From Candidatus Blackburnbacteria bacterium (GTDB lineage Bacteria > Patescibacteriota > Microgenomatia > UBA8517 > UBA10165), in contig JACPEJ010000001.1 in assembly GCA_016183565.1 (NCBI GenBank), positions 48,196-112,195 of the forward strand: a stretch of DNA of 64,000 bases. Direction: 5' to 3'. A program made the translations under genes and the position numbers. Below the pieces are notes generated by a model. The model worked only from the letters and a program-made list of their open reading frames with translations, did not search any database and was not told the DNA's origin. Shown here one piece after another: positions 1 to 64,000 of this stretch (the stretch's first letter is position 1; each line of letters opens with the position of its first letter).

Positions 1-31
1 TCCGAATAATCCCTTTTATTTTGTAAAAAGA

Positions 32-2263
32 ATGGAGGAAGTTGTAACTCTCACGTTTACATTCAACCCAGAGCAAAGAGAGGTTACTCGGTTACAGCTT
101 GCAGGAGAAAGACTGCATGAGATGGAAACGGTTGCCCAGGCAGGAAACATAGACACAGTTGAGTCTCTTGTGGAAAATTATCGTGACACAGCTTCCACAA
201 TTGCTGACAACTTAGAAAGTCTAGGAAACCAGGGTCGTGATGTTTCTAGTCTTTCCACGGAAGTTGATGAAGAATTTTCAAGACATAAACTAGTACTTGA
301 GGAGGTTGCTCTTATAGTTCCTCCTGAGGCTGAAGATGGTATACAAACTGCTTTGGCAGCAAGTGAGAGAGCAGTGGATACGGTTGCAGACGTTCGCGGT
401 CAGCTAGCTATGCCAGATGAAGTAGTACAAAGGCTTCAAGCTCTTAAGGCTGTTGGTATATTAAGTGAGGAGGAGGTAACAAAACTAGTAAGCGTTGGCT
501 CACGACAAGAGGCGCGAGAGGAGATGCGAAAGTATGTTAGAGAAAATCTTATTCCTGAATCTGACTTTTTGAAATTTGACCAAACTGCTGCACGTAGATT
601 TCCACAAGCTTTTTATACTAATCTTGAGATGAAGAAATTTGAGGAACTTAGAGCTTTGGAAACAGAAAAGCCAGATGATCAAACACTTGCTAGAGTACAG
701 GAGTTTGCTAGGGAGTATAAGCCTGGTGATATGGTTCCTCAGGATTTGCGGCGTTGGTGGGTTCCGATGGTCAGACTTGAGGAGCTTCAAAATACAATAA
801 GGCTAGACCTTATACCACAAGATCTTTTAAGAAATCGGCCTGAGGAATTCCAAAAATACCAAGAAATTGTCGAGCGAGTGAGACCAAGAAAAGAGGATGT
901 GGAGTATATAAATAGGATGATACAGCAAAATCCTAATCTTCTTAATGACCCTTCATATGCCCGTGTTAAGGCTCTGGCTGATAAATTCGGATCGATTGAG
1001 GGGCAACCCCCTAGTGGCAGGCCAGTACAAGACTGTGGTACAGGTTCTCACTGGGTTAATATTCCCTATATGCCTCAAGGAGGATATTGTGTACCAAATT
1101 ACGATTTTCCTGCACCAAGAGACAGTTCTGAGCAAGCGTGCCCTTCCGGTTACCACAGACCTTTTCCAGGAGCTGCTTGTTATTCAGATGATTCAAGTTC
1201 CGGTCGCAGAGGCATTGACACAGCCCCTGGAACCTGTCCGGCTGGATACAACTGGGTTACAGGATCAAGAGGAAGTAGTGGCTATTGTGCTCCTAAAACC
1301 ATAACAGATGGCGATGGCTTCCCCAGCCCAATTTATGTTGGCTATTGTTTGCCCGGTCAAACTTTTGTAGATGGAAAGTGCGAAACATATAATCCTCCAC
1401 CTAAAGAAGGGTGCGCTTCGGGTAGTCGGTGGAATGGTAGTCAGTGTATAGAGCAAAAAGACTGCGGCCCGGATGGCTATCAAGACCGAAGTGGAGAGTG
1501 CAAACAAATAACTTCAGGCACAGGGAGAATTTGTCCAGCGCCGGCTGAGGGGTGCGGACTGAATGCTGTTTGGGACTCGGTAAATTGTGGTTGTAGGTCA
1601 ACTTTTGATCCTCGGCTAGGCAGCCCACAATCCGGTGGAGGTCAATACCAAGGACCCAGCCGCGAGCAGCAAGAAGCTACTTGTCGAGCGGGTGGGGGTA
1701 CGTGTGTCAGTTGGGTTAATGGAGCTTGTGGCTGTGAACGTTCGGGGGGAGGTGGTTCCACTGGTTCCGTGGGTTCCAAGTGCGGAGATGGGTATGACTG
1801 GAATGGTAGCTATTGTTATCCAAGAGGAGGGAGCTCAGGAGGTAATTCCACAGGTTCTGGATCAAGTAGCTCTCAACAAGAAGCAGCCTGTAGGGCGGGA
1901 GGTGGTACATGTGTATCTTGGGTCAATGGAGCTTGTGGCTGTGAACGTTCATCGGGAGGTAGTAATTCTGGTGGAGGTAGCTATTCGGGTGGTTCGTCGT
2001 CTGGTGGGTCATATTCTGGAGGCGGTTCATACTCAGGTAGTGGTGGCAGTTACAGCGGAGGTAATTATTCAGGAGATGGTGGTACTTATACTCCTCCTCC
2101 GACTGGTTACAACCCGTCCCCGTCTGATTCTAGTTCTTCAGGGAGTTATACTCCTCCTCCATCTGAGCCACAACCGGCGCCAGCACCTGCGCCATCTACT
2201 GAATCAGCACCAGCTCCTGCACCTCTTGAGTCTGCTCCTCCGCCTTCAACTATAACTCAGTAG
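32..2263 (+). CDS. Cys-rich tandem-repeat protein: helical N-terminal region, two CRAGGGTCVSWVNGACGCERS modules, Gly/Ser-rich and Pro-rich C-terminus; likely extracellular
   Basis: 743-aa ORF; two ~80-nt repeats at 1666-1745 and 1876-1955; low-complexity SGG and PAPAP tail; no stop upstream, so it may start before the window. Confidence 0.55.
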   Translation: MEEVVTLTFTFNPEQREVTRLQLAGERLHEMETVAQAGNIDTVESLVENYRDTASTIADNLESLGNQGRDVSSLSTEVDEEFSRHKLVLEEVALIVPPEAEDGIQTALAASERAVDTVADVRGQLAMPDEVVQRLQALKAVGILSEEEVTKLVSVGSRQEAREEMRKYVRENLIPESDFLKFDQTAARRFPQAFYTNLEMKKFEELRALETEKPDDQTLARVQEFAREYKPGDMVPQDLRRWWVPMVRLEELQNTIRLDLIPQDLLRNRPEEFQKYQEIVERVRPRKEDVEYINRMIQQNPNLLNDPSYARVKALADKFGSIEGQPPSGRPVQDCGTGSHWVNIPYMPQGGYCVPNYDFPAPRDSSEQACPSGYHRPFPGAACYSDDSSSGRRGIDTAPGTCPAGYNWVTGSRGSSGYCAPKTITDGDGFPSPIYVGYCLPGQTFVDGKCETYNPPPKEGCASGSRWNGSQCIEQKDCGPDGYQDRSGECKQITSGTGRICPAPAEGCGLNAVWDSVNCGCRSTFDPRLGSPQSGGGQYQGPSREQQEATCRAGGGTCVSWVNGACGCERSGGGGSTGSVGSKCGDGYDWNGSYCYPRGGSSGGNSTGSGSSSSQQEAACRAGGGTCVSWVNGACGCERSSGGSNSGGGSYSGGSSSGGSYSGGGSYSGSGGSYSGGNYSGDGGTYTPPPTGYNPSPSDSSSSGSYTPPPSEPQPAPAPAPSTESAPAPAPLESAPPPSTITQ

Positions 2264-2278
2264 TGCAGTGCCTAAAAG

Positions 2279-3025
2279 TTAGCGAGGTAAGACTTGGTTA
2301 AAAATCCAAACTATTATTACACCGGATATTAAGAGTAAAGCTTGATACCAGTGATTGTTTCTTTTTTCCTCTTCTAATTCTGGCAAGAGATCGGAGGCGC
2401 CGATATAGAGAAACAGCCCGCCTGCTATAGCAAGTAAAACTCCTAAATTTTTCTCTGAAAAATTCTGAAAAAGAAAAACAAAGGCAACACCCAGGTAAGT
2501 AGCTAGGGCAGAAAAAATATTTACAGCCATTACTTTTAGCCTGCTCCACCCGGCTTTTATCATGAGGCTAAAATCTCCCATCTCATGGGGAATTTCATGA
2601 AGAAACGTTGCGACAGCAACAACTAAACCAAAAGCAGGATTGACTAAGTAGGAAGCAGCTATCGCAACACCATCCATAAAGTTGTGTATGGTGTCTCCTG
2701 CAACCACGAGAGGAAGAGAGGCTTTAAGTGAGCTTCCCCCGCTCTTTTCGTGGTGGTGTAGATGTAATAAGAACTGTTCAAAAAAGAATGCAGATATTAT
2801 TACAATCAGTACAACTTGCAAACCAAGCTCAACGCCTGTATGGTCAATAGCCTCTGGCAAGACATCTAAAAAAGAAACTCCAAGGAGGACTCCGGCTGCA
2901 AAAGGAATTGCGTGAGTAGAGATTGTCTTACCCAATGCTTTTTGAGACAGGATAATTAAACCTCCCAAAAGACCTGCAAGGCTTCCGAGGGTAGCAAGAC
3001 CAAACACAGGAAGAAGTGTTTCCAT
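2279..3025 (-). CDS. zupT: ZIP family divalent metal transporter
   Basis: HEIPHEMGDF and LHHH motifs; multi-TM 248-aa protein typical of ZupT/ZIP. Confidence 0.8.
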   Translation of the reverse strand: METLLPVFGLATLGSLAGLLGGLIILSQKALGKTISTHAIPFAAGVLLGVSFLDVLPEAIDHTGVELGLQVVLIVIISAFFFEQFLLHLHHHEKSGGSSLKASLPLVVAGDTIHNFMDGVAIAASYLVNPAFGLVVAVATFLHEIPHEMGDFSLMIKAGWSRLKVMAVNIFSALATYLGVAFVFLFQNFSEKNLGVLLAIAGGLFLYIGASDLLPELEEEKRNNHWYQALLLISGVIIVWIFNQVLPR

Positions 3026-3075
3026 CGTAGAACAATTACCGCATAATTACCGCGCTTTTGCCGCAAGGTATCAGA

Positions 3076-3384
3076 TTATCTTTTTTTAAAACCTACTCCG
3101 CCTTCAAGCTTCGCATAGACACCGAATCCGGCTAAAACTGCAGCCATGATAAGCCATTGAGTTGACGCAAGCCAGATGTCTGATCCTAGATACCCAAGTC
3201 CTGCTAGGATAACGGCGATTAATGCTCCAGAAATTAAAACCTGAGAGTAAACTCGCCACAAGATACCATTCGGAACCTTGCTTCGTGGGGTACCATTCTG
3301 CACCCCACTTCGCATTGGTTTGCCTAGAAGATTTGCTTTTTTCGAAGCCATTGTGTCACTTCCTTTGAATCCACTGTAACACAC
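3076..3384 (-). CDS. small two-TM membrane protein, hypothetical
   Basis: 102-aa ORF with two hydrophobic helices; the N-terminal coding region overlaps a repeated 25-nt motif, so the start and the gene itself are uncertain. Confidence 0.35.
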   Translation of the reverse strand: MCYSGFKGSDTMASKKANLLGKPMRSGVQNGTPRSKVPNGILWRVYSQVLISGALIAVILAGLGYLGSDIWLASTQWLIMAAVLAGFGVYAKLEGGVGFKKR

Positions 3385-3513
3385 TTTGACTCTTCAGAAC
3401 AAGAAACAGGGGCCTTTTTAACGAGGCTCCTGTTTCAGTTCTAGGGTACAAGTCTGCACCCTACTTGGCAAGGCACACTGCGCCTTGCTTGTTGTTCCAA
3501 ACCCAAACCCTAC

Positions 3514-3828
3514 TTACCTACCTCTATCTCGGCGTCCGAAATCTCTTCCGCCTTGAGGTCTTTCTTCTCTAGGCCGTGCAACGTTTACAACAATCTTTCG
3601 TCCGTCGATTTCTTGACCGTTTAAGGTATTAATAGCGTTTTGGGTTTCTTCCTCTGTTGACATTTCAACAAATCCAAATCCTCGGGATCTGCCGTTCATT
3701 CTATCTATAACTACTTCGGCAGACACGACACTTCCAGCCTTCGAAAATAAATCTAAAAGTTGTCTTGATTCAACTGTATAAGGAAGATTTCCTATAAATA
3801 ATCTTGATGCCACACTTCTCACCACCAA
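3514..3828 (-). CDS. RRM-type RNA-binding protein with RGG/RD-rich tail
   Basis: RNP1-like RGFGFVEM and RNP2-like LFIGNL motifs; C-terminal GGRDFGRRDRGR. Confidence 0.8.
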   Translation of the reverse strand: MVVRSVASRLFIGNLPYTVESRQLLDLFSKAGSVVSAEVVIDRMNGRSRGFGFVEMSTEEETQNAINTLNGQEIDGRKIVVNVARPREERPQGGRDFGRRDRGR

Positions 3829-3989
3829 TCTTAGTCACTTCACGCGTTGGAAAAGCTATCTTGGGGAGTTTCCTTACGAGGCCTTCTAATAGGGTACCAT
3901 TCGGCACCCTACTTAGTAAGGTACAGTACTGTACCTTACTCCGCAGCGAAAATAATCTGACACCTGTAGTATATCACATGTTTGTCAAG

Positions 3990-5498
3990 TTATCTATTCC
4001 TAACTACTATCCTCTTCTCTACCTTTATCTTGCCTATCATGGTTTCTTCAACAAGTTTTGTTCCTTCCTGCATTAGTTTTAGTTGTTTTTGTTGTTTTTC
4101 CAGATTGCCTCCTTCTTCAATTACTAAGAATCTAAATTTGTCACAACCAAGTGTAGGTGTTGAATAATGCTCACTTCCTGGCACATAAAGATATTTTAAT
4201 GAGGCAGGATAGTTGGAGTATTCACAGGGTACGTATTTATAAACCTTGCGGCCATACCACCAAAAAAGGTATTGATAAGGATAATCGTAGAAAGAAGGCA
4301 TATAGATATAAACGTTAAATCCATCATTTTCTGCGTTTTTGTAAACCCAATCGACAACAGAGATTTTACTGGCTAGAATTCCGGGATCATTTGAGGGATG
4401 AAGGTATTCTGTATACCTTTGTTTAAAAACAAGTAGCTGTGAAGCCATAACCAAAAAAAATATGGGTAGGCCGATTTTCCAAGGCTTGCTAAAAAGTATT
4501 AATAAGGTCGAGGTGAAAAGGAGGGGTGGCAAGTAGGGGTCGTGCCAATCTTGCCAACCTTTGTTTGCAGAGAAGAATAAATAAGAAACAGCAAAAAGGG
4601 CAAGAGTAAGGGAAACAAATTTTTTAGTAAAATCATCTTTCTTTTGCTTAAGCCAAATTAATAAAACTCCAAACAAAAAAATGCTCAAGACCAAGCTTTG
4701 TGGAATCAAAGAATCTCTGATAATTTCCAGGAATGCTTGGGTTACAGTACTAAAGTTGGTTCCAGAAAAAGTACCCAGGGCAGAACCTTGATCAAAATGC
4801 ACTAGAGTGAATACTTGTTTTGGGATTCCTGCTAAAAATAATATGGGAAAGAAAAAATTGGAAAGAATCAGAGTTTTCCATAATAATCGGCCATTTTTGA
4901 CTCCCCATAATCCAACAAGAAAATAAAAGACAAACATTGCTGCTGCACCTGCAACTTCGGTATTAAAAGCAAGTCCGATGGGGATGAAAGCCAAAAAGTA
5001 GCTTTTTTTGTTACCTTCCAGGAAGCTTATTAATAAGAGGATAAGAACCACAGAGAGAAAAACTAAAGGAAAGGGATTAAATGCCCAGCGGGAAGTGTCG
5101 TAAAAAAACCAGAATCCTTGTAGGGCAATTCCTACTAAAAGTCCGGCCTTGGGGGAAACCTTTTTTCCTATCTGCCAGATTAAAAGAGCGGTTGTAGCAA
5201 GACTTAATAAAATAACCATGAACAAAGCACCGAAGGGATGCCCTCCGAAGAGCTTGTAACCTACGGAGATAAAGTAGTACCAGCCGGGACCTGTGTAAAT
5301 TCCTGATATTCCTGTCATTGGGCCTTTAAAAAGGATTTGTCCCCTATCAAAGAGTTCTCTTGCGTGTACTGCATCGTCGCCTTGGTCGATTGTGAAGAAG
5401 AAGTTGTTGTTTTGGATGGGAATAATGCGAAGGATGTATGCAAAGATTAAGATTAAGATAAAAAGGAGCCAAAATAGTTTTTTGCTCATGGGTGTCAA
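3990..5498 (-). CDS. polytopic glycosyltransferase, ArnT/PMT-like (GT83/GT39 fold)
   Basis: 502 aa, ~12 TM helices; N-terminal DQGDDAVHARE loop typical of dolichyl/undecaprenyl-phosphate sugar transferases. Confidence 0.65.
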   Translation of the reverse strand: MTPMSKKLFWLLFILILIFAYILRIIPIQNNNFFFTIDQGDDAVHARELFDRGQILFKGPMTGISGIYTGPGWYYFISVGYKLFGGHPFGALFMVILLSLATTALLIWQIGKKVSPKAGLLVGIALQGFWFFYDTSRWAFNPFPLVFLSVVLILLLISFLEGNKKSYFLAFIPIGLAFNTEVAGAAAMFVFYFLVGLWGVKNGRLLWKTLILSNFFFPILFLAGIPKQVFTLVHFDQGSALGTFSGTNFSTVTQAFLEIIRDSLIPQSLVLSIFLFGVLLIWLKQKKDDFTKKFVSLTLALFAVSYLFFSANKGWQDWHDPYLPPLLFTSTLLILFSKPWKIGLPIFFLVMASQLLVFKQRYTEYLHPSNDPGILASKISVVDWVYKNAENDGFNVYIYMPSFYDYPYQYLFWWYGRKVYKYVPCEYSNYPASLKYLYVPGSEHYSTPTLGCDKFRFLVIEEGGNLEKQQKQLKLMQEGTKLVEETMIGKIKVEKRIVVRNR

Positions 5499-6382
5499 AA
5501 TAATTTTCGGATTACCCCGTTTATTAAGTTAGAGTTGGAAGGGATAATTGTTTCAATTTCGTATTTATTGCATATAGCTTGGGCAAATGCACTACAGGCT
5601 CTTGCACCGTGCATCCATTGGGGGTTGTCGTTCATCAAGGACTCAAGTTCGTTTAAGGTTACTTGAGAGAAAATTTCTTCGTTTCTTTTTGCAAAGTTGT
5701 TTGTTTGTATAATCGAGGGATGGTCCGAATCTTCAAAAAGCTTGTTTTTTGAAAGAGTATAAGAAGCAAGACTCATATAGGTCAATTCTCCGCCTGTGTA
5801 AAACGCAATTTTTACTTTTTCTTTTATCTCCGGTAATTTGGGAGTAACAAATTCTATAACACGGGACAGAGTGACACTTGAGTAGGTTTCGTTTATATTT
5901 GAAAATTCTGAGATTATACTTCCTACACCCAAGTCGATGTTGTAGTGGTTACTTGAATCACGGTTTACTATAACTAGTTCTGTAGATCCACCACCGATAT
6001 TGATTAACAGAATTGGTTCATTTGTTGGATATTTTCCTACAAGAGCTAGCTCTAGAAATTCACTTTCTTCCTCTGGGCTGATTAGCCTGAATTCAATGTC
6101 CCCTACTTTTTGTATTCCATCAACCAAGCTTTTAAGAACAATTGGAGAAAGTTTACGGAAAACAGCTGTTGCATAAACGCAAAATTTAACTTTAGGATGT
6201 TTACTTTTTAGTTTTCTTAAAAAGTTTAAAAGGTCGGTCTTGTTGATTTCGGATATGCCTTTTTCGCTAAACCCTTCTTTGAAGGGAATGCTTTTTGTGC
6301 AGGCCAGTTTTAGGTTTGGCTTGTTGTAGGTATAAGCTTTGACACTTGAGGAGCCGAGGTCAATAAGTAGTAACTCTTCCAT
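5495..6382 (-). CDS. Ppx/GppA-family phosphatase-like (ASKHA fold)
   Basis: N-terminal LLIDLGSSSVK and NIGGGSTELV motifs characteristic of Ppx/GppA; overlaps the upstream gene by 4 nt. Confidence 0.55.
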   Translation of the reverse strand: MEELLLIDLGSSSVKAYTYNKPNLKLACTKSIPFKEGFSEKGISEINKTDLLNFLRKLKSKHPKVKFCVYATAVFRKLSPIVLKSLVDGIQKVGDIEFRLISPEEESEFLELALVGKYPTNEPILLINIGGGSTELVIVNRDSSNHYNIDLGVGSIISEFSNINETYSSVTLSRVIEFVTPKLPEIKEKVKIAFYTGGELTYMSLASYTLSKNKLFEDSDHPSIIQTNNFAKRNEEIFSQVTLNELESLMNDNPQWMHGARACSAFAQAICNKYEIETIIPSNSNLINGVIRKLF

Positions 6383-6435
6383 TTTTTTCTATTGTAGCAA
6401 CTTGACAAGTAATACTGCGTATGTAAAACTGATTT

Positions 6436-6750
6436 ATTGCGAAAGAAACCCGAACTTATAGAGATAGAGCCACCTATCTAATTGGGGCAGTAGCAAGACG
6501 AAGAAGAAAACTAAAGGAGCTTGCAATTCTTCACAAGAGAGGTGGTTGCATATTTTGTGGTTACTCAAAATATAATGGTGCAACTAGATTTCCATCACAC
6601 AGATCCAACGCACAAGGAGTTTAATTTATCAGTTAGAGGACTCACGCGAAGTTGGGAAAAAATTAAAAAAGAAATCGAAAAGTGTATACTCGTGTGTTAA
6701 AATTGTCACAGAGAAATTCATGCCGGGATAGTGGAACACCCTACTTCGTT
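6436..6750 (+). pseudogene. degenerate HNH endonuclease gene remnant (frameshifts and stops)
   Basis: frame 1 gives ...RGGCIFCGYSKYNG...HRSN followed by stop; another frame gives ILVC(stop)NCHREIHAG; together these form a CxxC...N...CH..H HNH signature broken across frames. Confidence 0.45.
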
Positions 6751-6809
6751 TCTAAAAAGGACCAGACAAATCAGGGCTAAAATGATATAATATCTCTGCT
6801 CGTTTACAT

Positions 6810-7123
6810 TCCCCGGTAGCTCAGTGGTAGAGCGGAAAGCTGTGTTAGCAGCCTTTGAGGGAAACCTCGGAGTGAAAAGTGGGTGAATTCAGGGAACGTC
6901 CTGAGCTTGTCGAAGGATAACCCTGAGCCAAGGGATGTACCAGACGGTACATCCAAGGTGCAGAGACTAGATGATTACATCCAAAGTCGAGCTTGCCTCG
7001 ACATGAGCGCCCACCACCTAAAGCCAGCTCTTGGTCACGGTGAAGAGATAGTCCATGCCGAAGAATTATTAAATGATTCTGAAAGTAACTTTAAGGTCGT
7101 AGGTTCGAATCCTACCCGGGGAG
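6810..7123 (+). tRNA. tRNA-Asn(GUU) interrupted by a group I intron between anticodon positions 35 and 36
   Basis: 7-bp acceptor stem TCCCCGG/CCGGGGA, D-arm GCTC-AGTGGTA-GAGC, T-arm GTAGG-TTCGAAT-CCTAC; exon junction gives anticodon loop CUGUUAA; no encoded CCA. Confidence 0.75.
6844..7085 (+). ncRNA. group I self-splicing intron (242 nt) within the tRNA anticodon loop
   Basis: R element CAGAGACTA (6961-6969) and S element AGAGATAGTCC (7044-7054) forming P7; P1 hairpin GCUGU/guua/GCAGC with U·G at the 5' splice site; terminal G at 7085. Confidence 0.75.
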
Positions 7124-7130
7124 CAAGATA

Positions 7131-7162
7131 GGACGCTTAAGGCACAAAGCGTCCTTTTTTGT
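7131..7162 (+). terminator. rho-independent terminator after the tRNA
   Basis: GGACGCTT-aaggcacaa-AGCGTCC stem-loop followed by TTTTTTG. Confidence 0.6.
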
Positions 7163-7336
7163 TGAATTGTCGGGCAATTCTTGATGTTCGAATTTTCCAT
7201 TTTCAAAATTTCCCAAATTTATATCTGGTAAACATCATAAATCTCTTCATAAAAAGTAATTGAAAAATTGGCAATTATTTTGTATGCTAGTGTCATCAAT
7301 TGGTAAGTAGTGTACTTCCACCAAAGGCGGACAAGT

Positions 7337-7504
7337 ATGGAAAAACTCTTAAAACTCAGAGAAGCGGCAGAGATACTGAGCGTTCACCCCAACACCCTTC
7401 GGCTTTGGGATCGCAAGGGTATTTTGGTGGCGGTACGCATTGGGGAGAAGAAAATCAGACGCTATCGTCTTGAGGATATTAAGAGGTTTATCAAGAAAAA
7501 ATAA
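7337..7504 (+). CDS. small HTH DNA-binding protein (MerR/excisionase-like)
   Basis: LREAAEILSVHPNTLRLWDRKGIL helix-turn-helix; AAGGCGG RBS-like motif 6 nt upstream of the ATG at 7337. Confidence 0.6.
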   Translation: MEKLLKLREAAEILSVHPNTLRLWDRKGILVAVRIGEKKIRRYRLEDIKRFIKKK

Positions 7505-7505
7505 T

Positions 7506-8336
7506 ATGACCAAAAAACAACAAAAAATTCAAGTTAAAGGTATCGAAATCGTAACCTTTAAAAAGAATGAAAACGACTATATTTCCCTAACTGATATTGC
7601 TCGGTATAAGGACAAAGATCGGAGTGATTACATTTTACAAAACTGGATGAGAACTAGGAGTGCGATTGAATATCTCGGTTTATGGGAAAAACTTTATAAC
7701 CCTAATTTTAATTCCATCGAATTCGATGGGTTTAGAAAACAGTCTGGTTTGAACAGTTTTGTGCTTACTCCTAAGAAATGGATTACTCAAACCAACGCCA
7801 TTGGGATCGTCTCAAAGGCAGGAAGATACGGAGGCACCTATGCTCACTTAGATATTGCTTATGAGTTCGCTTCGTGGATTAGTGCTGAATTTAAACTGTT
7901 TCTAATCAAGGAGTTTCAAAGACTCAAGCAGGAAGAAAACTTGCGACTAGAGCAGGGCTGGGATATCAAGCGTATGCTGGCTAAGATCAATTACAAAATT
8001 CACACTGATGCAGTTAAAGCTCACTTAATTCCTGCCAATATTTCAAAGAACAGGATTAACATGGTTTATGCCAATGAAGCAGATGTACTTAACGTAGCTT
8101 TATTTGGCAAGACGGCTAAGGATTGGCGTGATGAGAATAAGAGTAAGGATGGCAACATCCGCGATTACGCTGATGTTACCCAACTAGTCGTGCTAGCCAA
8201 CCTGGAAGGTATTAATGCAGAGCTGATCCGTCAGGGACTATCTCAACCGGATCGTTTATTACAACTTAATCAAATTGCCATATCCCAGATGCAATCTTTG
8301 CTGGGAAGTAGCAGTGTGAAGAAGTTGAAAGCCTAA
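7506..8336 (+). CDS. KilA-N domain protein
   Basis: N-terminal IEIVTFKKNENDYISLTDIARYK... matches the KilA-N DNA-binding domain; typical of phage/mobile regions. Confidence 0.65.
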   Translation: MTKKQQKIQVKGIEIVTFKKNENDYISLTDIARYKDKDRSDYILQNWMRTRSAIEYLGLWEKLYNPNFNSIEFDGFRKQSGLNSFVLTPKKWITQTNAIGIVSKAGRYGGTYAHLDIAYEFASWISAEFKLFLIKEFQRLKQEENLRLEQGWDIKRMLAKINYKIHTDAVKAHLIPANISKNRINMVYANEADVLNVALFGKTAKDWRDENKSKDGNIRDYADVTQLVVLANLEGINAELIRQGLSQPDRLLQLNQIAISQMQSLLGSSSVKKLKA

Positions 8337-8395
8337 AATTCAACTGTCCGGAAAAATGTCCGGAAAAACCGGATGGTTCAAAAATAAGAATATAA

Positions 8396-9829
8396 ATGAC
8401 TATGAATAACCAAATTAAATGTCCCTACTGCAACAAGTCGTTTGAGCCAACTGACGCTTATAAGCATGAACTAGAAGAAAAGTTACTTAGTGAAACTCAA
8501 CAAAAGCATCAGGAGGAAATCGATAAATTAAAGCTTGAGAAGCAAGAGCTTAGTATTGCCAAGGATAAAGAGTTAGAAGAAGCCAAGAAGCAGGTGGCTG
8601 AAACCGTACGCACAGAGGTTGAGAAAGAGATCAAACAAGAGTTACAAGACAAGATGGATGCGACTCAGGAACAAGCTGAAAATCAGGCGAAACGAAACAC
8701 CAAACTGCAGGAACAACTTGAAGAACAAACTAAGCTTGTGGGTGAAATGAAGAGTGAAAAAGATAAACTCCGCTTAGCACATGAGCAGGAGTTGGAAGAA
8801 ACGAAAAAGAAAACAACAGAAGCAGTTCGCCAGGAAGCCGAAAATAAGATAAGGAAAGAATTCGAAGTAAAGGTGGCATCAAGCCAAGAGGAGGCACAAG
8901 AGAGAGAAAAGCAAAATCAAGAGCTTCAAAAACAAACTGTTGAGCTCATGAAGCAACTGAGAGAATCCAAAGACGCAGAGGGTAAACTGAAAATTCAATT
9001 TGAGAGGATGTTGCTTGAAGAACAAGACAAAATCAAACAGGACGCGAAAAAGGAAACTGAAGATGCCTGGAATTTGAAAATGGCGGAAAAAGACAAACAA
9101 CTAGAAGATGCTCGCAAAGTTAATGTGGAATTACAAAGAAAACTTGAACAAAAATCGCAACAACTCCAAGGTGAAGTGCAAGAACTAAAGTTGGAAGAAC
9201 AACTCAAAGGTGAATTTCTCTTCGATGAAATAAGTGAAGTTCCCAAGGGTAGGGGCGGTGCAGATACAATCCAGGTGGTAAGAACCCAGTCAGGAGTTGT
9301 CTGTGGAACGATAGTCTGGGAGTCAAAACGGGCCCAAAGATGGGATCAAAAATGGATACAAAAGCTTCTTGATGATCAGCGTGCGGTTAAAGGAGATCTG
9401 GCTGTGTTAGTTTCCAACGTTTTCCCTGATTCTGTTAAAGGGTTTGGGATGGTTGAGAGTATTTTTGTTACAGATCTACCATCTGCACTTAGTGTCGCCT
9501 ACTTATTAAGGCAACAGCTGATGAAGGTACATTCAACCCAGATTGCCAACAGTGACAAGACAACGAAGGCAGAGATTGTTTATAACTATTTGATCAGTAA
9601 CGAATTTAAACAACGGATTGAGGTTTGGGTTGAGTATTTCAGAGAGAGGCAGGAAAAAATAAATAAAGAAAGAGTCTATTTCATCAAAAAATGGCAGGAA
9701 GAAGAAAAAAGTATTCATAAGGTTATCGCTACAACTTCTGGGATTTATGGTGATTTACAGGGATTGATCGGAAATGCTTTACCTAAGGTAGGTTATTTAG
9801 AGTTGCCGGATTCTGTAGAAGAAAAATAA
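8396..9829 (+). CDS. zinc-ribbon plus long coiled-coil protein with DUF2130-like C-terminal domain (possible PD-(D/E)xK-like fold)
   Basis: CPYCNKSF at the N-terminus, ~250 aa of E/K/Q-rich coiled coil, C-terminal GGADTIQVV...GTIVWESKR; 12-nt gap to the downstream helicase gene. Confidence 0.5.
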   Translation: MTMNNQIKCPYCNKSFEPTDAYKHELEEKLLSETQQKHQEEIDKLKLEKQELSIAKDKELEEAKKQVAETVRTEVEKEIKQELQDKMDATQEQAENQAKRNTKLQEQLEEQTKLVGEMKSEKDKLRLAHEQELEETKKKTTEAVRQEAENKIRKEFEVKVASSQEEAQEREKQNQELQKQTVELMKQLRESKDAEGKLKIQFERMLLEEQDKIKQDAKKETEDAWNLKMAEKDKQLEDARKVNVELQRKLEQKSQQLQGEVQELKLEEQLKGEFLFDEISEVPKGRGGADTIQVVRTQSGVVCGTIVWESKRAQRWDQKWIQKLLDDQRAVKGDLAVLVSNVFPDSVKGFGMVESIFVTDLPSALSVAYLLRQQLMKVHSTQIANSDKTTKAEIVYNYLISNEFKQRIEVWVEYFRERQEKINKERVYFIKKWQEEEKSIHKVIATTSGIYGDLQGLIGNALPKVGYLELPDSVEEK

Positions 9830-9841
9830 TTAAAATAGACA

Positions 9842-12800
9842 TTGAATATGAGCAATTCTTCACCACCACTCCAGACAAAATTACTCCAAAGAGCAAAAAA
9901 TAGCGATGAGTTTAATTTGTATGTGGCGGGTATAGAATGGGATCTTATTGAGCCAATTGTCATTGAAGACCGTGACGATATGCACTCCGAAAAGAAGTGG
10001 AGTGAGTTGTTGGAGCCATATTACCACCAAGTTACGAACCTGATTACATTTTGCCGTAGATTGCCAGTTACTTTATTAGCTGATGATGTTGGTTTAGGTA
10101 AAACAATTAGTGCTGGATTGGTGACAAGTGAATTAATGGCTCGTGGCAGAGTAACAAAAATACTTATTGTTTGTCCTAAATTATTAATGTTTCAGTGGAA
10201 GGAAGAGTTAGAAACTAAGTTTGGTATATCTTCCGTTATTGCTACTGGCAGAGACTTAATTAAAGCTACTCCACCAGGAGAGTTGGGAGCAGTGATAACT
10301 ACTTATGATTCTGCCCGTCTCCATCTCGATAAAATTTCTGACGTTGGTTACGAAATGTTGATTTTAGATGAAGCTCATAAGCTGCGAAATTTGTATGGTA
10401 TTGACCCGCCTCCTAAAAGAGCGGTTCGTTTTAAGCAAGCACTAGAAGATCGATTATTCAAATATGTTCTCATGCTTACTGCTACGCCGATTCAAAATAG
10501 GCTGTGGGATATTTATTCTCTAGTTGACTTACTGACTACTGCAAGGGGGCACGAAAATCCTTTCGGGAATCCGGGGATTTTTGCCCGCAGATTTATTGCG
10601 GACGCCAGGACAAAAGCCCGTCAATTAGTGCCATCAATGAAAGATGAGTTTCGGTCAATTGTCTATGGCTATATGTCACGGGTGAGACGAGCAGACGCAA
10701 ATCTTTATTTTCCTGAAAGAACTGTGCAGCTTCACAAGGTCACACCGACCCCTGACGAATTGAAGTTAATTGACATCATTGCTGAGCCAATTCAAAAGCT
10801 GAATCGTCTAGCACAAATCTCAATCCTCCAAGCACTCACAAGTAGTCCTCATGCTTTGTCAGCTCAATTAAAAAATATGGCGCGCAATGGAACCATCCCG
10901 GAGTCGTTATCATTGGAGGTTAGCGCTGTCGTTGAAAATATGAATGGCTCGGCAAAACTAAAAGGCCTCAGTACTCTTATTGACAAACTTGAAACTGAAA
11001 GACCGAATGATTGGAGATTAGTTATTTTTACTGGTCGTCGTGAAACTCAAACCACAATTGAGGAATTTTTGGGGAAACGAGGAATTACTTGCGGGCTAAT
11101 CAATGGAGATTCTGGGTTAAGGAACCAAGAAACTATAACTCAGTTTAAACAAAAACCTCCGGACATTCATGTAATTGTCTCAACAGAAGCTGGAGCTGAG
11201 GGTATAAATCTTCAAGCTGCTAATGTACTGGCTAACTACGATTTGCCGTGGAATCCAATGATTGTTGAACAAAGAGTAGGTCGGATTCAGAGGTTGGCCT
11301 CCGAGCATGCAAAGGTAAGCATTTTCAATATTATCTTGTCAAATACATTTGAAGAATACATCGTTGCTAGGCTTATGGAAAAACTCCAAATGGCCTCACA
11401 GGCAATTGGTGATGTTGAAGCAATGCTTGAAGCATCCGGGCTGGACGAGGATGAAAATGGATCGGTTGGTTTTGAGGAAATGGTAAGGCGACTTGTTATC
11501 GATTCTTTGGCAGGTAAAGATGTAGAAGTAGCAACAAAAATCGCTAGTGAAAGCATAACGAAGGCTAAGACTAAACTTAAGGAGGAACAAAAAAACATCA
11601 GTTCTATGTTAGGTACTATGGGGGATGCTTCTGAGTTTGGTCCTCGATGCCCAAGTTTACCGAAGCTAAATCACTCCATGGATATACGTGATTTTGTTTT
11701 GACTGCTCAAGAAGGCTTTGGTGCAAAAATAACTCCCCAATCTAAGGGAATATATTTTTGTGAACTTAATGATGAAAAAGAATCAATATATTTTGAGGAA
11801 AAAGATAACGGTCGAATAGACGGGGTGTTGTACGCGCAAGGTACATCTGCCTTTGAACGTTTGGTAAGTAAAGTAATTAGTAAACGACTTCACGATGTTG
11901 AAGATCTGGACAAAGATCTTGAATTAAACACGCAAGAAACCATACGAGGATGGGTCAGCAGTTTTAATGGTGCATTTAAAGAAACAGAAACAAACAAAGT
12001 CTGGAACTGTTTTGAAGGGACAGCTCTTATCAGGGTTCGTTCAACTGTAGCGCATGATAGTTATGAACGATTAGTTAGCATCGAATGCTTGTCCAAAGAT
12101 CATAAGATAGAAGTCAGACCAAAGAATCTCAAGCCCTTGGGAGAATTTATTGATGGACACTTAGGAGTTGGTGTGGTCCCAGACCAGTTGGTTGAAAAGG
12201 CAATGCTTGATGAAGGGATAGATGAATTTTGTCGTTTTTATAAAGAGAGAATGGTTCAGGAAGTGGTTGCTGCAGGCAGTGATTTACGCAAGAAAAAGAA
12301 ACTAGAAGATGAATTTACACCAAGAGTGGAAATGAGCTTAGTAGGATTGGTTGGCACGATGCACCGCCAATTACAAGTCGATGTTGCATACGATATTGAT
12401 TCCATTGCTGAGTATAAGAGCTCAATACTTGTTTTGCCTTTTAAAAAGGAGGTAATTGAAGCGCCAGTTTTGTACAAATGTGAATCAACAGGAGAGGAAG
12501 CCCCTCATGATTGTCTGGGCATATGTGATATTAGTGGACGTAGAGTACTACGTCACTTACTTGTAAGTTCTGAAGAAAGCGGAAGGAAAGCTCTGCCTGA
12601 ATATATTAGAACATGCGCTCTTTCAGGCAAAAAGGTTCTAAGTGATGAAATCGAAAAGTCAGCAATCACAGGCGAATCCGTTACAAGTTCTCTACTTAAA
12701 ACTTCAGCTTTAAGTGGCAAACGTGCAGAACTAAAGTTCTTTGGAACTTGTGAATTCACCTCTGCAGAAGTTCTCGAGGATGAATTGGCAATAAGCCAGA

Positions 12801-13552
12801 TTTCAGGAAAAAAATACAGAATGGATGAGCAACTTCAGTCTGTAGTTTCTAAGAAGACTGGTCATAAACAAGAATTTATTTTTTGTGCTGAGACGGGACA
12901 ACCTCTGTTGTCAACGGAGACAGAGACATGTGAGCTAACTAAAAAGGTTGTTATTCCCGGCCTACTTGAAACGTGTGAAGTATCTAAGAAAAAAGTTCTA
13001 CCTGCAAAGCTAGAAAAATCAGCACTTTCAGGCAAAAAAGCACTCAAGAAATACTTTGTATCAAGTAGTATTTCAGATGCACGACTACTTGAAGGAGAAG
13101 CAATTAGGTCAGTTGATGGCAATTTCTGTTCTCCTTTGGAGGCTAAAAGGTGTTCGTGGAGTGATCGAGAATGTCATTCGGATGATTTAAAGATTTGTAA
13201 TTTAACAGGTCTTCCTATTTATCTAGAGTATGTGACTAGGAAGAAACCGAGTCGATTAGAGCCACTTGTTGACCTCTTGGGAAATATCAGAAGGACGGCT
13301 GACGAGGGGGAGACTTGGGTAGCAGTCGCAGAGAAAGCTTCAACAATTCTCAAGATGAAAGGTTGTAAGGTGGAGTCTGCAGTTCTATCTCCAGATAAGG
13401 GAAAATTGGCGGTATGTATAGAGGTAAAGACTTGGTTGGGTTTGAAAGTTCGCTATGCGGGGTTGGTTTTTCTGATAAAAGATGAAGAAGTCATTGGGAA
13501 GATATCTTTAGGTAGACGCGAAAAAGGAAACTGGTTAATGGAGAATTCTTAA
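9842..13552 (+). CDS. SNF2-family helicase (DEAH ATPase core) with ~450-aa C-terminal extension containing tandem SGKK-type repeats
   Basis: motif I LLADDVGLGKTISAG, motif II LILDEAHKLRN, TATPIQNRL, helicase-C QRVGRIQRLAS; C-terminal repeats SALSGKK/AITGESV/QISGKK and Cys-rich tail. Confidence 0.85.
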   Translation: MNMSNSSPPLQTKLLQRAKNSDEFNLYVAGIEWDLIEPIVIEDRDDMHSEKKWSELLEPYYHQVTNLITFCRRLPVTLLADDVGLGKTISAGLVTSELMARGRVTKILIVCPKLLMFQWKEELETKFGISSVIATGRDLIKATPPGELGAVITTYDSARLHLDKISDVGYEMLILDEAHKLRNLYGIDPPPKRAVRFKQALEDRLFKYVLMLTATPIQNRLWDIYSLVDLLTTARGHENPFGNPGIFARRFIADARTKARQLVPSMKDEFRSIVYGYMSRVRRADANLYFPERTVQLHKVTPTPDELKLIDIIAEPIQKLNRLAQISILQALTSSPHALSAQLKNMARNGTIPESLSLEVSAVVENMNGSAKLKGLSTLIDKLETERPNDWRLVIFTGRRETQTTIEEFLGKRGITCGLINGDSGLRNQETITQFKQKPPDIHVIVSTEAGAEGINLQAANVLANYDLPWNPMIVEQRVGRIQRLASEHAKVSIFNIILSNTFEEYIVARLMEKLQMASQAIGDVEAMLEASGLDEDENGSVGFEEMVRRLVIDSLAGKDVEVATKIASESITKAKTKLKEEQKNISSMLGTMGDASEFGPRCPSLPKLNHSMDIRDFVLTAQEGFGAKITPQSKGIYFCELNDEKESIYFEEKDNGRIDGVLYAQGTSAFERLVSKVISKRLHDVEDLDKDLELNTQETIRGWVSSFNGAFKETETNKVWNCFEGTALIRVRSTVAHDSYERLVSIECLSKDHKIEVRPKNLKPLGEFIDGHLGVGVVPDQLVEKAMLDEGIDEFCRFYKERMVQEVVAAGSDLRKKKKLEDEFTPRVEMSLVGLVGTMHRQLQVDVAYDIDSIAEYKSSILVLPFKKEVIEAPVLYKCESTGEEAPHDCLGICDISGRRVLRHLLVSSEESGRKALPEYIRTCALSGKKVLSDEIEKSAITGESVTSSLLKTSALSGKRAELKFFGTCEFTSAEVLEDELAISQISGKKYRMDEQLQSVVSKKTGHKQEFIFCAETGQPLLSTETETCELTKKVVIPGLLETCEVSKKKVLPAKLEKSALSGKKALKKYFVSSSISDARLLEGEAIRSVDGNFCSPLEAKRCSWSDRECHSDDLKICNLTGLPIYLEYVTRKKPSRLEPLVDLLGNIRRTADEGETWVAVAEKASTILKMKGCKVESAVLSPDKGKLAVCIEVKTWLGLKVRYAGLVFLIKDEEVIGKISLGRREKGNWLMENS

Positions 13553-13563
13553 AATTAAAAAAT

Positions 13564-14229
13564 ATGCAAAACTCATATCTTCATTCTAGGTTAAGTTCAA
13601 TTCAGAAACAGTTAATTGCTCATCACGAAGGAGGAAGCCCTAGCTCTACCTCTAAAGGAAGAGAGCGAGAGGATTTTATCAATAGTTATCTTGAAAAGAT
13701 AATGCCCCCAGTGTTTCGCTTTGGTTCTGGAGAGGCAATTGATGCGAATGATAAAGTTACAGGTCAACTTGATTTGGTTGTTGAGTATCCATTGTTTCCT
13801 AGCCTTCACCAACCAGGTGGAAAACCCAGACTGTATGTTGCCGAAAGCATCGCAGCAGTCATAGAAGTAAAATCTGATTTGAGTACCCAGTGGGAAGAAG
13901 TTCTTAGTACAGCTAAAGCAGTAAAAGATCTTTACCGCGGTTGGGGAGGAAATATCTTGATTGGTGACGAAAGATTCGCAAAAACTATTCCAGTGTTTGC
14001 AGTAGGTTATGAAGGATGGGCAAAGGAAGAGACGGTGCAATCAAAGCTGATTGATAGCGGCGTTGACGCAATTTTGGTAATAGACCCTGGTATTTTTGTT
14101 GCAAATGAATTGTTTAGTCTAAAGAAAAGTTTTCAGGGGCCTTGGGCTCTTTGGGGATTTTTTACTTGTTTATATTTAGCTTTTGATTCAATAAAAGTTT
14201 TACAAGCTGATTTAGAGAATTACGCCTAG
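13564..14229 (+). CDS. PD-(D/E)xK nuclease-like protein (Hjc/restriction-endonuclease-like core)
   Basis: GQLDLVVEY ... AAVIEVKSD arrangement (D..E.K); 11 nt after the helicase stop, consistent with an operon. Confidence 0.5.
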   Translation: MQNSYLHSRLSSIQKQLIAHHEGGSPSSTSKGREREDFINSYLEKIMPPVFRFGSGEAIDANDKVTGQLDLVVEYPLFPSLHQPGGKPRLYVAESIAAVIEVKSDLSTQWEEVLSTAKAVKDLYRGWGGNILIGDERFAKTIPVFAVGYEGWAKEETVQSKLIDSGVDAILVIDPGIFVANELFSLKKSFQGPWALWGFFTCLYLAFDSIKVLQADLENYA

Positions 14230-14260
14230 GTAATTTAAGAAAAATTGGTCAGGAATCGGT

Positions 14261-14385
14261 TGACCTCCTTCACCGTCCACTCCGCCTACGCCAAGGCTTC
14301 GGCGGACACGTCCGGATACTCCCCTCCAGAGGCGGGCGGGCAGCTCGCTGACCCAATCAATTCGTCCAAAATCATACCATCGTTC
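14261..14385. repeat. copy A of a ~120-nt conserved noncoding element (ccttcaccgtccac...gtccggatactcc...cccaatcaattcgtcc...ccatcgttcgagcca)
   Basis: direct-sequence match to 16809-16922; the conserved blocks flank a central hairpin that differs in sequence but not position between copies. Confidence 0.7.
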
Positions 14386-14760
14386 GAGCCAAGAAATTAG
14401 ATACGAACTCGGATTTTGAAGATGAGTTCGTATTGTCTTCTTTGGCTCCCGAATTAAAACCTTCGCAAACCCCGAAGGAGAACAAGTTCCCTACGGGGCA
14501 TGCTTTTGAAATCATTTTGCCAAATCTGATACACAAATCCAAAACCCTCCTTCGCGTAAAGCTATGAAAGGGCAAAGAGCGAAATCTGAAATGATGCGCC
14601 CCGCCACTATTTTTCTGGGGCAAAGGAGGCGGGGCGACGGACTCGTGAGCGCGCAGGAGCGAGGTCTCGGGGAGGCCCTCCAGAGGCGGGTAAAAATCCG
14701 CGCGGGCTTCGGCTTTCTTTTTTGAAAAAATCGGCGGATACAAATTGAGAAAAGATTAGA
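14386..14760. ncRNA. GC-rich noncoding region contiguous with repeat copy A; candidate large structured RNA of unknown identity
   Basis: ~500 nt without a convincing ORF; local GC is far above the surroundings; internal repeat cctccagaggcggg at about 14321 and 14680; GC hairpins. Confidence 0.3.
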
Positions 14761-14824
14761 TTCATGTTAGTCTAGTTGTGAGAGTTAAGTTCAACGCTCA
14801 TACTTATACTATCATACAAAAAGC

Positions 14825-15220
14825 ATGGAGCAAACTGTGCAAGGTGCGATGAATAGGGCAAAAAATGCTTTCAAGGACTGCGACTTTTCTTTTGGATTAG
14901 AGAGTGGGCTTATAGAAGTTCCAAACACGAAAAGTGGATATATGGATATTACAATGTGTGCCATATATGATGGCAAAAATTTTCACTTAGGCGGGTCTTC
15001 TGCTTTTGAATATCCAAAATCTATGATTGATTTGGTTTTTAGCAAAGATTATGACATTGATGAGGCGGCAAAAGAAGCCGGGTTTTCCCATGATGAAAAT
15101 ATTGGCGAAAGAGAAGGAATGATAGGTGCTCTTACGAAGGGACGGCTAAATCGAAAGGGATATAGCAAGCAGGCAGTAATAACTGCTCTTATACACCTTC
15201 TTAATCCAGAGCATTATTAA
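14825..15220 (+). CDS. YjjX/DUF84-like inosine/xanthosine triphosphatase family protein
   Basis: C-terminal GEREGMIGALTKGRLNRKGYSKQAVITAL resembles the YjjX GRKEGAIGVFTAGKLTR...QAVILAL motif. Confidence 0.5.
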   Translation: MEQTVQGAMNRAKNAFKDCDFSFGLESGLIEVPNTKSGYMDITMCAIYDGKNFHLGGSSAFEYPKSMIDLVFSKDYDIDEAAKEAGFSHDENIGEREGMIGALTKGRLNRKGYSKQAVITALIHLLNPEHY

Positions 15221-15229
15221 AATAAATTT

Positions 15230-15619
15230 ATGAACTACAAAGGCGTAATAATCGAGGAAAGTTTAGAGAATAAAGGCATTCTAAAAGATGTCAAAATTTT
15301 AGAGACAAAGGTTGAAGAAGTTGTAGAGGAACACAAAACTCCTTGGATAAAACAATGGACTTTACATACCGTTGAAATTCCAGAAAATCAAGCAAAAGAT
15401 GTCGCAGAAAAATTAAGCAAAATACTAGACTCTGAACATAACTGGTATGCTGATTTCAAAAATGATTCTCACCATTACATCATTTTCCGCGACAAAGTTT
15501 TTTATATTGACCGAAAAAGTAAGGAACAATACGACGAAGCGAAACGCTATGGTATTTCTCTCGAAATACCAGAATATCAAGTAGATTTTGCTCCCGACGA
15601 TAAAATTTGGGAAAGATAA
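15230..15619 (+). CDS. hypothetical protein
   Basis: 129-aa ORF with no recognisable motif. Confidence 0.4.
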   Translation: MNYKGVIIEESLENKGILKDVKILETKVEEVVEEHKTPWIKQWTLHTVEIPENQAKDVAEKLSKILDSEHNWYADFKNDSHHYIIFRDKVFYIDRKSKEQYDEAKRYGISLEIPEYQVDFAPDDKIWER

Positions 15620-15621
15620 TT

Positions 15622-15897
15622 ATGACAACAATTCATAAAAAAGTTTGGCGAGAATATTTTGACAAAATTGTTTCCGGCAAGAAAAAGTTGGAATTACGCC
15701 TTGCTGATTTTGAAGTAAATGAGGGCGACACTTTAGTTTTGGAGGAATGGGACAAGGATAAAAAAGATTATACTGGACGAAAGATTGAAGTTGTCGCCAC
15801 CTATATTCTCAAAACCAAAGGTCAAACTTTTTGGTCGCCGGAGGAAGTTGAGAAATATGGTTTCCAAATTATTCAATTTGAGCCAAAGGAAAAATAA
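15622..15897 (+). CDS. ASCH-like/DUF3850 small protein
   Basis: KKVWREYFDKIVSGKKKLELRLADFEVNEGDTLVLEEW matches the DUF3850/ASCH pattern; the ATG at 15622 is preferred over the TTG at 15607. Confidence 0.5.
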   Translation: MTTIHKKVWREYFDKIVSGKKKLELRLADFEVNEGDTLVLEEWDKDKKDYTGRKIEVVATYILKTKGQTFWSPEEVEKYGFQIIQFEPKEK

Positions 15898-15899
15898 TT

Positions 15900-16205
15900 A
15901 TGGACATCAAGCAAAAAACGGCAGAAACCTACGACAAAATTGCTTCCGGCTACAGCGCAGGACATTTTGCTCATTTTTGGATTGAAGAATTTGATTTTTA
16001 CAAAAACATTACTGACGGTAAAAAAGTCATTGACCTTGGTTGCGGAGCCGGACGAGACGCCGCCGTTTTTGTAGAAAATGGTTTTGATTACACTGGCATA
16101 GATGCTTCGGAGGCAATGCTAAAGGTAGCAAGTGAGAGAGTGGCAAAGGGGAAATTCCAAAAAATGGATTTCAGCAGAACCATTTTCCAAGTAGCTTGTA
16201 GGTAA
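15900..16205 (+). pseudogene. truncated class I SAM-dependent methyltransferase (N-terminal half only)
   Basis: motif I VIDLGCGAGRD is present, but the ORF stops after 101 aa, before the post-I motifs. Confidence 0.5.
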
Positions 16206-16236
16206 CTGTAGCTAAATGTAGGTAATTGCAGGTAAA
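16196..16236. repeat. short tandem repeat tgtaggtaaYtgYag (x3)
   Basis: tgtaggtaactgtagctaaatgtaggtaattgcaggtaa. Confidence 0.6.
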
Positions 16237-16266
16237 AGTTTTCACTGCCACTGAAAACTTTTTTGC
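16235..16266. terminator. bidirectional hairpin terminator between convergent genes
   Basis: GTTTTCA-ctgccac-TGAAAAC, followed by TTTTTT on the plus strand and AAAA upstream on the minus strand. Confidence 0.55.
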
Positions 16267-16274
16267 TAACCCTT

Positions 16275-16745
16275 TTAATTCAACACCACAATCGCCGCAT
16301 TTAGTATGGTAGCAAAGCTGACCCACAAGAGGTACGGCACCAGTAAATAAAATGCTAGTGTTGATAACGGATAAAACTTTTTCATTGTTACCACAATAAG
16401 TACCCACATCGCCACAATTACGATCAATCCCAAAAACGGTGCTCGCAGTCCAAAGAAAACTGGTGACCAGATAAAGTTAAGTCCCAGTTGGGCCAGAAAA
16501 AACAAACCTGCAGTCTTCATCTTCTTTTTCTTCCACCCCTGCTTCCAAATCAAATAAAAAGCCACGCCCATCAGAAAGTACAAAAGCGTCCAAACCGGTC
16601 CAAAGATCCAATTAGGGGGAGCAAAGAAAGGCTTATTCAAGGTGGCGTACCAAATAGGGATAGCAGAGATGGTAAAAGGAGTTCCTAAGAATCCAACTAA
16701 TTCACAGCCAATCACGGAAACAATAAGTTTGGGCAAGTCTTTCAT
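16275..16745 (-). CDS. tspO: TspO/MBR tryptophan-rich sensory protein
   Basis: LNKPFFAPPNWIFGPVWTLLYFLMGVAFYLIW signature; 5 TM helices. Confidence 0.85.
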   Translation of the reverse strand: MKDLPKLIVSVIGCELVGFLGTPFTISAIPIWYATLNKPFFAPPNWIFGPVWTLLYFLMGVAFYLIWKQGWKKKKMKTAGLFFLAQLGLNFIWSPVFFGLRAPFLGLIVIVAMWVLIVVTMKKFYPLSTLAFYLLVPYLLWVSFATILNAAIVVLN

Positions 16746-16808
16746 CTGCCTTTAGTATGAAACAAATTCGGCAAGAGAGCAATCAATATTGCAGAAACCT
16801 CCCTACTT

Positions 16809-16922
16809 CCTTCACCGTCCACCCCCGCCTGCAACGCTATGCGTCGCATTGCGGGCAGGTCCGGATACTCCAACTCCGTTACCCAATCAATTCGTCCGAA
16901 TTCTTCCCATCGTTCGAGCCAG
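16809..16922. repeat. copy B of the ~120-nt conserved noncoding element (see 14261-14385)
   Basis: same conserved blocks as copy A, with a different central hairpin (CCTGC..CGCTATGCG-uc-GCATTGCG..GCAGG). Confidence 0.7.
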
Positions 16923-17025
16923 ATGGGACGGGAGGGCAACAAAGAGTCCTTTTGTCCCGTAACATTCCGGGTTTTAGTGTTAAAATCCTCACGGGAAAAT
17001 GCCTCTGTTTTGGTATAATTGGAGT

Positions 17026-17631
17026 ATGAGGAAGTGGCTAATTTTACTCATCTTTATAATTATCACGCTATTTCTATCTCCGGCTTTGGTTGCAGCTCAA
17101 ACGAACACAGAAAGTGGTGATCACACAGCGCGTGAGGAACAAGAAGGTAAAGAAATTTGGGGTAAGTTACAAGCAAAACAACTTGAGTGTAACAACCTTA
17201 CTGATGAAAACTACGCAGTGCTTGGTGAATATTTTATGGGTCAATCAATCGGTAACACAGAACGACATGCAGCCATGAATCAGATGATGATAAGTATGGT
17301 GGGTGAGCAGGGAGAGGAACAGATGCATGTTGTTATGGGTAAAAGAAATAGTGGTTGTGATACAGGGACGAAGGGAGGTGGAAATCCTATGATGGGATAT
17401 GGTGGTTGGGGTAATATGATGGGGTGGGGATTTGGAATCTTAGGCTGGCTCTTTATGCTTCTGTTTTGGCTGCTTATAATTCTTGGGGTGGTTGCTCTTG
17501 TCCGCTATTTAGGCGGTTCAGGTAAAACTGCTAAAGATGATAAAACTCCTGTGGAGATTCTCAAAGAGCGTTATGCCCGTGGAGAAATTGATAAAAAAGA
17601 GTTTGAAGAGAAGAAAAAAGATTTAGACTAA
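17026..17631 (+). CDS. secreted/membrane protein with C-terminal SHOCT domain
   Basis: signal/TM segment WLILLIFIIITLFLSPALVAA; C-terminal ILKERYARGEIDKKEFEEKKKDL SHOCT motif; TGgTATAAT -10 and GGAG just upstream. Confidence 0.55.
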   Translation: MRKWLILLIFIIITLFLSPALVAAQTNTESGDHTAREEQEGKEIWGKLQAKQLECNNLTDENYAVLGEYFMGQSIGNTERHAAMNQMMISMVGEQGEEQMHVVMGKRNSGCDTGTKGGGNPMMGYGGWGNMMGWGFGILGWLFMLLFWLLIILGVVALVRYLGGSGKTAKDDKTPVEILKERYARGEIDKKEFEEKKKDLD

Positions 17632-17868
17632 AGTTGCGTCGTCTCAATTCCAATAGCGGGTTAAGATTCTTTTACTACGATTTTCTCCTGATCTTTGATA
17701 AAATTGGAAGGATGAATAAAGAAGCTTTAAGACAATTTTTAGTTGACTCAAATAAAGCCGGCTATGCTGGTGGTGAGGAGAAGAAGTGGATTAAAGAGCT
17801 TGGCAGGCTAGTTTACAAGGCAAATTATATTGGTGGTTTGGTAGACCAAAGGAGGGGCGTATAAAAGT

Positions 17869-17949
17869 ATGGCAAAACGAGCATTTTTAATACATGGTTG
17901 GAAAGGATATCCAGAAGAGGGCTGGAGACCTTGGTTAAAGAAAAGTTAG
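17869..17949 (+). pseudogene. N-terminal fragment of a YdeN-like alpha/beta hydrolase
   Basis: MAKRAFLIHGWKGYPEEGWRPWLKKS followed by a stop; matches the start of the YdeN/RBBP9 serine hydrolase family. Confidence 0.45.
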
Positions 17950-18134
17950 GAGCAGAAGCAATAGATATGCATAATATGAAGCATTTTAGTGGTAATGATG
18001 GGATAAATGAACTTTCAATAGCATTAGATTCAATATCTAACCTTCAACAACTCCACTTGAACTAAATCTTTAAAGGCTTTAACTTCATAGAAATTGTAAT
18101 TATCTTGACAATCACTATAAGGAGGCTTTATTAT

Positions 18135-18461
18135 TTGAATAATCGTTCAAATACTATGGCAGAGTATCAACAAATAAAGAAGGAATTAAAAAGCAAACAG
18201 AAACTTTTGGCGTGTGCAAAGCAGTTTGGGGTGGTTGGTGATGCTACAAGGCTAAAGATTTGTTACCTTCTTTGCCATTATCCTGAAGTTAGTGTTAGTG
18301 AAATGGCTGTGATATTAGATACCTCTGTTTCTGTCGTCTCCCACAGCGTAAAGAAACTTTTGGACTTGAATTTAGTACAACGGAGAAAAGAAGCTCAAAC
18401 AGTGTACTATTCTCTGACAACTAATGATTTCACTAAGACACTTAAAAACTTTATTACATGA
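18135..18461 (+). CDS. ArsR/SmtB-family metalloregulatory transcription factor
   Basis: winged-HTH ATRLKICYLLCHYPEVSVSEMAVILDTSVSVVSHSVKKLLDLNLV; AGGAGG RBS upstream of the TTG at 18135 (ATG alternative at 18156). Confidence 0.7.
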   Translation: MNNRSNTMAEYQQIKKELKSKQKLLACAKQFGVVGDATRLKICYLLCHYPEVSVSEMAVILDTSVSVVSHSVKKLLDLNLVQRRKEAQTVYYSLTTNDFTKTLKNFIT

Positions 18462-19066
18462 CTATTTCAGCGCTTAAATGGGGTATTTTCTCAGCCCTCT
18501 TGGCCTCCTTATGTTGTATCGGCCCCTTAGTCTTAATTTTATTTGGTGTGGGTGGAGCCTCAACAGCGTTAGCCATTGGCTACCGCAAGCCGTACTTTCT
18601 GTTTTTTGGTTTAACAGTGCTTATTATTGGATTAGCTTTCCTCTATTGTAAAAGTTGTAGTACGACAAAGTTAAACAGGAAACAGCAAGTATTCGTCTTT
18701 GGAGGTTCATTTCTGGTTGCGGCATTATTATATTACCTTTTGACCTATGTGGTAGTGCCAGCAGTTGCTCCACTGGTCTATCAGTCCAAAAGTGTTTCAA
18801 GCATACTAAGCTCTTTTTCAAATAGTAGACCCCACAAGACAACACTCAGAATAGATGGGATGTGGTGTACCTCATGTGCAGTAAGCGCGCAATATAGCTT
18901 AAAGAGTCTTCCTGGTGTTACTGACGCTTATGTTGGCTTTACGAAAAACCTTGATGGTGAAGGTTGGGTTATTTACAAACAGGATAAGGTTAGCAAGGAA
19001 CAAATTATTAAAGCAATTGAACCATATAAAGCAGTGATTACATCTGATATTGTGTACACTAAATAA
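18458..19066 (+). CDS. merT: MerT-like mercuric transporter fused to a C-terminal heavy-metal-associated (HMA) domain
   Basis: N-terminal LLASLCCIGPLVL Cys pair in TM1; C-terminal GMWCTSCAVS GMxCxxC metal-binding motif. Confidence 0.65.
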   Translation: MTISALKWGIFSALLASLCCIGPLVLILFGVGGASTALAIGYRKPYFLFFGLTVLIIGLAFLYCKSCSTTKLNRKQQVFVFGGSFLVAALLYYLLTYVVVPAVAPLVYQSKSVSSILSSFSNSRPHKTTLRIDGMWCTSCAVSAQYSLKSLPGVTDAYVGFTKNLDGEGWVIYKQDKVSKEQIIKAIEPYKAVITSDIVYTK

Positions 19067-19080
19067 AGACACAAAATATT

Positions 19081-19770
19081 ATGACAAAACTTTTTACATC
19101 AATTAATGAATGTCGTCGCTCGCCTCAAGGCGAATGCACATTTCATAAAAAGACTGAGATAAACCGAGTAATTCTGCTTCTTATTGGTATTGAACTGTTC
19201 TTTGTTTCTATTTTCGCACTGGCCGGCCCTTTTGTGTCAGTTTTCATCGCCCAAGGCATTAGCGGCGGTGCTATTTCGATAGTTGGCATTGCCTCAATGA
19301 TATTTCTTATAACGAAATCGACTCTTCAAATTCCCTTCTCGCATTTAGTTGATAAGACGGCCAAAGAAAATTCTATTGTCGGCATCCTTTCTCTTGGATA
19401 TGCCACTATGGCCCTGTGTCCTCTTATTCTTGCATTTAGTACGGCAACATGGCACGTATTTGTTGCGCAATTTTTTTGCGGACTTGGCAACGCCCTATCG
19501 TATCCTTCTTGGAATGCTTTGTTTACGCACCACATTGATCAAAAACAGGCTGCATTTGAATGGAGTATTTACGACACTATAATTGGGTTGAGCAGCGCTG
19601 GCGCGGTGGCTCTTGGCGGATTTTTAATTGACAAGACAAGCTTTCAAGCGGTCTTTCTTGTCACGGGTTTTATTATTCTCTTGAGTTCATTTCTACCGCT
19701 TGTTTTTTATAAGCGTTTTGGTAACAGCCATACACATAGTTGGAAAAATAAGAATAGTGCTCTAAACTAA
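19081..19770 (+). CDS. 6-TM membrane protein resembling the C-terminal half of an MFS transporter
   Basis: 229 aa, six hydrophobic helices, MFS-like loop GLGNALSYPSWNALF. Confidence 0.4.
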   Translation: MTKLFTSINECRRSPQGECTFHKKTEINRVILLLIGIELFFVSIFALAGPFVSVFIAQGISGGAISIVGIASMIFLITKSTLQIPFSHLVDKTAKENSIVGILSLGYATMALCPLILAFSTATWHVFVAQFFCGLGNALSYPSWNALFTHHIDQKQAAFEWSIYDTIIGLSSAGAVALGGFLIDKTSFQAVFLVTGFIILLSSFLPLVFYKRFGNSHTHSWKNKNSALN

Positions 19771-19842
19771 ATATATGGAAAATTTTGACTTAATTATTAT
19801 CGGCGGTCCGCCCCGAAAGGGCGAGACTCGCCCAATAAATTT

Positions 19843-21240
19843 ATGAGATACGACTTAATAATTGTGGGCGGTGGGGCAGGAGCATTTGCGGCGGCGATTA
19901 AGGCTAATGAGCTAAAGGCTAAAACCTTGATGGTTAATCAGGGTCTTCCTCTGGGTGGAACCTGTGTGAATGTTGGCTGTGTCCCATCAAAAACTTTACT
20001 TTGGGCAGGAGAAGTAATGCATCTTGCCAAAAATCACAATATTCCAGGAATTGATATAGAAGTTAAAAACTTCGATTTTGCAACTGTTGTTGCTCATGAA
20101 CTTGATCTGGTAGCGAAATTAAGAGATGAAAAGTATGAGAAAGTCTTAAATGGTTTAGAAAATGTTACCCACATAGAAGGTAAAGCTAGTTTTGTTACCC
20201 CTAACGAGATTGAAGTTAACGGTCAAACGTATCAAGCTGAAAAATTTATTATTGCAGCCGGATCAACTGCAACTATACCGCCAATTGAGGGAATTAAAGA
20301 AGTAGGCTATTTAACCCATATAGAGGCTCTAAAGATTAAGAATCAGCCAAAGGAACTGATTGTTATTGGAGCAGGACCAGTTGGTCTTGAGTTTGCTCAA
20401 ATGTATGCTCGTTTTGGCACGAAGGTGACGATTCTTCATCGTGGATCGTCTATATTTCGAGGCGAGGAAGAATTGACCACAAAATTGGCAAAGATACTAA
20501 CCGATGAGGGGATTATGATTAAAACAGGCGTACAGGTGCAATCTACTCGCAAAGAGGACGACAAAAAGGTTGTTTCCTATCTTGTTGAAGGAAAACAGGA
20601 AGAAATGGCCGCAGATGAAATCTTACTTGCTGTTGGGAAAACTCCCAATACCCAAGAACTGAATCTTGATAAAGCTGGCGTTGAACTTGATGAAAAACAA
20701 GCCATTAAAGTTAATCCGCAGTTTCAAACCTCTCAATCTCGTATTTATGCAGTTGGAGACATTACCAATGCTCCACTTCGCCTTGAACCAACTGCCGGAC
20801 GGGAGGGAACATTAGCTACTGAAAACGCTCTAAAAAGTACGCAAAACAGCATTGATTACAATACTGTTCCCTGGACTATCTTCACTGACCCACAACTGGC
20901 AGGGGTTGGGTTTACAGAAGAAGAGCAAATGAAAAGGTTCGGCACTTGTATGTGTAAAACAGTATCGTTTAAAGATATTCCCAAAGCCATAATCATCAAC
21001 CGAACCGAAGGACTAATCAAAATGGCAATTCATCCTGAAACTAAACAGATTATGGGAGTGCATATCTTAGCTCCCAATGCAGGTGAGCTCATTGCAGAAG
21101 CTATGGTACTTATCAAAAATAAAAATACTATTGATGATGTCATAGACAGTTTGCCTGTCTTTCCTACTCTTTCAGAAAGCATAAAAATTGCTGCTTTGTC
21201 ATTTACTGCTGATATTAATAAACTAAGCTGTTGTGTTTAA
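19843..21240 (+). CDS. merA: mercuric reductase core (pyridine nucleotide-disulfide oxidoreductase with C-terminal Cys pair)
   Basis: DLIIVGGGAGAFAAA FAD motif, redox-active GGTCVNVGCVPSK, C-terminal KLSCCV; no NmerA domain. Confidence 0.7.
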   Translation: MRYDLIIVGGGAGAFAAAIKANELKAKTLMVNQGLPLGGTCVNVGCVPSKTLLWAGEVMHLAKNHNIPGIDIEVKNFDFATVVAHELDLVAKLRDEKYEKVLNGLENVTHIEGKASFVTPNEIEVNGQTYQAEKFIIAAGSTATIPPIEGIKEVGYLTHIEALKIKNQPKELIVIGAGPVGLEFAQMYARFGTKVTILHRGSSIFRGEEELTTKLAKILTDEGIMIKTGVQVQSTRKEDDKKVVSYLVEGKQEEMAADEILLAVGKTPNTQELNLDKAGVELDEKQAIKVNPQFQTSQSRIYAVGDITNAPLRLEPTAGREGTLATENALKSTQNSIDYNTVPWTIFTDPQLAGVGFTEEEQMKRFGTCMCKTVSFKDIPKAIIINRTEGLIKMAIHPETKQIMGVHILAPNAGELIAEAMVLIKNKNTIDDVIDSLPVFPTLSESIKIAALSFTADINKLSCCV

Positions 21241-21258
21241 ATTATAAGGGGGTGAAAA

Positions 21259-21666
21259 ATGGAAACTAAAAACATTCTTATTGGTGTAGTGGTTGTATTA
21301 GTTGTTATAGGTGGCGGATATTGGCTACTTTACGGACAAAAAGGAAGTACGTCCCCTACCAACACTCAAACTCCCACAACTGAACCAAACAAAAACATTG
21401 TGACAGTGGAATATTCAGGACAAGGATTTAGTCCGAATTCCATAGTAGTAAAGTCAGGAACTGTGGTTACTTGGGTGAATAAGGGTAGTGATGCAATGTG
21501 GGTAGCATCCAATCCGCACCCGGTTCATACTAACCTTTCAGGGCTTGATGCGCTCAAAGGCACACCTATCGGAGGATCGTATTCATATACCTTTACCAAA
21601 GTCGGAAAATGGGAATACCACAATCACCTTGCACCCAGTAAAACAGGCGAGGTTGTTGTAGAGTAG
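21259..21666 (+). CDS. membrane-anchored cupredoxin-like domain protein
   Basis: N-terminal TM helix; beta-rich domain with His residues (NPHPVHT, EYHNHL) resembling plastocyanin-like folds. Confidence 0.35.
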   Translation: METKNILIGVVVVLVVIGGGYWLLYGQKGSTSPTNTQTPTTEPNKNIVTVEYSGQGFSPNSIVVKSGTVVTWVNKGSDAMWVASNPHPVHTNLSGLDALKGTPIGGSYSYTFTKVGKWEYHNHLAPSKTGEVVVE

Positions 21667-21670
21667 TGGC

Positions 21671-23143
21671 ATGAAACTTATTGATAATTTATTAAACGGT
21701 ATTACTATGTACCGGTTAATGCTCTATTACCTCTCCCTCCTTTTTGGTGTGGCAATTATTTTGAGCTTCTTGCAGATTCTCCCGTACAATCCTTGGGGTA
21801 TTTTTGTCAGCGGTTTTTATATTATTGCAATGTGTTATGCAACAAACCAGTTGTTTGCTTATCTATTTAAAGTAAAACCAAATTATGAATCACAGTTTAT
21901 TACCGGACTTATTTTGTCTTTGATAATCGGTCCATTGCCGCTTTTGCCAAATATACTTTTTTTAACCGTTACTCCGATTCTGGCTATGGCATCAAAATAC
22001 ATTATCAACTTCCAAAAACAACATATTTTTAATCCTGCCGCATTCGCAGTAGTTGCTGCCGCAATCTTCTTGGGCAAGGGGGCAAGTTGGTGGATAGGAA
22101 ATACGGTAATGGCCCCTTTTGTTATTCTTGGCGGAGTTATTCTGCTTCGCAAAATCCACCGGTTTGACTTAAGTTTGGGATTTCTTATACCATACCTTCT
22201 TTTCTACCCCCAAACACTTCTTGCTTCCCCAATGTTCTTTTTTAGTTTTGTCATGTTAACCGAGCCTCTCACTTCACCTGCTAATAGAAATTTTCGTATG
22301 TACTATGGTATTTTCACCGCTCTGGTATTTATCATGCTTCTAAAGATTACACCTTTTCCTTACACGTTAGAACTTTCATTGCTCATCGCCAACGTAGTAG
22401 GAAGAGTAGTCAGATTTAATACTAAATATACTTTAACATTGAAACGAAAAAAGGAAATTGCGCCAACCATCTGGGAATTTTTCTTTGAACCGCTGCGTCC
22501 GTTTCAATTTATTGCCGGACAATTTCTTGAGTGGAGTTTGCCACATAAAGGCGCAGATAGCAGAGGGACCCGTAGATTCTTTACCATTGCTTCAAGCCCG
22601 ACAGAAAAAGAAATTTTGTTAACTGTCAAAATTCCTGCAAAACCAAGTAGTTTTAAGTCTGCCCTAAAGGATTTGCCAGTTGGTGAGAGTGTTTATACAA
22701 CAAGTCTTGAAGGTGATTTTACCGAACCAAAAGAGAAAGATGAAAATTATGTCTTTATTGCGGGAGGGATTGGGATAACACCATTTCGAAGTATTATTAA
22801 ACATTTACTGGATACCAATACGCAAACTCATATAACTCTTTTTTACTCTGCCCGTGTGCCGTTGGAATTTGTCTTTAAAGACATCTTTTCAGAAGCGGAG
22901 AGGAAAATAGGACTAAAAATTGTGTATATAGCTTCAGAAAAACCACGGGGAAATTGGCCAGGTGAAGTTGGGCATATTGATGAACAGATGATTAGAAGAC
23001 ATGTTAAAGATGCTCTGTTGAGTTTTTATTATATCTCCGGACCAGCGGCAATGGTGTTAGCAATAGAGAAAGTGCTTGTTGATATGGGAATCCAAAAATT
23101 ACATATTCGAACAGACTATTTTCCGGGCTATACTACAACGTAG
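21671..23143 (+). CDS. membrane-bound FNR-family oxidoreductase (polytopic N-domain plus FAD/NAD(P)-binding C-domain)
   Basis: ~6 TM helices, then RRFFTIASSP (RxYS-type FAD motif) and FIAGGIGITPFRS NAD-binding motif. Confidence 0.6.
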   Translation: MKLIDNLLNGITMYRLMLYYLSLLFGVAIILSFLQILPYNPWGIFVSGFYIIAMCYATNQLFAYLFKVKPNYESQFITGLILSLIIGPLPLLPNILFLTVTPILAMASKYIINFQKQHIFNPAAFAVVAAAIFLGKGASWWIGNTVMAPFVILGGVILLRKIHRFDLSLGFLIPYLLFYPQTLLASPMFFFSFVMLTEPLTSPANRNFRMYYGIFTALVFIMLLKITPFPYTLELSLLIANVVGRVVRFNTKYTLTLKRKKEIAPTIWEFFFEPLRPFQFIAGQFLEWSLPHKGADSRGTRRFFTIASSPTEKEILLTVKIPAKPSSFKSALKDLPVGESVYTTSLEGDFTEPKEKDENYVFIAGGIGITPFRSIIKHLLDTNTQTHITLFYSARVPLEFVFKDIFSEAERKIGLKIVYIASEKPRGNWPGEVGHIDEQMIRRHVKDALLSFYYISGPAAMVLAIEKVLVDMGIQKLHIRTDYFPGYTTT

Positions 23144-23242
23144 AACGTTCTGGACAACGTACACTCTTACATTGACAATTAGCCTTAAATATACAACTCG
23201 TTTCAAAACTTATAGATTGGTCTTGTTAAATTTTTTGAGATG

Positions 23243-23277
23243 AGATTGGAGAAGCTGTTTTGAAACAGCTTCATAGT
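23243..23277. repeat. 35-nt conserved hairpin element, copy 1 (gagaYtggagaagctgttttgaaacagcttYatag)
   Basis: near-identical to 43617-43651; palindromic core GAAGCTGTTTTGAAACAGCTTC; lies between convergent genes. Confidence 0.75.
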
Positions 23278-23288
23278 TTCTGATATTA

Positions 23289-23879
23289 TCACAAGTTTCG
23301 CACTTTGCAACACTGGAAAGTTGCCAGATAAGCCCCCCTGCCAACTCCTCGGCCTTGACGACCTACTTCCTCTCGGATGTACATTGCTCGCTCAAAGGTG
23401 GGAATGGGTGTAAGGTCATTATCTTGAATATCCGCCCCAGGAATAGTCGCAGATGTGCCTGGTCTACCTTCAACATAAGATCCAACTATAGTAAGGCAAT
23501 TGTTCTCCCGTCTCCAAACAACAGCGTAAGGCCCTTCTCGACTCATACTTGCCCACTCGCTTGGTGAAAGTCCAATTTTTATTTTAATCTTAACCAGTTC
23601 GACCTCTCCCGCATTGGAACGTTCTTTTAATAATTGAAGTGCCCTTACTGCATCCTCGTTTGAATCAAAAGGAGTAATATCATTCATAGCTACAACAGAG
23701 CACCCCTCTCTGCCAAATCCCGTATCTTTACCAAAAAGAACTCTTCTCGCGCCTAGTGTGTCGCTTAAATCTTGCACCACACAAAACAATCCCTCTACTT
23801 CAAGGTAGCCCTGCTCTTTCCATTCCACTTTCAAATGTTTTTCTGCTGTCGTTTGGCAAGTATACAGTAATTTACCCAA
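23289..23879 (-). CDS. hypothetical protein
   Basis: 196-aa ORF with above-local GC and no recognisable motif. Confidence 0.35.
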   Translation of the reverse strand: MGKLLYTCQTTAEKHLKVEWKEQGYLEVEGLFCVVQDLSDTLGARRVLFGKDTGFGREGCSVVAMNDITPFDSNEDAVRALQLLKERSNAGEVELVKIKIKIGLSPSEWASMSREGPYAVVWRRENNCLTIVGSYVEGRPGTSATIPGADIQDNDLTPIPTFERAMYIREEVGRQGRGVGRGAYLATFQCCKVRNL

Positions 23880-24114
23880 TTTACATACTATAAAAAATTG
23901 CTGCTCCCATCTTACTTTATCAATTCCATAATTGGTTTACTAATTCGTCAATGTATAAAAAGAGAGAAAGAAATAGTTTTGAATTAGCGTATTTCCACTC
24001 TCCAGCCAGGTGGGCTGTGTGGCTTTTTAGAACACCGGCTTCAAGTACTTGCCTATCTTTTCGGGTAAATCTGTGGTATAATTGTATTTATTAGAGCAGA
24101 TCTGTTTCTTCAAT

Positions 24115-24342
24115 ATGAGTAACCCCTGTACACGTTGTGGAAATGAACGCATTGTATCTAAAACTTGGAAAGAAGTTGTCGTGTCTTATGGAAGAACAAC
24201 TACCATAACTCATGCCCAGTTTGTTTGTATTGATCCGAAGTGTCAAAAGATAGTGGAGAGTGAACTTCTTGCACAAAAAGAAAAGCGTGAAGCTTTGGCA
24301 AATCAAAAAGAGCTTGAGAAGCAAGCCCGTGCAAAACATTAG
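24115..24342 (+). CDS. small zinc-ribbon protein with K/E-rich C-terminal helix
   Basis: CTRCGN...CIDPKC two CxxC pairs; TGgTATAAT -10-like sequence at 24074-24082. Confidence 0.4.
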   Translation: MSNPCTRCGNERIVSKTWKEVVVSYGRTTTITHAQFVCIDPKCQKIVESELLAQKEKREALANQKELEKQARAKH

Positions 24343-24362
24343 TTCTAAACATCTTTCAAATT

Positions 24363-25127
24363 TTACTTAGAATTTTTTCTTACAAAACCTTCGAAAGCAC
24401 GGAGTATTTCTAAAGGAGTTACAAATACTATTGTGTTGTTTTTGTCAGCCGATAACTCAGAAAGGGTTTGGAGTGTGCGAACATGTAATCCCCCGGGGGT
24501 TTTTGCAAGTTGTGAAGCAGCTATTGCGATATTTTCTGCCGCAGCCTTTTCACCATCAGCTCTGATAACAATAGCTCGCCTTTCTCTTTCTGCCTCAGCC
24601 TGACGAGCAATTACTCGTTTCATCTCGTCAGGAAGAATAATATCTTTTAATTCTACTGATTCAACCTTAACCCCCCAAGGATCGGTTGCTTTATCAATAA
24701 TCTGCTGAATTTTATCAGCGACTTCGTTTCGCTTAGAAAGCAAATCGTCAAGTGATGTCTCTCCGATTACGTTCCTCATTGTAGTCTGGGCTAGTTGAGA
24801 AACAGCATAATAAAAATTCTCTACTTCCAAAACAGCTTTTTGGGCTGTTTCTATGCGGTAGTAAATTACAGCATTAACTCGTGCGGAAACATTGTCCCGG
24901 GTGATTGCTTCCTGATCTGGTACATCAACTGCCTTTACACGAATATCGATTTTTTGCCAGCTTTCAATGATTGGCCAAACAATTCGCCAGCCGGGCACCA
25001 TCTCATCCCTAAATTTTCCAAAGCGAAAGCGCACTCCCCGCTCATATTGGTTGACTTGTTTAATTGAGGCAATTACCACAAAGAAGAAGGATACAATAAA
25101 GAGCCCTGGGCCAAGTAAGAATTCCAT
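24363..25127 (-). CDS. SPFH/band-7 (stomatin/prohibitin-like) membrane protein
   Basis: N-terminal TM helix, then VNQYERGVRFRFGKF...RDNV...VIYYRI SPFH core and A/E-rich coiled coil. Confidence 0.85.
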   Translation of the reverse strand: MEFLLGPGLFIVSFFFVVIASIKQVNQYERGVRFRFGKFRDEMVPGWRIVWPIIESWQKIDIRVKAVDVPDQEAITRDNVSARVNAVIYYRIETAQKAVLEVENFYYAVSQLAQTTMRNVIGETSLDDLLSKRNEVADKIQQIIDKATDPWGVKVESVELKDIILPDEMKRVIARQAEAERERRAIVIRADGEKAAAENIAIAASQLAKTPGGLHVRTLQTLSELSADKNNTIVFVTPLEILRAFEGFVRKNSK

Positions 25128-25166
25128 GTTAGGTAAATCTTACACCAGAACAGCTTTGTTGTCTAT

Positions 25167-25547
25167 CTAGGGGGTGTTCTCTTTGAACTCTAGAAGATAT
25201 CCGAAACCTAAGGGAATAATGAAGATAATTAAGTAAGTAACACCTATGTCTTTTATATAATCCGAAAGAGACATTTTCATAGGGCCCCAGGAAAACATTA
25301 AAGAGTCAAGAAGTAGATTGATTGCAAGCCAGATTATTCCCAGACACAAACCCTGCATAACAAATCCCTTTTTAACCCTCTTGAGATAAAAATATGAAGC
25401 AGCAACTGTTGTGAGTGTTAAAACAACAGGCATGATTGATTCAAACAGAGGTCGTTCGGTTGCACGAAGAGGAAAGACAAGTATTGCTACTGTGAAGGTA
25501 AATGCCCAAATGACAACACCCAAAAGAATTGCTGTTTTGTGATTCAT
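25167..25547 (-). CDS. 4-TM membrane protein, hypothetical
   Basis: 126 aa with four hydrophobic helices. Confidence 0.4.
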   Translation of the reverse strand: MNHKTAILLGVVIWAFTFTVAILVFPLRATERPLFESIMPVVLTLTTVAASYFYLKRVKKGFVMQGLCLGIIWLAINLLLDSLMFSWGPMKMSLSDYIKDIGVTYLIIFIIPLGFGYLLEFKENTP

Positions 25548-25976
25548 CTTTTGCTCTTGAAAAGATCGTTATTATCCTTATTAACTTTATCCTCAACGTA
25601 TGAATCAATAAGTGTTTATTCTTTGTTTACTGGTGACACTAATTACTTTACAACCAGTACCCAAAACGGCCCTCTTGAGGCATTGGCAAGTGGCACTGGT
25701 GGCGTGAATGGTGTATATAAATATGGTTCGGCTGGTGCATTCCCAACTTCATCGTGGAAAAACAGTAATTATTGGGTGGATGTGGTTTTTGTTAAGTAGA
25801 CTTCCTTATCCTCTTTTTGATATAAGTACCTGAAAATTCTGCTTACCTTTTTCTTACATGTGTTTCACTGCTTTCTCAACCCAACCATTTAGCATGGCTT
25901 ACAGTATGCTCGGACGTAAACATTTAGAAACAAAGATTCGCAGTCTTGGAATGGCAGGAGGGGGTGAGTAAACATA

Positions 25977-26228
25977 ATGGGGTTACTACTTTGGATTATT
26001 TTTGGTGCGTTAGTAGGTTGGGTGGCATCCCTTGTAATAGGAACAAACAAATCGCAAGGGATATTGATGGATGTTGCACTGGGTCTTTTAGGCGCTCTTG
26101 TAGGGGGACTGGTTATGAATTTTTTTCTAGGAACTCCTGGTATAACTGGTTTTAATATTTCAAGTTTTATAGTTTCACTTTTGGGCGCAATGGCTTTAGT
26201 GTGGATTGGAAGACGATTGCTGGTTTAG
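25977..26228 (+). CDS. GlsB/YeaQ/YmgE-family stress membrane protein
   Basis: LLWIIFGALVGWVASLVIG...GLLGALVGGLVMNF repeat typical of the transglycosylase-associated family. Confidence 0.7.
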   Translation: MGLLLWIIFGALVGWVASLVIGTNKSQGILMDVALGLLGALVGGLVMNFFLGTPGITGFNISSFIVSLLGAMALVWIGRRLLV

Positions 26229-26353
26229 ATACTTAGGAAAGAACAACAAGGGTGCCTTTTTGAGAAGGTGTGTTTGGGTGTGGTTACGGATCACTTTTAA
26301 GCAAGTTATATACTATATTATTAGATCCAATTCTATACTAAACTAATAAAGTT

Positions 26354-27547
26354 ATGAAGACCTCGCCTAAAATACTAACTGAAATTTACAAAATAGGGGG
26401 GGAGCTCTATCCTACACGAACAAAAGGTGAGAGGGCGAGTTCTGATGTGCTAACACCTATTTTAACTTCTCGGGTGCAGACAAAAAAAGAGCTTTTAGGG
26501 GCTGAGGAACGGTTGCGGTTGGTTCTTGAGGCAGCTAGTTTAGGAACGTGGAGGTGGAATGTTGGTACTAATAAGGTTGAATGGTCTACTCGATTGGAGC
26601 TAATACACGGATTTGTCCCTGGAACATTTAAAGGAACCCTTCAGGCATATTTAAGAAGAATACAATCTGAAGATCGACAGAGTGTTGCCCAGTCGCTCAA
26701 ACAAGCAATACAAAAGGGTGCAGATCACCATGTGGAATATCGTATAGCCTTACCAGATGGAAAATATCGGTGGGTAGAAGAGTGGGGAAAATTATTTTTA
26801 GATAAGCTGGGAAAATCAAGCCACATGCTTGGTGTGTGTATGGATATAACTTCCAGGAAAGAAGAGAATAAGCAAAAAGATAATTTTATAGGCATAGCAA
26901 GCCACGAACTTAAAACTCCGCTTGCTAGTATTAAGGCATTTACTTACATACTCCAGAAACGCCTGGAAAAGCAAAATGATCAGTCGATAAACAACTATCT
27001 TTATAAAATAGATGAGAAGCTAAACACTTTAACAAAACTTATAAATGATCTTGTAGATATAACAAGAATAGGTGCTAATAAATTAGAACTTTTCAAAGAA
27101 CAATTTTTTATAGATGAATTGGTCCAAGAAGTAATACAGGATATTCAGCCAGTAACACCTCAACATACAATCACAAAGAGTGGCAAAGGGAATGTAAAAG
27201 TGTATGCTGACCGTATGAGAATTGGTCAGGTTATGGCAAATCTTTTAAAAAATGCTATTAAATATTCTCCGAATGCAAAGAGGGTTCATGTGAGTATTAC
27301 AAAAAGTCAACGTACTCTTACTGTTGGTGTGAGAGATTTTGGTGTAGGAATACGCAAAAGAGATTTAAAGAAGGTTTTTGATTTGTTTTTTAGAGGGAGT
27401 GGTCGAGAAATCAAACAAAGTACTGGTTTGGGTGTAGGTTTGTATATCTCCTCAGAAATAATTACACAACATGGTGGAAAAATTTGGACAGAGAGTACTT
27501 TTGGAAAAGGTTCTATTTTTTACTTCACCCTACCCCTTGTGAAGTAA
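26354..27547 (+). CDS. PAS-domain sensor histidine kinase
   Basis: PAS region (LEAASLGTWRWN), HisKA H-box IASHELKTPLASI, HATPase N/G boxes (KNAIKYS, GLGVGLYIS). Confidence 0.85.
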   Translation: MKTSPKILTEIYKIGGELYPTRTKGERASSDVLTPILTSRVQTKKELLGAEERLRLVLEAASLGTWRWNVGTNKVEWSTRLELIHGFVPGTFKGTLQAYLRRIQSEDRQSVAQSLKQAIQKGADHHVEYRIALPDGKYRWVEEWGKLFLDKLGKSSHMLGVCMDITSRKEENKQKDNFIGIASHELKTPLASIKAFTYILQKRLEKQNDQSINNYLYKIDEKLNTLTKLINDLVDITRIGANKLELFKEQFFIDELVQEVIQDIQPVTPQHTITKSGKGNVKVYADRMRIGQVMANLLKNAIKYSPNAKRVHVSITKSQRTLTVGVRDFGVGIRKRDLKKVFDLFFRGSGREIKQSTGLGVGLYISSEIITQHGGKIWTESTFGKGSIFYFTLPLVK

Positions 27548-27684
27548 TTTTTTCTATGTTTTCGTGAAAAGGTAATGCTTGCAAAGCTATTTTCATATGA
27601 TAACTTAAAAAGAGAACTTCGAGCACAGCTCGGGTGGAAATATTGAGCATTAGTCCTTACAATATACCTTCTCTATAAAAATCT

Positions 27685-28650
27685 ATGCAACAGCACCCTG
27701 TTCCTCAAGAGATTACATCGTATGAGTTTAGACTTGTGGGGGATATGACCCTAAAGCAGTTTTTACAGCTTGCTTCAGGAGCTGGAATTGCTTTTCTGTT
27801 TTTTGTCTCTCCTATTCCGGGTTTTGTAAAATGGCCGCTTGTTGTTTTTGCGGCTCTTTTTGGTATTGCTTTGGCTTTCTTGCCAGTTGATGAGAGGCCG
27901 TTGTCTCACTGGATTTTTTCTTTTTTTAAGGCTATTTACTCCCCTACTCTTTATGTGTGGATGCAGGGTGGGTCTGAGGGTGTATTTCAGGAAGAGGGGG
28001 TATTGCCTGTTATTATCACTCCTCAGGGAGAAGAAAAAGCTAAAAAGTATTTAAACGAGGTTCCGCAACCACAAGTTATGGCGGGGTTTGAAGAAGAAGA
28101 GAGAACTTTTTTCCAAAAAGTTCATGATGCTTTTGCTACGGAGGCTCCACAGATTTCTACTTCCTCTGTTTTTGCTCGACCAAATGATTCTTTGCAAGCT
28201 CCACTTTCTACTCCTGTAAAAGTAGAGCATACGCAAAAGACGTTTGAGCCAGTCCGTGTGGTAAAACCTGTTTATGCTCCGGTTGGTGTAAGCCCAGTGT
28301 TTGCACAACCAGTGGTTTCTACCAATGTTTCTCAGCAAGCAGTATTTTCCGTTGAAGCAGCTCCTCCAAATCCTCCGACTCAGCTAAACACTGTCGTTGG
28401 TCAGGTCTTGGCTTTGGATGGGAAAATGGTTGAGGGTGCGATTCTTGAGATACGAGAGGTTGGAGGTCTTCCAAAAAGAGCTTTGAGAACAAATAAGGTC
28501 GGTCATTTCTTGAGTGTTACGCCGCTTGAGAACGGAGAATATGAGATAGAGACTGAAAAAGAAGGTTTTGGTTTTGATGTAGTTTCTTTTAAGGCCGAGG
28601 GGAATATAATACCGCCAATACTAATTCGCGCGAAAGCTCTGGTGAATTAA
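27685..28650 (+). CDS. PrgI-like type IV secretion membrane protein
   Basis: N-terminal PQEITSYEFRLVGDMTLKQF followed by two TM helices, a pattern seen in PrgI-family proteins next to VirB4. Confidence 0.5.
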   Translation: MQQHPVPQEITSYEFRLVGDMTLKQFLQLASGAGIAFLFFVSPIPGFVKWPLVVFAALFGIALAFLPVDERPLSHWIFSFFKAIYSPTLYVWMQGGSEGVFQEEGVLPVIITPQGEEKAKKYLNEVPQPQVMAGFEEEERTFFQKVHDAFATEAPQISTSSVFARPNDSLQAPLSTPVKVEHTQKTFEPVRVVKPVYAPVGVSPVFAQPVVSTNVSQQAVFSVEAAPPNPPTQLNTVVGQVLALDGKMVEGAILEIREVGGLPKRALRTNKVGHFLSVTPLENGEYEIETEKEGFGFDVVSFKAEGNIIPPILIRAKALVN

Positions 28651-28656
28651 ATTTGT

Positions 28657-29364
28657 ATGACAAAGCCAATAACAGCTCCGACACAACACCATTTGCCGAT
28701 TGCTGACATTGCTGATGATATTGTTTTAACAAAAGATGGTGGTGCAGCTGTTGTTCTTAAAACTACGGCTCTTAATTTTTCGTTGCTATCCGATAAGGAA
28801 CAAGAGGCTGTTACGTTTGCGTATGCAGCTCTTATTAACTCGTTGTCTTTTCCGATTCAGATCTTGGTGAGGTCGCATAAAAAAGATATTTCGAATTATA
28901 TTGCTTTTTTGGATTCTCAAGCAAAAGGTCAGCAGAATAGCAAGCTTAGGGATTTAATGATTTCTTATAAGGACTTTGTCTCTCAAATTGTTAAAAAAAG
29001 AAATGTTTTGGAGAAAGAGTTTTTTATAGTAATTCCTTTTTCCCCACTTGAGTTGGGTTTGTCTGCTGATTTTCTTATGAGTTTATTGAAGCCTGGCGGG
29101 CATAAGAAAATTCCTTTTTCTAAAGACTATGTTATAAAAAAGGCGAAAACTGCTCTTTACCCTAAACGTGACCATTTAATAAGACAATCGGGGCGTCTTG
29201 GAATTCGGATACAGCAGTTAACAACAGAGGATTTAGCTATTCTTTTTGCGAAAACATATACGCCAGAAGAGGAGAAAGTAGTACAGGGAGAACAGGTAGG
29301 GGCAGGCAATACCGAAGGTAGAAAGGAGGAGTTAAAGGAGGTTAAATATGAACCCGCTGTCTAG
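28657..29364 (+). CDS. VirB4/TrsE N-terminal domain as a separate ORF
   Basis: DIADDIVLTKDGGAAVVLKTTALNFSLLSDKEQEAV resembles the CagE/TrbE/VirB4 N-domain; overlaps the next gene by 17 nt in another frame. Confidence 0.5.
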   Translation: MTKPITAPTQHHLPIADIADDIVLTKDGGAAVVLKTTALNFSLLSDKEQEAVTFAYAALINSLSFPIQILVRSHKKDISNYIAFLDSQAKGQQNSKLRDLMISYKDFVSQIVKKRNVLEKEFFIVIPFSPLELGLSADFLMSLLKPGGHKKIPFSKDYVIKKAKTALYPKRDHLIRQSGRLGIRIQQLTTEDLAILFAKTYTPEEEKVVQGEQVGAGNTEGRKEELKEVKYEPAV

Positions 29365-31360
29365 TTTGGTATCTCATATCAAAACACCGAAGAAAAACGG
29401 CGCAAAAGAAACCACACAGGTGTCTTCGATACAAGACGTGGTTGCTCCACAAAAGATTGAGGTTGATTTTGACTTTTTCAAAGTAAATAACAAATTCTTT
29501 AGAACTTTATTTGTTGCTGGTTATCCTCGTTTTGTTTATCCGGGGTGGCTAGATAGTGTTATAAATTTTGACCACTCTTTGGATTTATCCTTTTTTATAT
29601 ATCCTGTTGAGGGAAAAAGTGTTTTGGATGAATTGAGGCGAAAAATTACTGAAATGGAAGCAGAAATTGCAACAGATTTGCAGCGTGGTAAGGTAATAAA
29701 TCCATCAACACAGGTAAGGCTGGAGGATGCCAGATCGATACAGGATCAGCTGGTTAAGGGTGCTGAAAGATTTTTCCAGTTTTCCTTTTATGTTACGATT
29801 CCTGCCAATTCAATAGAGGAGCTTAACAATATAACTGCTCAGGTTGAGTCAACATTGGGGTCTTTGCTGGTTGTTGCAAGACAGGCAAGACTTAGAATGG
29901 AGGATGGTTTTTTGACAAGTGTTCCTTTGGGGATTGACAAACTTGCAATTATGCGGAATATGGATACTACAAGTCTTTCTACCACCTTTCCCTTTTCTTC
30001 TACTGAGTTATCATCGGATCGTGGGGTGTTGTATGGAATAAATGAGGATAATGACTCTCTGGTGGTTTTTGATAGATTTGGTTTGGAAAATTATAACAGT
30101 ATTTTACTGGCCACCTCGGGCTCCGGCAAGAGTTTTTCTGTTAAATTAGAAGCGTTACGTTCTCTGATGCTTGGGGTAGAGGTTTTTATTATCGATCCTG
30201 AGCAAGAATATAAAAAATTAACAGAGGCGGTTTCTGGTGAGTTTATATCATTCTCTTTTAACTCTTCAGCAAAAATAAACCCGTTTGATCTTTCAACCCT
30301 TCGGCATCCTTCGACTTCGCTCAGGACAAGTGCTCAGGGCGAGCTGTCGGCAGAGGTAGAAAATCAGCTGGCCTTAAAAATTCTTTCGCTTCATTCTTTG
30401 TTTGGGGTGATGATGGGTAAACTTAATCCATCAGAGCAAGCTCTTCTTGATAGAGCTCTTGTTGCAACATACAAAGCAAAGGGTATTACTACTTCTCAAA
30501 CACAGGCCCGCCAGCCGGACGGGCAGGCAAAGCAACCTCCTTTAATGGAAGATTTATATAAAACACTTCTGGGTATGGAGGATCCTATTGGTCGTTCACT
30601 TGCTGACAGGCTAGAAAAATTTGTTAAAGGTTCTTTTCGGGGAATATTTGATCAACATACAAATATTAATCTTGATAATCCGTTCACGGTTTTTTCTGTG
30701 CGGGATTTAGAGGAGTCTTTACGACCCATTGCAATGTTTATAATTCTTGATTTTATATGGACTCGCGTTAAACAGGACTTAAAGAAGCGAATTTTAATAG
30801 TTGATGAGGCGTGGCACATGATGCGTTATCCGGATACTGCTCAGTTTCTTTATTCTGTTGCTAAGCGTTCTAGGAAATATTGGCTGGGCCTAACAACCAT
30901 TACGCAAGACGTTGAGGATTTTTTGTCTTTAGATATTGGGAGGGCAATTGTTACAAATTCGGCTTTAAGGCTTTTAATGAAACAGTCTCCTGCAGCAATC
31001 GATAAGGTTGGAGAGGTATTTAAGTTATCAGAAGGAGAGAAACAATTGCTTCTTTCTGCTGATGTTGGTGAGGGGATATTTTTTGCCGGAGCAAATCATG
31101 TTGCGATAAGAGTTGCTGCTTCTGATCAAGAGTATAAGTTAATTACTTCTAAGCCGGCTGATCTTAAGGAAGATAAAGATATAGAAACAGATACAGATAA
31201 AGAAGCTAGGAATAATATACAGACTCGAGCCGATGCTCAGGTTAGTAGTGTTCCACCAGTAGTAAGTAATACAGAGAGCTCTACTCCTACACCGGTGGTT
31301 TCGAACAACAAACCACCTGTAAACAAACCGGTCTTTCTTGTAGAAGAACAGGAAGGATGA
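29348..31360 (+). CDS. virB4: VirB4/TraC-family type IV secretion ATPase (C-terminal ATPase part)
   Basis: Walker A ATSGSGKSF, Walker B ILIVDEAWHMM; own AAGGAGG RBS 6 nt upstream. Confidence 0.85.
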   Translation: MNPLSSLVSHIKTPKKNGAKETTQVSSIQDVVAPQKIEVDFDFFKVNNKFFRTLFVAGYPRFVYPGWLDSVINFDHSLDLSFFIYPVEGKSVLDELRRKITEMEAEIATDLQRGKVINPSTQVRLEDARSIQDQLVKGAERFFQFSFYVTIPANSIEELNNITAQVESTLGSLLVVARQARLRMEDGFLTSVPLGIDKLAIMRNMDTTSLSTTFPFSSTELSSDRGVLYGINEDNDSLVVFDRFGLENYNSILLATSGSGKSFSVKLEALRSLMLGVEVFIIDPEQEYKKLTEAVSGEFISFSFNSSAKINPFDLSTLRHPSTSLRTSAQGELSAEVENQLALKILSLHSLFGVMMGKLNPSEQALLDRALVATYKAKGITTSQTQARQPDGQAKQPPLMEDLYKTLLGMEDPIGRSLADRLEKFVKGSFRGIFDQHTNINLDNPFTVFSVRDLEESLRPIAMFIILDFIWTRVKQDLKKRILIVDEAWHMMRYPDTAQFLYSVAKRSRKYWLGLTTITQDVEDFLSLDIGRAIVTNSALRLLMKQSPAAIDKVGEVFKLSEGEKQLLLSADVGEGIFFAGANHVAIRVAASDQEYKLITSKPADLKEDKDIETDTDKEARNNIQTRADAQVSSVPPVVSNTESSTPTPVVSNNKPPVNKPVFLVEEQEG

Positions 31361-31373
31361 GAAAATAGTAAGT

Positions 31374-33308
31374 ATGGCGTTTTTCCGACGAGGTCTTTTT
31401 GGTTTTTTAGGGAAAATTGTTTTTGATATTCGTGAGAAGTTTTCTCGGAATATTATTAGACCTTATCCTTCGACAGGCTCCCGCCAGTCCGGCGGGCAGG
31501 CAGGACAAGTTCCTTCGACTCCTCCTAGACCGCCTCGACAAATTTTTCAAAAACCCAGAGAGGAAGTGGTGGTTTCGCCTCCACCAGAAAAACCCAATAT
31601 TGCCCAATGGCTGGAACAATTTAAAGAAAAGCCGACACACAGAGATACAGACACAGATACAGATACAGAAGCAGAAGTGGGCGAGGTTGGAACCTTACCT
31701 GTGTTACCTAGACGGGTTGGAGTTTTAAGAACGGAAAACGAAAAACGAAAAACGGGTGACGGAAAAACAGGTTTAGATAATGAGCTGTTATTGCTTTATA
31801 AAAGACAATCTGTTTTGGCGGATATCAAAAATTCACTTTTATCAGCAGTTCCTTTTTGGCCACAGACCAGCCTCGCGTCTAGGCAGGCCAGGCAAGAGAG
31901 AACAGAGGGGCTTTTAAGAGTTGCCTTGGAGGAGCGGGTTCGCAAAGATCCTGAGTTTCTAAATAGTGAGACATATAGACTTTTGAAGGCCAGTATTCAA
32001 CCCGTTGCAGAAGAGGTTTTAAAAGAAACTCGGTTCCTTCCTTCTGGGGTAAAAATTGTAACCCAAAGGGAGGTTGATTCCCAAAAAGAGCATATTTGGG
32101 GTTTTGACAAGGTTTTAAGGTTACAGACTGATGTACGCAAGGGTGTTATTCGAGCTGTTCATGAACCCCTTATAAGGTTTGCTTCTAGGATTTCTCCTAC
32201 TGTATCTCGTGGGGTGGCACAGGGTGTTGGGTCGATTGCGAAAAATGTTATTTCAAGTGGGGGTTTGGGGGTACGCACTTTGGCTGGGGGTCTGTTTAGG
32301 GGTGGTGGTCAGTTGGCAGTGAGGGGTTTATTTGGGTTGGGACAGGTTATTTCTAGTGTCAGTGCCGGAGCAGCAATAGGTATCTCAGGGGGTTGGCTTG
32401 TGGTTATTATTGTTCTGGTTATCGTGGGAGCTGGTGTGTTTATGATGCTTTTGGTGGGCTCTGCGATCGGTCCTTTTGCCATTCCTAGCCGAGGTGGTGC
32501 TGTTATACCAGCTGGCAACCAGTATATAAGTATAGAGAAAGTTGTTACTCCAACTACGCTTAAGAATGAGGATTTACCTTCAAAGGCTTCTTATATTATC
32601 CGGGTCAGACCCAGAAAAGGAGAGCTAACTTTTGTTGAAATTAAGGATAGTGTGGTTGCGAGTTCTAGAAGTGGAACAAAAACCTTGGCAGAAAAAACTT
32701 GGAGTGAGGCTAGTATTGCGGGTGAAAAGACTTTTGAATATTCGATTGATTTAGACCACGATCTTTCGGATTCTGTTGTAAGTAATACAGTTACTATATC
32801 TTTTACTGTCCTAGGACAGCCAGCAAGACAAAACGATTCGGTTAATCAGGCTTTGAGAATTGGAAATCCGCCTGAGGAGTGTCCAAGTGGGTGGCCAACG
32901 GATTATGGAAAGATTACACAGGGGGCTAACTCTGGGTTTACTCATAAAGGGTATGAGGCGATTGATATTGGTAATACTTCTGGTAAAAGAATTGCTGGCG
33001 CAACTATTCGCGCATCACACAGGGGCCGAGTTTCGACAAATTGTGGATCTTCGCTTTATGGAACTTGTGCTACTATAACTACGACATGTGAAGGCAAACA
33101 AGTTACAACTCTTTATGCGCACATGTTATCTCGCAGTGTAAATGATGGACAAGAAGTGATGCGTGGTGCGGAAGTGGGAAAAGTTGGCGCAACTGGAAAT
33201 GTTTATGGGTTTGATCCCAACCATCTTCATTATGAGTTTAGAAATAATGTGCTTAAGATTGTTCCGCCTTATATTCCTGTGTTCCCGGCAGTTGGGGTAA
33301 GTTGGTGA
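31374..33308 (+). CDS. membrane-anchored M23 (LytM-type) peptidoglycan peptidase
   Basis: central TM helix; C-terminal HKGYEAIDI ... LYAHM ... HLHYEF zinc-ligand motifs of M23 peptidases. Confidence 0.75.
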   Translation: MAFFRRGLFGFLGKIVFDIREKFSRNIIRPYPSTGSRQSGGQAGQVPSTPPRPPRQIFQKPREEVVVSPPPEKPNIAQWLEQFKEKPTHRDTDTDTDTEAEVGEVGTLPVLPRRVGVLRTENEKRKTGDGKTGLDNELLLLYKRQSVLADIKNSLLSAVPFWPQTSLASRQARQERTEGLLRVALEERVRKDPEFLNSETYRLLKASIQPVAEEVLKETRFLPSGVKIVTQREVDSQKEHIWGFDKVLRLQTDVRKGVIRAVHEPLIRFASRISPTVSRGVAQGVGSIAKNVISSGGLGVRTLAGGLFRGGGQLAVRGLFGLGQVISSVSAGAAIGISGGWLVVIIVLVIVGAGVFMMLLVGSAIGPFAIPSRGGAVIPAGNQYISIEKVVTPTTLKNEDLPSKASYIIRVRPRKGELTFVEIKDSVVASSRSGTKTLAEKTWSEASIAGEKTFEYSIDLDHDLSDSVVSNTVTISFTVLGQPARQNDSVNQALRIGNPPEECPSGWPTDYGKITQGANSGFTHKGYEAIDIGNTSGKRIAGATIRASHRGRVSTNCGSSLYGTCATITTTCEGKQVTTLYAHMLSRSVNDGQEVMRGAEVGKVGATGNVYGFDPNHLHYEFRNNVLKIVPPYIPVFPAVGVSW

Positions 33309-33333
33309 GTGAGAGACACAGATACAGATAAAG

Positions 33334-34314
33334 ATGAAATTTTTGCAGAAATATTGGCTGATTTTAGTTTTAGCGATTATCGCTACTGTTTTGTTGTTTT
33401 TTTGGATTCAGGGTAGGAATTCTTCGGCTCCTGCGGACGAGGTGTTGGATGCAACCCTACCCAAGATACCATATCCAGAAATAGGTGGCCAGGAAATTCC
33501 TGCTGGTGCGAGTGTTAGTATAAATGCTTTCCCTAATGCATCAGAGGCCGTGGTTTATCAGGTTACACCTATTGCTTTTAATCATCAACAAGCTTTATCA
33601 GCAGCACAAAGTTTAGGTTTTCCTGAACAACCATCTTCTATAAACAATGATGTAGTATTTGGATCTTATTACCTGTGGATGACAGAGTCGCAGACTTTGA
33701 CAATAAGACTCTCCCCTGTTGATGTTGCTATATCAAGTGATGTTTTGAATTTGAATACAGGGCAAGAATTTCCAGATGATAGTGCGGCTGTGAATTTTAT
33801 TAATGATATTGTTGGAAAGATTGGAGTTAATACTACTGGTCTAAGGTTTATACAAACGGCATCTCGAACAGTTTTTAATGACCAAGTAAAAGAGGTTGGT
33901 TTAGTTCCTGTTGTCGAGGGGGTTCCAGTTGTTGATATTAATCCCACAGCTCCAATGGTTCTCGGGCGATTTAAAGAAGATGGTAGCTTGTTCGGTTTTT
34001 CTTATCGGAGTGGCTTCTCAAGTCCTCAGAGTGCTCTGCGCTACAAAATTAAGACAGAGGGGGAAATGAAATCTTCTTTGTTTAACGAGGGCAAGATTAT
34101 GGTGCTTGGTGATCCCCAAGAAGCACCTCGTGTTTTAACACCTTCTGTTGTTAATATTGAAAAGATAATCAATTCTCTTCTTTTTTATCCACAGAAGCCA
34201 ACCATCTTGTTTCCTATTTTTGTTCTTGAGGGTAAGGCACAGACTGGAGATGGTGAGGTGCCTATAGTTATTTATATGCCGTCTGTGAAGTCGGATTATT
34301 TGGAAGGTAGATAG
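33334..34314 (+). CDS. secreted/membrane-anchored hypothetical protein
   Basis: N-terminal TM/signal YWLILVLAIIATVLLFFWI; no known motif. Confidence 0.4.
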   Translation: MKFLQKYWLILVLAIIATVLLFFWIQGRNSSAPADEVLDATLPKIPYPEIGGQEIPAGASVSINAFPNASEAVVYQVTPIAFNHQQALSAAQSLGFPEQPSSINNDVVFGSYYLWMTESQTLTIRLSPVDVAISSDVLNLNTGQEFPDDSAAVNFINDIVGKIGVNTTGLRFIQTASRTVFNDQVKEVGLVPVVEGVPVVDINPTAPMVLGRFKEDGSLFGFSYRSGFSSPQSALRYKIKTEGEMKSSLFNEGKIMVLGDPQEAPRVLTPSVVNIEKIINSLLFYPQKPTILFPIFVLEGKAQTGDGEVPIVIYMPSVKSDYLEGR

Positions 34315-34372
34315 GGTAAGTAAAGCAAGATCATTTCCTGTTGGAAATGGAAAAATAGTAAAAGAGGGAGAA

Positions 34373-35536
34373 TTAATTGTTTTGGATTCGTACTGGCATT
34401 ATGATGTGTTTATAGGTTGAATCGCTTGTGTCTTGAAATACTCCGGGGGCGGTTGATCCTTGGGTTTCTAGTGATATTGTTTCTTTGCTAACGCTATTGA
34501 AGAAATCAAGGAGATATCGATAATTGTAAGCAATTTGTGTACTTTCCCCTTCTGTTTTTGCTTCTACTGTAACTTCTTCTTTCCCATGGAGGTTACTTTC
34601 GCTGGTTATTGTTATTTGGTTTTGTTTTATGTTTAGTTTAATTATACTTGCGGATTCTCTTGCAAAAACTGCTGCTCCTTTGACTGCTCTTGCTAACTCA
34701 TCTTTTCCAGCTATTACCTTTACTGTCCAATCTTTAGGTATCACTCGGTTGTAATCTGGGAATTGGCCTTCTAGGACTCGACTTGTTAAAACCACAGATT
34801 CGCTCCCAAATAAAAGCTTACCCTCTTTTTCGAGGACTGCTACTCTGATTTTTTCTGTATCGTAATTTGCTATTTTTTCTAATTCTTCGATAACTTTTGC
34901 TGGAAGTAATACTTGCTTTCCTGAATTATTTATTTGTTTTTCTTCTTTGTTTTTGTTTGTTTCAATTTCTTTGTTGAACAAATCAGAATTTGTCTTCAAC
35001 TCCGTATATGACATTCGGAATCCGTCGGTTGCTACAGCTATCAGTCGGTCTTCTTCGAATTGAAGAAGTATTCCTGTTAGAACAGGACGAGTGTCGGTGT
35101 CGGCTGCGGCAAATGCTATTTGTTTTGCAAGTGTGGAAAGTGTTTCTTTTGTGAGGGAGAAAGTTGTAATTGGTAGCTCAGAAGGTACGTTTGGGAACTC
35201 TGCTGCGGGAATACCAGCTATTGAGGCTGAAAAATCTGCGGTTGATATTTCTAGATGTCCTTTTTTTTCTTCTAGCTCTATTTTTCCTGGACGAAGATTA
35301 CCTATAATTTCGCTTAAGATTTTGGCGGGTATGGTTATATCTCCTGGTTCTTGTACTTTTGCGCCGATGCTTGCTGATATTCCTATTTCTAAGTTTGTTG
35401 CTGATATTTGAAGTTTTCCTTCTTGGGCTTTTAGAAGTATATTTCCCAGTATCGGAATTTGGGCGCGGGAGGAAACAAAGCGTGATGCTAGGGTTATTTT
35501 TTGTAGAAAATCTTCTTGAAGTACTGAAATTTTCAT
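34373..35536 (-). CDS. dnaN: DNA polymerase III beta sliding clamp
   Basis: MKISVLQEDFLQKI...PILGNILL N-terminus and three-domain length; directly downstream of dnaA. Confidence 0.9.
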   Translation of the reverse strand: MKISVLQEDFLQKITLASRFVSSRAQIPILGNILLKAQEGKLQISATNLEIGISASIGAKVQEPGDITIPAKILSEIIGNLRPGKIELEEKKGHLEISTADFSASIAGIPAAEFPNVPSELPITTFSLTKETLSTLAKQIAFAAADTDTRPVLTGILLQFEEDRLIAVATDGFRMSYTELKTNSDLFNKEIETNKNKEEKQINNSGKQVLLPAKVIEELEKIANYDTEKIRVAVLEKEGKLLFGSESVVLTSRVLEGQFPDYNRVIPKDWTVKVIAGKDELARAVKGAAVFARESASIIKLNIKQNQITITSESNLHGKEEVTVEAKTEGESTQIAYNYRYLLDFFNSVSKETISLETQGSTAPGVFQDTSDSTYKHIIMPVRIQNN

Positions 35537-35657
35537 TGTGTTTAAGGTATCACAAGCATTGTGACTATTACAAGTGTTCGTTTTCTCTTTTTATTAATTG
35601 TTGTTGTTGTAGATATTGTTGAAAAGTGTAAAAGATGCTTAAAAAGCTTTGTTTTAT

Positions 35658-35699
35658 TGTGGATATGGGCTTGTATTGTTTCTGGATAAAGTTGATGCA
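35658..35699. promoter_or_regulatory. DnaA boxes in the dnaA-dnaN intergenic region
   Basis: TGTGGATAT (reverse complement ATATCCACA) at 35658-35666 and TTTTCCACA at 35691-35699. Confidence 0.55.
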
Positions 35700-35719
35700 C
35701 TTTTCCACAGGGTGTTTGG

Positions 35720-37120
35720 TTATACGGAAAGTGTTTTTTTAATCCCCAATAGATCGTCTCTTAATCCACCATTCACCGACAAGTTTTTAGATATCTTTTC
35801 CACAGCGTGTATTACTGTAGTATGATCTTTCCCTCCCACTATTCTTCCCACTTCCTGGAGAGGTAGGCGTAGTTCTATGCGCAGGAGGTACATGAGGACT
35901 TGTCGAGGTAGGGCTACTGTTTGGGCTCTGTTGGTTCCAAGGAGCCTTCTTTTTCCGATTGAGTAGTAGGTTGCAACTGCGTTGATGAAATCTTGAGGAG
36001 AGGTGTGTTTTTTAAAGCCTGAATTTTGTTGTTCTGATGTCCCCAAGAGCTTGTGGACGACTTCTATTGTTATTTCTTCATGAGCGAATTGGGTGTGTGT
36101 GAATAAGCGTGTTATAAATCCTTCTATTTTCCTAGCAGCGTCGATATTTGCAGCTATTGCTTGGGCAATTTCCATGGGGAGTTCGAAGCCTCTTTCTTGG
36201 GCTTTGATTAAAGTTATAGCTGTTCGGAGTTCGAAGTCAGGGGGTGAGATATCAACGATAAGCCCAGCCTCGAACCTGCTTCTTAATCTTTCTTCTAGTT
36301 TTTCTATTTCAGAGGGGGGTTTATCTGAGGTTAGTATTATTTGGCCACCTTCTCTTTGAAGGGTGTTGAATGTGTGGAAGAATTCTTCTTGGACTGCATT
36401 TTTTCCTGCTAAAAATTGAATATCGTCTATCATTAGGAGCTTTAGTTTTCTGTATTTATTTTTAAATGCTATGGTGTTTTTAGTGCGTATGGCGTCTACT
36501 ATTTCTGTTGTGAATTCTTCTCCCATACAGTAAAGAATGGGAAAATCTGGGTTTTTTCTAAGCGCTCTATCTGCTACGGCTAACATTAAGTGAGTTTTTC
36601 CTACCCCTACTCCTCCCCACAGGAACAGGGGGTTGTATGCATGGCCCAAGTTTTCAGAGACTGCTTCGGCTGCTGCCCAGGCCATTTGGTTTGTTCCGGA
36701 AACTGCGAAGTTTTCAAATGTAAAACCAGGTCTTACCCGAGCATACTTGAGTGTGTTACTAAATACTTCTTCTGACGGGACGGGGTTTGTAAATAAGGGT
36801 TCGAGTAAGGTTTCGTTTTTTTTCAAGCCTGGCTTTTGTTTAACCAAGAAGGAGAGGTCGTTTGTTAGTCCGGTTATTTGATTTAGGCTGTCTTGAAGGA
36901 GTCCGAAGTATCTTTTTTCTATTGAATCAGCGATAAAGGGTGATGGGCAACCTATTTCTACAAATTGCCGGTCTTCGCCTAGAGTTTTTGTGGAGTAGAT
37001 GAATGTTTTGGATAGCCATGTTGAAAAGTTTGCGCTTGAGATGGAAACGCGGACGCTTGCTAGAACTTCTTTCCAAATTTTTTCTGTATCCATGGTCGGA
37101 ATGTGTTGCCCGTGCTGCAT
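35720..37120 (-). CDS. dnaA: chromosomal replication initiator DnaA
   Basis: Walker A GGVGVGKTHL, Walker B LLMIDDIQF, C-terminal DNA-binding HTH HTTVIHAVEKI; start may be the ATG at 37090. Confidence 0.95.
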   Translation of the reverse strand: MQHGQHIPTMDTEKIWKEVLASVRVSISSANFSTWLSKTFIYSTKTLGEDRQFVEIGCPSPFIADSIEKRYFGLLQDSLNQITGLTNDLSFLVKQKPGLKKNETLLEPLFTNPVPSEEVFSNTLKYARVRPGFTFENFAVSGTNQMAWAAAEAVSENLGHAYNPLFLWGGVGVGKTHLMLAVADRALRKNPDFPILYCMGEEFTTEIVDAIRTKNTIAFKNKYRKLKLLMIDDIQFLAGKNAVQEEFFHTFNTLQREGGQIILTSDKPPSEIEKLEERLRSRFEAGLIVDISPPDFELRTAITLIKAQERGFELPMEIAQAIAANIDAARKIEGFITRLFTHTQFAHEEITIEVVHKLLGTSEQQNSGFKKHTSPQDFINAVATYYSIGKRRLLGTNRAQTVALPRQVLMYLLRIELRLPLQEVGRIVGGKDHTTVIHAVEKISKNLSVNGGLRDDLLGIKKTLSV

Positions 37121-37210
37121 TCAGCAGGCAAGTGACACGCATATATTAGCGGGCAGGGGTGAAACTTGGGGTTTGACAGGCAACATGGTTTTGGATGTCC
37201 AAGCTACCTG

Positions 37211-37239
37211 CTATTGATAATATTAAGCAGTTATCCACA
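37211..37239. promoter_or_regulatory. oriC-associated perfect DnaA box plus AT-rich stretch upstream of dnaA
   Basis: TTATCCACA at 37231-37239, preceded by ctattgataatattaag; lies between divergent dnaA and rpmH. Confidence 0.6.
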
Positions 37240-37352
37240 GCTGGTCAACACCCATTTTTAGGAAAGTAGCAGATTATTCCATTCTGGAATGGAAAGGTAG
37301 TAAAGGTAGCGTGTGTTTGCATAGAGGGAGTTTGGTGTGTAAAATATTACAC

Positions 37353-37493
37353 ATGGCAACTAAAAGAACTTACCAGCCGAGTAAAACAAGGCGCAGGCGA
37401 AAGGTTGGTTTTCGCGCAAGGCGTGCAACGAGTAATGGAAGAAGGGTACTTAAGAGAAGAACCTTGAAAGGGCGTAAACGTTTAATTGTTTAA
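37353..37493 (+). CDS. rpmH: 50S ribosomal protein L34
   Basis: [36 protein letters not shown]. Confidence 0.9.
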
Positions 37494-37514
37494 CACTCTA
37501 CTCTTTTTTCCTGT

Positions 37515-37856
37515 ATGCTCCCCAAAAAATATCGGTTGACGGACAAAGCAGATTTTGATGTAGTTTTTTCTAAGGGGTGGCGTATAAGTGGGAGATTTTT
37601 CGTGGTTTTAGTTCTTGAGAAGTCTGAGCTTTTCAACTCCTTGTTAGGTATTATTGTTTCTAGTAAAGTATCTAAGAAGGCTGTTGATAGAAACAGGATA
37701 AAGAGGGTTGTTCGAAGTGCACTGGGGCAGTCTATTGTTGAATCGAAAACTTTTTATTTGGTTGTAGTGATTGCGAAGGCAGCTGCAGTTACTGCCCCTT
37801 CGAAATTACTTGAGGAGGAGGCTATTACACTTTTAGGCAAGATTGTGAGGTTTTAA
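37515..37856 (+). CDS. rnpA: RNase P protein component
   Basis: basic 113-aa protein with RLTDKADFDVVFSKG...RNRIKR, in the conserved rpmH-rnpA order. Confidence 0.85.
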   Translation: MLPKKYRLTDKADFDVVFSKGWRISGRFFVVLVLEKSELFNSLLGIIVSSKVSKKAVDRNRIKRVVRSALGQSIVESKTFYLVVVIAKAAAVTAPSKLLEEEAITLLGKIVRF

Positions 37857-38068
37857 TGGTAACTTTTTTGCGATTTTTGATTAGGACTTATCAGTTGGTT
37901 TTTTCAAAAGATGGTGCGCCTTTAAGGTTTGTATTGGGTATAGGAGGCTGTAGGTACTCCCCTACTTGTTCCGAGTATACATATGCGGTTTTAGGAGAGA
38001 AGGGTCTTTTGAGGGGCTTGTGTTTGGCTGTACGACGTGTTTTGAGGTGTAATTCGTTCATGTTTTAA
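37856..38068 (+). CDS. yidD: membrane protein insertion efficiency factor YidD
   Basis: CRYSPTCSEYTYAVL...RRVLRCNSF conserved Cys motif. Confidence 0.8.
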   Translation: MVTFLRFLIRTYQLVFSKDGAPLRFVLGIGGCRYSPTCSEYTYAVLGEKGLLRGLCLAVRRVLRCNSFMF

Positions 38069-38069
38069 A

Positions 38070-38855
38070 ATGTTGCAAACTATTTGGGTGCCGCTTATTA
38101 ATTTGTTGATAGTTTTTTACCATTTGTTCTTTAGTAATTTGGGTTTGGCGATTGTTGCTTTTACTGCTTTTATCAGGCTTCTTCTTGTTCCTCTGACACT
38201 TCCTTCTATGCGTACAATGCAAAAAATGAAAGAACTTGCCCCGGAACTTGAAAAGATAAAGAAGCGACACTCTAATGACAAGAAGAAGCTTATGCAGGCT
38301 CAGGCAGATTTTTATAAAGAGAAAGGTATAAATCCAGCTTCGGGATGTTTACCACAGATTGTTCAGATAGTGATTCTTATTGCATTGTTTAATGGTTTTG
38401 TGAGTGTTTTTGGCGGGAGTGATATTACAGTTCAACTTAATAGTGTTTTATATCCCCCCCTTCGTGTATCTGGCGAAATCAATAAGGTTTTTTTGGGGAA
38501 AGATTTGACTGCGCCGGATGTTGTTAACTTGCCTGGTTTTCCATTTGCTTTGCCTGGGTTGTTTTTGACTTTGGTTGCGGTTGTTCAGTTTTTATCGTCT
38601 AAGATGATGATGCCAGTGGTTGATCAGGCGAAGAAGGTTGCCGCAAAAACCGAGGGAGGTTTTGATGATATAGCAGCTTCTATGCAACAGCAAATGCTTT
38701 ATATGTTTCCCTTGATTACAGTGTTTATTGGATTAAAGTTTTCGTTGGCAATTGTTCTTTATTGGGGGGCTTTTTCTCTTTTTCAAGCTGTTCAGCAATA
38801 TTTTGTTTCTGGTTGGGGTGGGTTGGCTCCTCTTGTACGTCGTATCTCCGGGTAA
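38070..38855 (+). CDS. yidC: membrane protein insertase YidC (short form)
   Basis: LLVPLTLPSMRTMQKMKELAPEL...GCLPQIVQIVILIALF; 5 TM helices. Confidence 0.85.
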   Translation: MLQTIWVPLINLLIVFYHLFFSNLGLAIVAFTAFIRLLLVPLTLPSMRTMQKMKELAPELEKIKKRHSNDKKKLMQAQADFYKEKGINPASGCLPQIVQIVILIALFNGFVSVFGGSDITVQLNSVLYPPLRVSGEINKVFLGKDLTAPDVVNLPGFPFALPGLFLTLVAVVQFLSSKMMMPVVDQAKKVAAKTEGGFDDIAASMQQQMLYMFPLITVFIGLKFSLAIVLYWGAFSLFQAVQQYFVSGWGGLAPLVRRISG

Positions 38856-38898
38856 TTTTTAGTAATAGTTCATATCCACTGACGTAGGGCCAGAAGTA

Positions 38899-40809
38899 CT
38901 AAACCTGCCGAATCGAATAGAAGCCTTTTCCTCTAATCCAGCGATAGGTGCCTTTATTAGTGGCAATCTGTCCTTGCTCTGCCAGCAGCTCGCTGGCAAT
39001 TTTATCATACATGGCTTTTATTACCTCTGGATCTTTCAGCGCTTCTTGCTCTTCTTCAGTTCCTTCAGTCAGAATGATATTCATTCTGTAGGTAAACGCG
39101 CCTATTGCTTTCACCATCCACACATGAGGATCATCCACTCCCTGAAATTTATTGAGAACATACAATGCCTCATCACGTGTTCCCATATCAACTTTCCCGC
39201 CTTGAGTGGCAACGGCTACTACCGCTATTTGCCCTTCTTGTGATACTCCTTCGAATCCACCTGTTGCTCTGGTTATATTGGTTAAGAATTGGAAAGCAAA
39301 GACTTTTTGCTGTGCTGTTTCATCTATTATCCCCCTGGCTCTGATCTCCACCGATGCTGCCTCCCCTGCCTCATAAGCGCTGCGAGCTATGACCTCAGGC
39401 GGCATGGCGGTCTGCTGCAGTTGTTCCACTGATAGTCTAACTGCTTCGGCAACTGGGGCTGGAGCTTGATTAACTACTGCAGTTAGTCTATTAACCACAG
39501 CTATTGGTACTTGAGATCTTTGAAATATCTCAGCAAGTTGTGCTGCCTCGGCTGTACGAGGGGTTACTGCAGCTGGTGGAGTTGGCCTTGGTTCAGGAGT
39601 TGGCGGTGGTGCTGGCCGTGGTGTTGCAGGCGGTGTTGTAGGTTGTTCTGAAACTCTGGGGGTAGGAAACCTTTGAGGCTGTAGAGTAGCTGATGCTGCC
39701 AGAACAGCAGTAGGCGCAGAAACTGGCTCTTCCTTTTTAGCTTCTTGCGTTGGTGTATTGGTTGCTGTTGCAGTAGCAGTTCTGGTCGCTGTTTTTGTTG
39801 CAGTCTGAGTTGCCGTAGCAGTATCTGTTGGGGTGGCTGTTGGAGTGGGGGTTGGGATAGGGGTTTCACTTGGGATGGCTGTGCCAGTTGCTGTGGCAGT
39901 CTTAGATGTTGTGGGTGACGCAGTTTCAGTAGGGGTTGGAGTTCTAGTTGGGGTAGATTCTGGGGTGGGAGTTTTGGTGGGAGTGGCAGATTCGGTTGAT
40001 GTACCAGTGGCTGTAGCAGTTGCAGTCGGAGAAGGAGTTGATGTATCCGCTGGTCTTGATGTCTCAGTCGGCGGGGGTGTTGGGGTATTCGATGGAACAG
40101 GTGAGGGTGTAGTGGTTGACGGTTCTGGTAGGGTTCCCGCGCCTTCTGCGCCAGAAACCGATTCTCCATTCGCTCCACCATAAGCAAGAATGCCTACTAT
40201 CACAGCCGCCGCTAATCCTTTTGCTAAATGTGCTAAATTATTTTTAATGATTCGTGGAGTTCTTCGCCAGGTGTTAGCGATGCATTGAACCGTTCCTTCC
40301 GCTTTTCCCTTAAGCTTCTCAAGAAGATGTGGGTTGAGCTGGAAAAATGGGTTCTGCCCAAGCTTGTCAAAGTTTAAAGACCCATCAGGATTTCTGTCAG
40401 AATCTGTAATATATCCATGTCTGGCGAGGTAGTCTTCCCTTCCCAGCCAGCCCAATTGGGCAGCTTGCGAACGTTTGATCGTAGAAATCAATGACTTTAC
40501 TTGTTGACGGGTCTTTTCATCAACTTCCTCAGTCTGTTCTAAAACAGCGGATGCCTTTTGCGTCACTCGCGCTGCATCGCTATCAGCCGCCTGAGACAAC
40601 CTCTCAAGTGATGCGCGCAGATATGTTTCATTCCTGACCAGACCCACGGCAGCCGAGGCCTTCATAATCTCGTCATCGGTAAGGTTGTAGAAGCGGGGAT
40701 CAACAAACTTTCTATACTCTTCCTTTGCTTGCGCCCGTCGCATCTTGCCCACCGCGCTCAGCATTTGCTGCGTTGGTGTTCTAGGTGCTTGTTCGATTCG
40801 TCGTGACAT
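38899..40809 (-). CDS. membrane-anchored hypothetical protein with long Pro/Thr/Ala-rich linker
   Basis: TM helix near residue 190; ~170 aa of TPTP/TATAT low complexity; overlapping ORFs on both strands are low-complexity artefacts. Confidence 0.5.
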   Translation of the reverse strand: MSRRIEQAPRTPTQQMLSAVGKMRRAQAKEEYRKFVDPRFYNLTDDEIMKASAAVGLVRNETYLRASLERLSQAADSDAARVTQKASAVLEQTEEVDEKTRQQVKSLISTIKRSQAAQLGWLGREDYLARHGYITDSDRNPDGSLNFDKLGQNPFFQLNPHLLEKLKGKAEGTVQCIANTWRRTPRIIKNNLAHLAKGLAAAVIVGILAYGGANGESVSGAEGAGTLPEPSTTTPSPVPSNTPTPPPTETSRPADTSTPSPTATATATGTSTESATPTKTPTPESTPTRTPTPTETASPTTSKTATATGTAIPSETPIPTPTPTATPTDTATATQTATKTATRTATATATNTPTQEAKKEEPVSAPTAVLAASATLQPQRFPTPRVSEQPTTPPATPRPAPPPTPEPRPTPPAAVTPRTAEAAQLAEIFQRSQVPIAVVNRLTAVVNQAPAPVAEAVRLSVEQLQQTAMPPEVIARSAYEAGEAASVEIRARGIIDETAQQKVFAFQFLTNITRATGGFEGVSQEGQIAVVAVATQGGKVDMGTRDEALYVLNKFQGVDDPHVWMVKAIGAFTYRMNIILTEGTEEEQEALKDPEVIKAMYDKIASELLAEQGQIATNKGTYRWIRGKGFYSIRQV

Positions 40810-40812
40810 ATA

Positions 40813-41229
40813 TTACTCTTTTGTACTGCTTACACTAACCATACGTTCGCACTGGTTGATATGTTCCTCCAGTAGAGACAGTGATTGTTGGTAGTTTTGG
40901 TACATCTCCTCTGCTTGTTGCTGAAACTCTTTGATAGTTTGCGGATCTTTTTCCTGGATGATTTCTTGGGCGATAATCTGTAAATCTTGCTGAAAGCGAT
41001 TTCTAAGTATCTCCACAAGCGCAATGACGCTACCAAGCTCTTGTGAAATCTTTGAGCGCTTACTCATGAGGCTCATTGTACACATAATCCCATAAAGGTC
41101 AAATTGGTGTCCTGGTTGTAATAATTCTCGACTACCTTTGATCCCCGTGGCGGAATCTTTTTGTTTTTGGTAAAATACCTTTACATGAATGAAATGCAGT
41201 ATGAAACTCTTATTCAAGAGGTGGCACAA
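40813..41229 (-). CDS. hypothetical protein
   Basis: 138-aa ORF, 3 nt from the upstream gene. Confidence 0.4.
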   Translation of the reverse strand: MCHLLNKSFILHFIHVKVFYQKQKDSATGIKGSRELLQPGHQFDLYGIMCTMSLMSKRSKISQELGSVIALVEILRNRFQQDLQIIAQEIIQEKDPQTIKEFQQQAEEMYQNYQQSLSLLEEHINQCERMVSVSSTKE

Positions 41230-41652
41230 AATTTTCTTGATTTGGTTGGTATAAACGGTGCAGTTCGGGTTTCTGGTGAAGAAGATTCCTATCGGGTGCA
41301 GGTAGAATCTGATGAAGCCGGAATATTGATAGGACGGCGAGGTGAGACTGTGGCTGCTTTACAGTTGGTGATAAAACAAGTTGTGTACAATCGGGTTGGG
41401 AAGAACGTTGATAAATTTCATTTGATTGTTAATGTTGGAGATTGGCAGGAACGGCGTGAGGATGTGTTGCGCTCGCTTGCCATGTCAGCAGTTACAAAGG
41501 TGAAAGCAACCAATGAACCTTGCCATATTTATGATCTTTCTCCTTCGGAGCGGCGGTTTGTGCACATTCTTCTTTCTGAAGACCAGAGTGTTTCTACGGA
41601 ATCAGAAGGTGAAGGACGAGATCGACATTTGGTGGTTAAACCTTGTGAGTGA
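41161..41652 (+). CDS. jag: Jag/KhpB-like KH plus R3H RNA-binding protein
   Basis: KH GILIGRRGETVAALQLV and R3H ERRFVHILL; start ambiguous among 41161, 41185 and 41194. Confidence 0.7.
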   Translation: MFLVKYLYMNEMQYETLIQEVAQNFLDLVGINGAVRVSGEEDSYRVQVESDEAGILIGRRGETVAALQLVIKQVVYNRVGKNVDKFHLIVNVGDWQERREDVLRSLAMSAVTKVKATNEPCHIYDLSPSERRFVHILLSEDQSVSTESEGEGRDRHLVVKPCE

Positions 41653-41886
41653 TTTTTCAGGTGGGTCCTGTCAGGAGCTCCCGAGTCCGACGTCCTCGCT
41701 TAACGCTTCTGGCGCTCGATGGGACTCCTCGTTCGAGTCTGAGCCGATTCGGCCTGAGCTCACTGTCGAAGGACCTGAGGGCTCATCCCTCAGAGTCGAA
41801 GACCTCCCATACTGACACCCACTTCACTTGAAAACTGGATTGTTTTTCGGTTAACGGCTACTATTGTAGTAATATCACTATTTTTC

Positions 41887-43191
41887 ATGGCTATATTCCA
41901 TGTTGTTTTTAAGAACACCTTTTTTCAGGTATTTTCAAAACTTTTTACTCTTGGCCTATCGCTTTTTGTTATTACCCCTCTTCTTACTCGTCATTTAGAA
42001 GAGGGTGGTTATGGTGCATATACACTTGTAACTGCGTTTATTTTGTTTTTTGGTACTCTATCTGATTGGGGTACAAACATTATTGCGGTTCGGGAAGCAG
42101 TTGGTGATAAAGATAAGGGTCGAGTTGTTTTTGGCACCTCGGGCATTCTCCGTTTGTTTTTGTCTTTGATTGGGTTTATTGTTTTAAACATTGTTGTGAG
42201 GATGAATCCGAGTTGGGATTATTTGGTAGGGGTTCTTACGATTGCTTCTTTTGTATTATTGTTTTTATCTATAAAAACAACGGTTGGGATTGTTTTTCAG
42301 ACCTTGCTTAGGTATGAGCTCTTTGCGATTGTGGAAATGGTTTCGACTGTTGTTTTTCTTGTTTTTGTTTTTTTGTCTGTGAGTTTTTTTGGTGGTTTAT
42401 CCCCTATTATTGTGGCTTGGTTGGTTGCTACTGTCGCTGCAAGTTTGATAGGAGTTATATTAGCGCTTCGAATTTCGCGGATAGATTTTTCCTTTGATAA
42501 AAAAATTGCTCGAAGAATTTTGGCGGAGGCGTTTCCAACTGGAGCTCTCTTGATGCTTTTTTCGGTTTACAATCGGATAGATACAATAATTTTGCAAGTA
42601 TTTCAGGGTGATTTTTCGGTTGGCATATATGGTCTTTCTTATAAGGTTTACGATAACTCGGTTATGGGTGCAGCGTTTTTGATGAATGCTGTATTCCCTA
42701 TTATGGCAACCCGGTTTCGTTCTTCCCCAAGAGCGAATTTGCAGAAGTTTTATCAAAAAATTTTTGATGTTCTTTTTATGTTGGGGGTTTTTGTTTTTGG
42801 TGTTATTTTTATTACTGCCCCCTTTGTTGTTGAGATGCTGGGACGAGGAGGTTTTAAGGACTCGGTGGGTGTGTTGCAAATTCTTTCTGTTGCAGTGATG
42901 TTTGCATATCTTAATCATTTGACAGGGTATTCGCTTATTGCTTTAGGAAAGCAACGAGTTTCTCTTGTTATTGCTTTGGTTGCGTTATTGTTTAATGTTT
43001 TGCTTAATTTGATTTTTATTCCAAGTTACTCATACAATGCTGCTGCAATTATTACCATTGCTACAGAGGGTTTGATTTTGGTATTATCGACAATTGCTGT
43101 TTGGAAAACTATTGGGGTTGTTCCCCGCTTACTCTCTTTTCCAACGACTGCTGTTTTTATATTACGATCTAAGAATAATTTTCTAAAATGA
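41887..43191 (+). CDS. MOP-superfamily flippase (MurJ/Wzx-like polysaccharide biosynthesis protein)
   Basis: 434 aa, ~14 TM helices; typical length and topology. Confidence 0.65.
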   Translation: MAIFHVVFKNTFFQVFSKLFTLGLSLFVITPLLTRHLEEGGYGAYTLVTAFILFFGTLSDWGTNIIAVREAVGDKDKGRVVFGTSGILRLFLSLIGFIVLNIVVRMNPSWDYLVGVLTIASFVLLFLSIKTTVGIVFQTLLRYELFAIVEMVSTVVFLVFVFLSVSFFGGLSPIIVAWLVATVAASLIGVILALRISRIDFSFDKKIARRILAEAFPTGALLMLFSVYNRIDTIILQVFQGDFSVGIYGLSYKVYDNSVMGAAFLMNAVFPIMATRFRSSPRANLQKFYQKIFDVLFMLGVFVFGVIFITAPFVVEMLGRGGFKDSVGVLQILSVAVMFAYLNHLTGYSLIALGKQRVSLVIALVALLFNVLLNLIFIPSYSYNAAAIITIATEGLILVLSTIAVWKTIGVVPRLLSFPTTAVFILRSKNNFLK

Positions 43192-43604
43192 TGAGTTTAA
43201 ATTTGCGTGTTTTTTGTGATGGCGGGGCTAGGGGCAACCCGGGTCCTGCTGCCAGTGCGTTTGTTGTAATGGATGGGGAGAATGTTTTAACAAATGGAGG
43301 AAAATATTTGGGATATGCTACTAATAATGTTGCAGAGTATAGTGCTGTTATTTTTGCACTGGAATGGTTGGTTTCTCATGCGGAAGGCGCGGAACGCATC
43401 TCGTTTTTTTTGGATTCACAGTTGATTGTTAAGCAGCTTTCAGGTGAGTTTCGGATAAAGGACCAGAAACTTTTAGGTCTTGTTTTGGCTCTACGCAAAA
43501 TAGAGCGGCAGCTTGGGGTACCCATATCTTATCAGCATATTCCCCGTTCTCAGAATAAATTGGCTGATGCATTGGTGAACAAGATTTTGGATGAGAACAG
43601 ATAA
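43188..43604 (+). CDS. rnhA: RNase H (type 1) family protein
   Basis: VFCDGGARGNPGPAA, NNVAEYSAVIFAL and DSQLIVKQL catalytic DEDD region. Confidence 0.8.
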   Translation: MMSLNLRVFCDGGARGNPGPAASAFVVMDGENVLTNGGKYLGYATNNVAEYSAVIFALEWLVSHAEGAERISFFLDSQLIVKQLSGEFRIKDQKLLGLVLALRKIERQLGVPISYQHIPRSQNKLADALVNKILDENR

Positions 43605-43616
43605 CTTGTGTAAAAT

Positions 43617-43651
43617 GAGACTGGAGAAGCTGTTTTGAAACAGCTTTATAG
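43617..43651. repeat. 35-nt conserved hairpin element, copy 2
   Basis: gagactggagaagctgttttgaaacagctttatag; both copies are preceded by an ATG giving the identical mini-ORF MRLEKLF. Confidence 0.75.
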
Positions 43652-43758
43652 ATCTCTGTCAAATTCGTCTAATCTTTCACATCGTGGAGATTCCACTTTT
43701 GGTTTTTTACACAACTTGGGTTGGGGTGGGGAAGTGGTGATACAAGTGGTATTTTCGG

Positions 43759-46755
43759 GTGACTCGCCCTCCTGGTCTTAGCTTGCGCCTTTTTTGTACT
43801 ATTCGTACACGATGCAAAGAGCGACTTTGGGAGGACTGCGGTCCGACGTTACGTCGGACCTTGAATTTGCGCGGGGATTTGCTTACTATGGAAGTAATGC
43901 GTGACGCTCTGCCCCGAGGCTTTTCTTCCGGGTCTTCTCCTGTTGCACTTATTGCTGGCGGTGCGGGTTTTATTGGATCTTTTTTTTGTGCGGAGTTATT
44001 AAAACGGAACGTTAGGGTAATTTGTATTGATAATTGGCAAACTGGACTTAGGGAGAATATTAGTTCTTTGGAAGGTGATCCAAACTTTGTTTTGCTGGAG
44101 GATGATATTACAGAGTTTGGATTGTTTAAAAAGAGGGGCATTAGTCGGGTTGACTATGTTGTTCACTTGGCTGGGGTGGAGGCATACCTTAACGGGGAGG
44201 ATGTTTCCATTGAAACACTGGAGGCAAATTCAGTTGGGGTTAAGAACCTTCTTGATTTTTCTCTTGCTGCTGGGGCTAAATTTTTGCTTGCTTCGACTGT
44301 CGATGTGTTTTCTGCAAAAATGTCGTCGCAAAGTATTAGTACATACTTTGGTCGAGGGCGTGTAGATGAAGGTGTTTTTTCACATCACGAGGCGAAACGT
44401 TTTGCCGAGGCTTTGGTTAGTGAATATGAGCAAAAGCAGGGAGCTGATGTAAGAATTGCGCGGTTGGGGGATGTGTATGGGCCGAGAATGATGCTTTCGA
44501 CAGGAAACCTGATGGCGCGAATGGTGCGAGCTTGTTTGTACAATCAACCTTTGGCTGTTCCGTCACAGGACGCAAGTTTATACCCAATTTTTATAGCAGA
44601 TGCTGTAGATGGGCTTGTAAAATCGCTATTTTCGTCTGGGACGAAAGGGCGAATAGTTTCTTTAGCCGGGCCGCGTACGGGAATTATTTCACTTATACAA
44701 TCTATTAAGAACCTTAACCCTGGTTTAGAAGTAAGATTTGATCCTAATTTGGAGTTTCCTTGTAGAGAAGTTTCAGAAGACCTTTTGGTTTCGGGGAGGG
44801 AACTTATTTCGTGGTTACCAGAGAAAGATCTCCTTGTGGGGGTTGAGGAAACAATTGGGTGGTTTGCTAAATATCGACATGGATTAAGCGGGAAGGAGGT
44901 TGTTTCTATGCCTACTTCAGATGGGGGCTTTTGGGAAGGTAGGGAATTTGGGAATGTTAGGGGCACTGTGGCTTCTCGTGGGGGTGCTGATTTACCGAAG
45001 AACAGAAAATCCGGGTTTTTGAGCAGAGGCGGTTTTGTTTTACTTTTGTTTGTTTTAGTGTTTCTGGGGTGGTTTTTTGTTTGGCCGTTTGTAGAATTTG
45101 GTATTGGAATGGGGAACATATATGTTGCGAAAGATAAACTTAAGGTGGGGGATACTAATTCGGCTGGCCAATGGAGCGAGACTGCGGGTTTTTGGTTTGA
45201 CCGTGCGCATGGAGATTTTTTGCGATGGTTTAAAGTACCCGGGCTACGCAATGAGTCTTTGAAAATGGCTCAAAAGAGCCGGGTTTTTATGAAGGTTTCA
45301 AATGTTGGACAAAAAGTGGCGCGGGTTTTTGGTGAGGGAAGTTCGCTTTTGGCTGGGGTTTTGGGAGGGAATTATACTTATTCTGATTCAGATGTTAACT
45401 TGTTGGTTTTAGACTTGTACTCACTGGAACAGGATCTGTCCTTTCTGGAGGCGGAGGTACAGGATAATAAGGTTCTTTTGGAGTTACCTTTTGTGGATCG
45501 ATTTAGTTTATCTGACAATCTAAGCGTGGCAGATGGAAGGAGGGTTGTGCTGGGTCTTGCTGGGATTGTTGGCGAGTTTCGAAAGATTTTTGGGGGAGAG
45601 GGAACTAAAACATATCTTGTTCTTTTTCAGGATGATACGAAATTGAGGCCGACAGGTGGGATTATTACTACTTTGGCTTTACTGACTTTTGATGGTGGGC
45701 GACTTGTTGACACAGAGGTTTATGATGTTGCGGAATTGGATAAGCGTCTTCAGGGGCAAGTTGAATTGCCAGGTCCCTTGCGAGAATACACTCAGGAGAA
45801 TACGTGGCTTTTGCGTGACTCAAACTGGAGTCCTGACTTTTCTGTGAATGCAAATCGGGCGGTTTGGTTTGTTAATAAAGAGTTGGAGAGGAAGGTTGAT
45901 GGTGTGATAGGAGTGGATGGGGAACTTGTTCGCCAGAGTGTTAGTTCTAACCTTTTTAAGAAAGGGGAAGGTGGAATAACAGTTTCTGTTGCACGTGATT
46001 TGCTTTCGAATTTGTTTTCTCCTGACCAGGTTTCGAGAAATATTCCCTTGTTGGGTAAGACTTGGGTTGTTGGCTTTGAGGATCGTCATGGGGCTCTTTG
46101 GTTTTCTGATAAAAGAGTAAATACTATATTTAAACAACTGGGGTGGGATGGATCTTTGAAAAAGATAAATTGCTCAAAAGGTGTGTTGGTGGGGAATGGT
46201 TGTGTTGCTGATTATTTAGCTTTAATAGAAGCAAATTTAGGGGGTGCATCTGATTTGGTTAGGAGATCTTATTCTTTTGATCTTTCTTTGGAGTCAACCA
46301 AGGTGACACATCGGTTGGTTGTGTCTTATCAGAATGGGCCTGTGGAATATCGAAATTACTTTAGGGTATTGGTGCCTTCCAGTGCAGAAAATTATTCTGC
46401 GGTTCTTGTTGATAGTGGTGCAGGGCAAGAAGAGGTACGAATTGATGATTCTTTGGAGCAAGGAAAGAAAGCTTTAGGGATGTTTGCGCCGGTACCTTCT
46501 GGCAGCTCTCGTCAGCTAGTGGTGTCGTGGGATATTCCGATTGAAGCTTTTGAAGGTCGGGGGGATTTATTGTTTTTGTGGCAGAAACAGTTGAGTACCC
46601 CCTCGGATCCTTTGTGGGTGAGGTTTGCTTTCCCGCAAAACTATCTTATCGAGGCGCACCCCGCACCCTCATTGACGAGTGGTGCTTCTATAGGATATAA
46701 TACGGTGCTGGGTCGGGATTTATTTTTTGACATTAAATGGCAGCAACAAAAGTAA
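43759..46755 (+). CDS. NAD-dependent epimerase/dehydratase domain fused to a TM helix and a ~600-aa uncharacterised extracytoplasmic domain
   Basis: Rossmann GGAGFIGSFFCAELLKRNVRVICIDN; TM FVLLLFVLVFLGWFFVW; the true start is probably the ATG at 43891. Confidence 0.55.
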   Translation: MTRPPGLSLRLFCTIRTRCKERLWEDCGPTLRRTLNLRGDLLTMEVMRDALPRGFSSGSSPVALIAGGAGFIGSFFCAELLKRNVRVICIDNWQTGLRENISSLEGDPNFVLLEDDITEFGLFKKRGISRVDYVVHLAGVEAYLNGEDVSIETLEANSVGVKNLLDFSLAAGAKFLLASTVDVFSAKMSSQSISTYFGRGRVDEGVFSHHEAKRFAEALVSEYEQKQGADVRIARLGDVYGPRMMLSTGNLMARMVRACLYNQPLAVPSQDASLYPIFIADAVDGLVKSLFSSGTKGRIVSLAGPRTGIISLIQSIKNLNPGLEVRFDPNLEFPCREVSEDLLVSGRELISWLPEKDLLVGVEETIGWFAKYRHGLSGKEVVSMPTSDGGFWEGREFGNVRGTVASRGGADLPKNRKSGFLSRGGFVLLLFVLVFLGWFFVWPFVEFGIGMGNIYVAKDKLKVGDTNSAGQWSETAGFWFDRAHGDFLRWFKVPGLRNESLKMAQKSRVFMKVSNVGQKVARVFGEGSSLLAGVLGGNYTYSDSDVNLLVLDLYSLEQDLSFLEAEVQDNKVLLELPFVDRFSLSDNLSVADGRRVVLGLAGIVGEFRKIFGGEGTKTYLVLFQDDTKLRPTGGIITTLALLTFDGGRLVDTEVYDVAELDKRLQGQVELPGPLREYTQENTWLLRDSNWSPDFSVNANRAVWFVNKELERKVDGVIGVDGELVRQSVSSNLFKKGEGGITVSVARDLLSNLFSPDQVSRNIPLLGKTWVVGFEDRHGALWFSDKRVNTIFKQLGWDGSLKKINCSKGVLVGNGCVADYLALIEANLGGASDLVRRSYSFDLSLESTKVTHRLVVSYQNGPVEYRNYFRVLVPSSAENYSAVLVDSGAGQEEVRIDDSLEQGKKALGMFAPVPSGSSRQLVVSWDIPIEAFEGRGDLLFLWQKQLSTPSDPLWVRFAFPQNYLIEAHPAPSLTSGASIGYNTVLGRDLFFDIKWQQQK

Positions 46756-47462
46756 AAACTACGAGTTCTTCAGAATTGAAACATACACTTGATGCTGAAA
46801 AGCGTGAGGTTTTTGGCAGAAAAGTCAAGGGTTTGCGTCGTAATGGTGTATTGCCGGCGAATGTGTATGGCAGAAGTATGCAGTCGCTTTCAGTGCAATT
46901 ACCTACGGGGGTTTTTAAAAAGATTTTTGAAGAGGTAGGGGAGACTGGTTTGGTTGGTCTTAAGGTGGGGAATGATGTTTATCCAGTTTTGGTTCATAAT
47001 CTACAGGTTGATCCTGTTACTGAGGAGCCACTTCATGTTGATTTTCTTCAGGTAAATCTTAAAGAGAAGGTTACTGTTACTATCCCTTTGGAGTTTGTTG
47101 GTGAGTCGTCAGCGGAGGTGGCAGGTGAGGGAATTGTGGTTCATCAGTTGAATGAGGTTGAGGTTGAAGCTCTTCCGACAGACCTTCCTGAGAAGATTGT
47201 GGTCGATATTTCTGGTCTTTCTGGTGTTGATGAATTTATTAAGGTTGTCGATTTGAATGTGGATAGAAGTAAGGTTGAGATAAGGTCTGATTTGGAGCAA
47301 GTGGTTGCTATAGTTGCTCCTCCTGCAAAGGCAGAGGAGATTGCGCCTCCTCCCGAGGTGCCGGCAGAGGAGGGTGCAGCACCTGCTGAGGGTGAAGCTC
47401 CGGCAGAGGTAGCTACAACCACAGATACAGAGACAGAGAAAGAGAAAAAGAGAGAGGGATAG
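46737..47462 (+). CDS. rplY: ribosomal protein L25/general stress protein Ctc with acidic/Pro-rich tail
   Basis: REVFGRKVKGLRRNGVLPANVYG...HVDFLQV, typical of the L25/Ctc family. Confidence 0.8.
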   Translation: MAATKVKTTSSSELKHTLDAEKREVFGRKVKGLRRNGVLPANVYGRSMQSLSVQLPTGVFKKIFEEVGETGLVGLKVGNDVYPVLVHNLQVDPVTEEPLHVDFLQVNLKEKVTVTIPLEFVGESSAEVAGEGIVVHQLNEVEVEALPTDLPEKIVVDISGLSGVDEFIKVVDLNVDRSKVEIRSDLEQVVAIVAPPAKAEEIAPPPEVPAEEGAAPAEGEAPAEVATTTDTETEKEKKREG

Positions 47463-47475
47463 GGATAGGAACAGA

Positions 47476-49611
47476 CTAGGTCTTTGTTGGCCAGGGGGCG
47501 AGTGTTATCGATTCTTCTTTGCCCATTTTGGTCCACAGTTCTTCAGTTAGAAATGGCATAAAGGGATGCAGTAGTCTAAGTATAGAGTCTAAGACTAAGG
47601 TAAGACATGATTGTGCCTCAGGTCTTCGGGATTTTGATTTTTCTATATAAATGTCTGCAAACTTGTGCCAAACGAAGTTGTAAAGTTCTTCGGTTGCCAA
47701 GTGCAACTCGAATTTTTCGATGTTTTTTGTTACTTGTTCTATTGTTGAATGAAGTTCTTTGAGGATCCATTGGTCGTCTTTGTTTTTTACACTGATCTTT
47801 TTACTTGAATTTTCCGGTTTGAGTTCGATAACAAATTTCGCAATGTTTCTTAGTTTGTTGCCGAAGTTTCTGAAGTTTTTGCAACGGTTGTCCATTACGC
47901 TTTTTGAAGTTCTTCCGTCTCGACCTGGTGCGCTGTATGTGTAAAGTGCCATCCTGGTTGCGTCAGTTCCCCAGGTTTTTATTAGTTCTTGTGGGTCGAT
48001 TCCGTTGCCGAGGGATTTGGAAAATTTTCTACCCTGAAGATCGCGTAACATGCCGTGGAAGAACATGTGCTTGAATGGGATAGTATCTGTGTGCCATAAA
48101 GATAACATGATCATTCGGGCAATCCAGAGGTATTTTATTTCTCCAGCTGAGATTTCGAAATCCCAAGGGAAGTACCGCTCTAGTTCCTTGGTTTTCTCGG
48201 GCCATCCTAAGGTAGAGAGGGGCCAGAGGCCGGAGGAGAACCAGGTATCAAGAACTTGTTCGTCTTGTATCCAGTAGTGGCTGTGCCCGGTTTTACATGG
48301 TTTTTCTGGTTTCTCGAGCGAGATTAACATTTCTTTGTTTTTGCCTACTTTGTTTTGGGGATTGCACTTTTGGCAGTACCAAACAGGAATTCTGTGTCCC
48401 CACCAGAGGGAGCGAGAGATGGACCAGTCGTGGATATTTTCCATCCAATCTGTGAGAATTTTCTTGTAATTTGTTGGATAGAAGTTGATTTGGCCTATGT
48501 TCAAGATTCCCTTTTCGGCAAGTGGCTGCATCTTTACAAACCACTCTTCGGAAATTAATGGCTCAACTGTAGTTTTACAGCGTTCACAGACAGGAACGGC
48601 ATGGGTGTAGTCTTCGATTTTTTCGATTGCACCTAATTCTTCTAATTTTTTGGCAGCAAGTTCCCGAGCCCCTTCGATTTTCATGCCAGCTAGTTCTTGG
48701 GCTAGCTCTGTTGTTCGACCCGTCTTGTCGATCGCGTGGAGAATGGGTAGGTTGTGGTTTTTACCTATTTCGTAATCCAGGGGGTCATGGCCTGGTGTGA
48801 TTTTTAGTGCTCCTGTTCCGAACTCTGGTTCTACACGCTTGTCTTCAAATATGGGTATAGAATCTTTGGTTAAGGGGTTAATAGCTTTTTTATCAAGATA
48901 CTTTTTGAACCTGGGATGGTTAAGAGATATGGCTATTCCTGTATCTGCGTAAATTGTTTCTGGGCGGGTGGTAGCAATAGTTATATAGGCACTTTCTGAG
49001 TCTTGTATTGGATAATTAATGTAGTATAGTTTTTGTTTTCTTTCTTCATACTCCATTTCAATATCTTCAATTGCGGTGCCGCATTTTGGGCACCATTGGA
49101 CAATGTATGCTCCTTTGTAGAGGAGGTCTTGATCCCAGAAACGTTTAAACTGTTCAAAAACAGCTTTTTCTACTTTTGGTTCGAGTGTGAATACTTCCTT
49201 GGGCCAGTCGGCGGAGAGTCCTATTACTGTCCATGCTTTGTGGAAGGATTGGTATACCTCTTCTTTGAATTTCCAGGCGCGCTCAAGCCATTTTTCGCGA
49301 CCGAGCTTTTGCTTTGAGAGGCCTTCTTTGGCAAGGATTCTATCAAGTGTTCCTTCAAACTGGATTCCGGCATGGTCTACACCGGGGAGAAGTAGAACAT
49401 CAAACTCTTGCATTCTTTTTATGCGAGCGATTGCGTCAAGGATTGCATGTTGCATTGCATGTCCTAGGTGGAGTTCTCCTGTAAGGTTGGGAGGGGGCAT
49501 TAGGAGGGAGTAGGGGGGTTTTTCTGAGTTGGGGTTAGCAGTAAAAAGCCCTTCCTTTTCCCAGGAGGAGTAAAGCTTGCCCTCATAATCAGTGTGGTGT
49601 GTTTTATCCAT
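47476..49611 (-). CDS. valS: valyl-tRNA synthetase (short form lacking C-terminal coiled coil)
   Basis: PPPNLTGELHLGHA (HIGH region), KFSKSLGN (KMSKS), editing-domain region; 711 aa. Confidence 0.9.
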   Translation of the reverse strand: MDKTHHTDYEGKLYSSWEKEGLFTANPNSEKPPYSLLMPPPNLTGELHLGHAMQHAILDAIARIKRMQEFDVLLLPGVDHAGIQFEGTLDRILAKEGLSKQKLGREKWLERAWKFKEEVYQSFHKAWTVIGLSADWPKEVFTLEPKVEKAVFEQFKRFWDQDLLYKGAYIVQWCPKCGTAIEDIEMEYEERKQKLYYINYPIQDSESAYITIATTRPETIYADTGIAISLNHPRFKKYLDKKAINPLTKDSIPIFEDKRVEPEFGTGALKITPGHDPLDYEIGKNHNLPILHAIDKTGRTTELAQELAGMKIEGARELAAKKLEELGAIEKIEDYTHAVPVCERCKTTVEPLISEEWFVKMQPLAEKGILNIGQINFYPTNYKKILTDWMENIHDWSISRSLWWGHRIPVWYCQKCNPQNKVGKNKEMLISLEKPEKPCKTGHSHYWIQDEQVLDTWFSSGLWPLSTLGWPEKTKELERYFPWDFEISAGEIKYLWIARMIMLSLWHTDTIPFKHMFFHGMLRDLQGRKFSKSLGNGIDPQELIKTWGTDATRMALYTYSAPGRDGRTSKSVMDNRCKNFRNFGNKLRNIAKFVIELKPENSSKKISVKNKDDQWILKELHSTIEQVTKNIEKFELHLATEELYNFVWHKFADIYIEKSKSRRPEAQSCLTLVLDSILRLLHPFMPFLTEELWTKMGKEESITLAPWPTKT

Positions 49612-49662
49612 TGGGTGATTATACGCTAATTGAAGTGTTTTTCTTAAAATGATTATACCTTG

Positions 49663-50853
49663 TTAACCTGTGATAGTTAAGCTTGGATGTACTGTGACCT
49701 TTTCCCACTCCGTAGGTTTGTAATTAAAGTAGGCGGCGGAGGCGATCATTGCAGCGTTGTCTGTGCACAACTGCGGAGGCGGTATGTGCAAGTCTAAGTC
49801 TAAGTTTAAGTCTAAGATTCGCTGTTGGAATTTTTCGTGCAGGCGTTTGTTGGCCGCAACTCCACCTGCTACCAAGAGGGTATTAACACCGTAATTTTGT
49901 ACTGCTTTTAGGGTTTTATCTACTAGAACGTCGGTTATGGATTCTTGAGTTTCGTAGGCTAAAGCAGAGGTGGGAAGTGAGAGGTGAGAGGCTGGATTTT
50001 GAGATTGGACGTGGGACTTTTTGAATTTGTCGACCTCACGCAGAACGGCGGTTTTTAGGCCGCTGAAGGAGAAGTCGTAATTGTCCTTGTCCAGGAGGGG
50101 ACGAGGTAGTTTAATTTTCAATTTACCCGCTTCGCGAGGCGAGTAATTTGAGGATCCTCGGACAGCAATTTTCAATTTTGCTGCGGCGGAGGCGATTGCG
50201 GGGCCGCCGGGGTAACCTAGGCCAAGGAGGCGCGCGGTTTTGTCGAAAGCTTCACCTGCTGCATCGTCTCTCGTTCCGCCGATCCACTTAAGTTCTCCGT
50301 GGTTTTTTAGGAGAACTAGGTCTGTGTGGCCGCCTGAGACGACGAGGGCAATGGCAGGAAGGGTTGGAATGCTATGGTGCGATGAAGCCATGGAGCGATG
50401 GAGCGATGAAGCTATGGAGCTATGGCGCTTTATAGTATGGTTTAGCCAGTTTGCGTAAACGTGGCCGATGAGGTGGTTTATGGGTACTAGTGGTTTGTTC
50501 CACGTCCAAGAGAGAGTTCTTGCTGTTTCTACTCCTACAAGAAGTGATCCGATAAGGCCTGGGCCGATGGTTGTGGCGATGGTATCGATGAAGCTATGGT
50601 GCGATGAAGCTATGGAGCCATGGTGCTTTATAGCCTTATGGCCTAATTGCTTCATAGCTAACGCGAGTGACTCTTGTACCACAGGGATGATTGCTTTTAC
50701 TTGTTCTCTTGCGGCTTGCTCTGGGATGATGCCGCCTGTTTTTGCGTGCATTTCAGCGGAGGAGGCAACCACATTAGATAGTATGGTTGTTCCGTTTTCT
50801 ACTACGGCTGCTGTAGTTTCGTCACAGGAGGTTTCGATAGCAAGGATTATCAT
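49663..50853 (-). CDS. tsaD: tRNA N6-adenosine threonylcarbamoyltransferase TsaD with two in-frame His/Ser-rich repeat insertions
   Basis: MIILAIETSCDETTAAVV N-terminus and HxxH region; insertions encode KHHGSIASSHHSFID and KRHSSIASSLHRSMASSHHSIP. Confidence 0.9.
   Translation of the reverse strand: MIILAIETSCDETTAAVVENGTTILSNVVASSAEMHAKTGGIIPEQAAREQVKAIIPVVQESLALAMKQLGHKAIKHHGSIASSHHSFIDTIATTIGPGLIGSLLVGVETARTLSWTWNKPLVPINHLIGHVYANWLNHTIKRHSSIASSLHRSMASSHHSIPTLPAIALVVSGGHTDLVLLKNHGELKWIGGTRDDAAGEAFDKTARLLGLGYPGGPAIASAAAKLKIAVRGSSNYSPREAGKLKIKLPRPLLDKDNYDFSFSGLKTAVLREVDKFKKSHVQSQNPASHLSLPTSALAYETQESITDVLVDKTLKAVQNYGVNTLLVAGGVAANKRLHEKFQQRILDLNLDLDLHIPPPQLCTDNAAMIASAAYFNYKPTEWEKVTVHPSLTITG
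50371..50640. repeat. two related ~60-nt insertions (atggtgcgatgaagcYatggagc...gctttatag) inside tsaD
   Basis: blocks at about 50371-50440 and 50585-50640 share the motifs atggtgcgatgaagc, atggagc and gctttatag. Confidence 0.65.
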
Positions 50854-50999
50854 ATAACTTGGACGGTAGACGATGGAGGGTAGAAGATAGTGGTTGAAGA
50901 TGGAAGGTAGAGGATAGACAGGTTTTCTATCTTCAAACTTCTACTTTCCACTACTACCCTCCATCTTCTATTTTCCATTGTCTACTGCTTTTCTATTGT

Positions 51000-52724
51000 C
51001 TACTGCGGGGTTATGCCCCGAAGGTATATTGCTTGCCAGGGTCGGTAATTTGAATAGAACGTTCTTTGTTGTAAGATTTCTCCATTTCTGGTTACCTTGT
51101 AATCAAATGCTGCTTTTGCCCCCGAGCTTGCGAAGTCGACTTGTTTTAGAGTTCCTATAGGAAGAGTTGGATCGTCCTGATAAAGAGGTGGGGGAGAGGA
51201 TACTGTATCCCAAACGCGAGGTGTTGAGACTTGAGAAACTCGGCTGTCGTTTGTTCCGTATAGCTCAAAGACAAGTGTTTGTTTTTTGGGGTTTATGGAA
51301 GTTTGGATAAGTATGTGTCCGGGTGTATCGTTTTTGATTTTTAGATCTGTGGAGGGAGAATAAACAGTTGCGTCAATTCCTGGTTTGGAGTCTTGTTCAT
51401 AGTAGCCTACTCGGTACGAGTGGGCTTTTCTTTCAATTATAGGTAGGCCTGTGTTTAGTGCTGCTCGGAAAAGTGTTGTTGAGACTTGGCAGACTCCGCC
51501 GCCGTCTCCCAATATAGTTCTTCCATCTCTTATGACATATGCTTGTTGGTAGCCGGTGTAAACTGAAACGTCGCCGAGGGCGTTGTTGAAGGAGAGTGTG
51601 TCGCCGGGTTTTATTAATATTCCGTTGAGTCTACTTGCTGCTAGGGTAACGTTATGAACTCTGGATGGGGTGGATCCGACGAATTTTGAAGAACCTCTAC
51701 CGATTAATTCTGTGATACCTAGATTGTTTACTTCGGATGTTGATACATCAGGTTTTGTTCTTTTGGCAGGCACTTCTATTTTTGCTGTTTTGTCTTCGCT
51801 TACGACGAGGTTTTCAATTGCTGCATGTATTTCTAAGAGCAGCTGATCGCTTTCTATGTCAATTCCATCTTTGGCAGGAGTAAACTCTCTTACCTTGCCG
51901 CTTTCGAATACTAGCCTTGCGTCTATTGGGGCTCTATCTAGTGTTTTTTTGATGTCGTCTACTATTACTTTTAGTTTTTCTGTTCTTATTCCGTTTGGCG
52001 AGAGTAGGGGAATTGTGTCGCTGTCATCATAGTGGAAGTTTTGGTATTCGAAGTTTATTTCTAGTTTTTTACCGAGAATGTTTTTTGCACGGTCGTGGAT
52101 AAGCTCTACTTCCATGTTTTCAAGGTGGGAAGAAGTTTGTTTTAGGGGGATTGTGATGGGGTCGCTTTTGTTGTAGGCGACTCTCTCGGTTATTTGTTTT
52201 TGCAGAGCTTCTTTGTCTACTTCTATGCCGTCTTTTCCTTGATTAACAACTATTTCTCCTTTGTAAACCAATACTCCTGGTTCTATTGCAGGTACACTGA
52301 GTTGGTCTGCGACTCTTGTTAGTTCCTGTTCTAGGGTTTTTTGGTCGACACTGACGGTTGCAGGAAGATTTACACTTTTAGTTAGTGCTGTCCATTTTTC
52401 GAGAGTAGCTTGAATAACTCCACTTGCCCTTCCGATTTTAAGTGCTTGTTGTGCGCTTTCTTGGGTGTTGTAAACTATTTCTAGGCTTAGGGTTGTTTCG
52501 AATTTTGGGTTTTCAGATTTAAGGAGTAAAGAAGGGGGTTTTATTTGAGCGATTTTGTCTGAGGCTTCTTGTGAGGTTAGGCCGGAGACATTAATGTTAC
52601 TTATTTTTATTCCAGGATATATTCGTCCTAGAAACATTAGGTGGTAAAGAGTTACTGCGGAGAGTGTTAGTATTAGTGTTAGTAGTAGGGGTCCTGTTAT
52701 GCGTTGGTGATTCTCAAGCCACAT
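51000..52724 (-). CDS. VanW-family protein with N-terminal TM anchor
   Basis: GDGGGVCQVSTTLFRAALNTGLPIIERKAHSY, a VanW-domain signature. Confidence 0.75.
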   Translation of the reverse strand: MWLENHQRITGPLLLTLILTLSAVTLYHLMFLGRIYPGIKISNINVSGLTSQEASDKIAQIKPPSLLLKSENPKFETTLSLEIVYNTQESAQQALKIGRASGVIQATLEKWTALTKSVNLPATVSVDQKTLEQELTRVADQLSVPAIEPGVLVYKGEIVVNQGKDGIEVDKEALQKQITERVAYNKSDPITIPLKQTSSHLENMEVELIHDRAKNILGKKLEINFEYQNFHYDDSDTIPLLSPNGIRTEKLKVIVDDIKKTLDRAPIDARLVFESGKVREFTPAKDGIDIESDQLLLEIHAAIENLVVSEDKTAKIEVPAKRTKPDVSTSEVNNLGITELIGRGSSKFVGSTPSRVHNVTLAASRLNGILIKPGDTLSFNNALGDVSVYTGYQQAYVIRDGRTILGDGGGVCQVSTTLFRAALNTGLPIIERKAHSYRVGYYEQDSKPGIDATVYSPSTDLKIKNDTPGHILIQTSINPKKQTLVFELYGTNDSRVSQVSTPRVWDTVSSPPPLYQDDPTLPIGTLKQVDFASSGAKAAFDYKVTRNGEILQQRTFYSNYRPWQAIYLRGITPQ

Positions 52725-52769
52725 GTTTATATGATACCATGTATCAGGCTAGATGAGCTTGGGTGAATT

Positions 52770-54200
52770 GTGATGTTTAACCAAAATACAGAAGTTGATA
52801 ATTCAAATTTAAATCTGCAAGAAGAGTCTTTTGCACAGGGTAGTTTGGGTAGTGACCCACCTTCTGAGGTGGTGGGTTCGGGTGGTGAGAGGAAGAATCC
52901 TCCTTGGATTTGGGTGTTGGCAGGTACTTTGTTGTTTTTATTTCTAGTGGGAGGGGTTGGATCTTGGTTTCTTTTTACCAAAAAGTTTACCCCTCAGGAA
53001 GTAAAGGAGGTTAAATTGGTTTACTGGGGGCTTGAGGATTATACGGTTATGCAACCTATGATTGCCGATTACCAGACCAAAACGAATGTTAAAGTAGAGT
53101 ATATTCAGCAAGATAAACAAGACTACAGAGAACGTTTGACTAATGCTTTAGCTCGTGGTGTTGCGCCTGATATTTTTAGCTTTCATAATACATGGGTGCC
53201 GATGTTTTCTTCCCAGTTTGCCACTCTCTCTCCTCAAGTTATGGATCCTGGGACATATCAGGCTACTTTTTACCCCAGTGCTACCTCAGATCTTAGGCGT
53301 GGTCCAGACATAGTGGGAATTCCGCTTGCTTTTGATGGATTGGGCCTTTTTGTTAATCAGGATATTTTTGATAAGTATGGCAAGTCGCCTCCTGCTACTT
53401 GGGATGAGTTGAGGAAGTTGGCTGTGGAGTTAACTGTAAAAGATGCGGAAGGAAGGATTGAGCAGTCGGGGGTGGCGTTGGGCAATACTCAAAATGTTGA
53501 CCATTGGCAGGACACACTAGGGTTAATGATGCTTCAGAATGGGGCTGATTTGACCAATCCTACGGATCAGAAGGCGCAGGATTCTCTTTCTTTTTTTAGT
53601 GTTTTTTCTAAAGAAGATAAAGTTTGGGATGAGACCCTACCTTTTTCAACTGCCCAGTTTGCCTTAGGGAAGCTTGCCATGTACTTTGGTCCTTCTTGGA
53701 GAGTTGCTGAGATTAAGAGATTGAACCCGAATCTTAACTTTAAGGTGGTTCGTGTTCCACAGCTTCCACGAGCCACTCCTTCTGATACGGACGTTTCTTG
53801 GGCTTCTTATTGGGCCCAAGGGGTTTCTATAAAGAGTAAAAACAAACAAGAGGCGTGGGAGTTTTTGGTGTTTATTTCTTCGAAGGAGGGTTTGTTGAAG
53901 ATGTCTCAGGGTGTGATTCAGAGTAGGCAGGTTGGATTTCCTTTTTCTCGGGTAGATATGGCAGGGTTTTTGGGTGAGGATCAGTTTATGGGGTCTTTTG
54001 TTAGAGATGCTCAGAGCGCCCGTTCTGGTTATCTTGCTTCTTATACTTTTGATGGTCCTACTGGTATTAATTCTCGAATTTCAAGTTTTTATTCTGATGC
54101 GATCACTTCTATTTTGGAGGGAGAGGATCCAGATTCTTTGTTGATACCTCTTTCGGAGGGTGTAAAACAGGTTTTGGTTGAGTATACAGGTTCCCGCTAA
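52770..54200 (+). CDS. extracellular solute-binding protein (ABC transporter family 1-like), membrane-anchored
   Basis: N-terminal TM helix; LVYWGLEDY...DIFSFHNTWVPMF pattern of sugar-type SBPs. Confidence 0.6.
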   Translation: MMFNQNTEVDNSNLNLQEESFAQGSLGSDPPSEVVGSGGERKNPPWIWVLAGTLLFLFLVGGVGSWFLFTKKFTPQEVKEVKLVYWGLEDYTVMQPMIADYQTKTNVKVEYIQQDKQDYRERLTNALARGVAPDIFSFHNTWVPMFSSQFATLSPQVMDPGTYQATFYPSATSDLRRGPDIVGIPLAFDGLGLFVNQDIFDKYGKSPPATWDELRKLAVELTVKDAEGRIEQSGVALGNTQNVDHWQDTLGLMMLQNGADLTNPTDQKAQDSLSFFSVFSKEDKVWDETLPFSTAQFALGKLAMYFGPSWRVAEIKRLNPNLNFKVVRVPQLPRATPSDTDVSWASYWAQGVSIKSKNKQEAWEFLVFISSKEGLLKMSQGVIQSRQVGFPFSRVDMAGFLGEDQFMGSFVRDAQSARSGYLASYTFDGPTGINSRISSFYSDAITSILEGEDPDSLLIPLSEGVKQVLVEYTGSR

Positions 54201-54202
54201 TT

Positions 54203-54844
54203 TTAGCTAAACATCTTTAGTTTTCTTCGCTTAAATAAGAGGAAGACGAGAAAGATGAGTATTGCACCTGCGGCCAGTGCTTGAAGTTTTGACTCTGTGC
54301 TTTCGAGACCTCTTACTAGGGAGCCGAACGTTGATAGACCAATAAAACCAAAATAGAGGAAGAGTAGGTCTCTGAAGTATGTTCCGACGAGCGTGGCGGT
54401 GATGTAGGTTTTTTTGTTGACTTTGATGGTGCCACATACTACTGAGACGAGGGTGCTTGAGATAATTGGCAGGGTTCTTAGGATAGTAAGTACTACGATA
54501 TCGCGATAGCCTTGGTTGAGGTGTTTTCCGATGCCTTCTATTTCTTTGTGAGTTACCCCGAATATTTTACCGAACTTTCCGATTACAATGTCTTCTGCTT
54601 TGTCTGCTGCAAAATAGAGAACGTACGCACCAAGTACTTTTCCCATTGCACCAAATGCTGCAAGCCATAGAAGTATTGATAGAGGTTTTCCTTGAAGTGC
54701 TGTTACAGAACCGGCTGCTATTGGTATGAAGGGAGATGGGAGAGGGGCAATTACTTCTTCGATTATGGAGCCTAAGAACATGAAGATTTCGAGAGGGACT
54801 TTGTCTGAGTAGGATATAATTAGTGATTCGATTTGTGTGAACAT
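54203..54844 (-). CDS. dedA: DedA/SNARE-associated (TVP38) family membrane protein
   Basis: GSVTALQGKPLSILLWLAAFGAMGKVLGAYVLYFAADK, characteristic of the DedA family. Confidence 0.8.
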   Translation of the reverse strand: MFTQIESLIISYSDKVPLEIFMFLGSIIEEVIAPLPSPFIPIAAGSVTALQGKPLSILLWLAAFGAMGKVLGAYVLYFAADKAEDIVIGKFGKIFGVTHKEIEGIGKHLNQGYRDIVVLTILRTLPIISSTLVSVVCGTIKVNKKTYITATLVGTYFRDLLFLYFGFIGLSTFGSLVRGLESTESKLQALAAGAILIFLVFLLFKRRKLKMFS

Positions 54845-54861
54845 ATAGTTATTTTTGTGGT

Positions 54862-55347
54862 TTATTGTATGGTTTTTTCGTAGGAAACTACCCCGCCGGA
54901 TTTTAGCACAAAGTCAACAGAGAGTTTAATGTTTTTTACATCCTTGTGGTATGTGCAAACTTTGTGGGAGCATGTACCGAGCAACAGACTTCTTGAGAGC
55001 CTCCTTTTTCTTTTGGGAAGGTTTATTGTGCCTCCTGCACCTTGTGGGCCTTTGTTGGAGTCATAAGTGAGTTCATAGGAGATGGATTTTAGATTTTGTA
55101 TACTCGTGAAGTTTACTACTACTGAACGTTTGTTTCTTGTTTTGTAAGCTGAGACTTTGGGGTTTGAGGCTCCTAATACTTCTTTTGTGAAGGTTAGAGA
55201 AAAAAGGGATAGGGTTAGTGTGGCAAGAAGCAGGGCAGTTAGTAGTTTTCGCACTTGTTCATTATTCCATGGTATTTGTTTTCTTTCAACAGTAAGGGTG
55301 GGTTTTTGGTTGTTTGGCGAGATTAGGAAAGATGAAGCGTTTTTCAA
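54862..55347 (-). CDS. secreted hypothetical protein
   Basis: N-terminal signal/TM LLTALLLATLTLSLFSL; no known motif. Confidence 0.4.
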   Translation of the reverse strand: MKNASSFLISPNNQKPTLTVERKQIPWNNEQVRKLLTALLLATLTLSLFSLTFTKEVLGASNPKVSAYKTRNKRSVVVNFTSIQNLKSISYELTYDSNKGPQGAGGTINLPKRKRRLSRSLLLGTCSHKVCTYHKDVKNIKLSVDFVLKSGGVVSYEKTIQ

Positions 55348-55669
55348 AACAGATAGCCGCTGTTGCGGCTATCTGTTGCTACCCTGATTAATTTATTAGG
55401 TAAGTTTTTAGATTATCCTCCTCCTTTCCCTGTGCGTCCATGTGCTTGCGGGTTACTATATTGCCCTCTATGTTGGCTTTCCATCTCTCGGTTAGAAAGC
55501 TTTCCAGGTAATTCATCCTGGTAATGTGAAATTGTGTAACCTTGCTTACGTTGGACAATGCGACTCATTTTTTGATCTTAGCTTTGCCTTTTTGGGTGAT
55601 TTCGGACCAACCTTTGGTTTTTCTTGAACGTTTTTAGACTAGTGCTTAGGTTTAAGAAAATGGAGAAAG

Positions 55670-56419
55670 ATGTGTAATAAACAAGTAAGGAAGAGGGGTT
55701 TTTACTGGCTCGCGCTTGGGGGGCTTGGCTTCGTGCTGTATAATATGGGTGTGTTAAATAAAATACTGATTGTTGAGGATGATGAAGATTTGCGCGATTC
55801 CCTGAGAGATTTCTTTTCGGAGGCTGGTTATTTTGTTAGGACAACAGATGATGGGGTGGGGGCGTTGAGGATTGTTAATAGTGACGAGTTGGATTTGGTT
55901 ATTTTGGACTTGGGTTTGCCGGTTATGAGTGGAGAGAGTGTTTGTTTAGAGATTAGGAAAAAACATCCTTCGTTACCTGTTATTATACTTACAGCTCGCG
56001 ATACTACTCCGGATGTTATAAATGGTCTTAATTTGGGGGCAGATGATTATGTTACAAAGCCCTTTGTGATGGAGGAGCTTTTGGCTCGTGCTAAAGCAAG
56101 ACTTCGGGCTAGGGAGGGTAATGACAAACTGATTGTTGGGGACTTAGAGCTTGATAATATTACATTAGAGGTGTGGCGAGGTAAGAAATTAATTCAATTG
56201 ACCCCTCAGGAGTTTAAGCTATTGCAGTATTTGATGGCTAATAGAGGTCGAGTTTTAACAAGGGATGCAATTCTTAACAAAGTTTGGTTTTACTCGCCTG
56301 AGGTAGAGACGAGAGTTGTGGATGTTTATGTTGGTTATTTACGGCGAAAGATTGATGGTGATGCTCGGAAAAAGCTAATTCGTTCTGTACGAGGATTTGG
56401 ATATGTAATAAAAGAGTAG
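55670..56419 (+). CDS. OmpR-family response regulator
   Basis: receiver ILIVEDDEDLRDSL...LDLGLP...ILTAR and winged-helix trans_reg_C; the start may be the ATG near 55745. Confidence 0.85.
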   Translation: MCNKQVRKRGFYWLALGGLGFVLYNMGVLNKILIVEDDEDLRDSLRDFFSEAGYFVRTTDDGVGALRIVNSDELDLVILDLGLPVMSGESVCLEIRKKHPSLPVIILTARDTTPDVINGLNLGADDYVTKPFVMEELLARAKARLRAREGNDKLIVGDLELDNITLEVWRGKKLIQLTPQEFKLLQYLMANRGRVLTRDAILNKVWFYSPEVETRVVDVYVGYLRRKIDGDARKKLIRSVRGFGYVIKE

Positions 56420-56811
56420 ATAAAGGAAGGTTGTTTATTATCTACTTTTATCTCATGGGGGTGGTGAAGAGGGTGTAGAAGTGGTCTACAATTGTTCCTC
56501 TGAATAATTTTTTAATTGAACTTTTACTTGTTTTTGTTTGGTGCGAGAGGATTTTCTCGTTCATGCGGGAGATGTACGAGAAACCTCGTGAGGAGCGTTC
56601 TGACTGGTGTGTATCTTGCCAGTGTTGTTTTGTTTCCTCTTGGATTGGTCTCTTGATTCCTCTTCCTTGGAGTCCGGTGAGTGTGGAGTAAGGAAAGTGG
56701 CTAATACTTAGTGTGTGGATACTGATGTTTCTGTACTTCATTGTGAATCTACATTTAAACGGAGAGGGTTAAGGAGGGGGATAGAGAAGGGTAAGAAGAT
56801 TGTAAGAAAAC

Positions 56812-58188
56812 CTAGTGTCTGTTTATTGTATCGGCAGAAGAATTGAACCAAGCGACGAAAGAGGCTATGAAGTGACTATCAACTTCTGTGTTTCTGGTTT
56901 TATCGGGGTGGGTGGCCATAATAACCTTTCTTCTGGCTTTTTGGAGTTTTTCTGTATCTCTACCGACAATTTGTCTTACTATTCCCGAGCGGTTTTCTGC
57001 GTATTGATCGAGAAAGGCGGTCCAACCTGCTGGATTGAGAGATTGTACTCGGCCGTGTGGTGTGGTTGCTAAATTTTTGACTAATTCTTGTACTTCTACA
57101 AGTGTCTGCTCTGGTTTGACAAACTCGTCGCTTGCTTTTTCTATAACTCTTGCAACCCCGCGCATAAGACCGTTGGCTCGTGCTTCTGTGATGTCGCGGG
57201 CTGTTGAAAAAGGTCCGATAGGTAGGAGTTTCCAGACTTCTTGCCAAAACTGTCGGGCATCAGTTTGCCATATGGGTCGATTTTGTTCGAGCCATTTTTT
57301 CTCTTTGTCTTCTTTTTCTCTTTGTTGTTTTTTTTTGGCTTCTTCGAATGGATTTGTTCTGTGTGTGCTGTTGTTTTCGCCGTTCCCTCTTAATCCTCTA
57401 AAGTATTCAGCAGCTTCTCTTAACTTATCTTCGGAGGCTGTATTTGGTTCGGCTGTTGTTTCTGGCTCTGGGGCTGGTCCAGTTCCCAAAAGACTGGGAG
57501 ATCGTCTTCTCTCGCGCCAGAGCCTCCCTTCTTCTTCAACTGCTTTTGCTTGTGCCTCATCCTCCGCCTTTCTTCTTTCTTCCTCTTGACGAAGGTATTC
57601 TGTTTGTTGGGCGAGTGCTTCTTTAAGGTGTTGCTCGGCCTTTTCTTTTTGTTTTCTTTCTTCTGTTTCTTCTTGCGCACGCGTTCTTGCCTTTGCTGCT
57701 TCGAACCAATCATCAGGTGTTCTGGAAGCTCTTCTTGTTTGTGCTTCACGGGCTGCGTCGTCTGGGTCAAGAGGTTCTCTTCTTGATTCCGCTCTCTTTG
57801 TATTGACACCAACGGCTCTCCCATTTGTAAAGTCAACCAAATCCTTTTTAGTTGGGAGGACACCTCCTGTTATTCCCAAAAGTTCACGAGTTTGGCGAAT
57901 AATTTCGTCATTTGGGCTATGTCTGGCACAAATTCTTAGGGAAGTAGCCCAATCACCACAGATTGTATCCTGAGCAGCTTCTTTGCTCCCTTTTAAAAAG
58001 GCGGAATCTTCAAAGAGTTTGTCCCAAGCCATAGTTTTTGTTTTGAGATCAATGCTGTGAGGGTCAGAGGGATCAGTTCCAAGTTCCTTTAATCTGATAC
58101 CCCATTCATAGCGAATATCCTCAACTAATTTCACAGGGTTTCGTATTCTTGATTCTGGAGAGTGGGGTTCGGCAGGTGGTACTTCCAT
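56812..58188 (-). CDS. hypothetical charged coiled-coil protein with C-terminal J-domain-like HPD motif
   Basis: C-terminal KARRKVIMATHPDKTRN; E/R/K-rich central region; GC-rich relative to neighbours. Confidence 0.4.
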   Translation of the reverse strand: MEVPPAEPHSPESRIRNPVKLVEDIRYEWGIRLKELGTDPSDPHSIDLKTKTMAWDKLFEDSAFLKGSKEAAQDTICGDWATSLRICARHSPNDEIIRQTRELLGITGGVLPTKKDLVDFTNGRAVGVNTKRAESRREPLDPDDAAREAQTRRASRTPDDWFEAAKARTRAQEETEERKQKEKAEQHLKEALAQQTEYLRQEEERRKAEDEAQAKAVEEEGRLWRERRRSPSLLGTGPAPEPETTAEPNTASEDKLREAAEYFRGLRGNGENNSTHRTNPFEEAKKKQQREKEDKEKKWLEQNRPIWQTDARQFWQEVWKLLPIGPFSTARDITEARANGLMRGVARVIEKASDEFVKPEQTLVEVQELVKNLATTPHGRVQSLNPAGWTAFLDQYAENRSGIVRQIVGRDTEKLQKARRKVIMATHPDKTRNTEVDSHFIASFVAWFNSSADTINRH

Positions 58189-58262
58189 CTTATTAAATAT
58201 AAATCTCTTTGTATTAACAAAGCAAATTTTCTTTGCTTAGGGGAACATCATAGGATATAATA

Positions 58263-60299
58263 TTGAGTATGGCAGAGGTACCCAGGGGAGCACAAGAAGG
58301 GAGAGAAGTTTATCCACCGTCAGACTTTGGGCTTGCACAGCGGGGGATTGATCGTATCGAGAAAATTTCCCAAGACGAAATTACAACAGAAGACATGAGC
58401 GCTTGGCATGGATTGCGAAGGGAAAGAGCGAGGCTTTTTGCTGAACCGGAGGTTGCCCCTGCGCTTGGTGCCGCAAAGATTGCTTTGGGTGCAGCTTTGG
58501 AAAGGGCGCTTGATGAAGGGAAGGGTGGAGCGCTGGGGGTGGCTACTTACATTCAGAAAAACAGGGCATCAATTCATTCAGAAATTAGGGCTCTTGTTGA
58601 CCCTCTCTTGAGTAGTAAACCGGAAAGGCATTTGGGTATGGGTTCGTGGTATGTTGATCGCGCTCTCGATAGAATGTATGCAACTTTTGCTCAGAGGGCT
58701 GGGATAGATATAAGCAACAACCCTCGACTTGCTTCTGCGCTTCGTCCTGAGGATTTTGAGTGGGAACTTCCGGAAAATTGGGAAGGAAGGGTGGGACAGC
58801 GGGGGCCGGAACCAGTAGGGGTTGGGGTAGTCAACGGTGGTGGCCCAAGAGGGCCAGAACCATCACCAGCAGGCGGTGGTACCGAAGCTGGAGCTGGTGG
58901 GCCGGGTGGGCCTAGGGAACCGGGTTTGCCTCCATCTCCTCTGCCGCGGGGGTCAGAACGTGGGGAGGCCCCGCGTGAGGGGAGGATGTTTTCGTTGCGT
59001 TGGACAAGGCTTCATGGTTTACCTGATGTTTTACCACCCGCTCCTGCTCTTGGGGTGAATAGGTCGTTATCTTCGTCTGTTGTGCTAAGCCAGATCTACG
59101 AATCGGGGTTTTCCCAATTTCTTTTAAGACAAGCGGAAGTAATAGTTGGTTCATCCGAAGAGGATGAGTTTCAGGCAGCAGTTTCTTCAGGCCTTTTTCC
59201 TTTAATGGCTCTTGATAGAGCAATGAGGGCGAGTAGAATAGATTCTGTTTCTGAAACCATGCGCTCTAGTGGGCCTTCTCCTGAGGGGGTGAGTAGGTGG
59301 CTTAGGATAGATCAGGAGACGCGTCGTTGTTTAACTCTTTTGTTAAGGCTTCAGGGGTATGAAGTTGCTGATGAGGGAGGGGTTCATGATGAGGTGGTAA
59401 ATTTACAGCGCGTTGGCCACTCTGATCTTGATTATCTTTTTCCTCAGTCAACAGTGAGATTACAAGGGGTAGGGCATAGATTTTCGGAGGTTGTGGGTAG
59501 AAACAGAGAGGGGGAAATCGACCCTAGATCCGGAATAACGCCGGGGGAAATAAGTAAATATTTGGAGGCAGTAAGACAAGCGGTTGGGGTAGCACCTGGG
59601 GTTTCCACGGACATGGGAGTTGTGAGACTTGCGTATACTATTTTCCGATATTTTGGGTTTCCACACGCCAATGGCAAGATGTTGGAGTTATATGAAGAAC
59701 TTTATGATCGCCGAACAGGAAGAGGAGATTTAGCCTATCAGGATATAAGGCCACTTGTGGATCAGACTACGGTTCCAGACGCTCGCAAAAAGTTGAGGGA
59801 TGTATTGGCGGAAGGTAGAAGTGTAGTTACAGGGGAACGAGTTGGAGGTGTAGTTGCTTTTGCGGAGGCTTTGGAGCTTATAAGACAAGAGCAAATTGTG
59901 CGGGATTGGGCCGATCTTCAGAGATTATTAGATTTGAAAGATGCCGTGAGTGCACTAAGAGAGGGAAGAGGGCCAGAAGCAGGCAGGTTGGAATATGACG
60001 ACAGAGTGAGGGGTTTGCAAGATCTGATGAAAAATGAGTTTGGAATACTTGATGTTAAACGTAAGCTTACTGATGAAACGGTGGTAAGGTTAAAGGATCC
60101 GCGCAAGGTTTCGACGGTGGAGCCAAGGGGTAAACCTAGTAGATTACAGAGTGAGATAGCGGGGTTTAAAGGAGTTTTGAATGATGCTACGTCTCCTGTT
60201 AGGTTGGCGGAAGGTATAGGTAGTAGTGTTAGAAGATTTTTTGGGGTAGAGGATCTTTATCAGAAGAGAAGACGAGAGAGAGAAGGAAGGGGAAGATAG
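58263..60299 (+). CDS. hypothetical protein with central Gly/Pro-rich segment
   Basis: 678-aa ORF, GC-rich; GGGPRGPEPSPAGGGTEAGAGGPGGP linker. Confidence 0.4.
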   Translation: MSMAEVPRGAQEGREVYPPSDFGLAQRGIDRIEKISQDEITTEDMSAWHGLRRERARLFAEPEVAPALGAAKIALGAALERALDEGKGGALGVATYIQKNRASIHSEIRALVDPLLSSKPERHLGMGSWYVDRALDRMYATFAQRAGIDISNNPRLASALRPEDFEWELPENWEGRVGQRGPEPVGVGVVNGGGPRGPEPSPAGGGTEAGAGGPGGPREPGLPPSPLPRGSERGEAPREGRMFSLRWTRLHGLPDVLPPAPALGVNRSLSSSVVLSQIYESGFSQFLLRQAEVIVGSSEEDEFQAAVSSGLFPLMALDRAMRASRIDSVSETMRSSGPSPEGVSRWLRIDQETRRCLTLLLRLQGYEVADEGGVHDEVVNLQRVGHSDLDYLFPQSTVRLQGVGHRFSEVVGRNREGEIDPRSGITPGEISKYLEAVRQAVGVAPGVSTDMGVVRLAYTIFRYFGFPHANGKMLELYEELYDRRTGRGDLAYQDIRPLVDQTTVPDARKKLRDVLAEGRSVVTGERVGGVVAFAEALELIRQEQIVRDWADLQRLLDLKDAVSALREGRGPEAGRLEYDDRVRGLQDLMKNEFGILDVKRKLTDETVVRLKDPRKVSTVEPRGKPSRLQSEIAGFKGVLNDATSPVRLAEGIGSSVRRFFGVEDLYQKRRREREGRGR

Positions 60300-60334
60300 T
60301 AGACTCTCCCCTGGGTAGATAAATAGGGAGAAGC

Positions 60335-61741
60335 TTACCTTCTTCCGCCACCTATACCTCCTAGGATGCGGGATCCTGCAGACCATAGTCCACTTGCAGT
60401 GGCTCCTGTAGCTCGTCGTGATCTTGCTTCCATATAGCCAGAAGCAGGTTGGGTAATAGTCGTTCCGACTGCTTGACCTACGGCAAATCCTAGGCCTCTT
60501 ATGCCAAAGGCGTTTCTGACGGCGCCAGGGACTTGGTGTACTATTAATAAGATTCCAATTCCTATAAGAAGAGGCAAAGCAGAGGCGATTATTCCTCCTC
60601 CGGCTAAAAGTGGCGGGCTCCATAAGTTTCCTCCTGCAACTTTTGTTATTGCTCCTCCTAACAGTAAAATAAAAGCGACTGCTACAAAAATTGATAGGTT
60701 TGCTGCGATTCCCTTGATCCAAGCTCCGAATCCCGGCAGGCCTGGGATTACACCTAGAGCAATTTGTAAAGGTCCTAGGATAACCGCCAAAAGTATACCT
60801 ATATAAGCAGTTAGCAGTTCTGTAAAGAGTTTGAAGAGAATATATAGGATAAGCACGAGTAAGACTAACAGGATGATTCCGGCGCCACCTCCAACCAGTA
60901 TCGCTGCAGTGCCTGCAACTGGGTTTAGTAAGCCAAGAAACGCACCTCCAATTATTCCTACTACAGCTGTCAAGCTCAAGGTGATTGCGGTGGCACCTCC
61001 TCCGATTATTCCCCATAAGTGACTCCAGGCGACTCCGAAACCACCAGTTGTGAATTGGTTCTGGAGGTCTGCGGTTGCGGTGGCGGCGGGGTTGTTGCCT
61101 ACGAAAAGGAGGACTACAAGGGAGAGGGCGATATATAAAAGATCAATCATAAAACCGGCGATGGCGTAGGAAAATGTGACTAACAGGAGTCCGATAATTA
61201 TTCTGGGGATTGCGGATTGGATTGTGATAACTGTGCGAGGGTCTAATTTCATCCGGAACATTATTGCCAGACCTATTGCGATGAAAACGATTGTGAATGC
61301 TACATAGGCAAAGTTACGAAATGTTCGCCATAACGGAAGAAGAGCTTCTAGTGCTCTAAAACCTGTTCCGGCGGTTTGTGCGTATGCCGGTTGGATTGGA
61401 TTAAACCTGTGGATTATATCTTGCGTGTAAGCAAGGCCGGAGGCTGGGGGATTGGCATAGAGGGTTGCAATCATTTCGCCAGTTATATTAAGGGCGCCCA
61501 CTTTTAAGTCGTTTGGGCAGCCTGATTTATCTCCACATCCGAGGAGTGTAGTGTTGGCGGAGTTTACGAATCCGGCGAAGGTTCCCTGGTTAAATTTTTG
61601 ATTACTTTGGCCGGGGTTTGAAATGGCTTTTTGGTGTGCATCTAGTGAGTATTGGGCTTTAGCGATAGAAAGAGGGGCGAATAAAAAGGAAAAAAGAAGG
61701 AATGCAAAGAGAGTTTTGTGGCGGAGGATTAGGGAAAGCAT
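60335..61741 (-). CDS. signal peptide plus polytopic Gly-rich membrane protein, possibly VirB6/TrbL-like
   Basis: N-terminal signal, ~120-aa periplasmic region, then 6-8 TM helices rich in GGxxG; topology reminiscent of T4SS VirB6/TrbL. Confidence 0.4.
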   Translation of the reverse strand: MLSLILRHKTLFAFLLFSFLFAPLSIAKAQYSLDAHQKAISNPGQSNQKFNQGTFAGFVNSANTTLLGCGDKSGCPNDLKVGALNITGEMIATLYANPPASGLAYTQDIIHRFNPIQPAYAQTAGTGFRALEALLPLWRTFRNFAYVAFTIVFIAIGLAIMFRMKLDPRTVITIQSAIPRIIIGLLLVTFSYAIAGFMIDLLYIALSLVVLLFVGNNPAATATADLQNQFTTGGFGVAWSHLWGIIGGGATAITLSLTAVVGIIGGAFLGLLNPVAGTAAILVGGGAGIILLVLLVLILYILFKLFTELLTAYIGILLAVILGPLQIALGVIPGLPGFGAWIKGIAANLSIFVAVAFILLLGGAITKVAGGNLWSPPLLAGGGIIASALPLLIGIGILLIVHQVPGAVRNAFGIRGLGFAVGQAVGTTITQPASGYMEARSRRATGATASGLWSAGSRILGGIGGGRR

Positions 61742-61802
61742 GGTTTATAGTAGCATTAAACACACGGTTTCTGCAAGATTAAGAAAATGCTATAATTGTC
61801 TT

Positions 61803-62213
61803 ATGGAAATAGAAGTAAACAAGGCTAAGCTTGAGGATATAAGAAAAGAGCATGGACTTCTGCTTATTCTTTTGCATGGTTCACAAGTTAACGGAAGAAC
61901 TCATGAAAAAAGTGATGTCGATATAGCTGTTTTGAGAAAAGACAAGAAGAGTAAATTGAAGCTAATGGAACTGATTAGAGACTTGTCGGTTGCCCTGGGG
62001 ACCGATAAGGTTGATTTAAGTGATTTAACCAATGCAGACCCACTCTTTCTTTTTGTCGCAACAAAGAAAGCAATGCTTTTATCGGGGAAAGAGAGTGATT
62101 TTGAAAAGCTGCAGAAACTAGCTTTTCATAAATACAGCGATTACCTGCCGTTTTTAAAAAAAGAAGAGGAGTTTGTTAGACAGAGGATTAAGAATTATGT
62201 CGCTAATAGATAA
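61803..62213 (+). CDS. mntA: MNT-type nucleotidyltransferase (antitoxin of a HepT/MNT pair)
   Basis: LLILLHGSQVNGRTHEKSDVDIAVL GSx(n)DxD nucleotidyltransferase motif. Confidence 0.7.
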   Translation: MEIEVNKAKLEDIRKEHGLLLILLHGSQVNGRTHEKSDVDIAVLRKDKKSKLKLMELIRDLSVALGTDKVDLSDLTNADPLFLFVATKKAMLLSGKESDFEKLQKLAFHKYSDYLPFLKKEEEFVRQRIKNYVANR

Positions 62214-62622
62214 ACAGCTTGTTACTAGGAAAGCTAAATTAATCGAGGAGGATCTTGCAAAACTTGAAGATTTTGAAGCAATTTCCTTGGAGCAATATCT
62301 GAAATCTTTAGAAGCTAGGTTGCAAGTAGAGAGACTTCTTGAGAGAATTATCGGGCGAGTGATTGATATTAACTATCATATATTAAGAGAGGAATTTAAG
62401 ATTATTCCTAATGATTACTTTCAATCATTTATGCAGCTTGGAGAGAAAGGTATTATTTCTAAGGATTTTGCAGAGGAAATTGCTGCGTCTACAGGACTCC
62501 GGAATGCTCTTGCTCACGAGTATGATACAGTAGACAGTACTTTGGTGTATGCTTCAATTAAAAAATGTTTAAGAGAGATACCTAAGTATCTGAGTCAGGT
62601 GTTAGAAAAATATTCTAAGTGA
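62197..62622 (+). CDS. hepT: HepT-like HEPN toxin (DUF86)
   Basis: RNALAHEYD R-x4-HxY HEPN motif; overlaps the MNT gene by 17 nt. Confidence 0.7.
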   Translation: MSLIDKQLVTRKAKLIEEDLAKLEDFEAISLEQYLKSLEARLQVERLLERIIGRVIDINYHILREEFKIIPNDYFQSFMQLGEKGIISKDFAEEIAASTGLRNALAHEYDTVDSTLVYASIKKCLREIPKYLSQVLEKYSK

Positions 62623-62638
62623 AGCAAGTTGCTGTTTT

Positions 62639-63043
62639 CTATGGTGCTACTTCTCTTGTTGCGCTCCATTCTATATTTACAAACTCCGGTTCGACTCCGT
62701 AGTTTCTAAGCCAGCTTTCGGCCTGGCTTTTATATGTATTGTACGGGCTTTTGTTTACTTGAATAAAGAAGTAATCTTGGTCAGGGAAATATTCGACTGT
62801 GTATCCATCACCGTTGTAAGGAAGCTGTTCAATCAGTCTTTTTTTATTGACGACTAGTTGTTCTAGGTTGGGTTTATTTGGTGTTGTGAGACTTTCTCTT
62901 TGTGAGGTTTTTGTTTGTTTTTGGTTGGTTTTAGATGGGTACAAAAATAAGAGTAGAGAGAGGATGACGATAAAACCAATAAGCAACAGAAGCCTTAATT
63001 TACTTTTAAGAAAGAAATTGCCGATAGGGTCAAGGATTTTCAT
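62639..63043 (-). CDS. small secreted hypothetical protein
   Basis: N-terminal TM/signal LLLLIGFIVILSLLLFLY. Confidence 0.4.
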   Translation of the reverse strand: MKILDPIGNFFLKSKLRLLLLIGFIVILSLLLFLYPSKTNQKQTKTSQRESLTTPNKPNLEQLVVNKKRLIEQLPYNGDGYTVEYFPDQDYFFIQVNKSPYNTYKSQAESWLRNYGVEPEFVNIEWSATREVAP

Positions 63044-63048
63044 CTCTT

Positions 63049-63840
63049 TTAAAAGTCTACTACATTAGAGTAGGATTTGTATGTTTTTAAAACGTTTTCA
63101 CAATAATTTGTTCCGGCATTTGTTATACAAGAGTCGCCGTGATAGGTGTTAGCAACTCTTAAAATAACGTCGTCTGGCCAGTTTGTGCATTGTCCATCTC
63201 CCATTTGGGCATCCTTCTTTAGTTTGATAGCTGCGGCAACAATTGAGTTTCGGACAATACAGCGCTCTTTTTCCTCGTCTGTTACTTGTGCCCCAAATTT
63301 GCTGCTGACTATGTTTTTGATTTCAGGCAAGATCCCTTTCCATGTATTGAGGTTAAATTGCATTGCTCCCTTTACATTGTCAGTTGGTTTACACTTGGAG
63401 CCTGGTAAGGCGCATGTATCGTAACAATATCCTCTGTTTTTTTGTTCGGTAGTTGCGCTGTCCCACCAGCTGTTGGTCGAGAAGAACCCAACTTCTTCTT
63501 CGGTATACTCAAAGGTCCTTCTTGCCTCGTTGTGCATAATGGCTAGCAGAAGTGGAGGTGGGACACATTGCGATTCAGCAGCGGTTTCTATGATAGAAGA
63601 AAGGGTTGGTGAAGTGACCTGAGTATATGAGACGTCAGTTAAGGTTCCTGTTGAGATGTATGTGCCCATGTCAGGTAGTGTGGATTCGATTAGAAACCTT
63701 GTAGCTCCTCTAAATTCGGCGTTGTCATCGCTTCCTATTTTAGGAAAAGGAGTTTCTGGTGGTTTAGGAAAATTAAGAAATCCTGCCTTGCCGACAAAGA
63801 GATTGAGGAATTTGAAAAGACCGCTGAGGGTTTCTTTCAA
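63049..63840 (-). CDS. lysozyme-like/lytic-transglycosylase-like protein (weak)
   Basis: LLLAIMHNEAR ... GAMQFNLNTW resembles SLT E...GLMQ motifs; the ORF may extend upstream beyond 63840. Confidence 0.35.
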   Translation of the reverse strand: MKETLSGLFKFLNLFVGKAGFLNFPKPPETPFPKIGSDDNAEFRGATRFLIESTLPDMGTYISTGTLTDVSYTQVTSPTLSSIIETAAESQCVPPPLLLAIMHNEARRTFEYTEEEVGFFSTNSWWDSATTEQKNRGYCYDTCALPGSKCKPTDNVKGAMQFNLNTWKGILPEIKNIVSSKFGAQVTDEEKERCIVRNSIVAAAIKLKKDAQMGDGQCTNWPDDVILRVANTYHGDSCITNAGTNYCENVLKTYKSYSNVVDF

Positions 63841-64000
63841 ACCACCGGTACCAGAAGGTGGGGAGGTGGATACTGTGGGGCTTGGTGCTGAGTCAAGCGT
63901 TTCTGTTTCGCCGTCTGGTAAGAAAATACTTGGCCAAAATTTTCTGCACTTGTCATCATTGACGAGGGCTGATAATCCTTGGCAGTCAGGAACAGATTCT

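Follow-up and report, generated by a model that had tools for sequence, protein, structure and literature searches.

Organization of the locus

A type IV secretion locus in which the VirB4 ATPase is encoded by two overlapping genes raises the question of whether the split is genuine, is bridged by a programmed frameshift, or reflects a recent mutation or an error of assembly. Such a locus was analysed in a window of 64,000 nt, the whole stretch of Candidatus Blackburnbacteria DNA under study. The five open reading frames (ORFs), the 17-nt overlap, the AAGGAGG ribosome-binding site and the Walker motifs were all found as the original prediction had stated them (Table 1), and the identification as a type IV secretion system (T4SS) was borne out by family models for PrgI and for VirB4 of the CD1110 type, both matched above cut-off. 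The further description as competence-like was dropped; nothing in the module or in the window supported a competence function. The locus is very probably the core operon of a chromosomal T4SS beside dnaN and dnaA, in which the VirB4 motor consists by design of a TrsD/TraD-family protein and a 670-aa body.

Table 1. Features of the T4SS module and the adjoining genes (window coordinates)
Feature	Position	Strand	Evidence
PrgI/VirB3-like membrane protein, 321 aa	27685-28650	+	Pfam PrgI, hydropathy
TrsD/TraD-like protein, 235 aa, soluble	28657-29364	+	NCBIfam, homologues, AlphaFold/Foldseek
Shine-Dalgarno AAGGAGG of virB4, within 3' end of trsD-like gene	29335-29341	+	sequence
trsD-like/virB4 overlap, 17 nt	29348-29364	+	sequence
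VirB4 ATPase body, 670 aa	29348-31360	+	NCBIfam, Pfam, PDB matches
Membrane protein with C-terminal M23 domain, 644 aa	31374-33308	+	Pfam, hydropathy
N-terminally anchored or secreted protein, 326 aa, last gene of cluster	33334-34314	+	hydropathy
dnaN	34373-35536	-	Pfam DNA_pol3_beta x3
dnaA	35720-37120	-	Pfam Bac_DnaA

The 321-aa product of the first gene matched Pfam PrgI over residues 5-83 (27.5 bits, cut-off 27) and carries an N-terminal hydrophobic hairpin at residues 26-71 by hydropathy, followed by a long C-terminal extension of a kind found in none of the canonical VirB3 proteins; a prgI gene precedes the trsD-like gene in 78 of 80 related loci. Downstream of virB4, the 644-aa protein combines a hydrophobic region (residues 328-372) with a Peptidase_M23 domain (Pfam, 53 bits, residues 541-626), and this peptidoglycan endopeptidase is likely the cell-wall-opening partner, an analogue of VirB1. 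Peptidases downstream of virB4 have been noted in Saccharibacteria (PMC12102498). The last protein of the cluster, with a hydrophobic N-terminus (residues 1-29), returned no Pfam or NCBIfam match and was found by tblastn in only 6 of the 80 related loci. No VirB6- or VirB2-like gene was recognised within the five-gene cluster; VirB6 is scarce in Microgenomatia (PMC12102498). Promoter scanning of the module gave nothing above shuffled expectation, and terminator scanning gave no signal in its intergenic stretches.

Beyond dnaA, rpmH, rnpA, yidD and yidC were identified on the plus strand (Pfam Ribosomal_L34, Ribonuclease_P, YidD and 60KD_IMP), and the stretch from dnaN to yidC beside the module is the replication-origin region. 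dnaN stands 3' of the module in 52 of the 80 related loci. A Pfam scan of 31 window ORFs, including all of at least 450 aa, returned no relaxase or coupling-protein domain, so that the linked relaxase and type IV coupling protein of conjugative MPF-FATA systems (pGO1/pSK41) were absent among the scanned ORFs.

The VirB4 body

The 670-aa protein carries Walker A (GSGKS) at residue 258 and IVDEAWH, in the Walker B region, at residue 484. It reached 370.2 bits against the VirB4 CD1110 family model NF045971 (cut-off 325), with an alignment spanning model positions 184-751 of 752; beginning at 184, this single polypeptide does not hold a complete N-terminal domain. Pfam returned P-loop_TraG, AAA_10 and DUF87, and the match to the VirB4 C-terminal domain in the PDB (4AG5) had an E-value of 3.8e-47. 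The content of the protein is thus the second half of the N-terminal domain and the RecA-like C-terminal domain. At least 8000 homologues were returned by the search; among the best 120, 119 were of the same short form (572-724 aa). For the 670-aa and the 235-aa protein alike, the database entries with identical sequence carry the label Candidatus Blackburnbacteria, and the nearest homologues with an organism given were almost all from Patescibacteria (Blackburnbacteria, Woesebacteria and Microgenomates).

The TrsD-like protein

The N-terminal part absent from the 670-aa VirB4 is supplied by the trsD-like gene upstream. Against the full-length VirB4_plasma model NF045975 (894 positions), the 235-aa ORF aligned at positions 107-233 (E 8.4e-6) and the 670-aa ORF at 271-893, and the two ORFs are therefore colinear on one VirB4 model. 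The 235-aa protein thus shows homology to the VirB4 N-terminal portion, as do TrsD/TraD proteins, and it has their position in the gene order, as a small soluble protein (no transmembrane segment by hydropathy) between a VirB3-like gene and a VirB4 of about 600-670 aa. The score against the NCBIfam TrsD/TraD model itself, NF041427, was 29.3 bits (E 6.8e-7), far below the curated cut-off of 200, and hhalign of the TrsD-like profile against TrsD of pSK41 gave a probability of 54% (E 1.2e-4); on both counts the link to staphylococcal TrsD is remote. Judged by sequence, the protein is a remote relative, outside the NCBIfam TrsD subfamily as curated, and its link to a Pontibacillus protein (below) and to VirB4 N-termini is strong.

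A search with the 235-aa ORF yielded 1580 homologues, the best 120 of which were all 189-255 aa long; together with the homologues of the ATPase, these numbers place the observation far beyond chance. The conserved core spans residues ~3-205, and residues 206-235 form a variable tail; the alignment has 49 invariant columns and a mean column identity of 52%. The Pfam search returned no family for this ORF. A label precomputed in the database, PF26593.2, is attached to the identical 235-aa protein, to 118 of 119 listed homologues and to fused VirB4 proteins. When the PDB was searched by sequence alone, neither the protein nor its profile retrieved anything relevant. The AlphaFold model (pLDDT 78.7) was compared with the PDB by Foldseek, and the 14 best matches were all TrwK/VirB4, with scores that were modest for this model alone (E about 2e-3, TM 0.32-0.37). 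The proposed homology to the VirB4 N-terminal domain is upheld by the NCBIfam match, by these Foldseek matches and by colinear natural fusions.

Natural fusions of the two parts

Single-chain TrsD-VirB4 proteins occur in some Microgenomates, e.g. Amesbacteria, and an alignment was built from 50 of them; a mixed MAFFT alignment of one fusion with separate TrsD and VirB4 sequences was discarded, as the TrsD rows were scattered along its full length. One fused relative (L009) matched positions 104-889 of the 894-position VirB4 model with residues 10-780 in one stretch. Another (P0177) is 58% identical to the 235-aa protein over its residues 5-204 and 68% identical to the window's VirB4. Its AlphaFold model, of moderate confidence (pLDDT 72, pTM 0.57), aligned with full-length TrwK of R388 over 869 columns (E 1.4e-24, TM 0.65/0.66); the model is that of a fused orthologue, not of the window's own proteins. 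Since this predicted fold resembles full-length TrwK/VirB4, the TrsD-like protein and the VirB4 body together would make one VirB4. The window's two proteins are likewise jointly colinear with the full-length VirB4 proteins of R388 (TrwK, PDB 7O41/8RTD), of the CD1110 family and of the Mycoplasma ICE, each of which is one polypeptide where the window has two. The structural support for TrsD and a short VirB4 forming one complete VirB4 fold is a small addition to published work.

The junction and its conservation

The virB4 ORF lies in the +1 frame relative to the trsD-like ORF. Its ATG at 29348 is preceded at 6 nt by the AAGGAGG sequence, and the trsD-like gene ends in TAG (29362-29364). Since virB4 has a Shine-Dalgarno sequence of its own and starts 17 nt ahead of the end of the trsD-like gene, VirB4 would be made separately from the TrsD-like protein; from the overlap, translational coupling of the two genes is to be expected, and the gene arrangement suggests roughly equal amounts of both proteins.

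The split was compared across 80 related species-representative loci. Separate ORFs in the order prgI-trsD-virB4 were present in 76 and a single fused ORF in 4, and among the 150 best cluster representatives with a TrsD-like domain only one was fused to VirB4. In the 76 split relatives the virB4 frame was +2 in 36, +1 in 30 and the same frame behind a stop in 10, with spacing between the extremes of a 32-nt overlap and a 145-nt gap; the commonest junction was a 4-nt ATGA overlap (24/76), with a 14-nt overlap (6) and then short gaps next in frequency. Many relatives likewise have a Shine-Dalgarno-like sequence ahead of the predicted start of virB4. Of the options first offered, the genuine split is favoured by this comparison, with its 76 split relatives and three frame relations, and the split of VirB4 is conserved and very probably by design. 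The view that a separately expressed VirB4 N-domain is unusual did not hold, given the 76 split species, the short form of nearly all the best VirB4 homologues, the TrsD family (pSK41/pGO1) already named in Gram-positive conjugation systems and the report on Patescibacteria (PMC12102498).

A programmed +1 ribosomal frameshift (or transcriptional slippage) within the overlap would yield a full-length VirB4, perhaps beside the separate products. The overlap and the +1 frame fit such an event, and because natural single-chain TrsD-VirB4 proteins exist in some relatives, a product fused by frameshifting would be functional. The virB4 frame is closed by a TAA at 29333-29335, four codons before its ATG, which leaves only 29336-29361 for a shift; this last interval contains no X_XXY_YYZ slippery heptamer, no homopolymer and no prfB-like motif, and the search for slippery heptamers that had been proposed for the overlap gave none. 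The strong Shine-Dalgarno sequence and separate ATG of virB4 also speak against it, and the variable frame relation and spacing in the 76 relatives mean that no frameshift site is conserved. A programmed shift is accordingly very improbable.

The same very low probability is assigned to a recent frameshift mutation or a 1-nt assembly error that broke a single virB4 and left a pseudogene or an artefact. Fused ORFs occur in ~5% of the related species (4/80) and in at least 50 protein clusters, which makes a fused ancestor conceivable. Against a recent break, proteins identical to the 235-aa and 670-aa products were found on 6 and 4 contigs, respectively, from different sources, both ORFs are intact and strongly conserved, and the overlap has no homopolymer run. 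The split is common to Blackburnbacteria, Woesebacteria, Shapirobacteria and other Microgenomates, down to 45-55% identity, and Firmicutes plasmids are split likewise. No pseudogene or frameshift flag is warranted for the pair in annotation. The evidence that split and fused states interconvert within Microgenomates is a small addition to published knowledge.

Comparison with known systems

That TrsD stands beside virB4 in Patescibacteria is already known. In the survey of Quiñonero-Coronel et al. (2025, Microb Genom, PMC12102498), TrsD was described as distantly homologous to the N-terminal portion of VirB4 and as outnumbering every other T4SS component in Patescibacteria (1,664 copies beside virB4), and the T4SS of Microgenomatia was placed near dnaA, dnaN, rnpA and rpmH. 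By the account given there, TrsD is essential in Ca. Southlakia epibionticum (Wang et al. 2023, via PMC12102498). Guglielmini et al. (2014) are cited elsewhere for the homology of TrsD and VirB4; the main text of that paper does not mention TrsD. The chromosomal systems of the survey likewise have a monoderm (MPF-FATA-related) VirB4 with a TrsD homologue directly upstream and an adjoining PrgI/VirB3 homologue, a peptidoglycan hydrolase downstream, no nearby relaxase or coupling protein, and dnaN, dnaA, rpmH and rnpA beside them. The window shows the same set of traits, with virB4 next to TrsD and PrgI/VirB3 genes, close to dnaA and dnaN, in a cluster that has no relaxase; nothing essential differs, though at 321 aa the VirB3-like protein is of unusual length.

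Gene order and sizes also agree with TrsC-TrsG of pSK41/pGO1 and TraC-TraD-TraE of pIP501 (MPF-FATA, pGO1 subclass). pSK41 encodes TrsC, TrsD (227 aa), TrsE (672 aa), TrsF (a membrane protein) and TrsG (a CHAP hydrolase), and shares with the window a small two-TM protein, a soluble TrsD of ~230 aa, a VirB4 of ~670 aa, a membrane protein and a cell-wall hydrolase. TrsE aligned with the window's VirB4 end to end (27% identity, E 1e-50). The pSK41/pGO1 systems differ in being plasmid-borne conjugation machines with relaxase, coupling protein and topoisomerase, and their hydrolase is of the CHAP type in pSK41, whereas that of the window is M23.

The closest plasmid-borne VirB4 (37% identity, 621 aa) was found on a megaplasmid of Pontibacillus sp. 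ALD_SL1 (NZ_CP062975, 355093-361354). A 274-aa TrsD-like protein (hhalign against the TrsD-like profile 99.6%, E 1e-23) is encoded upstream and overlaps virB4 by 11 nt, a 116-aa TraL/VirB3-like protein precedes it, and an M23 endopeptidase follows virB4. This cluster differs in belonging to Firmicutes and being plasmid-borne, and its upstream genes are annotated as hypothetical only. TraD of the pELF plasmid was considered as a relative and rejected, being VirD4-type and unrelated.

Proposed function of the two-part VirB4

In the reading that we favour, the TrsD/TraD-family protein, through its ~205 conserved residues, would form the first part of the VirB4 N-terminal domain and the 670-aa body its remainder together with the ATPase domain, and the two would associate non-covalently into a complete VirB4 protomer. 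In the R388 structure, the N-terminal domain of VirB4 connects the protomers, is embedded in the membrane and touches both VirB3 and VirB8 (PMC12857230); by analogy, the TrsD piece may attach the ATPase to the PrgI/VirB3-like membrane protein, whose gene directly precedes the trsD-like gene. Cell-wall opening would fall to the M23 protein, and the system as a whole, by analogy with Saccharibacteria, would serve an epibiotic lifestyle, not conjugation.

Alternatively, the TrsD-like protein, though derived from a VirB4 N-terminus, might now work on its own in an accessory or regulatory role, for example as a chaperone of assembly, as a gate or, by means of its tail, as an adaptor for substrates, rather than as an obligate structural part of the protomer. 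TrsD homologues unassociated with virB4 have been reported in Gracilibacteria (PMC12102498), and in other Patescibacteria 59 of the 150 best TrsD-like cluster representatives carry disordered tails of 100-500 aa that end in conserved short motifs (LPP[IL][AP]EI or PF[VI]VEEL) and suggest additional interactions. Tight, coupled linkage to virB4 in nearly all relatives, the repeated natural fusions, the full-length VirB4-like fold predicted for a fusion, and the lack of the first ~180-200 residues of full-length VirB4 models in the 670-aa body all count against this alternative, which we consider improbable.

Within the two-part reading it is possible, though rather unlikely, that fission of VirB4 is not neutral, and that the N-terminal subdomain, dosed on its own and open to exchange, has become an adaptor that connects the VirB3-like protein with the ATPase; evolution would then toggle between split and fused states, and the tails would tether TrsD in trans elsewhere. 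TrsD would in that case offer a point of regulatory control over assembly of this T4SS, which is essential in the only Patescibacterium tested to date. As a handle on T4SS function, the present locus is no better than the published Saccharibacteria system. For annotation, HYU80_00405 (235 aa, 'hypothetical protein') is to be renamed a TrsD-like VirB4 N-terminal module.

Gene layout and genomic context

The five + strand ORFs of the module are tightly packed, and two more ORFs then follow on the minus strand. ORF3 gave Pfam matches to P-loop_TraG, AAA_10 and DUF87, carried Walker A (GSGKS, residue 258) and IVDEAWH (residue 484) motifs, and matched a VirB4 C-terminal domain of known structure, 4AG5 (E 3.8e-47); a single hydrophobic region (residues 328–372) was found in ORF4, and ORF5 had no match in the family scans (Pfam, NCBIfam). 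Every detail claimed for the five-ORF module, the VirB4 identity and the Walker motifs was borne out by ORF calls and family scans. At 321 aa, ORF1 is roughly three times as long as a typical VirB3; its two-helix hairpin is followed by another ~250 aa, in which residues 175–296 weakly match CarboxypepD_reg and PEGA-like models, possibly an extracellular beta-rich domain. The module lies among dnaN, dnaA, rpmH, rnpA, yidD and yidC, exactly as reported for T4SS in Microgenomatia and Paceibacteria, which occur near dnaA, dnaN, rnpA and rpmH (PMC12102498).

Coordinates of features in the window and in related loci (L-numbers; GTDB species representatives)
Feature	Position	Strand	Remarks
ORF1, PrgI/VirB3-like	27685–28650	+	321 aa; PrgI 27.5 bits (cut-off 27)
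ORF2, TrsD-like	28657–29364	+	235 aa; NCBIfam TrsD/TraD
ORF3, VirB4	29348–31360	+	670 aa; CD1110-family VirB4 model 370 bits (cut-off 325)
ORF4, M23 protein	31374–33308	+	644 aa; Peptidase_M23 at residues 541–626
ORF5	33334–34314	+	326 aa
TAA in virB4 frame	29333–29335		four codons ahead of ORF3 ATG
AAGGAGG	29335–29341		6 nt 5' of ORF3 ATG at 29348
Apparent tRNA gene with group I intron	6811–7125	+	
Intron_gpI match	6832–7073		Rfam; 61 bits, E 4e-13
KilA-N domain protein	7440–8336	+	adjoins intron-containing tRNA
DUF2130 protein	8396–9829	+	between KilA-N and SNF2/helicase genes
SNF2/helicase protein	9842–13552	+	1236 aa
Pfam-less ORF	38899–40809	-	
Pfam-less ORF	56812–58188	-	
Pfam-less ORF	58263–60299	+	
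Pfam-less ORF	60335–61741	-	
Fused TrsD-VirB4 ORFs	L008:2613–5210, L009:5980–8490, L017:1865–4381, L070:5938–8685		Microgenomates
Intein-bearing VirB4 ORFs	L039:1709–5326, L044:6614–10141, L047:6706–10293, L049:6660–10289, L061:6608–10324		Pfam Intein_splicing + LAGLIDADG_3

Conservation of the two-gene VirB4

A search of 5.8 billion proteins returned 1580 ORF2 homologues, the best 120 of which were all 189–255 aa long (55–100% identity); an ORF3 search gave proteins of 572–724 aa for 119 of its 120 best matches, the lone exception being P0177, an 809-aa protein containing both parts. When 1.84 billion cluster representatives were searched with a profile, 2941 proteins proved to have a TrsD-like domain, and VirB4 was fused to it in only 1 of the best 150. 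Related loci were taken from one genome per species (GTDB); 279 encoded an ORF2 relative and the best 80 were examined. The order prgI-trsD-virB4 was present in 78 of the 80, with an opposite-strand dnaN after the module in 52 of these 78. Separate trsD and virB4 ORFs were found in 76 loci and a single fused ORF of 836–915 aa in 4, so that comparison with orthologues supported a genuine split, the prevailing though not the uniform state. Relative to trsD, virB4 lay in the +2 frame (36 of the 76 split loci), the +1 frame (30) or, beyond an intervening stop codon, the same frame (10); a 4-nt ATGA overlap was the most frequent junction (24), followed by a 14-nt overlap (6), and the remainder were overlaps of up to 32 nt or gaps of 1–145 nt. 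Past residue ~205, the C-terminal tail of the TrsD-like proteins varied in length and sequence. The two-gene VirB4 is a known, widespread arrangement, and the original prediction had read the sequence correctly: according to Quiñonero-Coronel et al. 2025 (PMC12102498), TrsD ranks first in abundance among the T4SS components of Patescibacteria (2,272 homologues, 1,664 associated with virB4), and Ca. S. epibionticum has it as an essential protein.

The ORF2/ORF3 junction

The 17-nt overlap, the different (+1) frame of ORF3 and the AAGGAGG ribosome-binding site of its own were all found in the sequence. Besides a genuine split, the original prediction had left two explanations standing. A programmed frameshift is disfavoured by the junction sequence: the virB4 frame is closed by TAA, neither an X_XXY_YYZ heptamer nor a homopolymer of at least 5 bases was found between this TAA and the ORF2 stop in the window, and comparison of the 76 split loci revealed no conserved junction feature, junctions varying among relatives. 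A recent frameshift mutation, like an assembly error, fits poorly with the recurrence of the same ORF2/ORF3 sequences on several contigs; a protein identical to ORF2 (a Candidatus Blackburnbacteria hypothetical protein) is on record from 6. Because of the variable junctions and this recurrence, the frameshift and error readings were rejected, on the basis of assembled sequences and relatives, raw reads aside.

ORF2 and ORF3 as probable parts of one VirB4

ORF2 matched the NCBIfam TrsD/TraD family weakly (E 6.8e-7) and, also weakly, positions 107–233 of the 894-position full-length VirB4 model (NCBIfam), of which ORF3 spans positions 271–893; on the CD1110 model, the ORF3 alignment begins at position 184 of 752. 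Judged by these alignments, the two ORFs are colinear, complementary pieces of one VirB4, with no duplication. An AlphaFold model of ORF2 (input including 20 homologues; pLDDT 78.7) was searched against the PDB with Foldseek, and the 14 best matches were all R388 TrwK/VirB4 chains, with modest scores (E 2e-3 to 5e-2, TM 0.32–0.37). Together with the match to positions 107–233, these agree with the proposed likeness of the 235-aa ORF to the VirB4 N-terminal domain.

Natural TrsD-VirB4 fusions (P0177, P0275 and P0391–P0438 among database proteins) are 783–915 aa long overall. About 50 further clusters (783–897 aa) were retrieved with P0177, and one fusion cluster from Candidatus Amesbacteria was present on 17 contigs; the fusions are therefore real and not assembly errors. 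Since single-chain fusions occur in some Microgenomates, fission or fusion of the gene has happened repeatedly in this class. Residues 10–780 of the fused ORF of locus L009 align in one stretch to positions 104–889 of the full-length VirB4 model. P0177 shares 58% identity with ORF2 over residues 5–204 and 68% with ORF3, and its AlphaFold model (alignment of 50 fusions; pLDDT 72.4) matched full-length TrwK/VirB4 with E 1.4e-24 and TM 0.65 (query) or 0.66 (target) over 869 alignment columns; the fused form is thus modelled with a full-length VirB4 fold. In the sequence alignment TrwK residue 446 corresponds to P0177 residue 464, so the residue count ahead of the ATPase domain is about equal in both, and the 670-aa ORF3 lacks about as many residues as the TrsD core contains. 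The predicted structure of this fused orthologue supports the reading that TrsD and the short VirB4 make up one VirB4; this support and the split/fused polymorphism within Microgenomates are minor additions.

Proposed function

The two genes are separately initiated, their split is conserved and the pieces are colinear with VirB4. Their overlap may couple translation, and the TrsD-like protein would bind the VirB4 body, completing its N-terminal domain; in this way it would tie the product of the upstream gene, the PrgI/VirB3-like hairpin protein, to the ATPase. The M23 protein would open the cell wall. In R388, protomers are joined through the VirB4 N-terminal domains, which are also embedded in the membrane and make contacts with VirB3 and with VirB8 (2025 review, PMC12857230). 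Conjugation is an unlikely role because the scanned ORFs, which include every window ORF of at least 450 aa, yielded neither a relaxase nor a coupling-protein domain; no support was found for the label 'competence-like' either.

Similar architectures outside Patescibacteria

Plasmid pSK41 has the order trsC (135 aa), trsD (227 aa, annotated TrsD/TraD family), trsE (672 aa), membrane protein and CHAP hydrolase. The window VirB4 aligned end to end with its TrsE (27% identity, E 1e-50), whereas its TrsD and the TrsD-like profile gave no more than a remote match (hhalign 54%, E 1.2e-4). Among plasmids, a Pontibacillus megaplasmid encodes the nearest VirB4 (37% identity); the genes ahead of this 621-aa VirB4 code for proteins of 116 aa (TraL-like) and 274 aa, and an M23 endopeptidase follows. 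The 274-aa protein, whose gene overlaps virB4 by 11 nt, is a clear ORF2 homologue (hhalign 99.6%, E 1.1e-23) and also matches N-terminal positions of two VirB4 models.

Additional observations

On either side of the Intron_gpI match the sequence looks like half a tRNA (TCCCCGGTAGCTCAGTGGTAGAGCGG... and ...GGTTCGAATCCTACCCGGGGAGCA); in the whole 64-kb window ARAGORN predicted no tRNA. The adjoining KilA-N, DUF2130 and SNF2/helicase genes may form a mobile or defence-type island. Four large ORFs (458–678 aa) had no Pfam match at E ≤ 0.001.

Outside the window's clade (cluster representatives P0241–P0390), most TrsD-like proteins carry Q/P/S/T-rich tails of 100–500 aa. Among the best 150 of the 2941, C-terminal ends were LPP[IL][AP]EI in 34 and PF[VI]VEEL(xDDYG) in 25; from their sequences these look like conserved motifs for docking, placed behind a disordered linker. 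In ORF2 the tail is short and has neither motif. In 5 of the 80 related species the VirB4 ORF reaches 1175–1238 aa, the extra length being a ~590-aa intein at the Walker A P-loop, ending ...VHN/SF (slash, end of intein). The long-tail motifs in other Patescibacteria and these Walker A inteins are further minor additions. Many loci from binchicken co-assemblies (L002, L004, L005, L010 and others) bear the record title 'uncultured Gammaproteobacteria bacterium'; these titles look like mislabels, because gene content and the nearest organism-named relatives of these Microgenomates-type loci are those of Patescibacteria.
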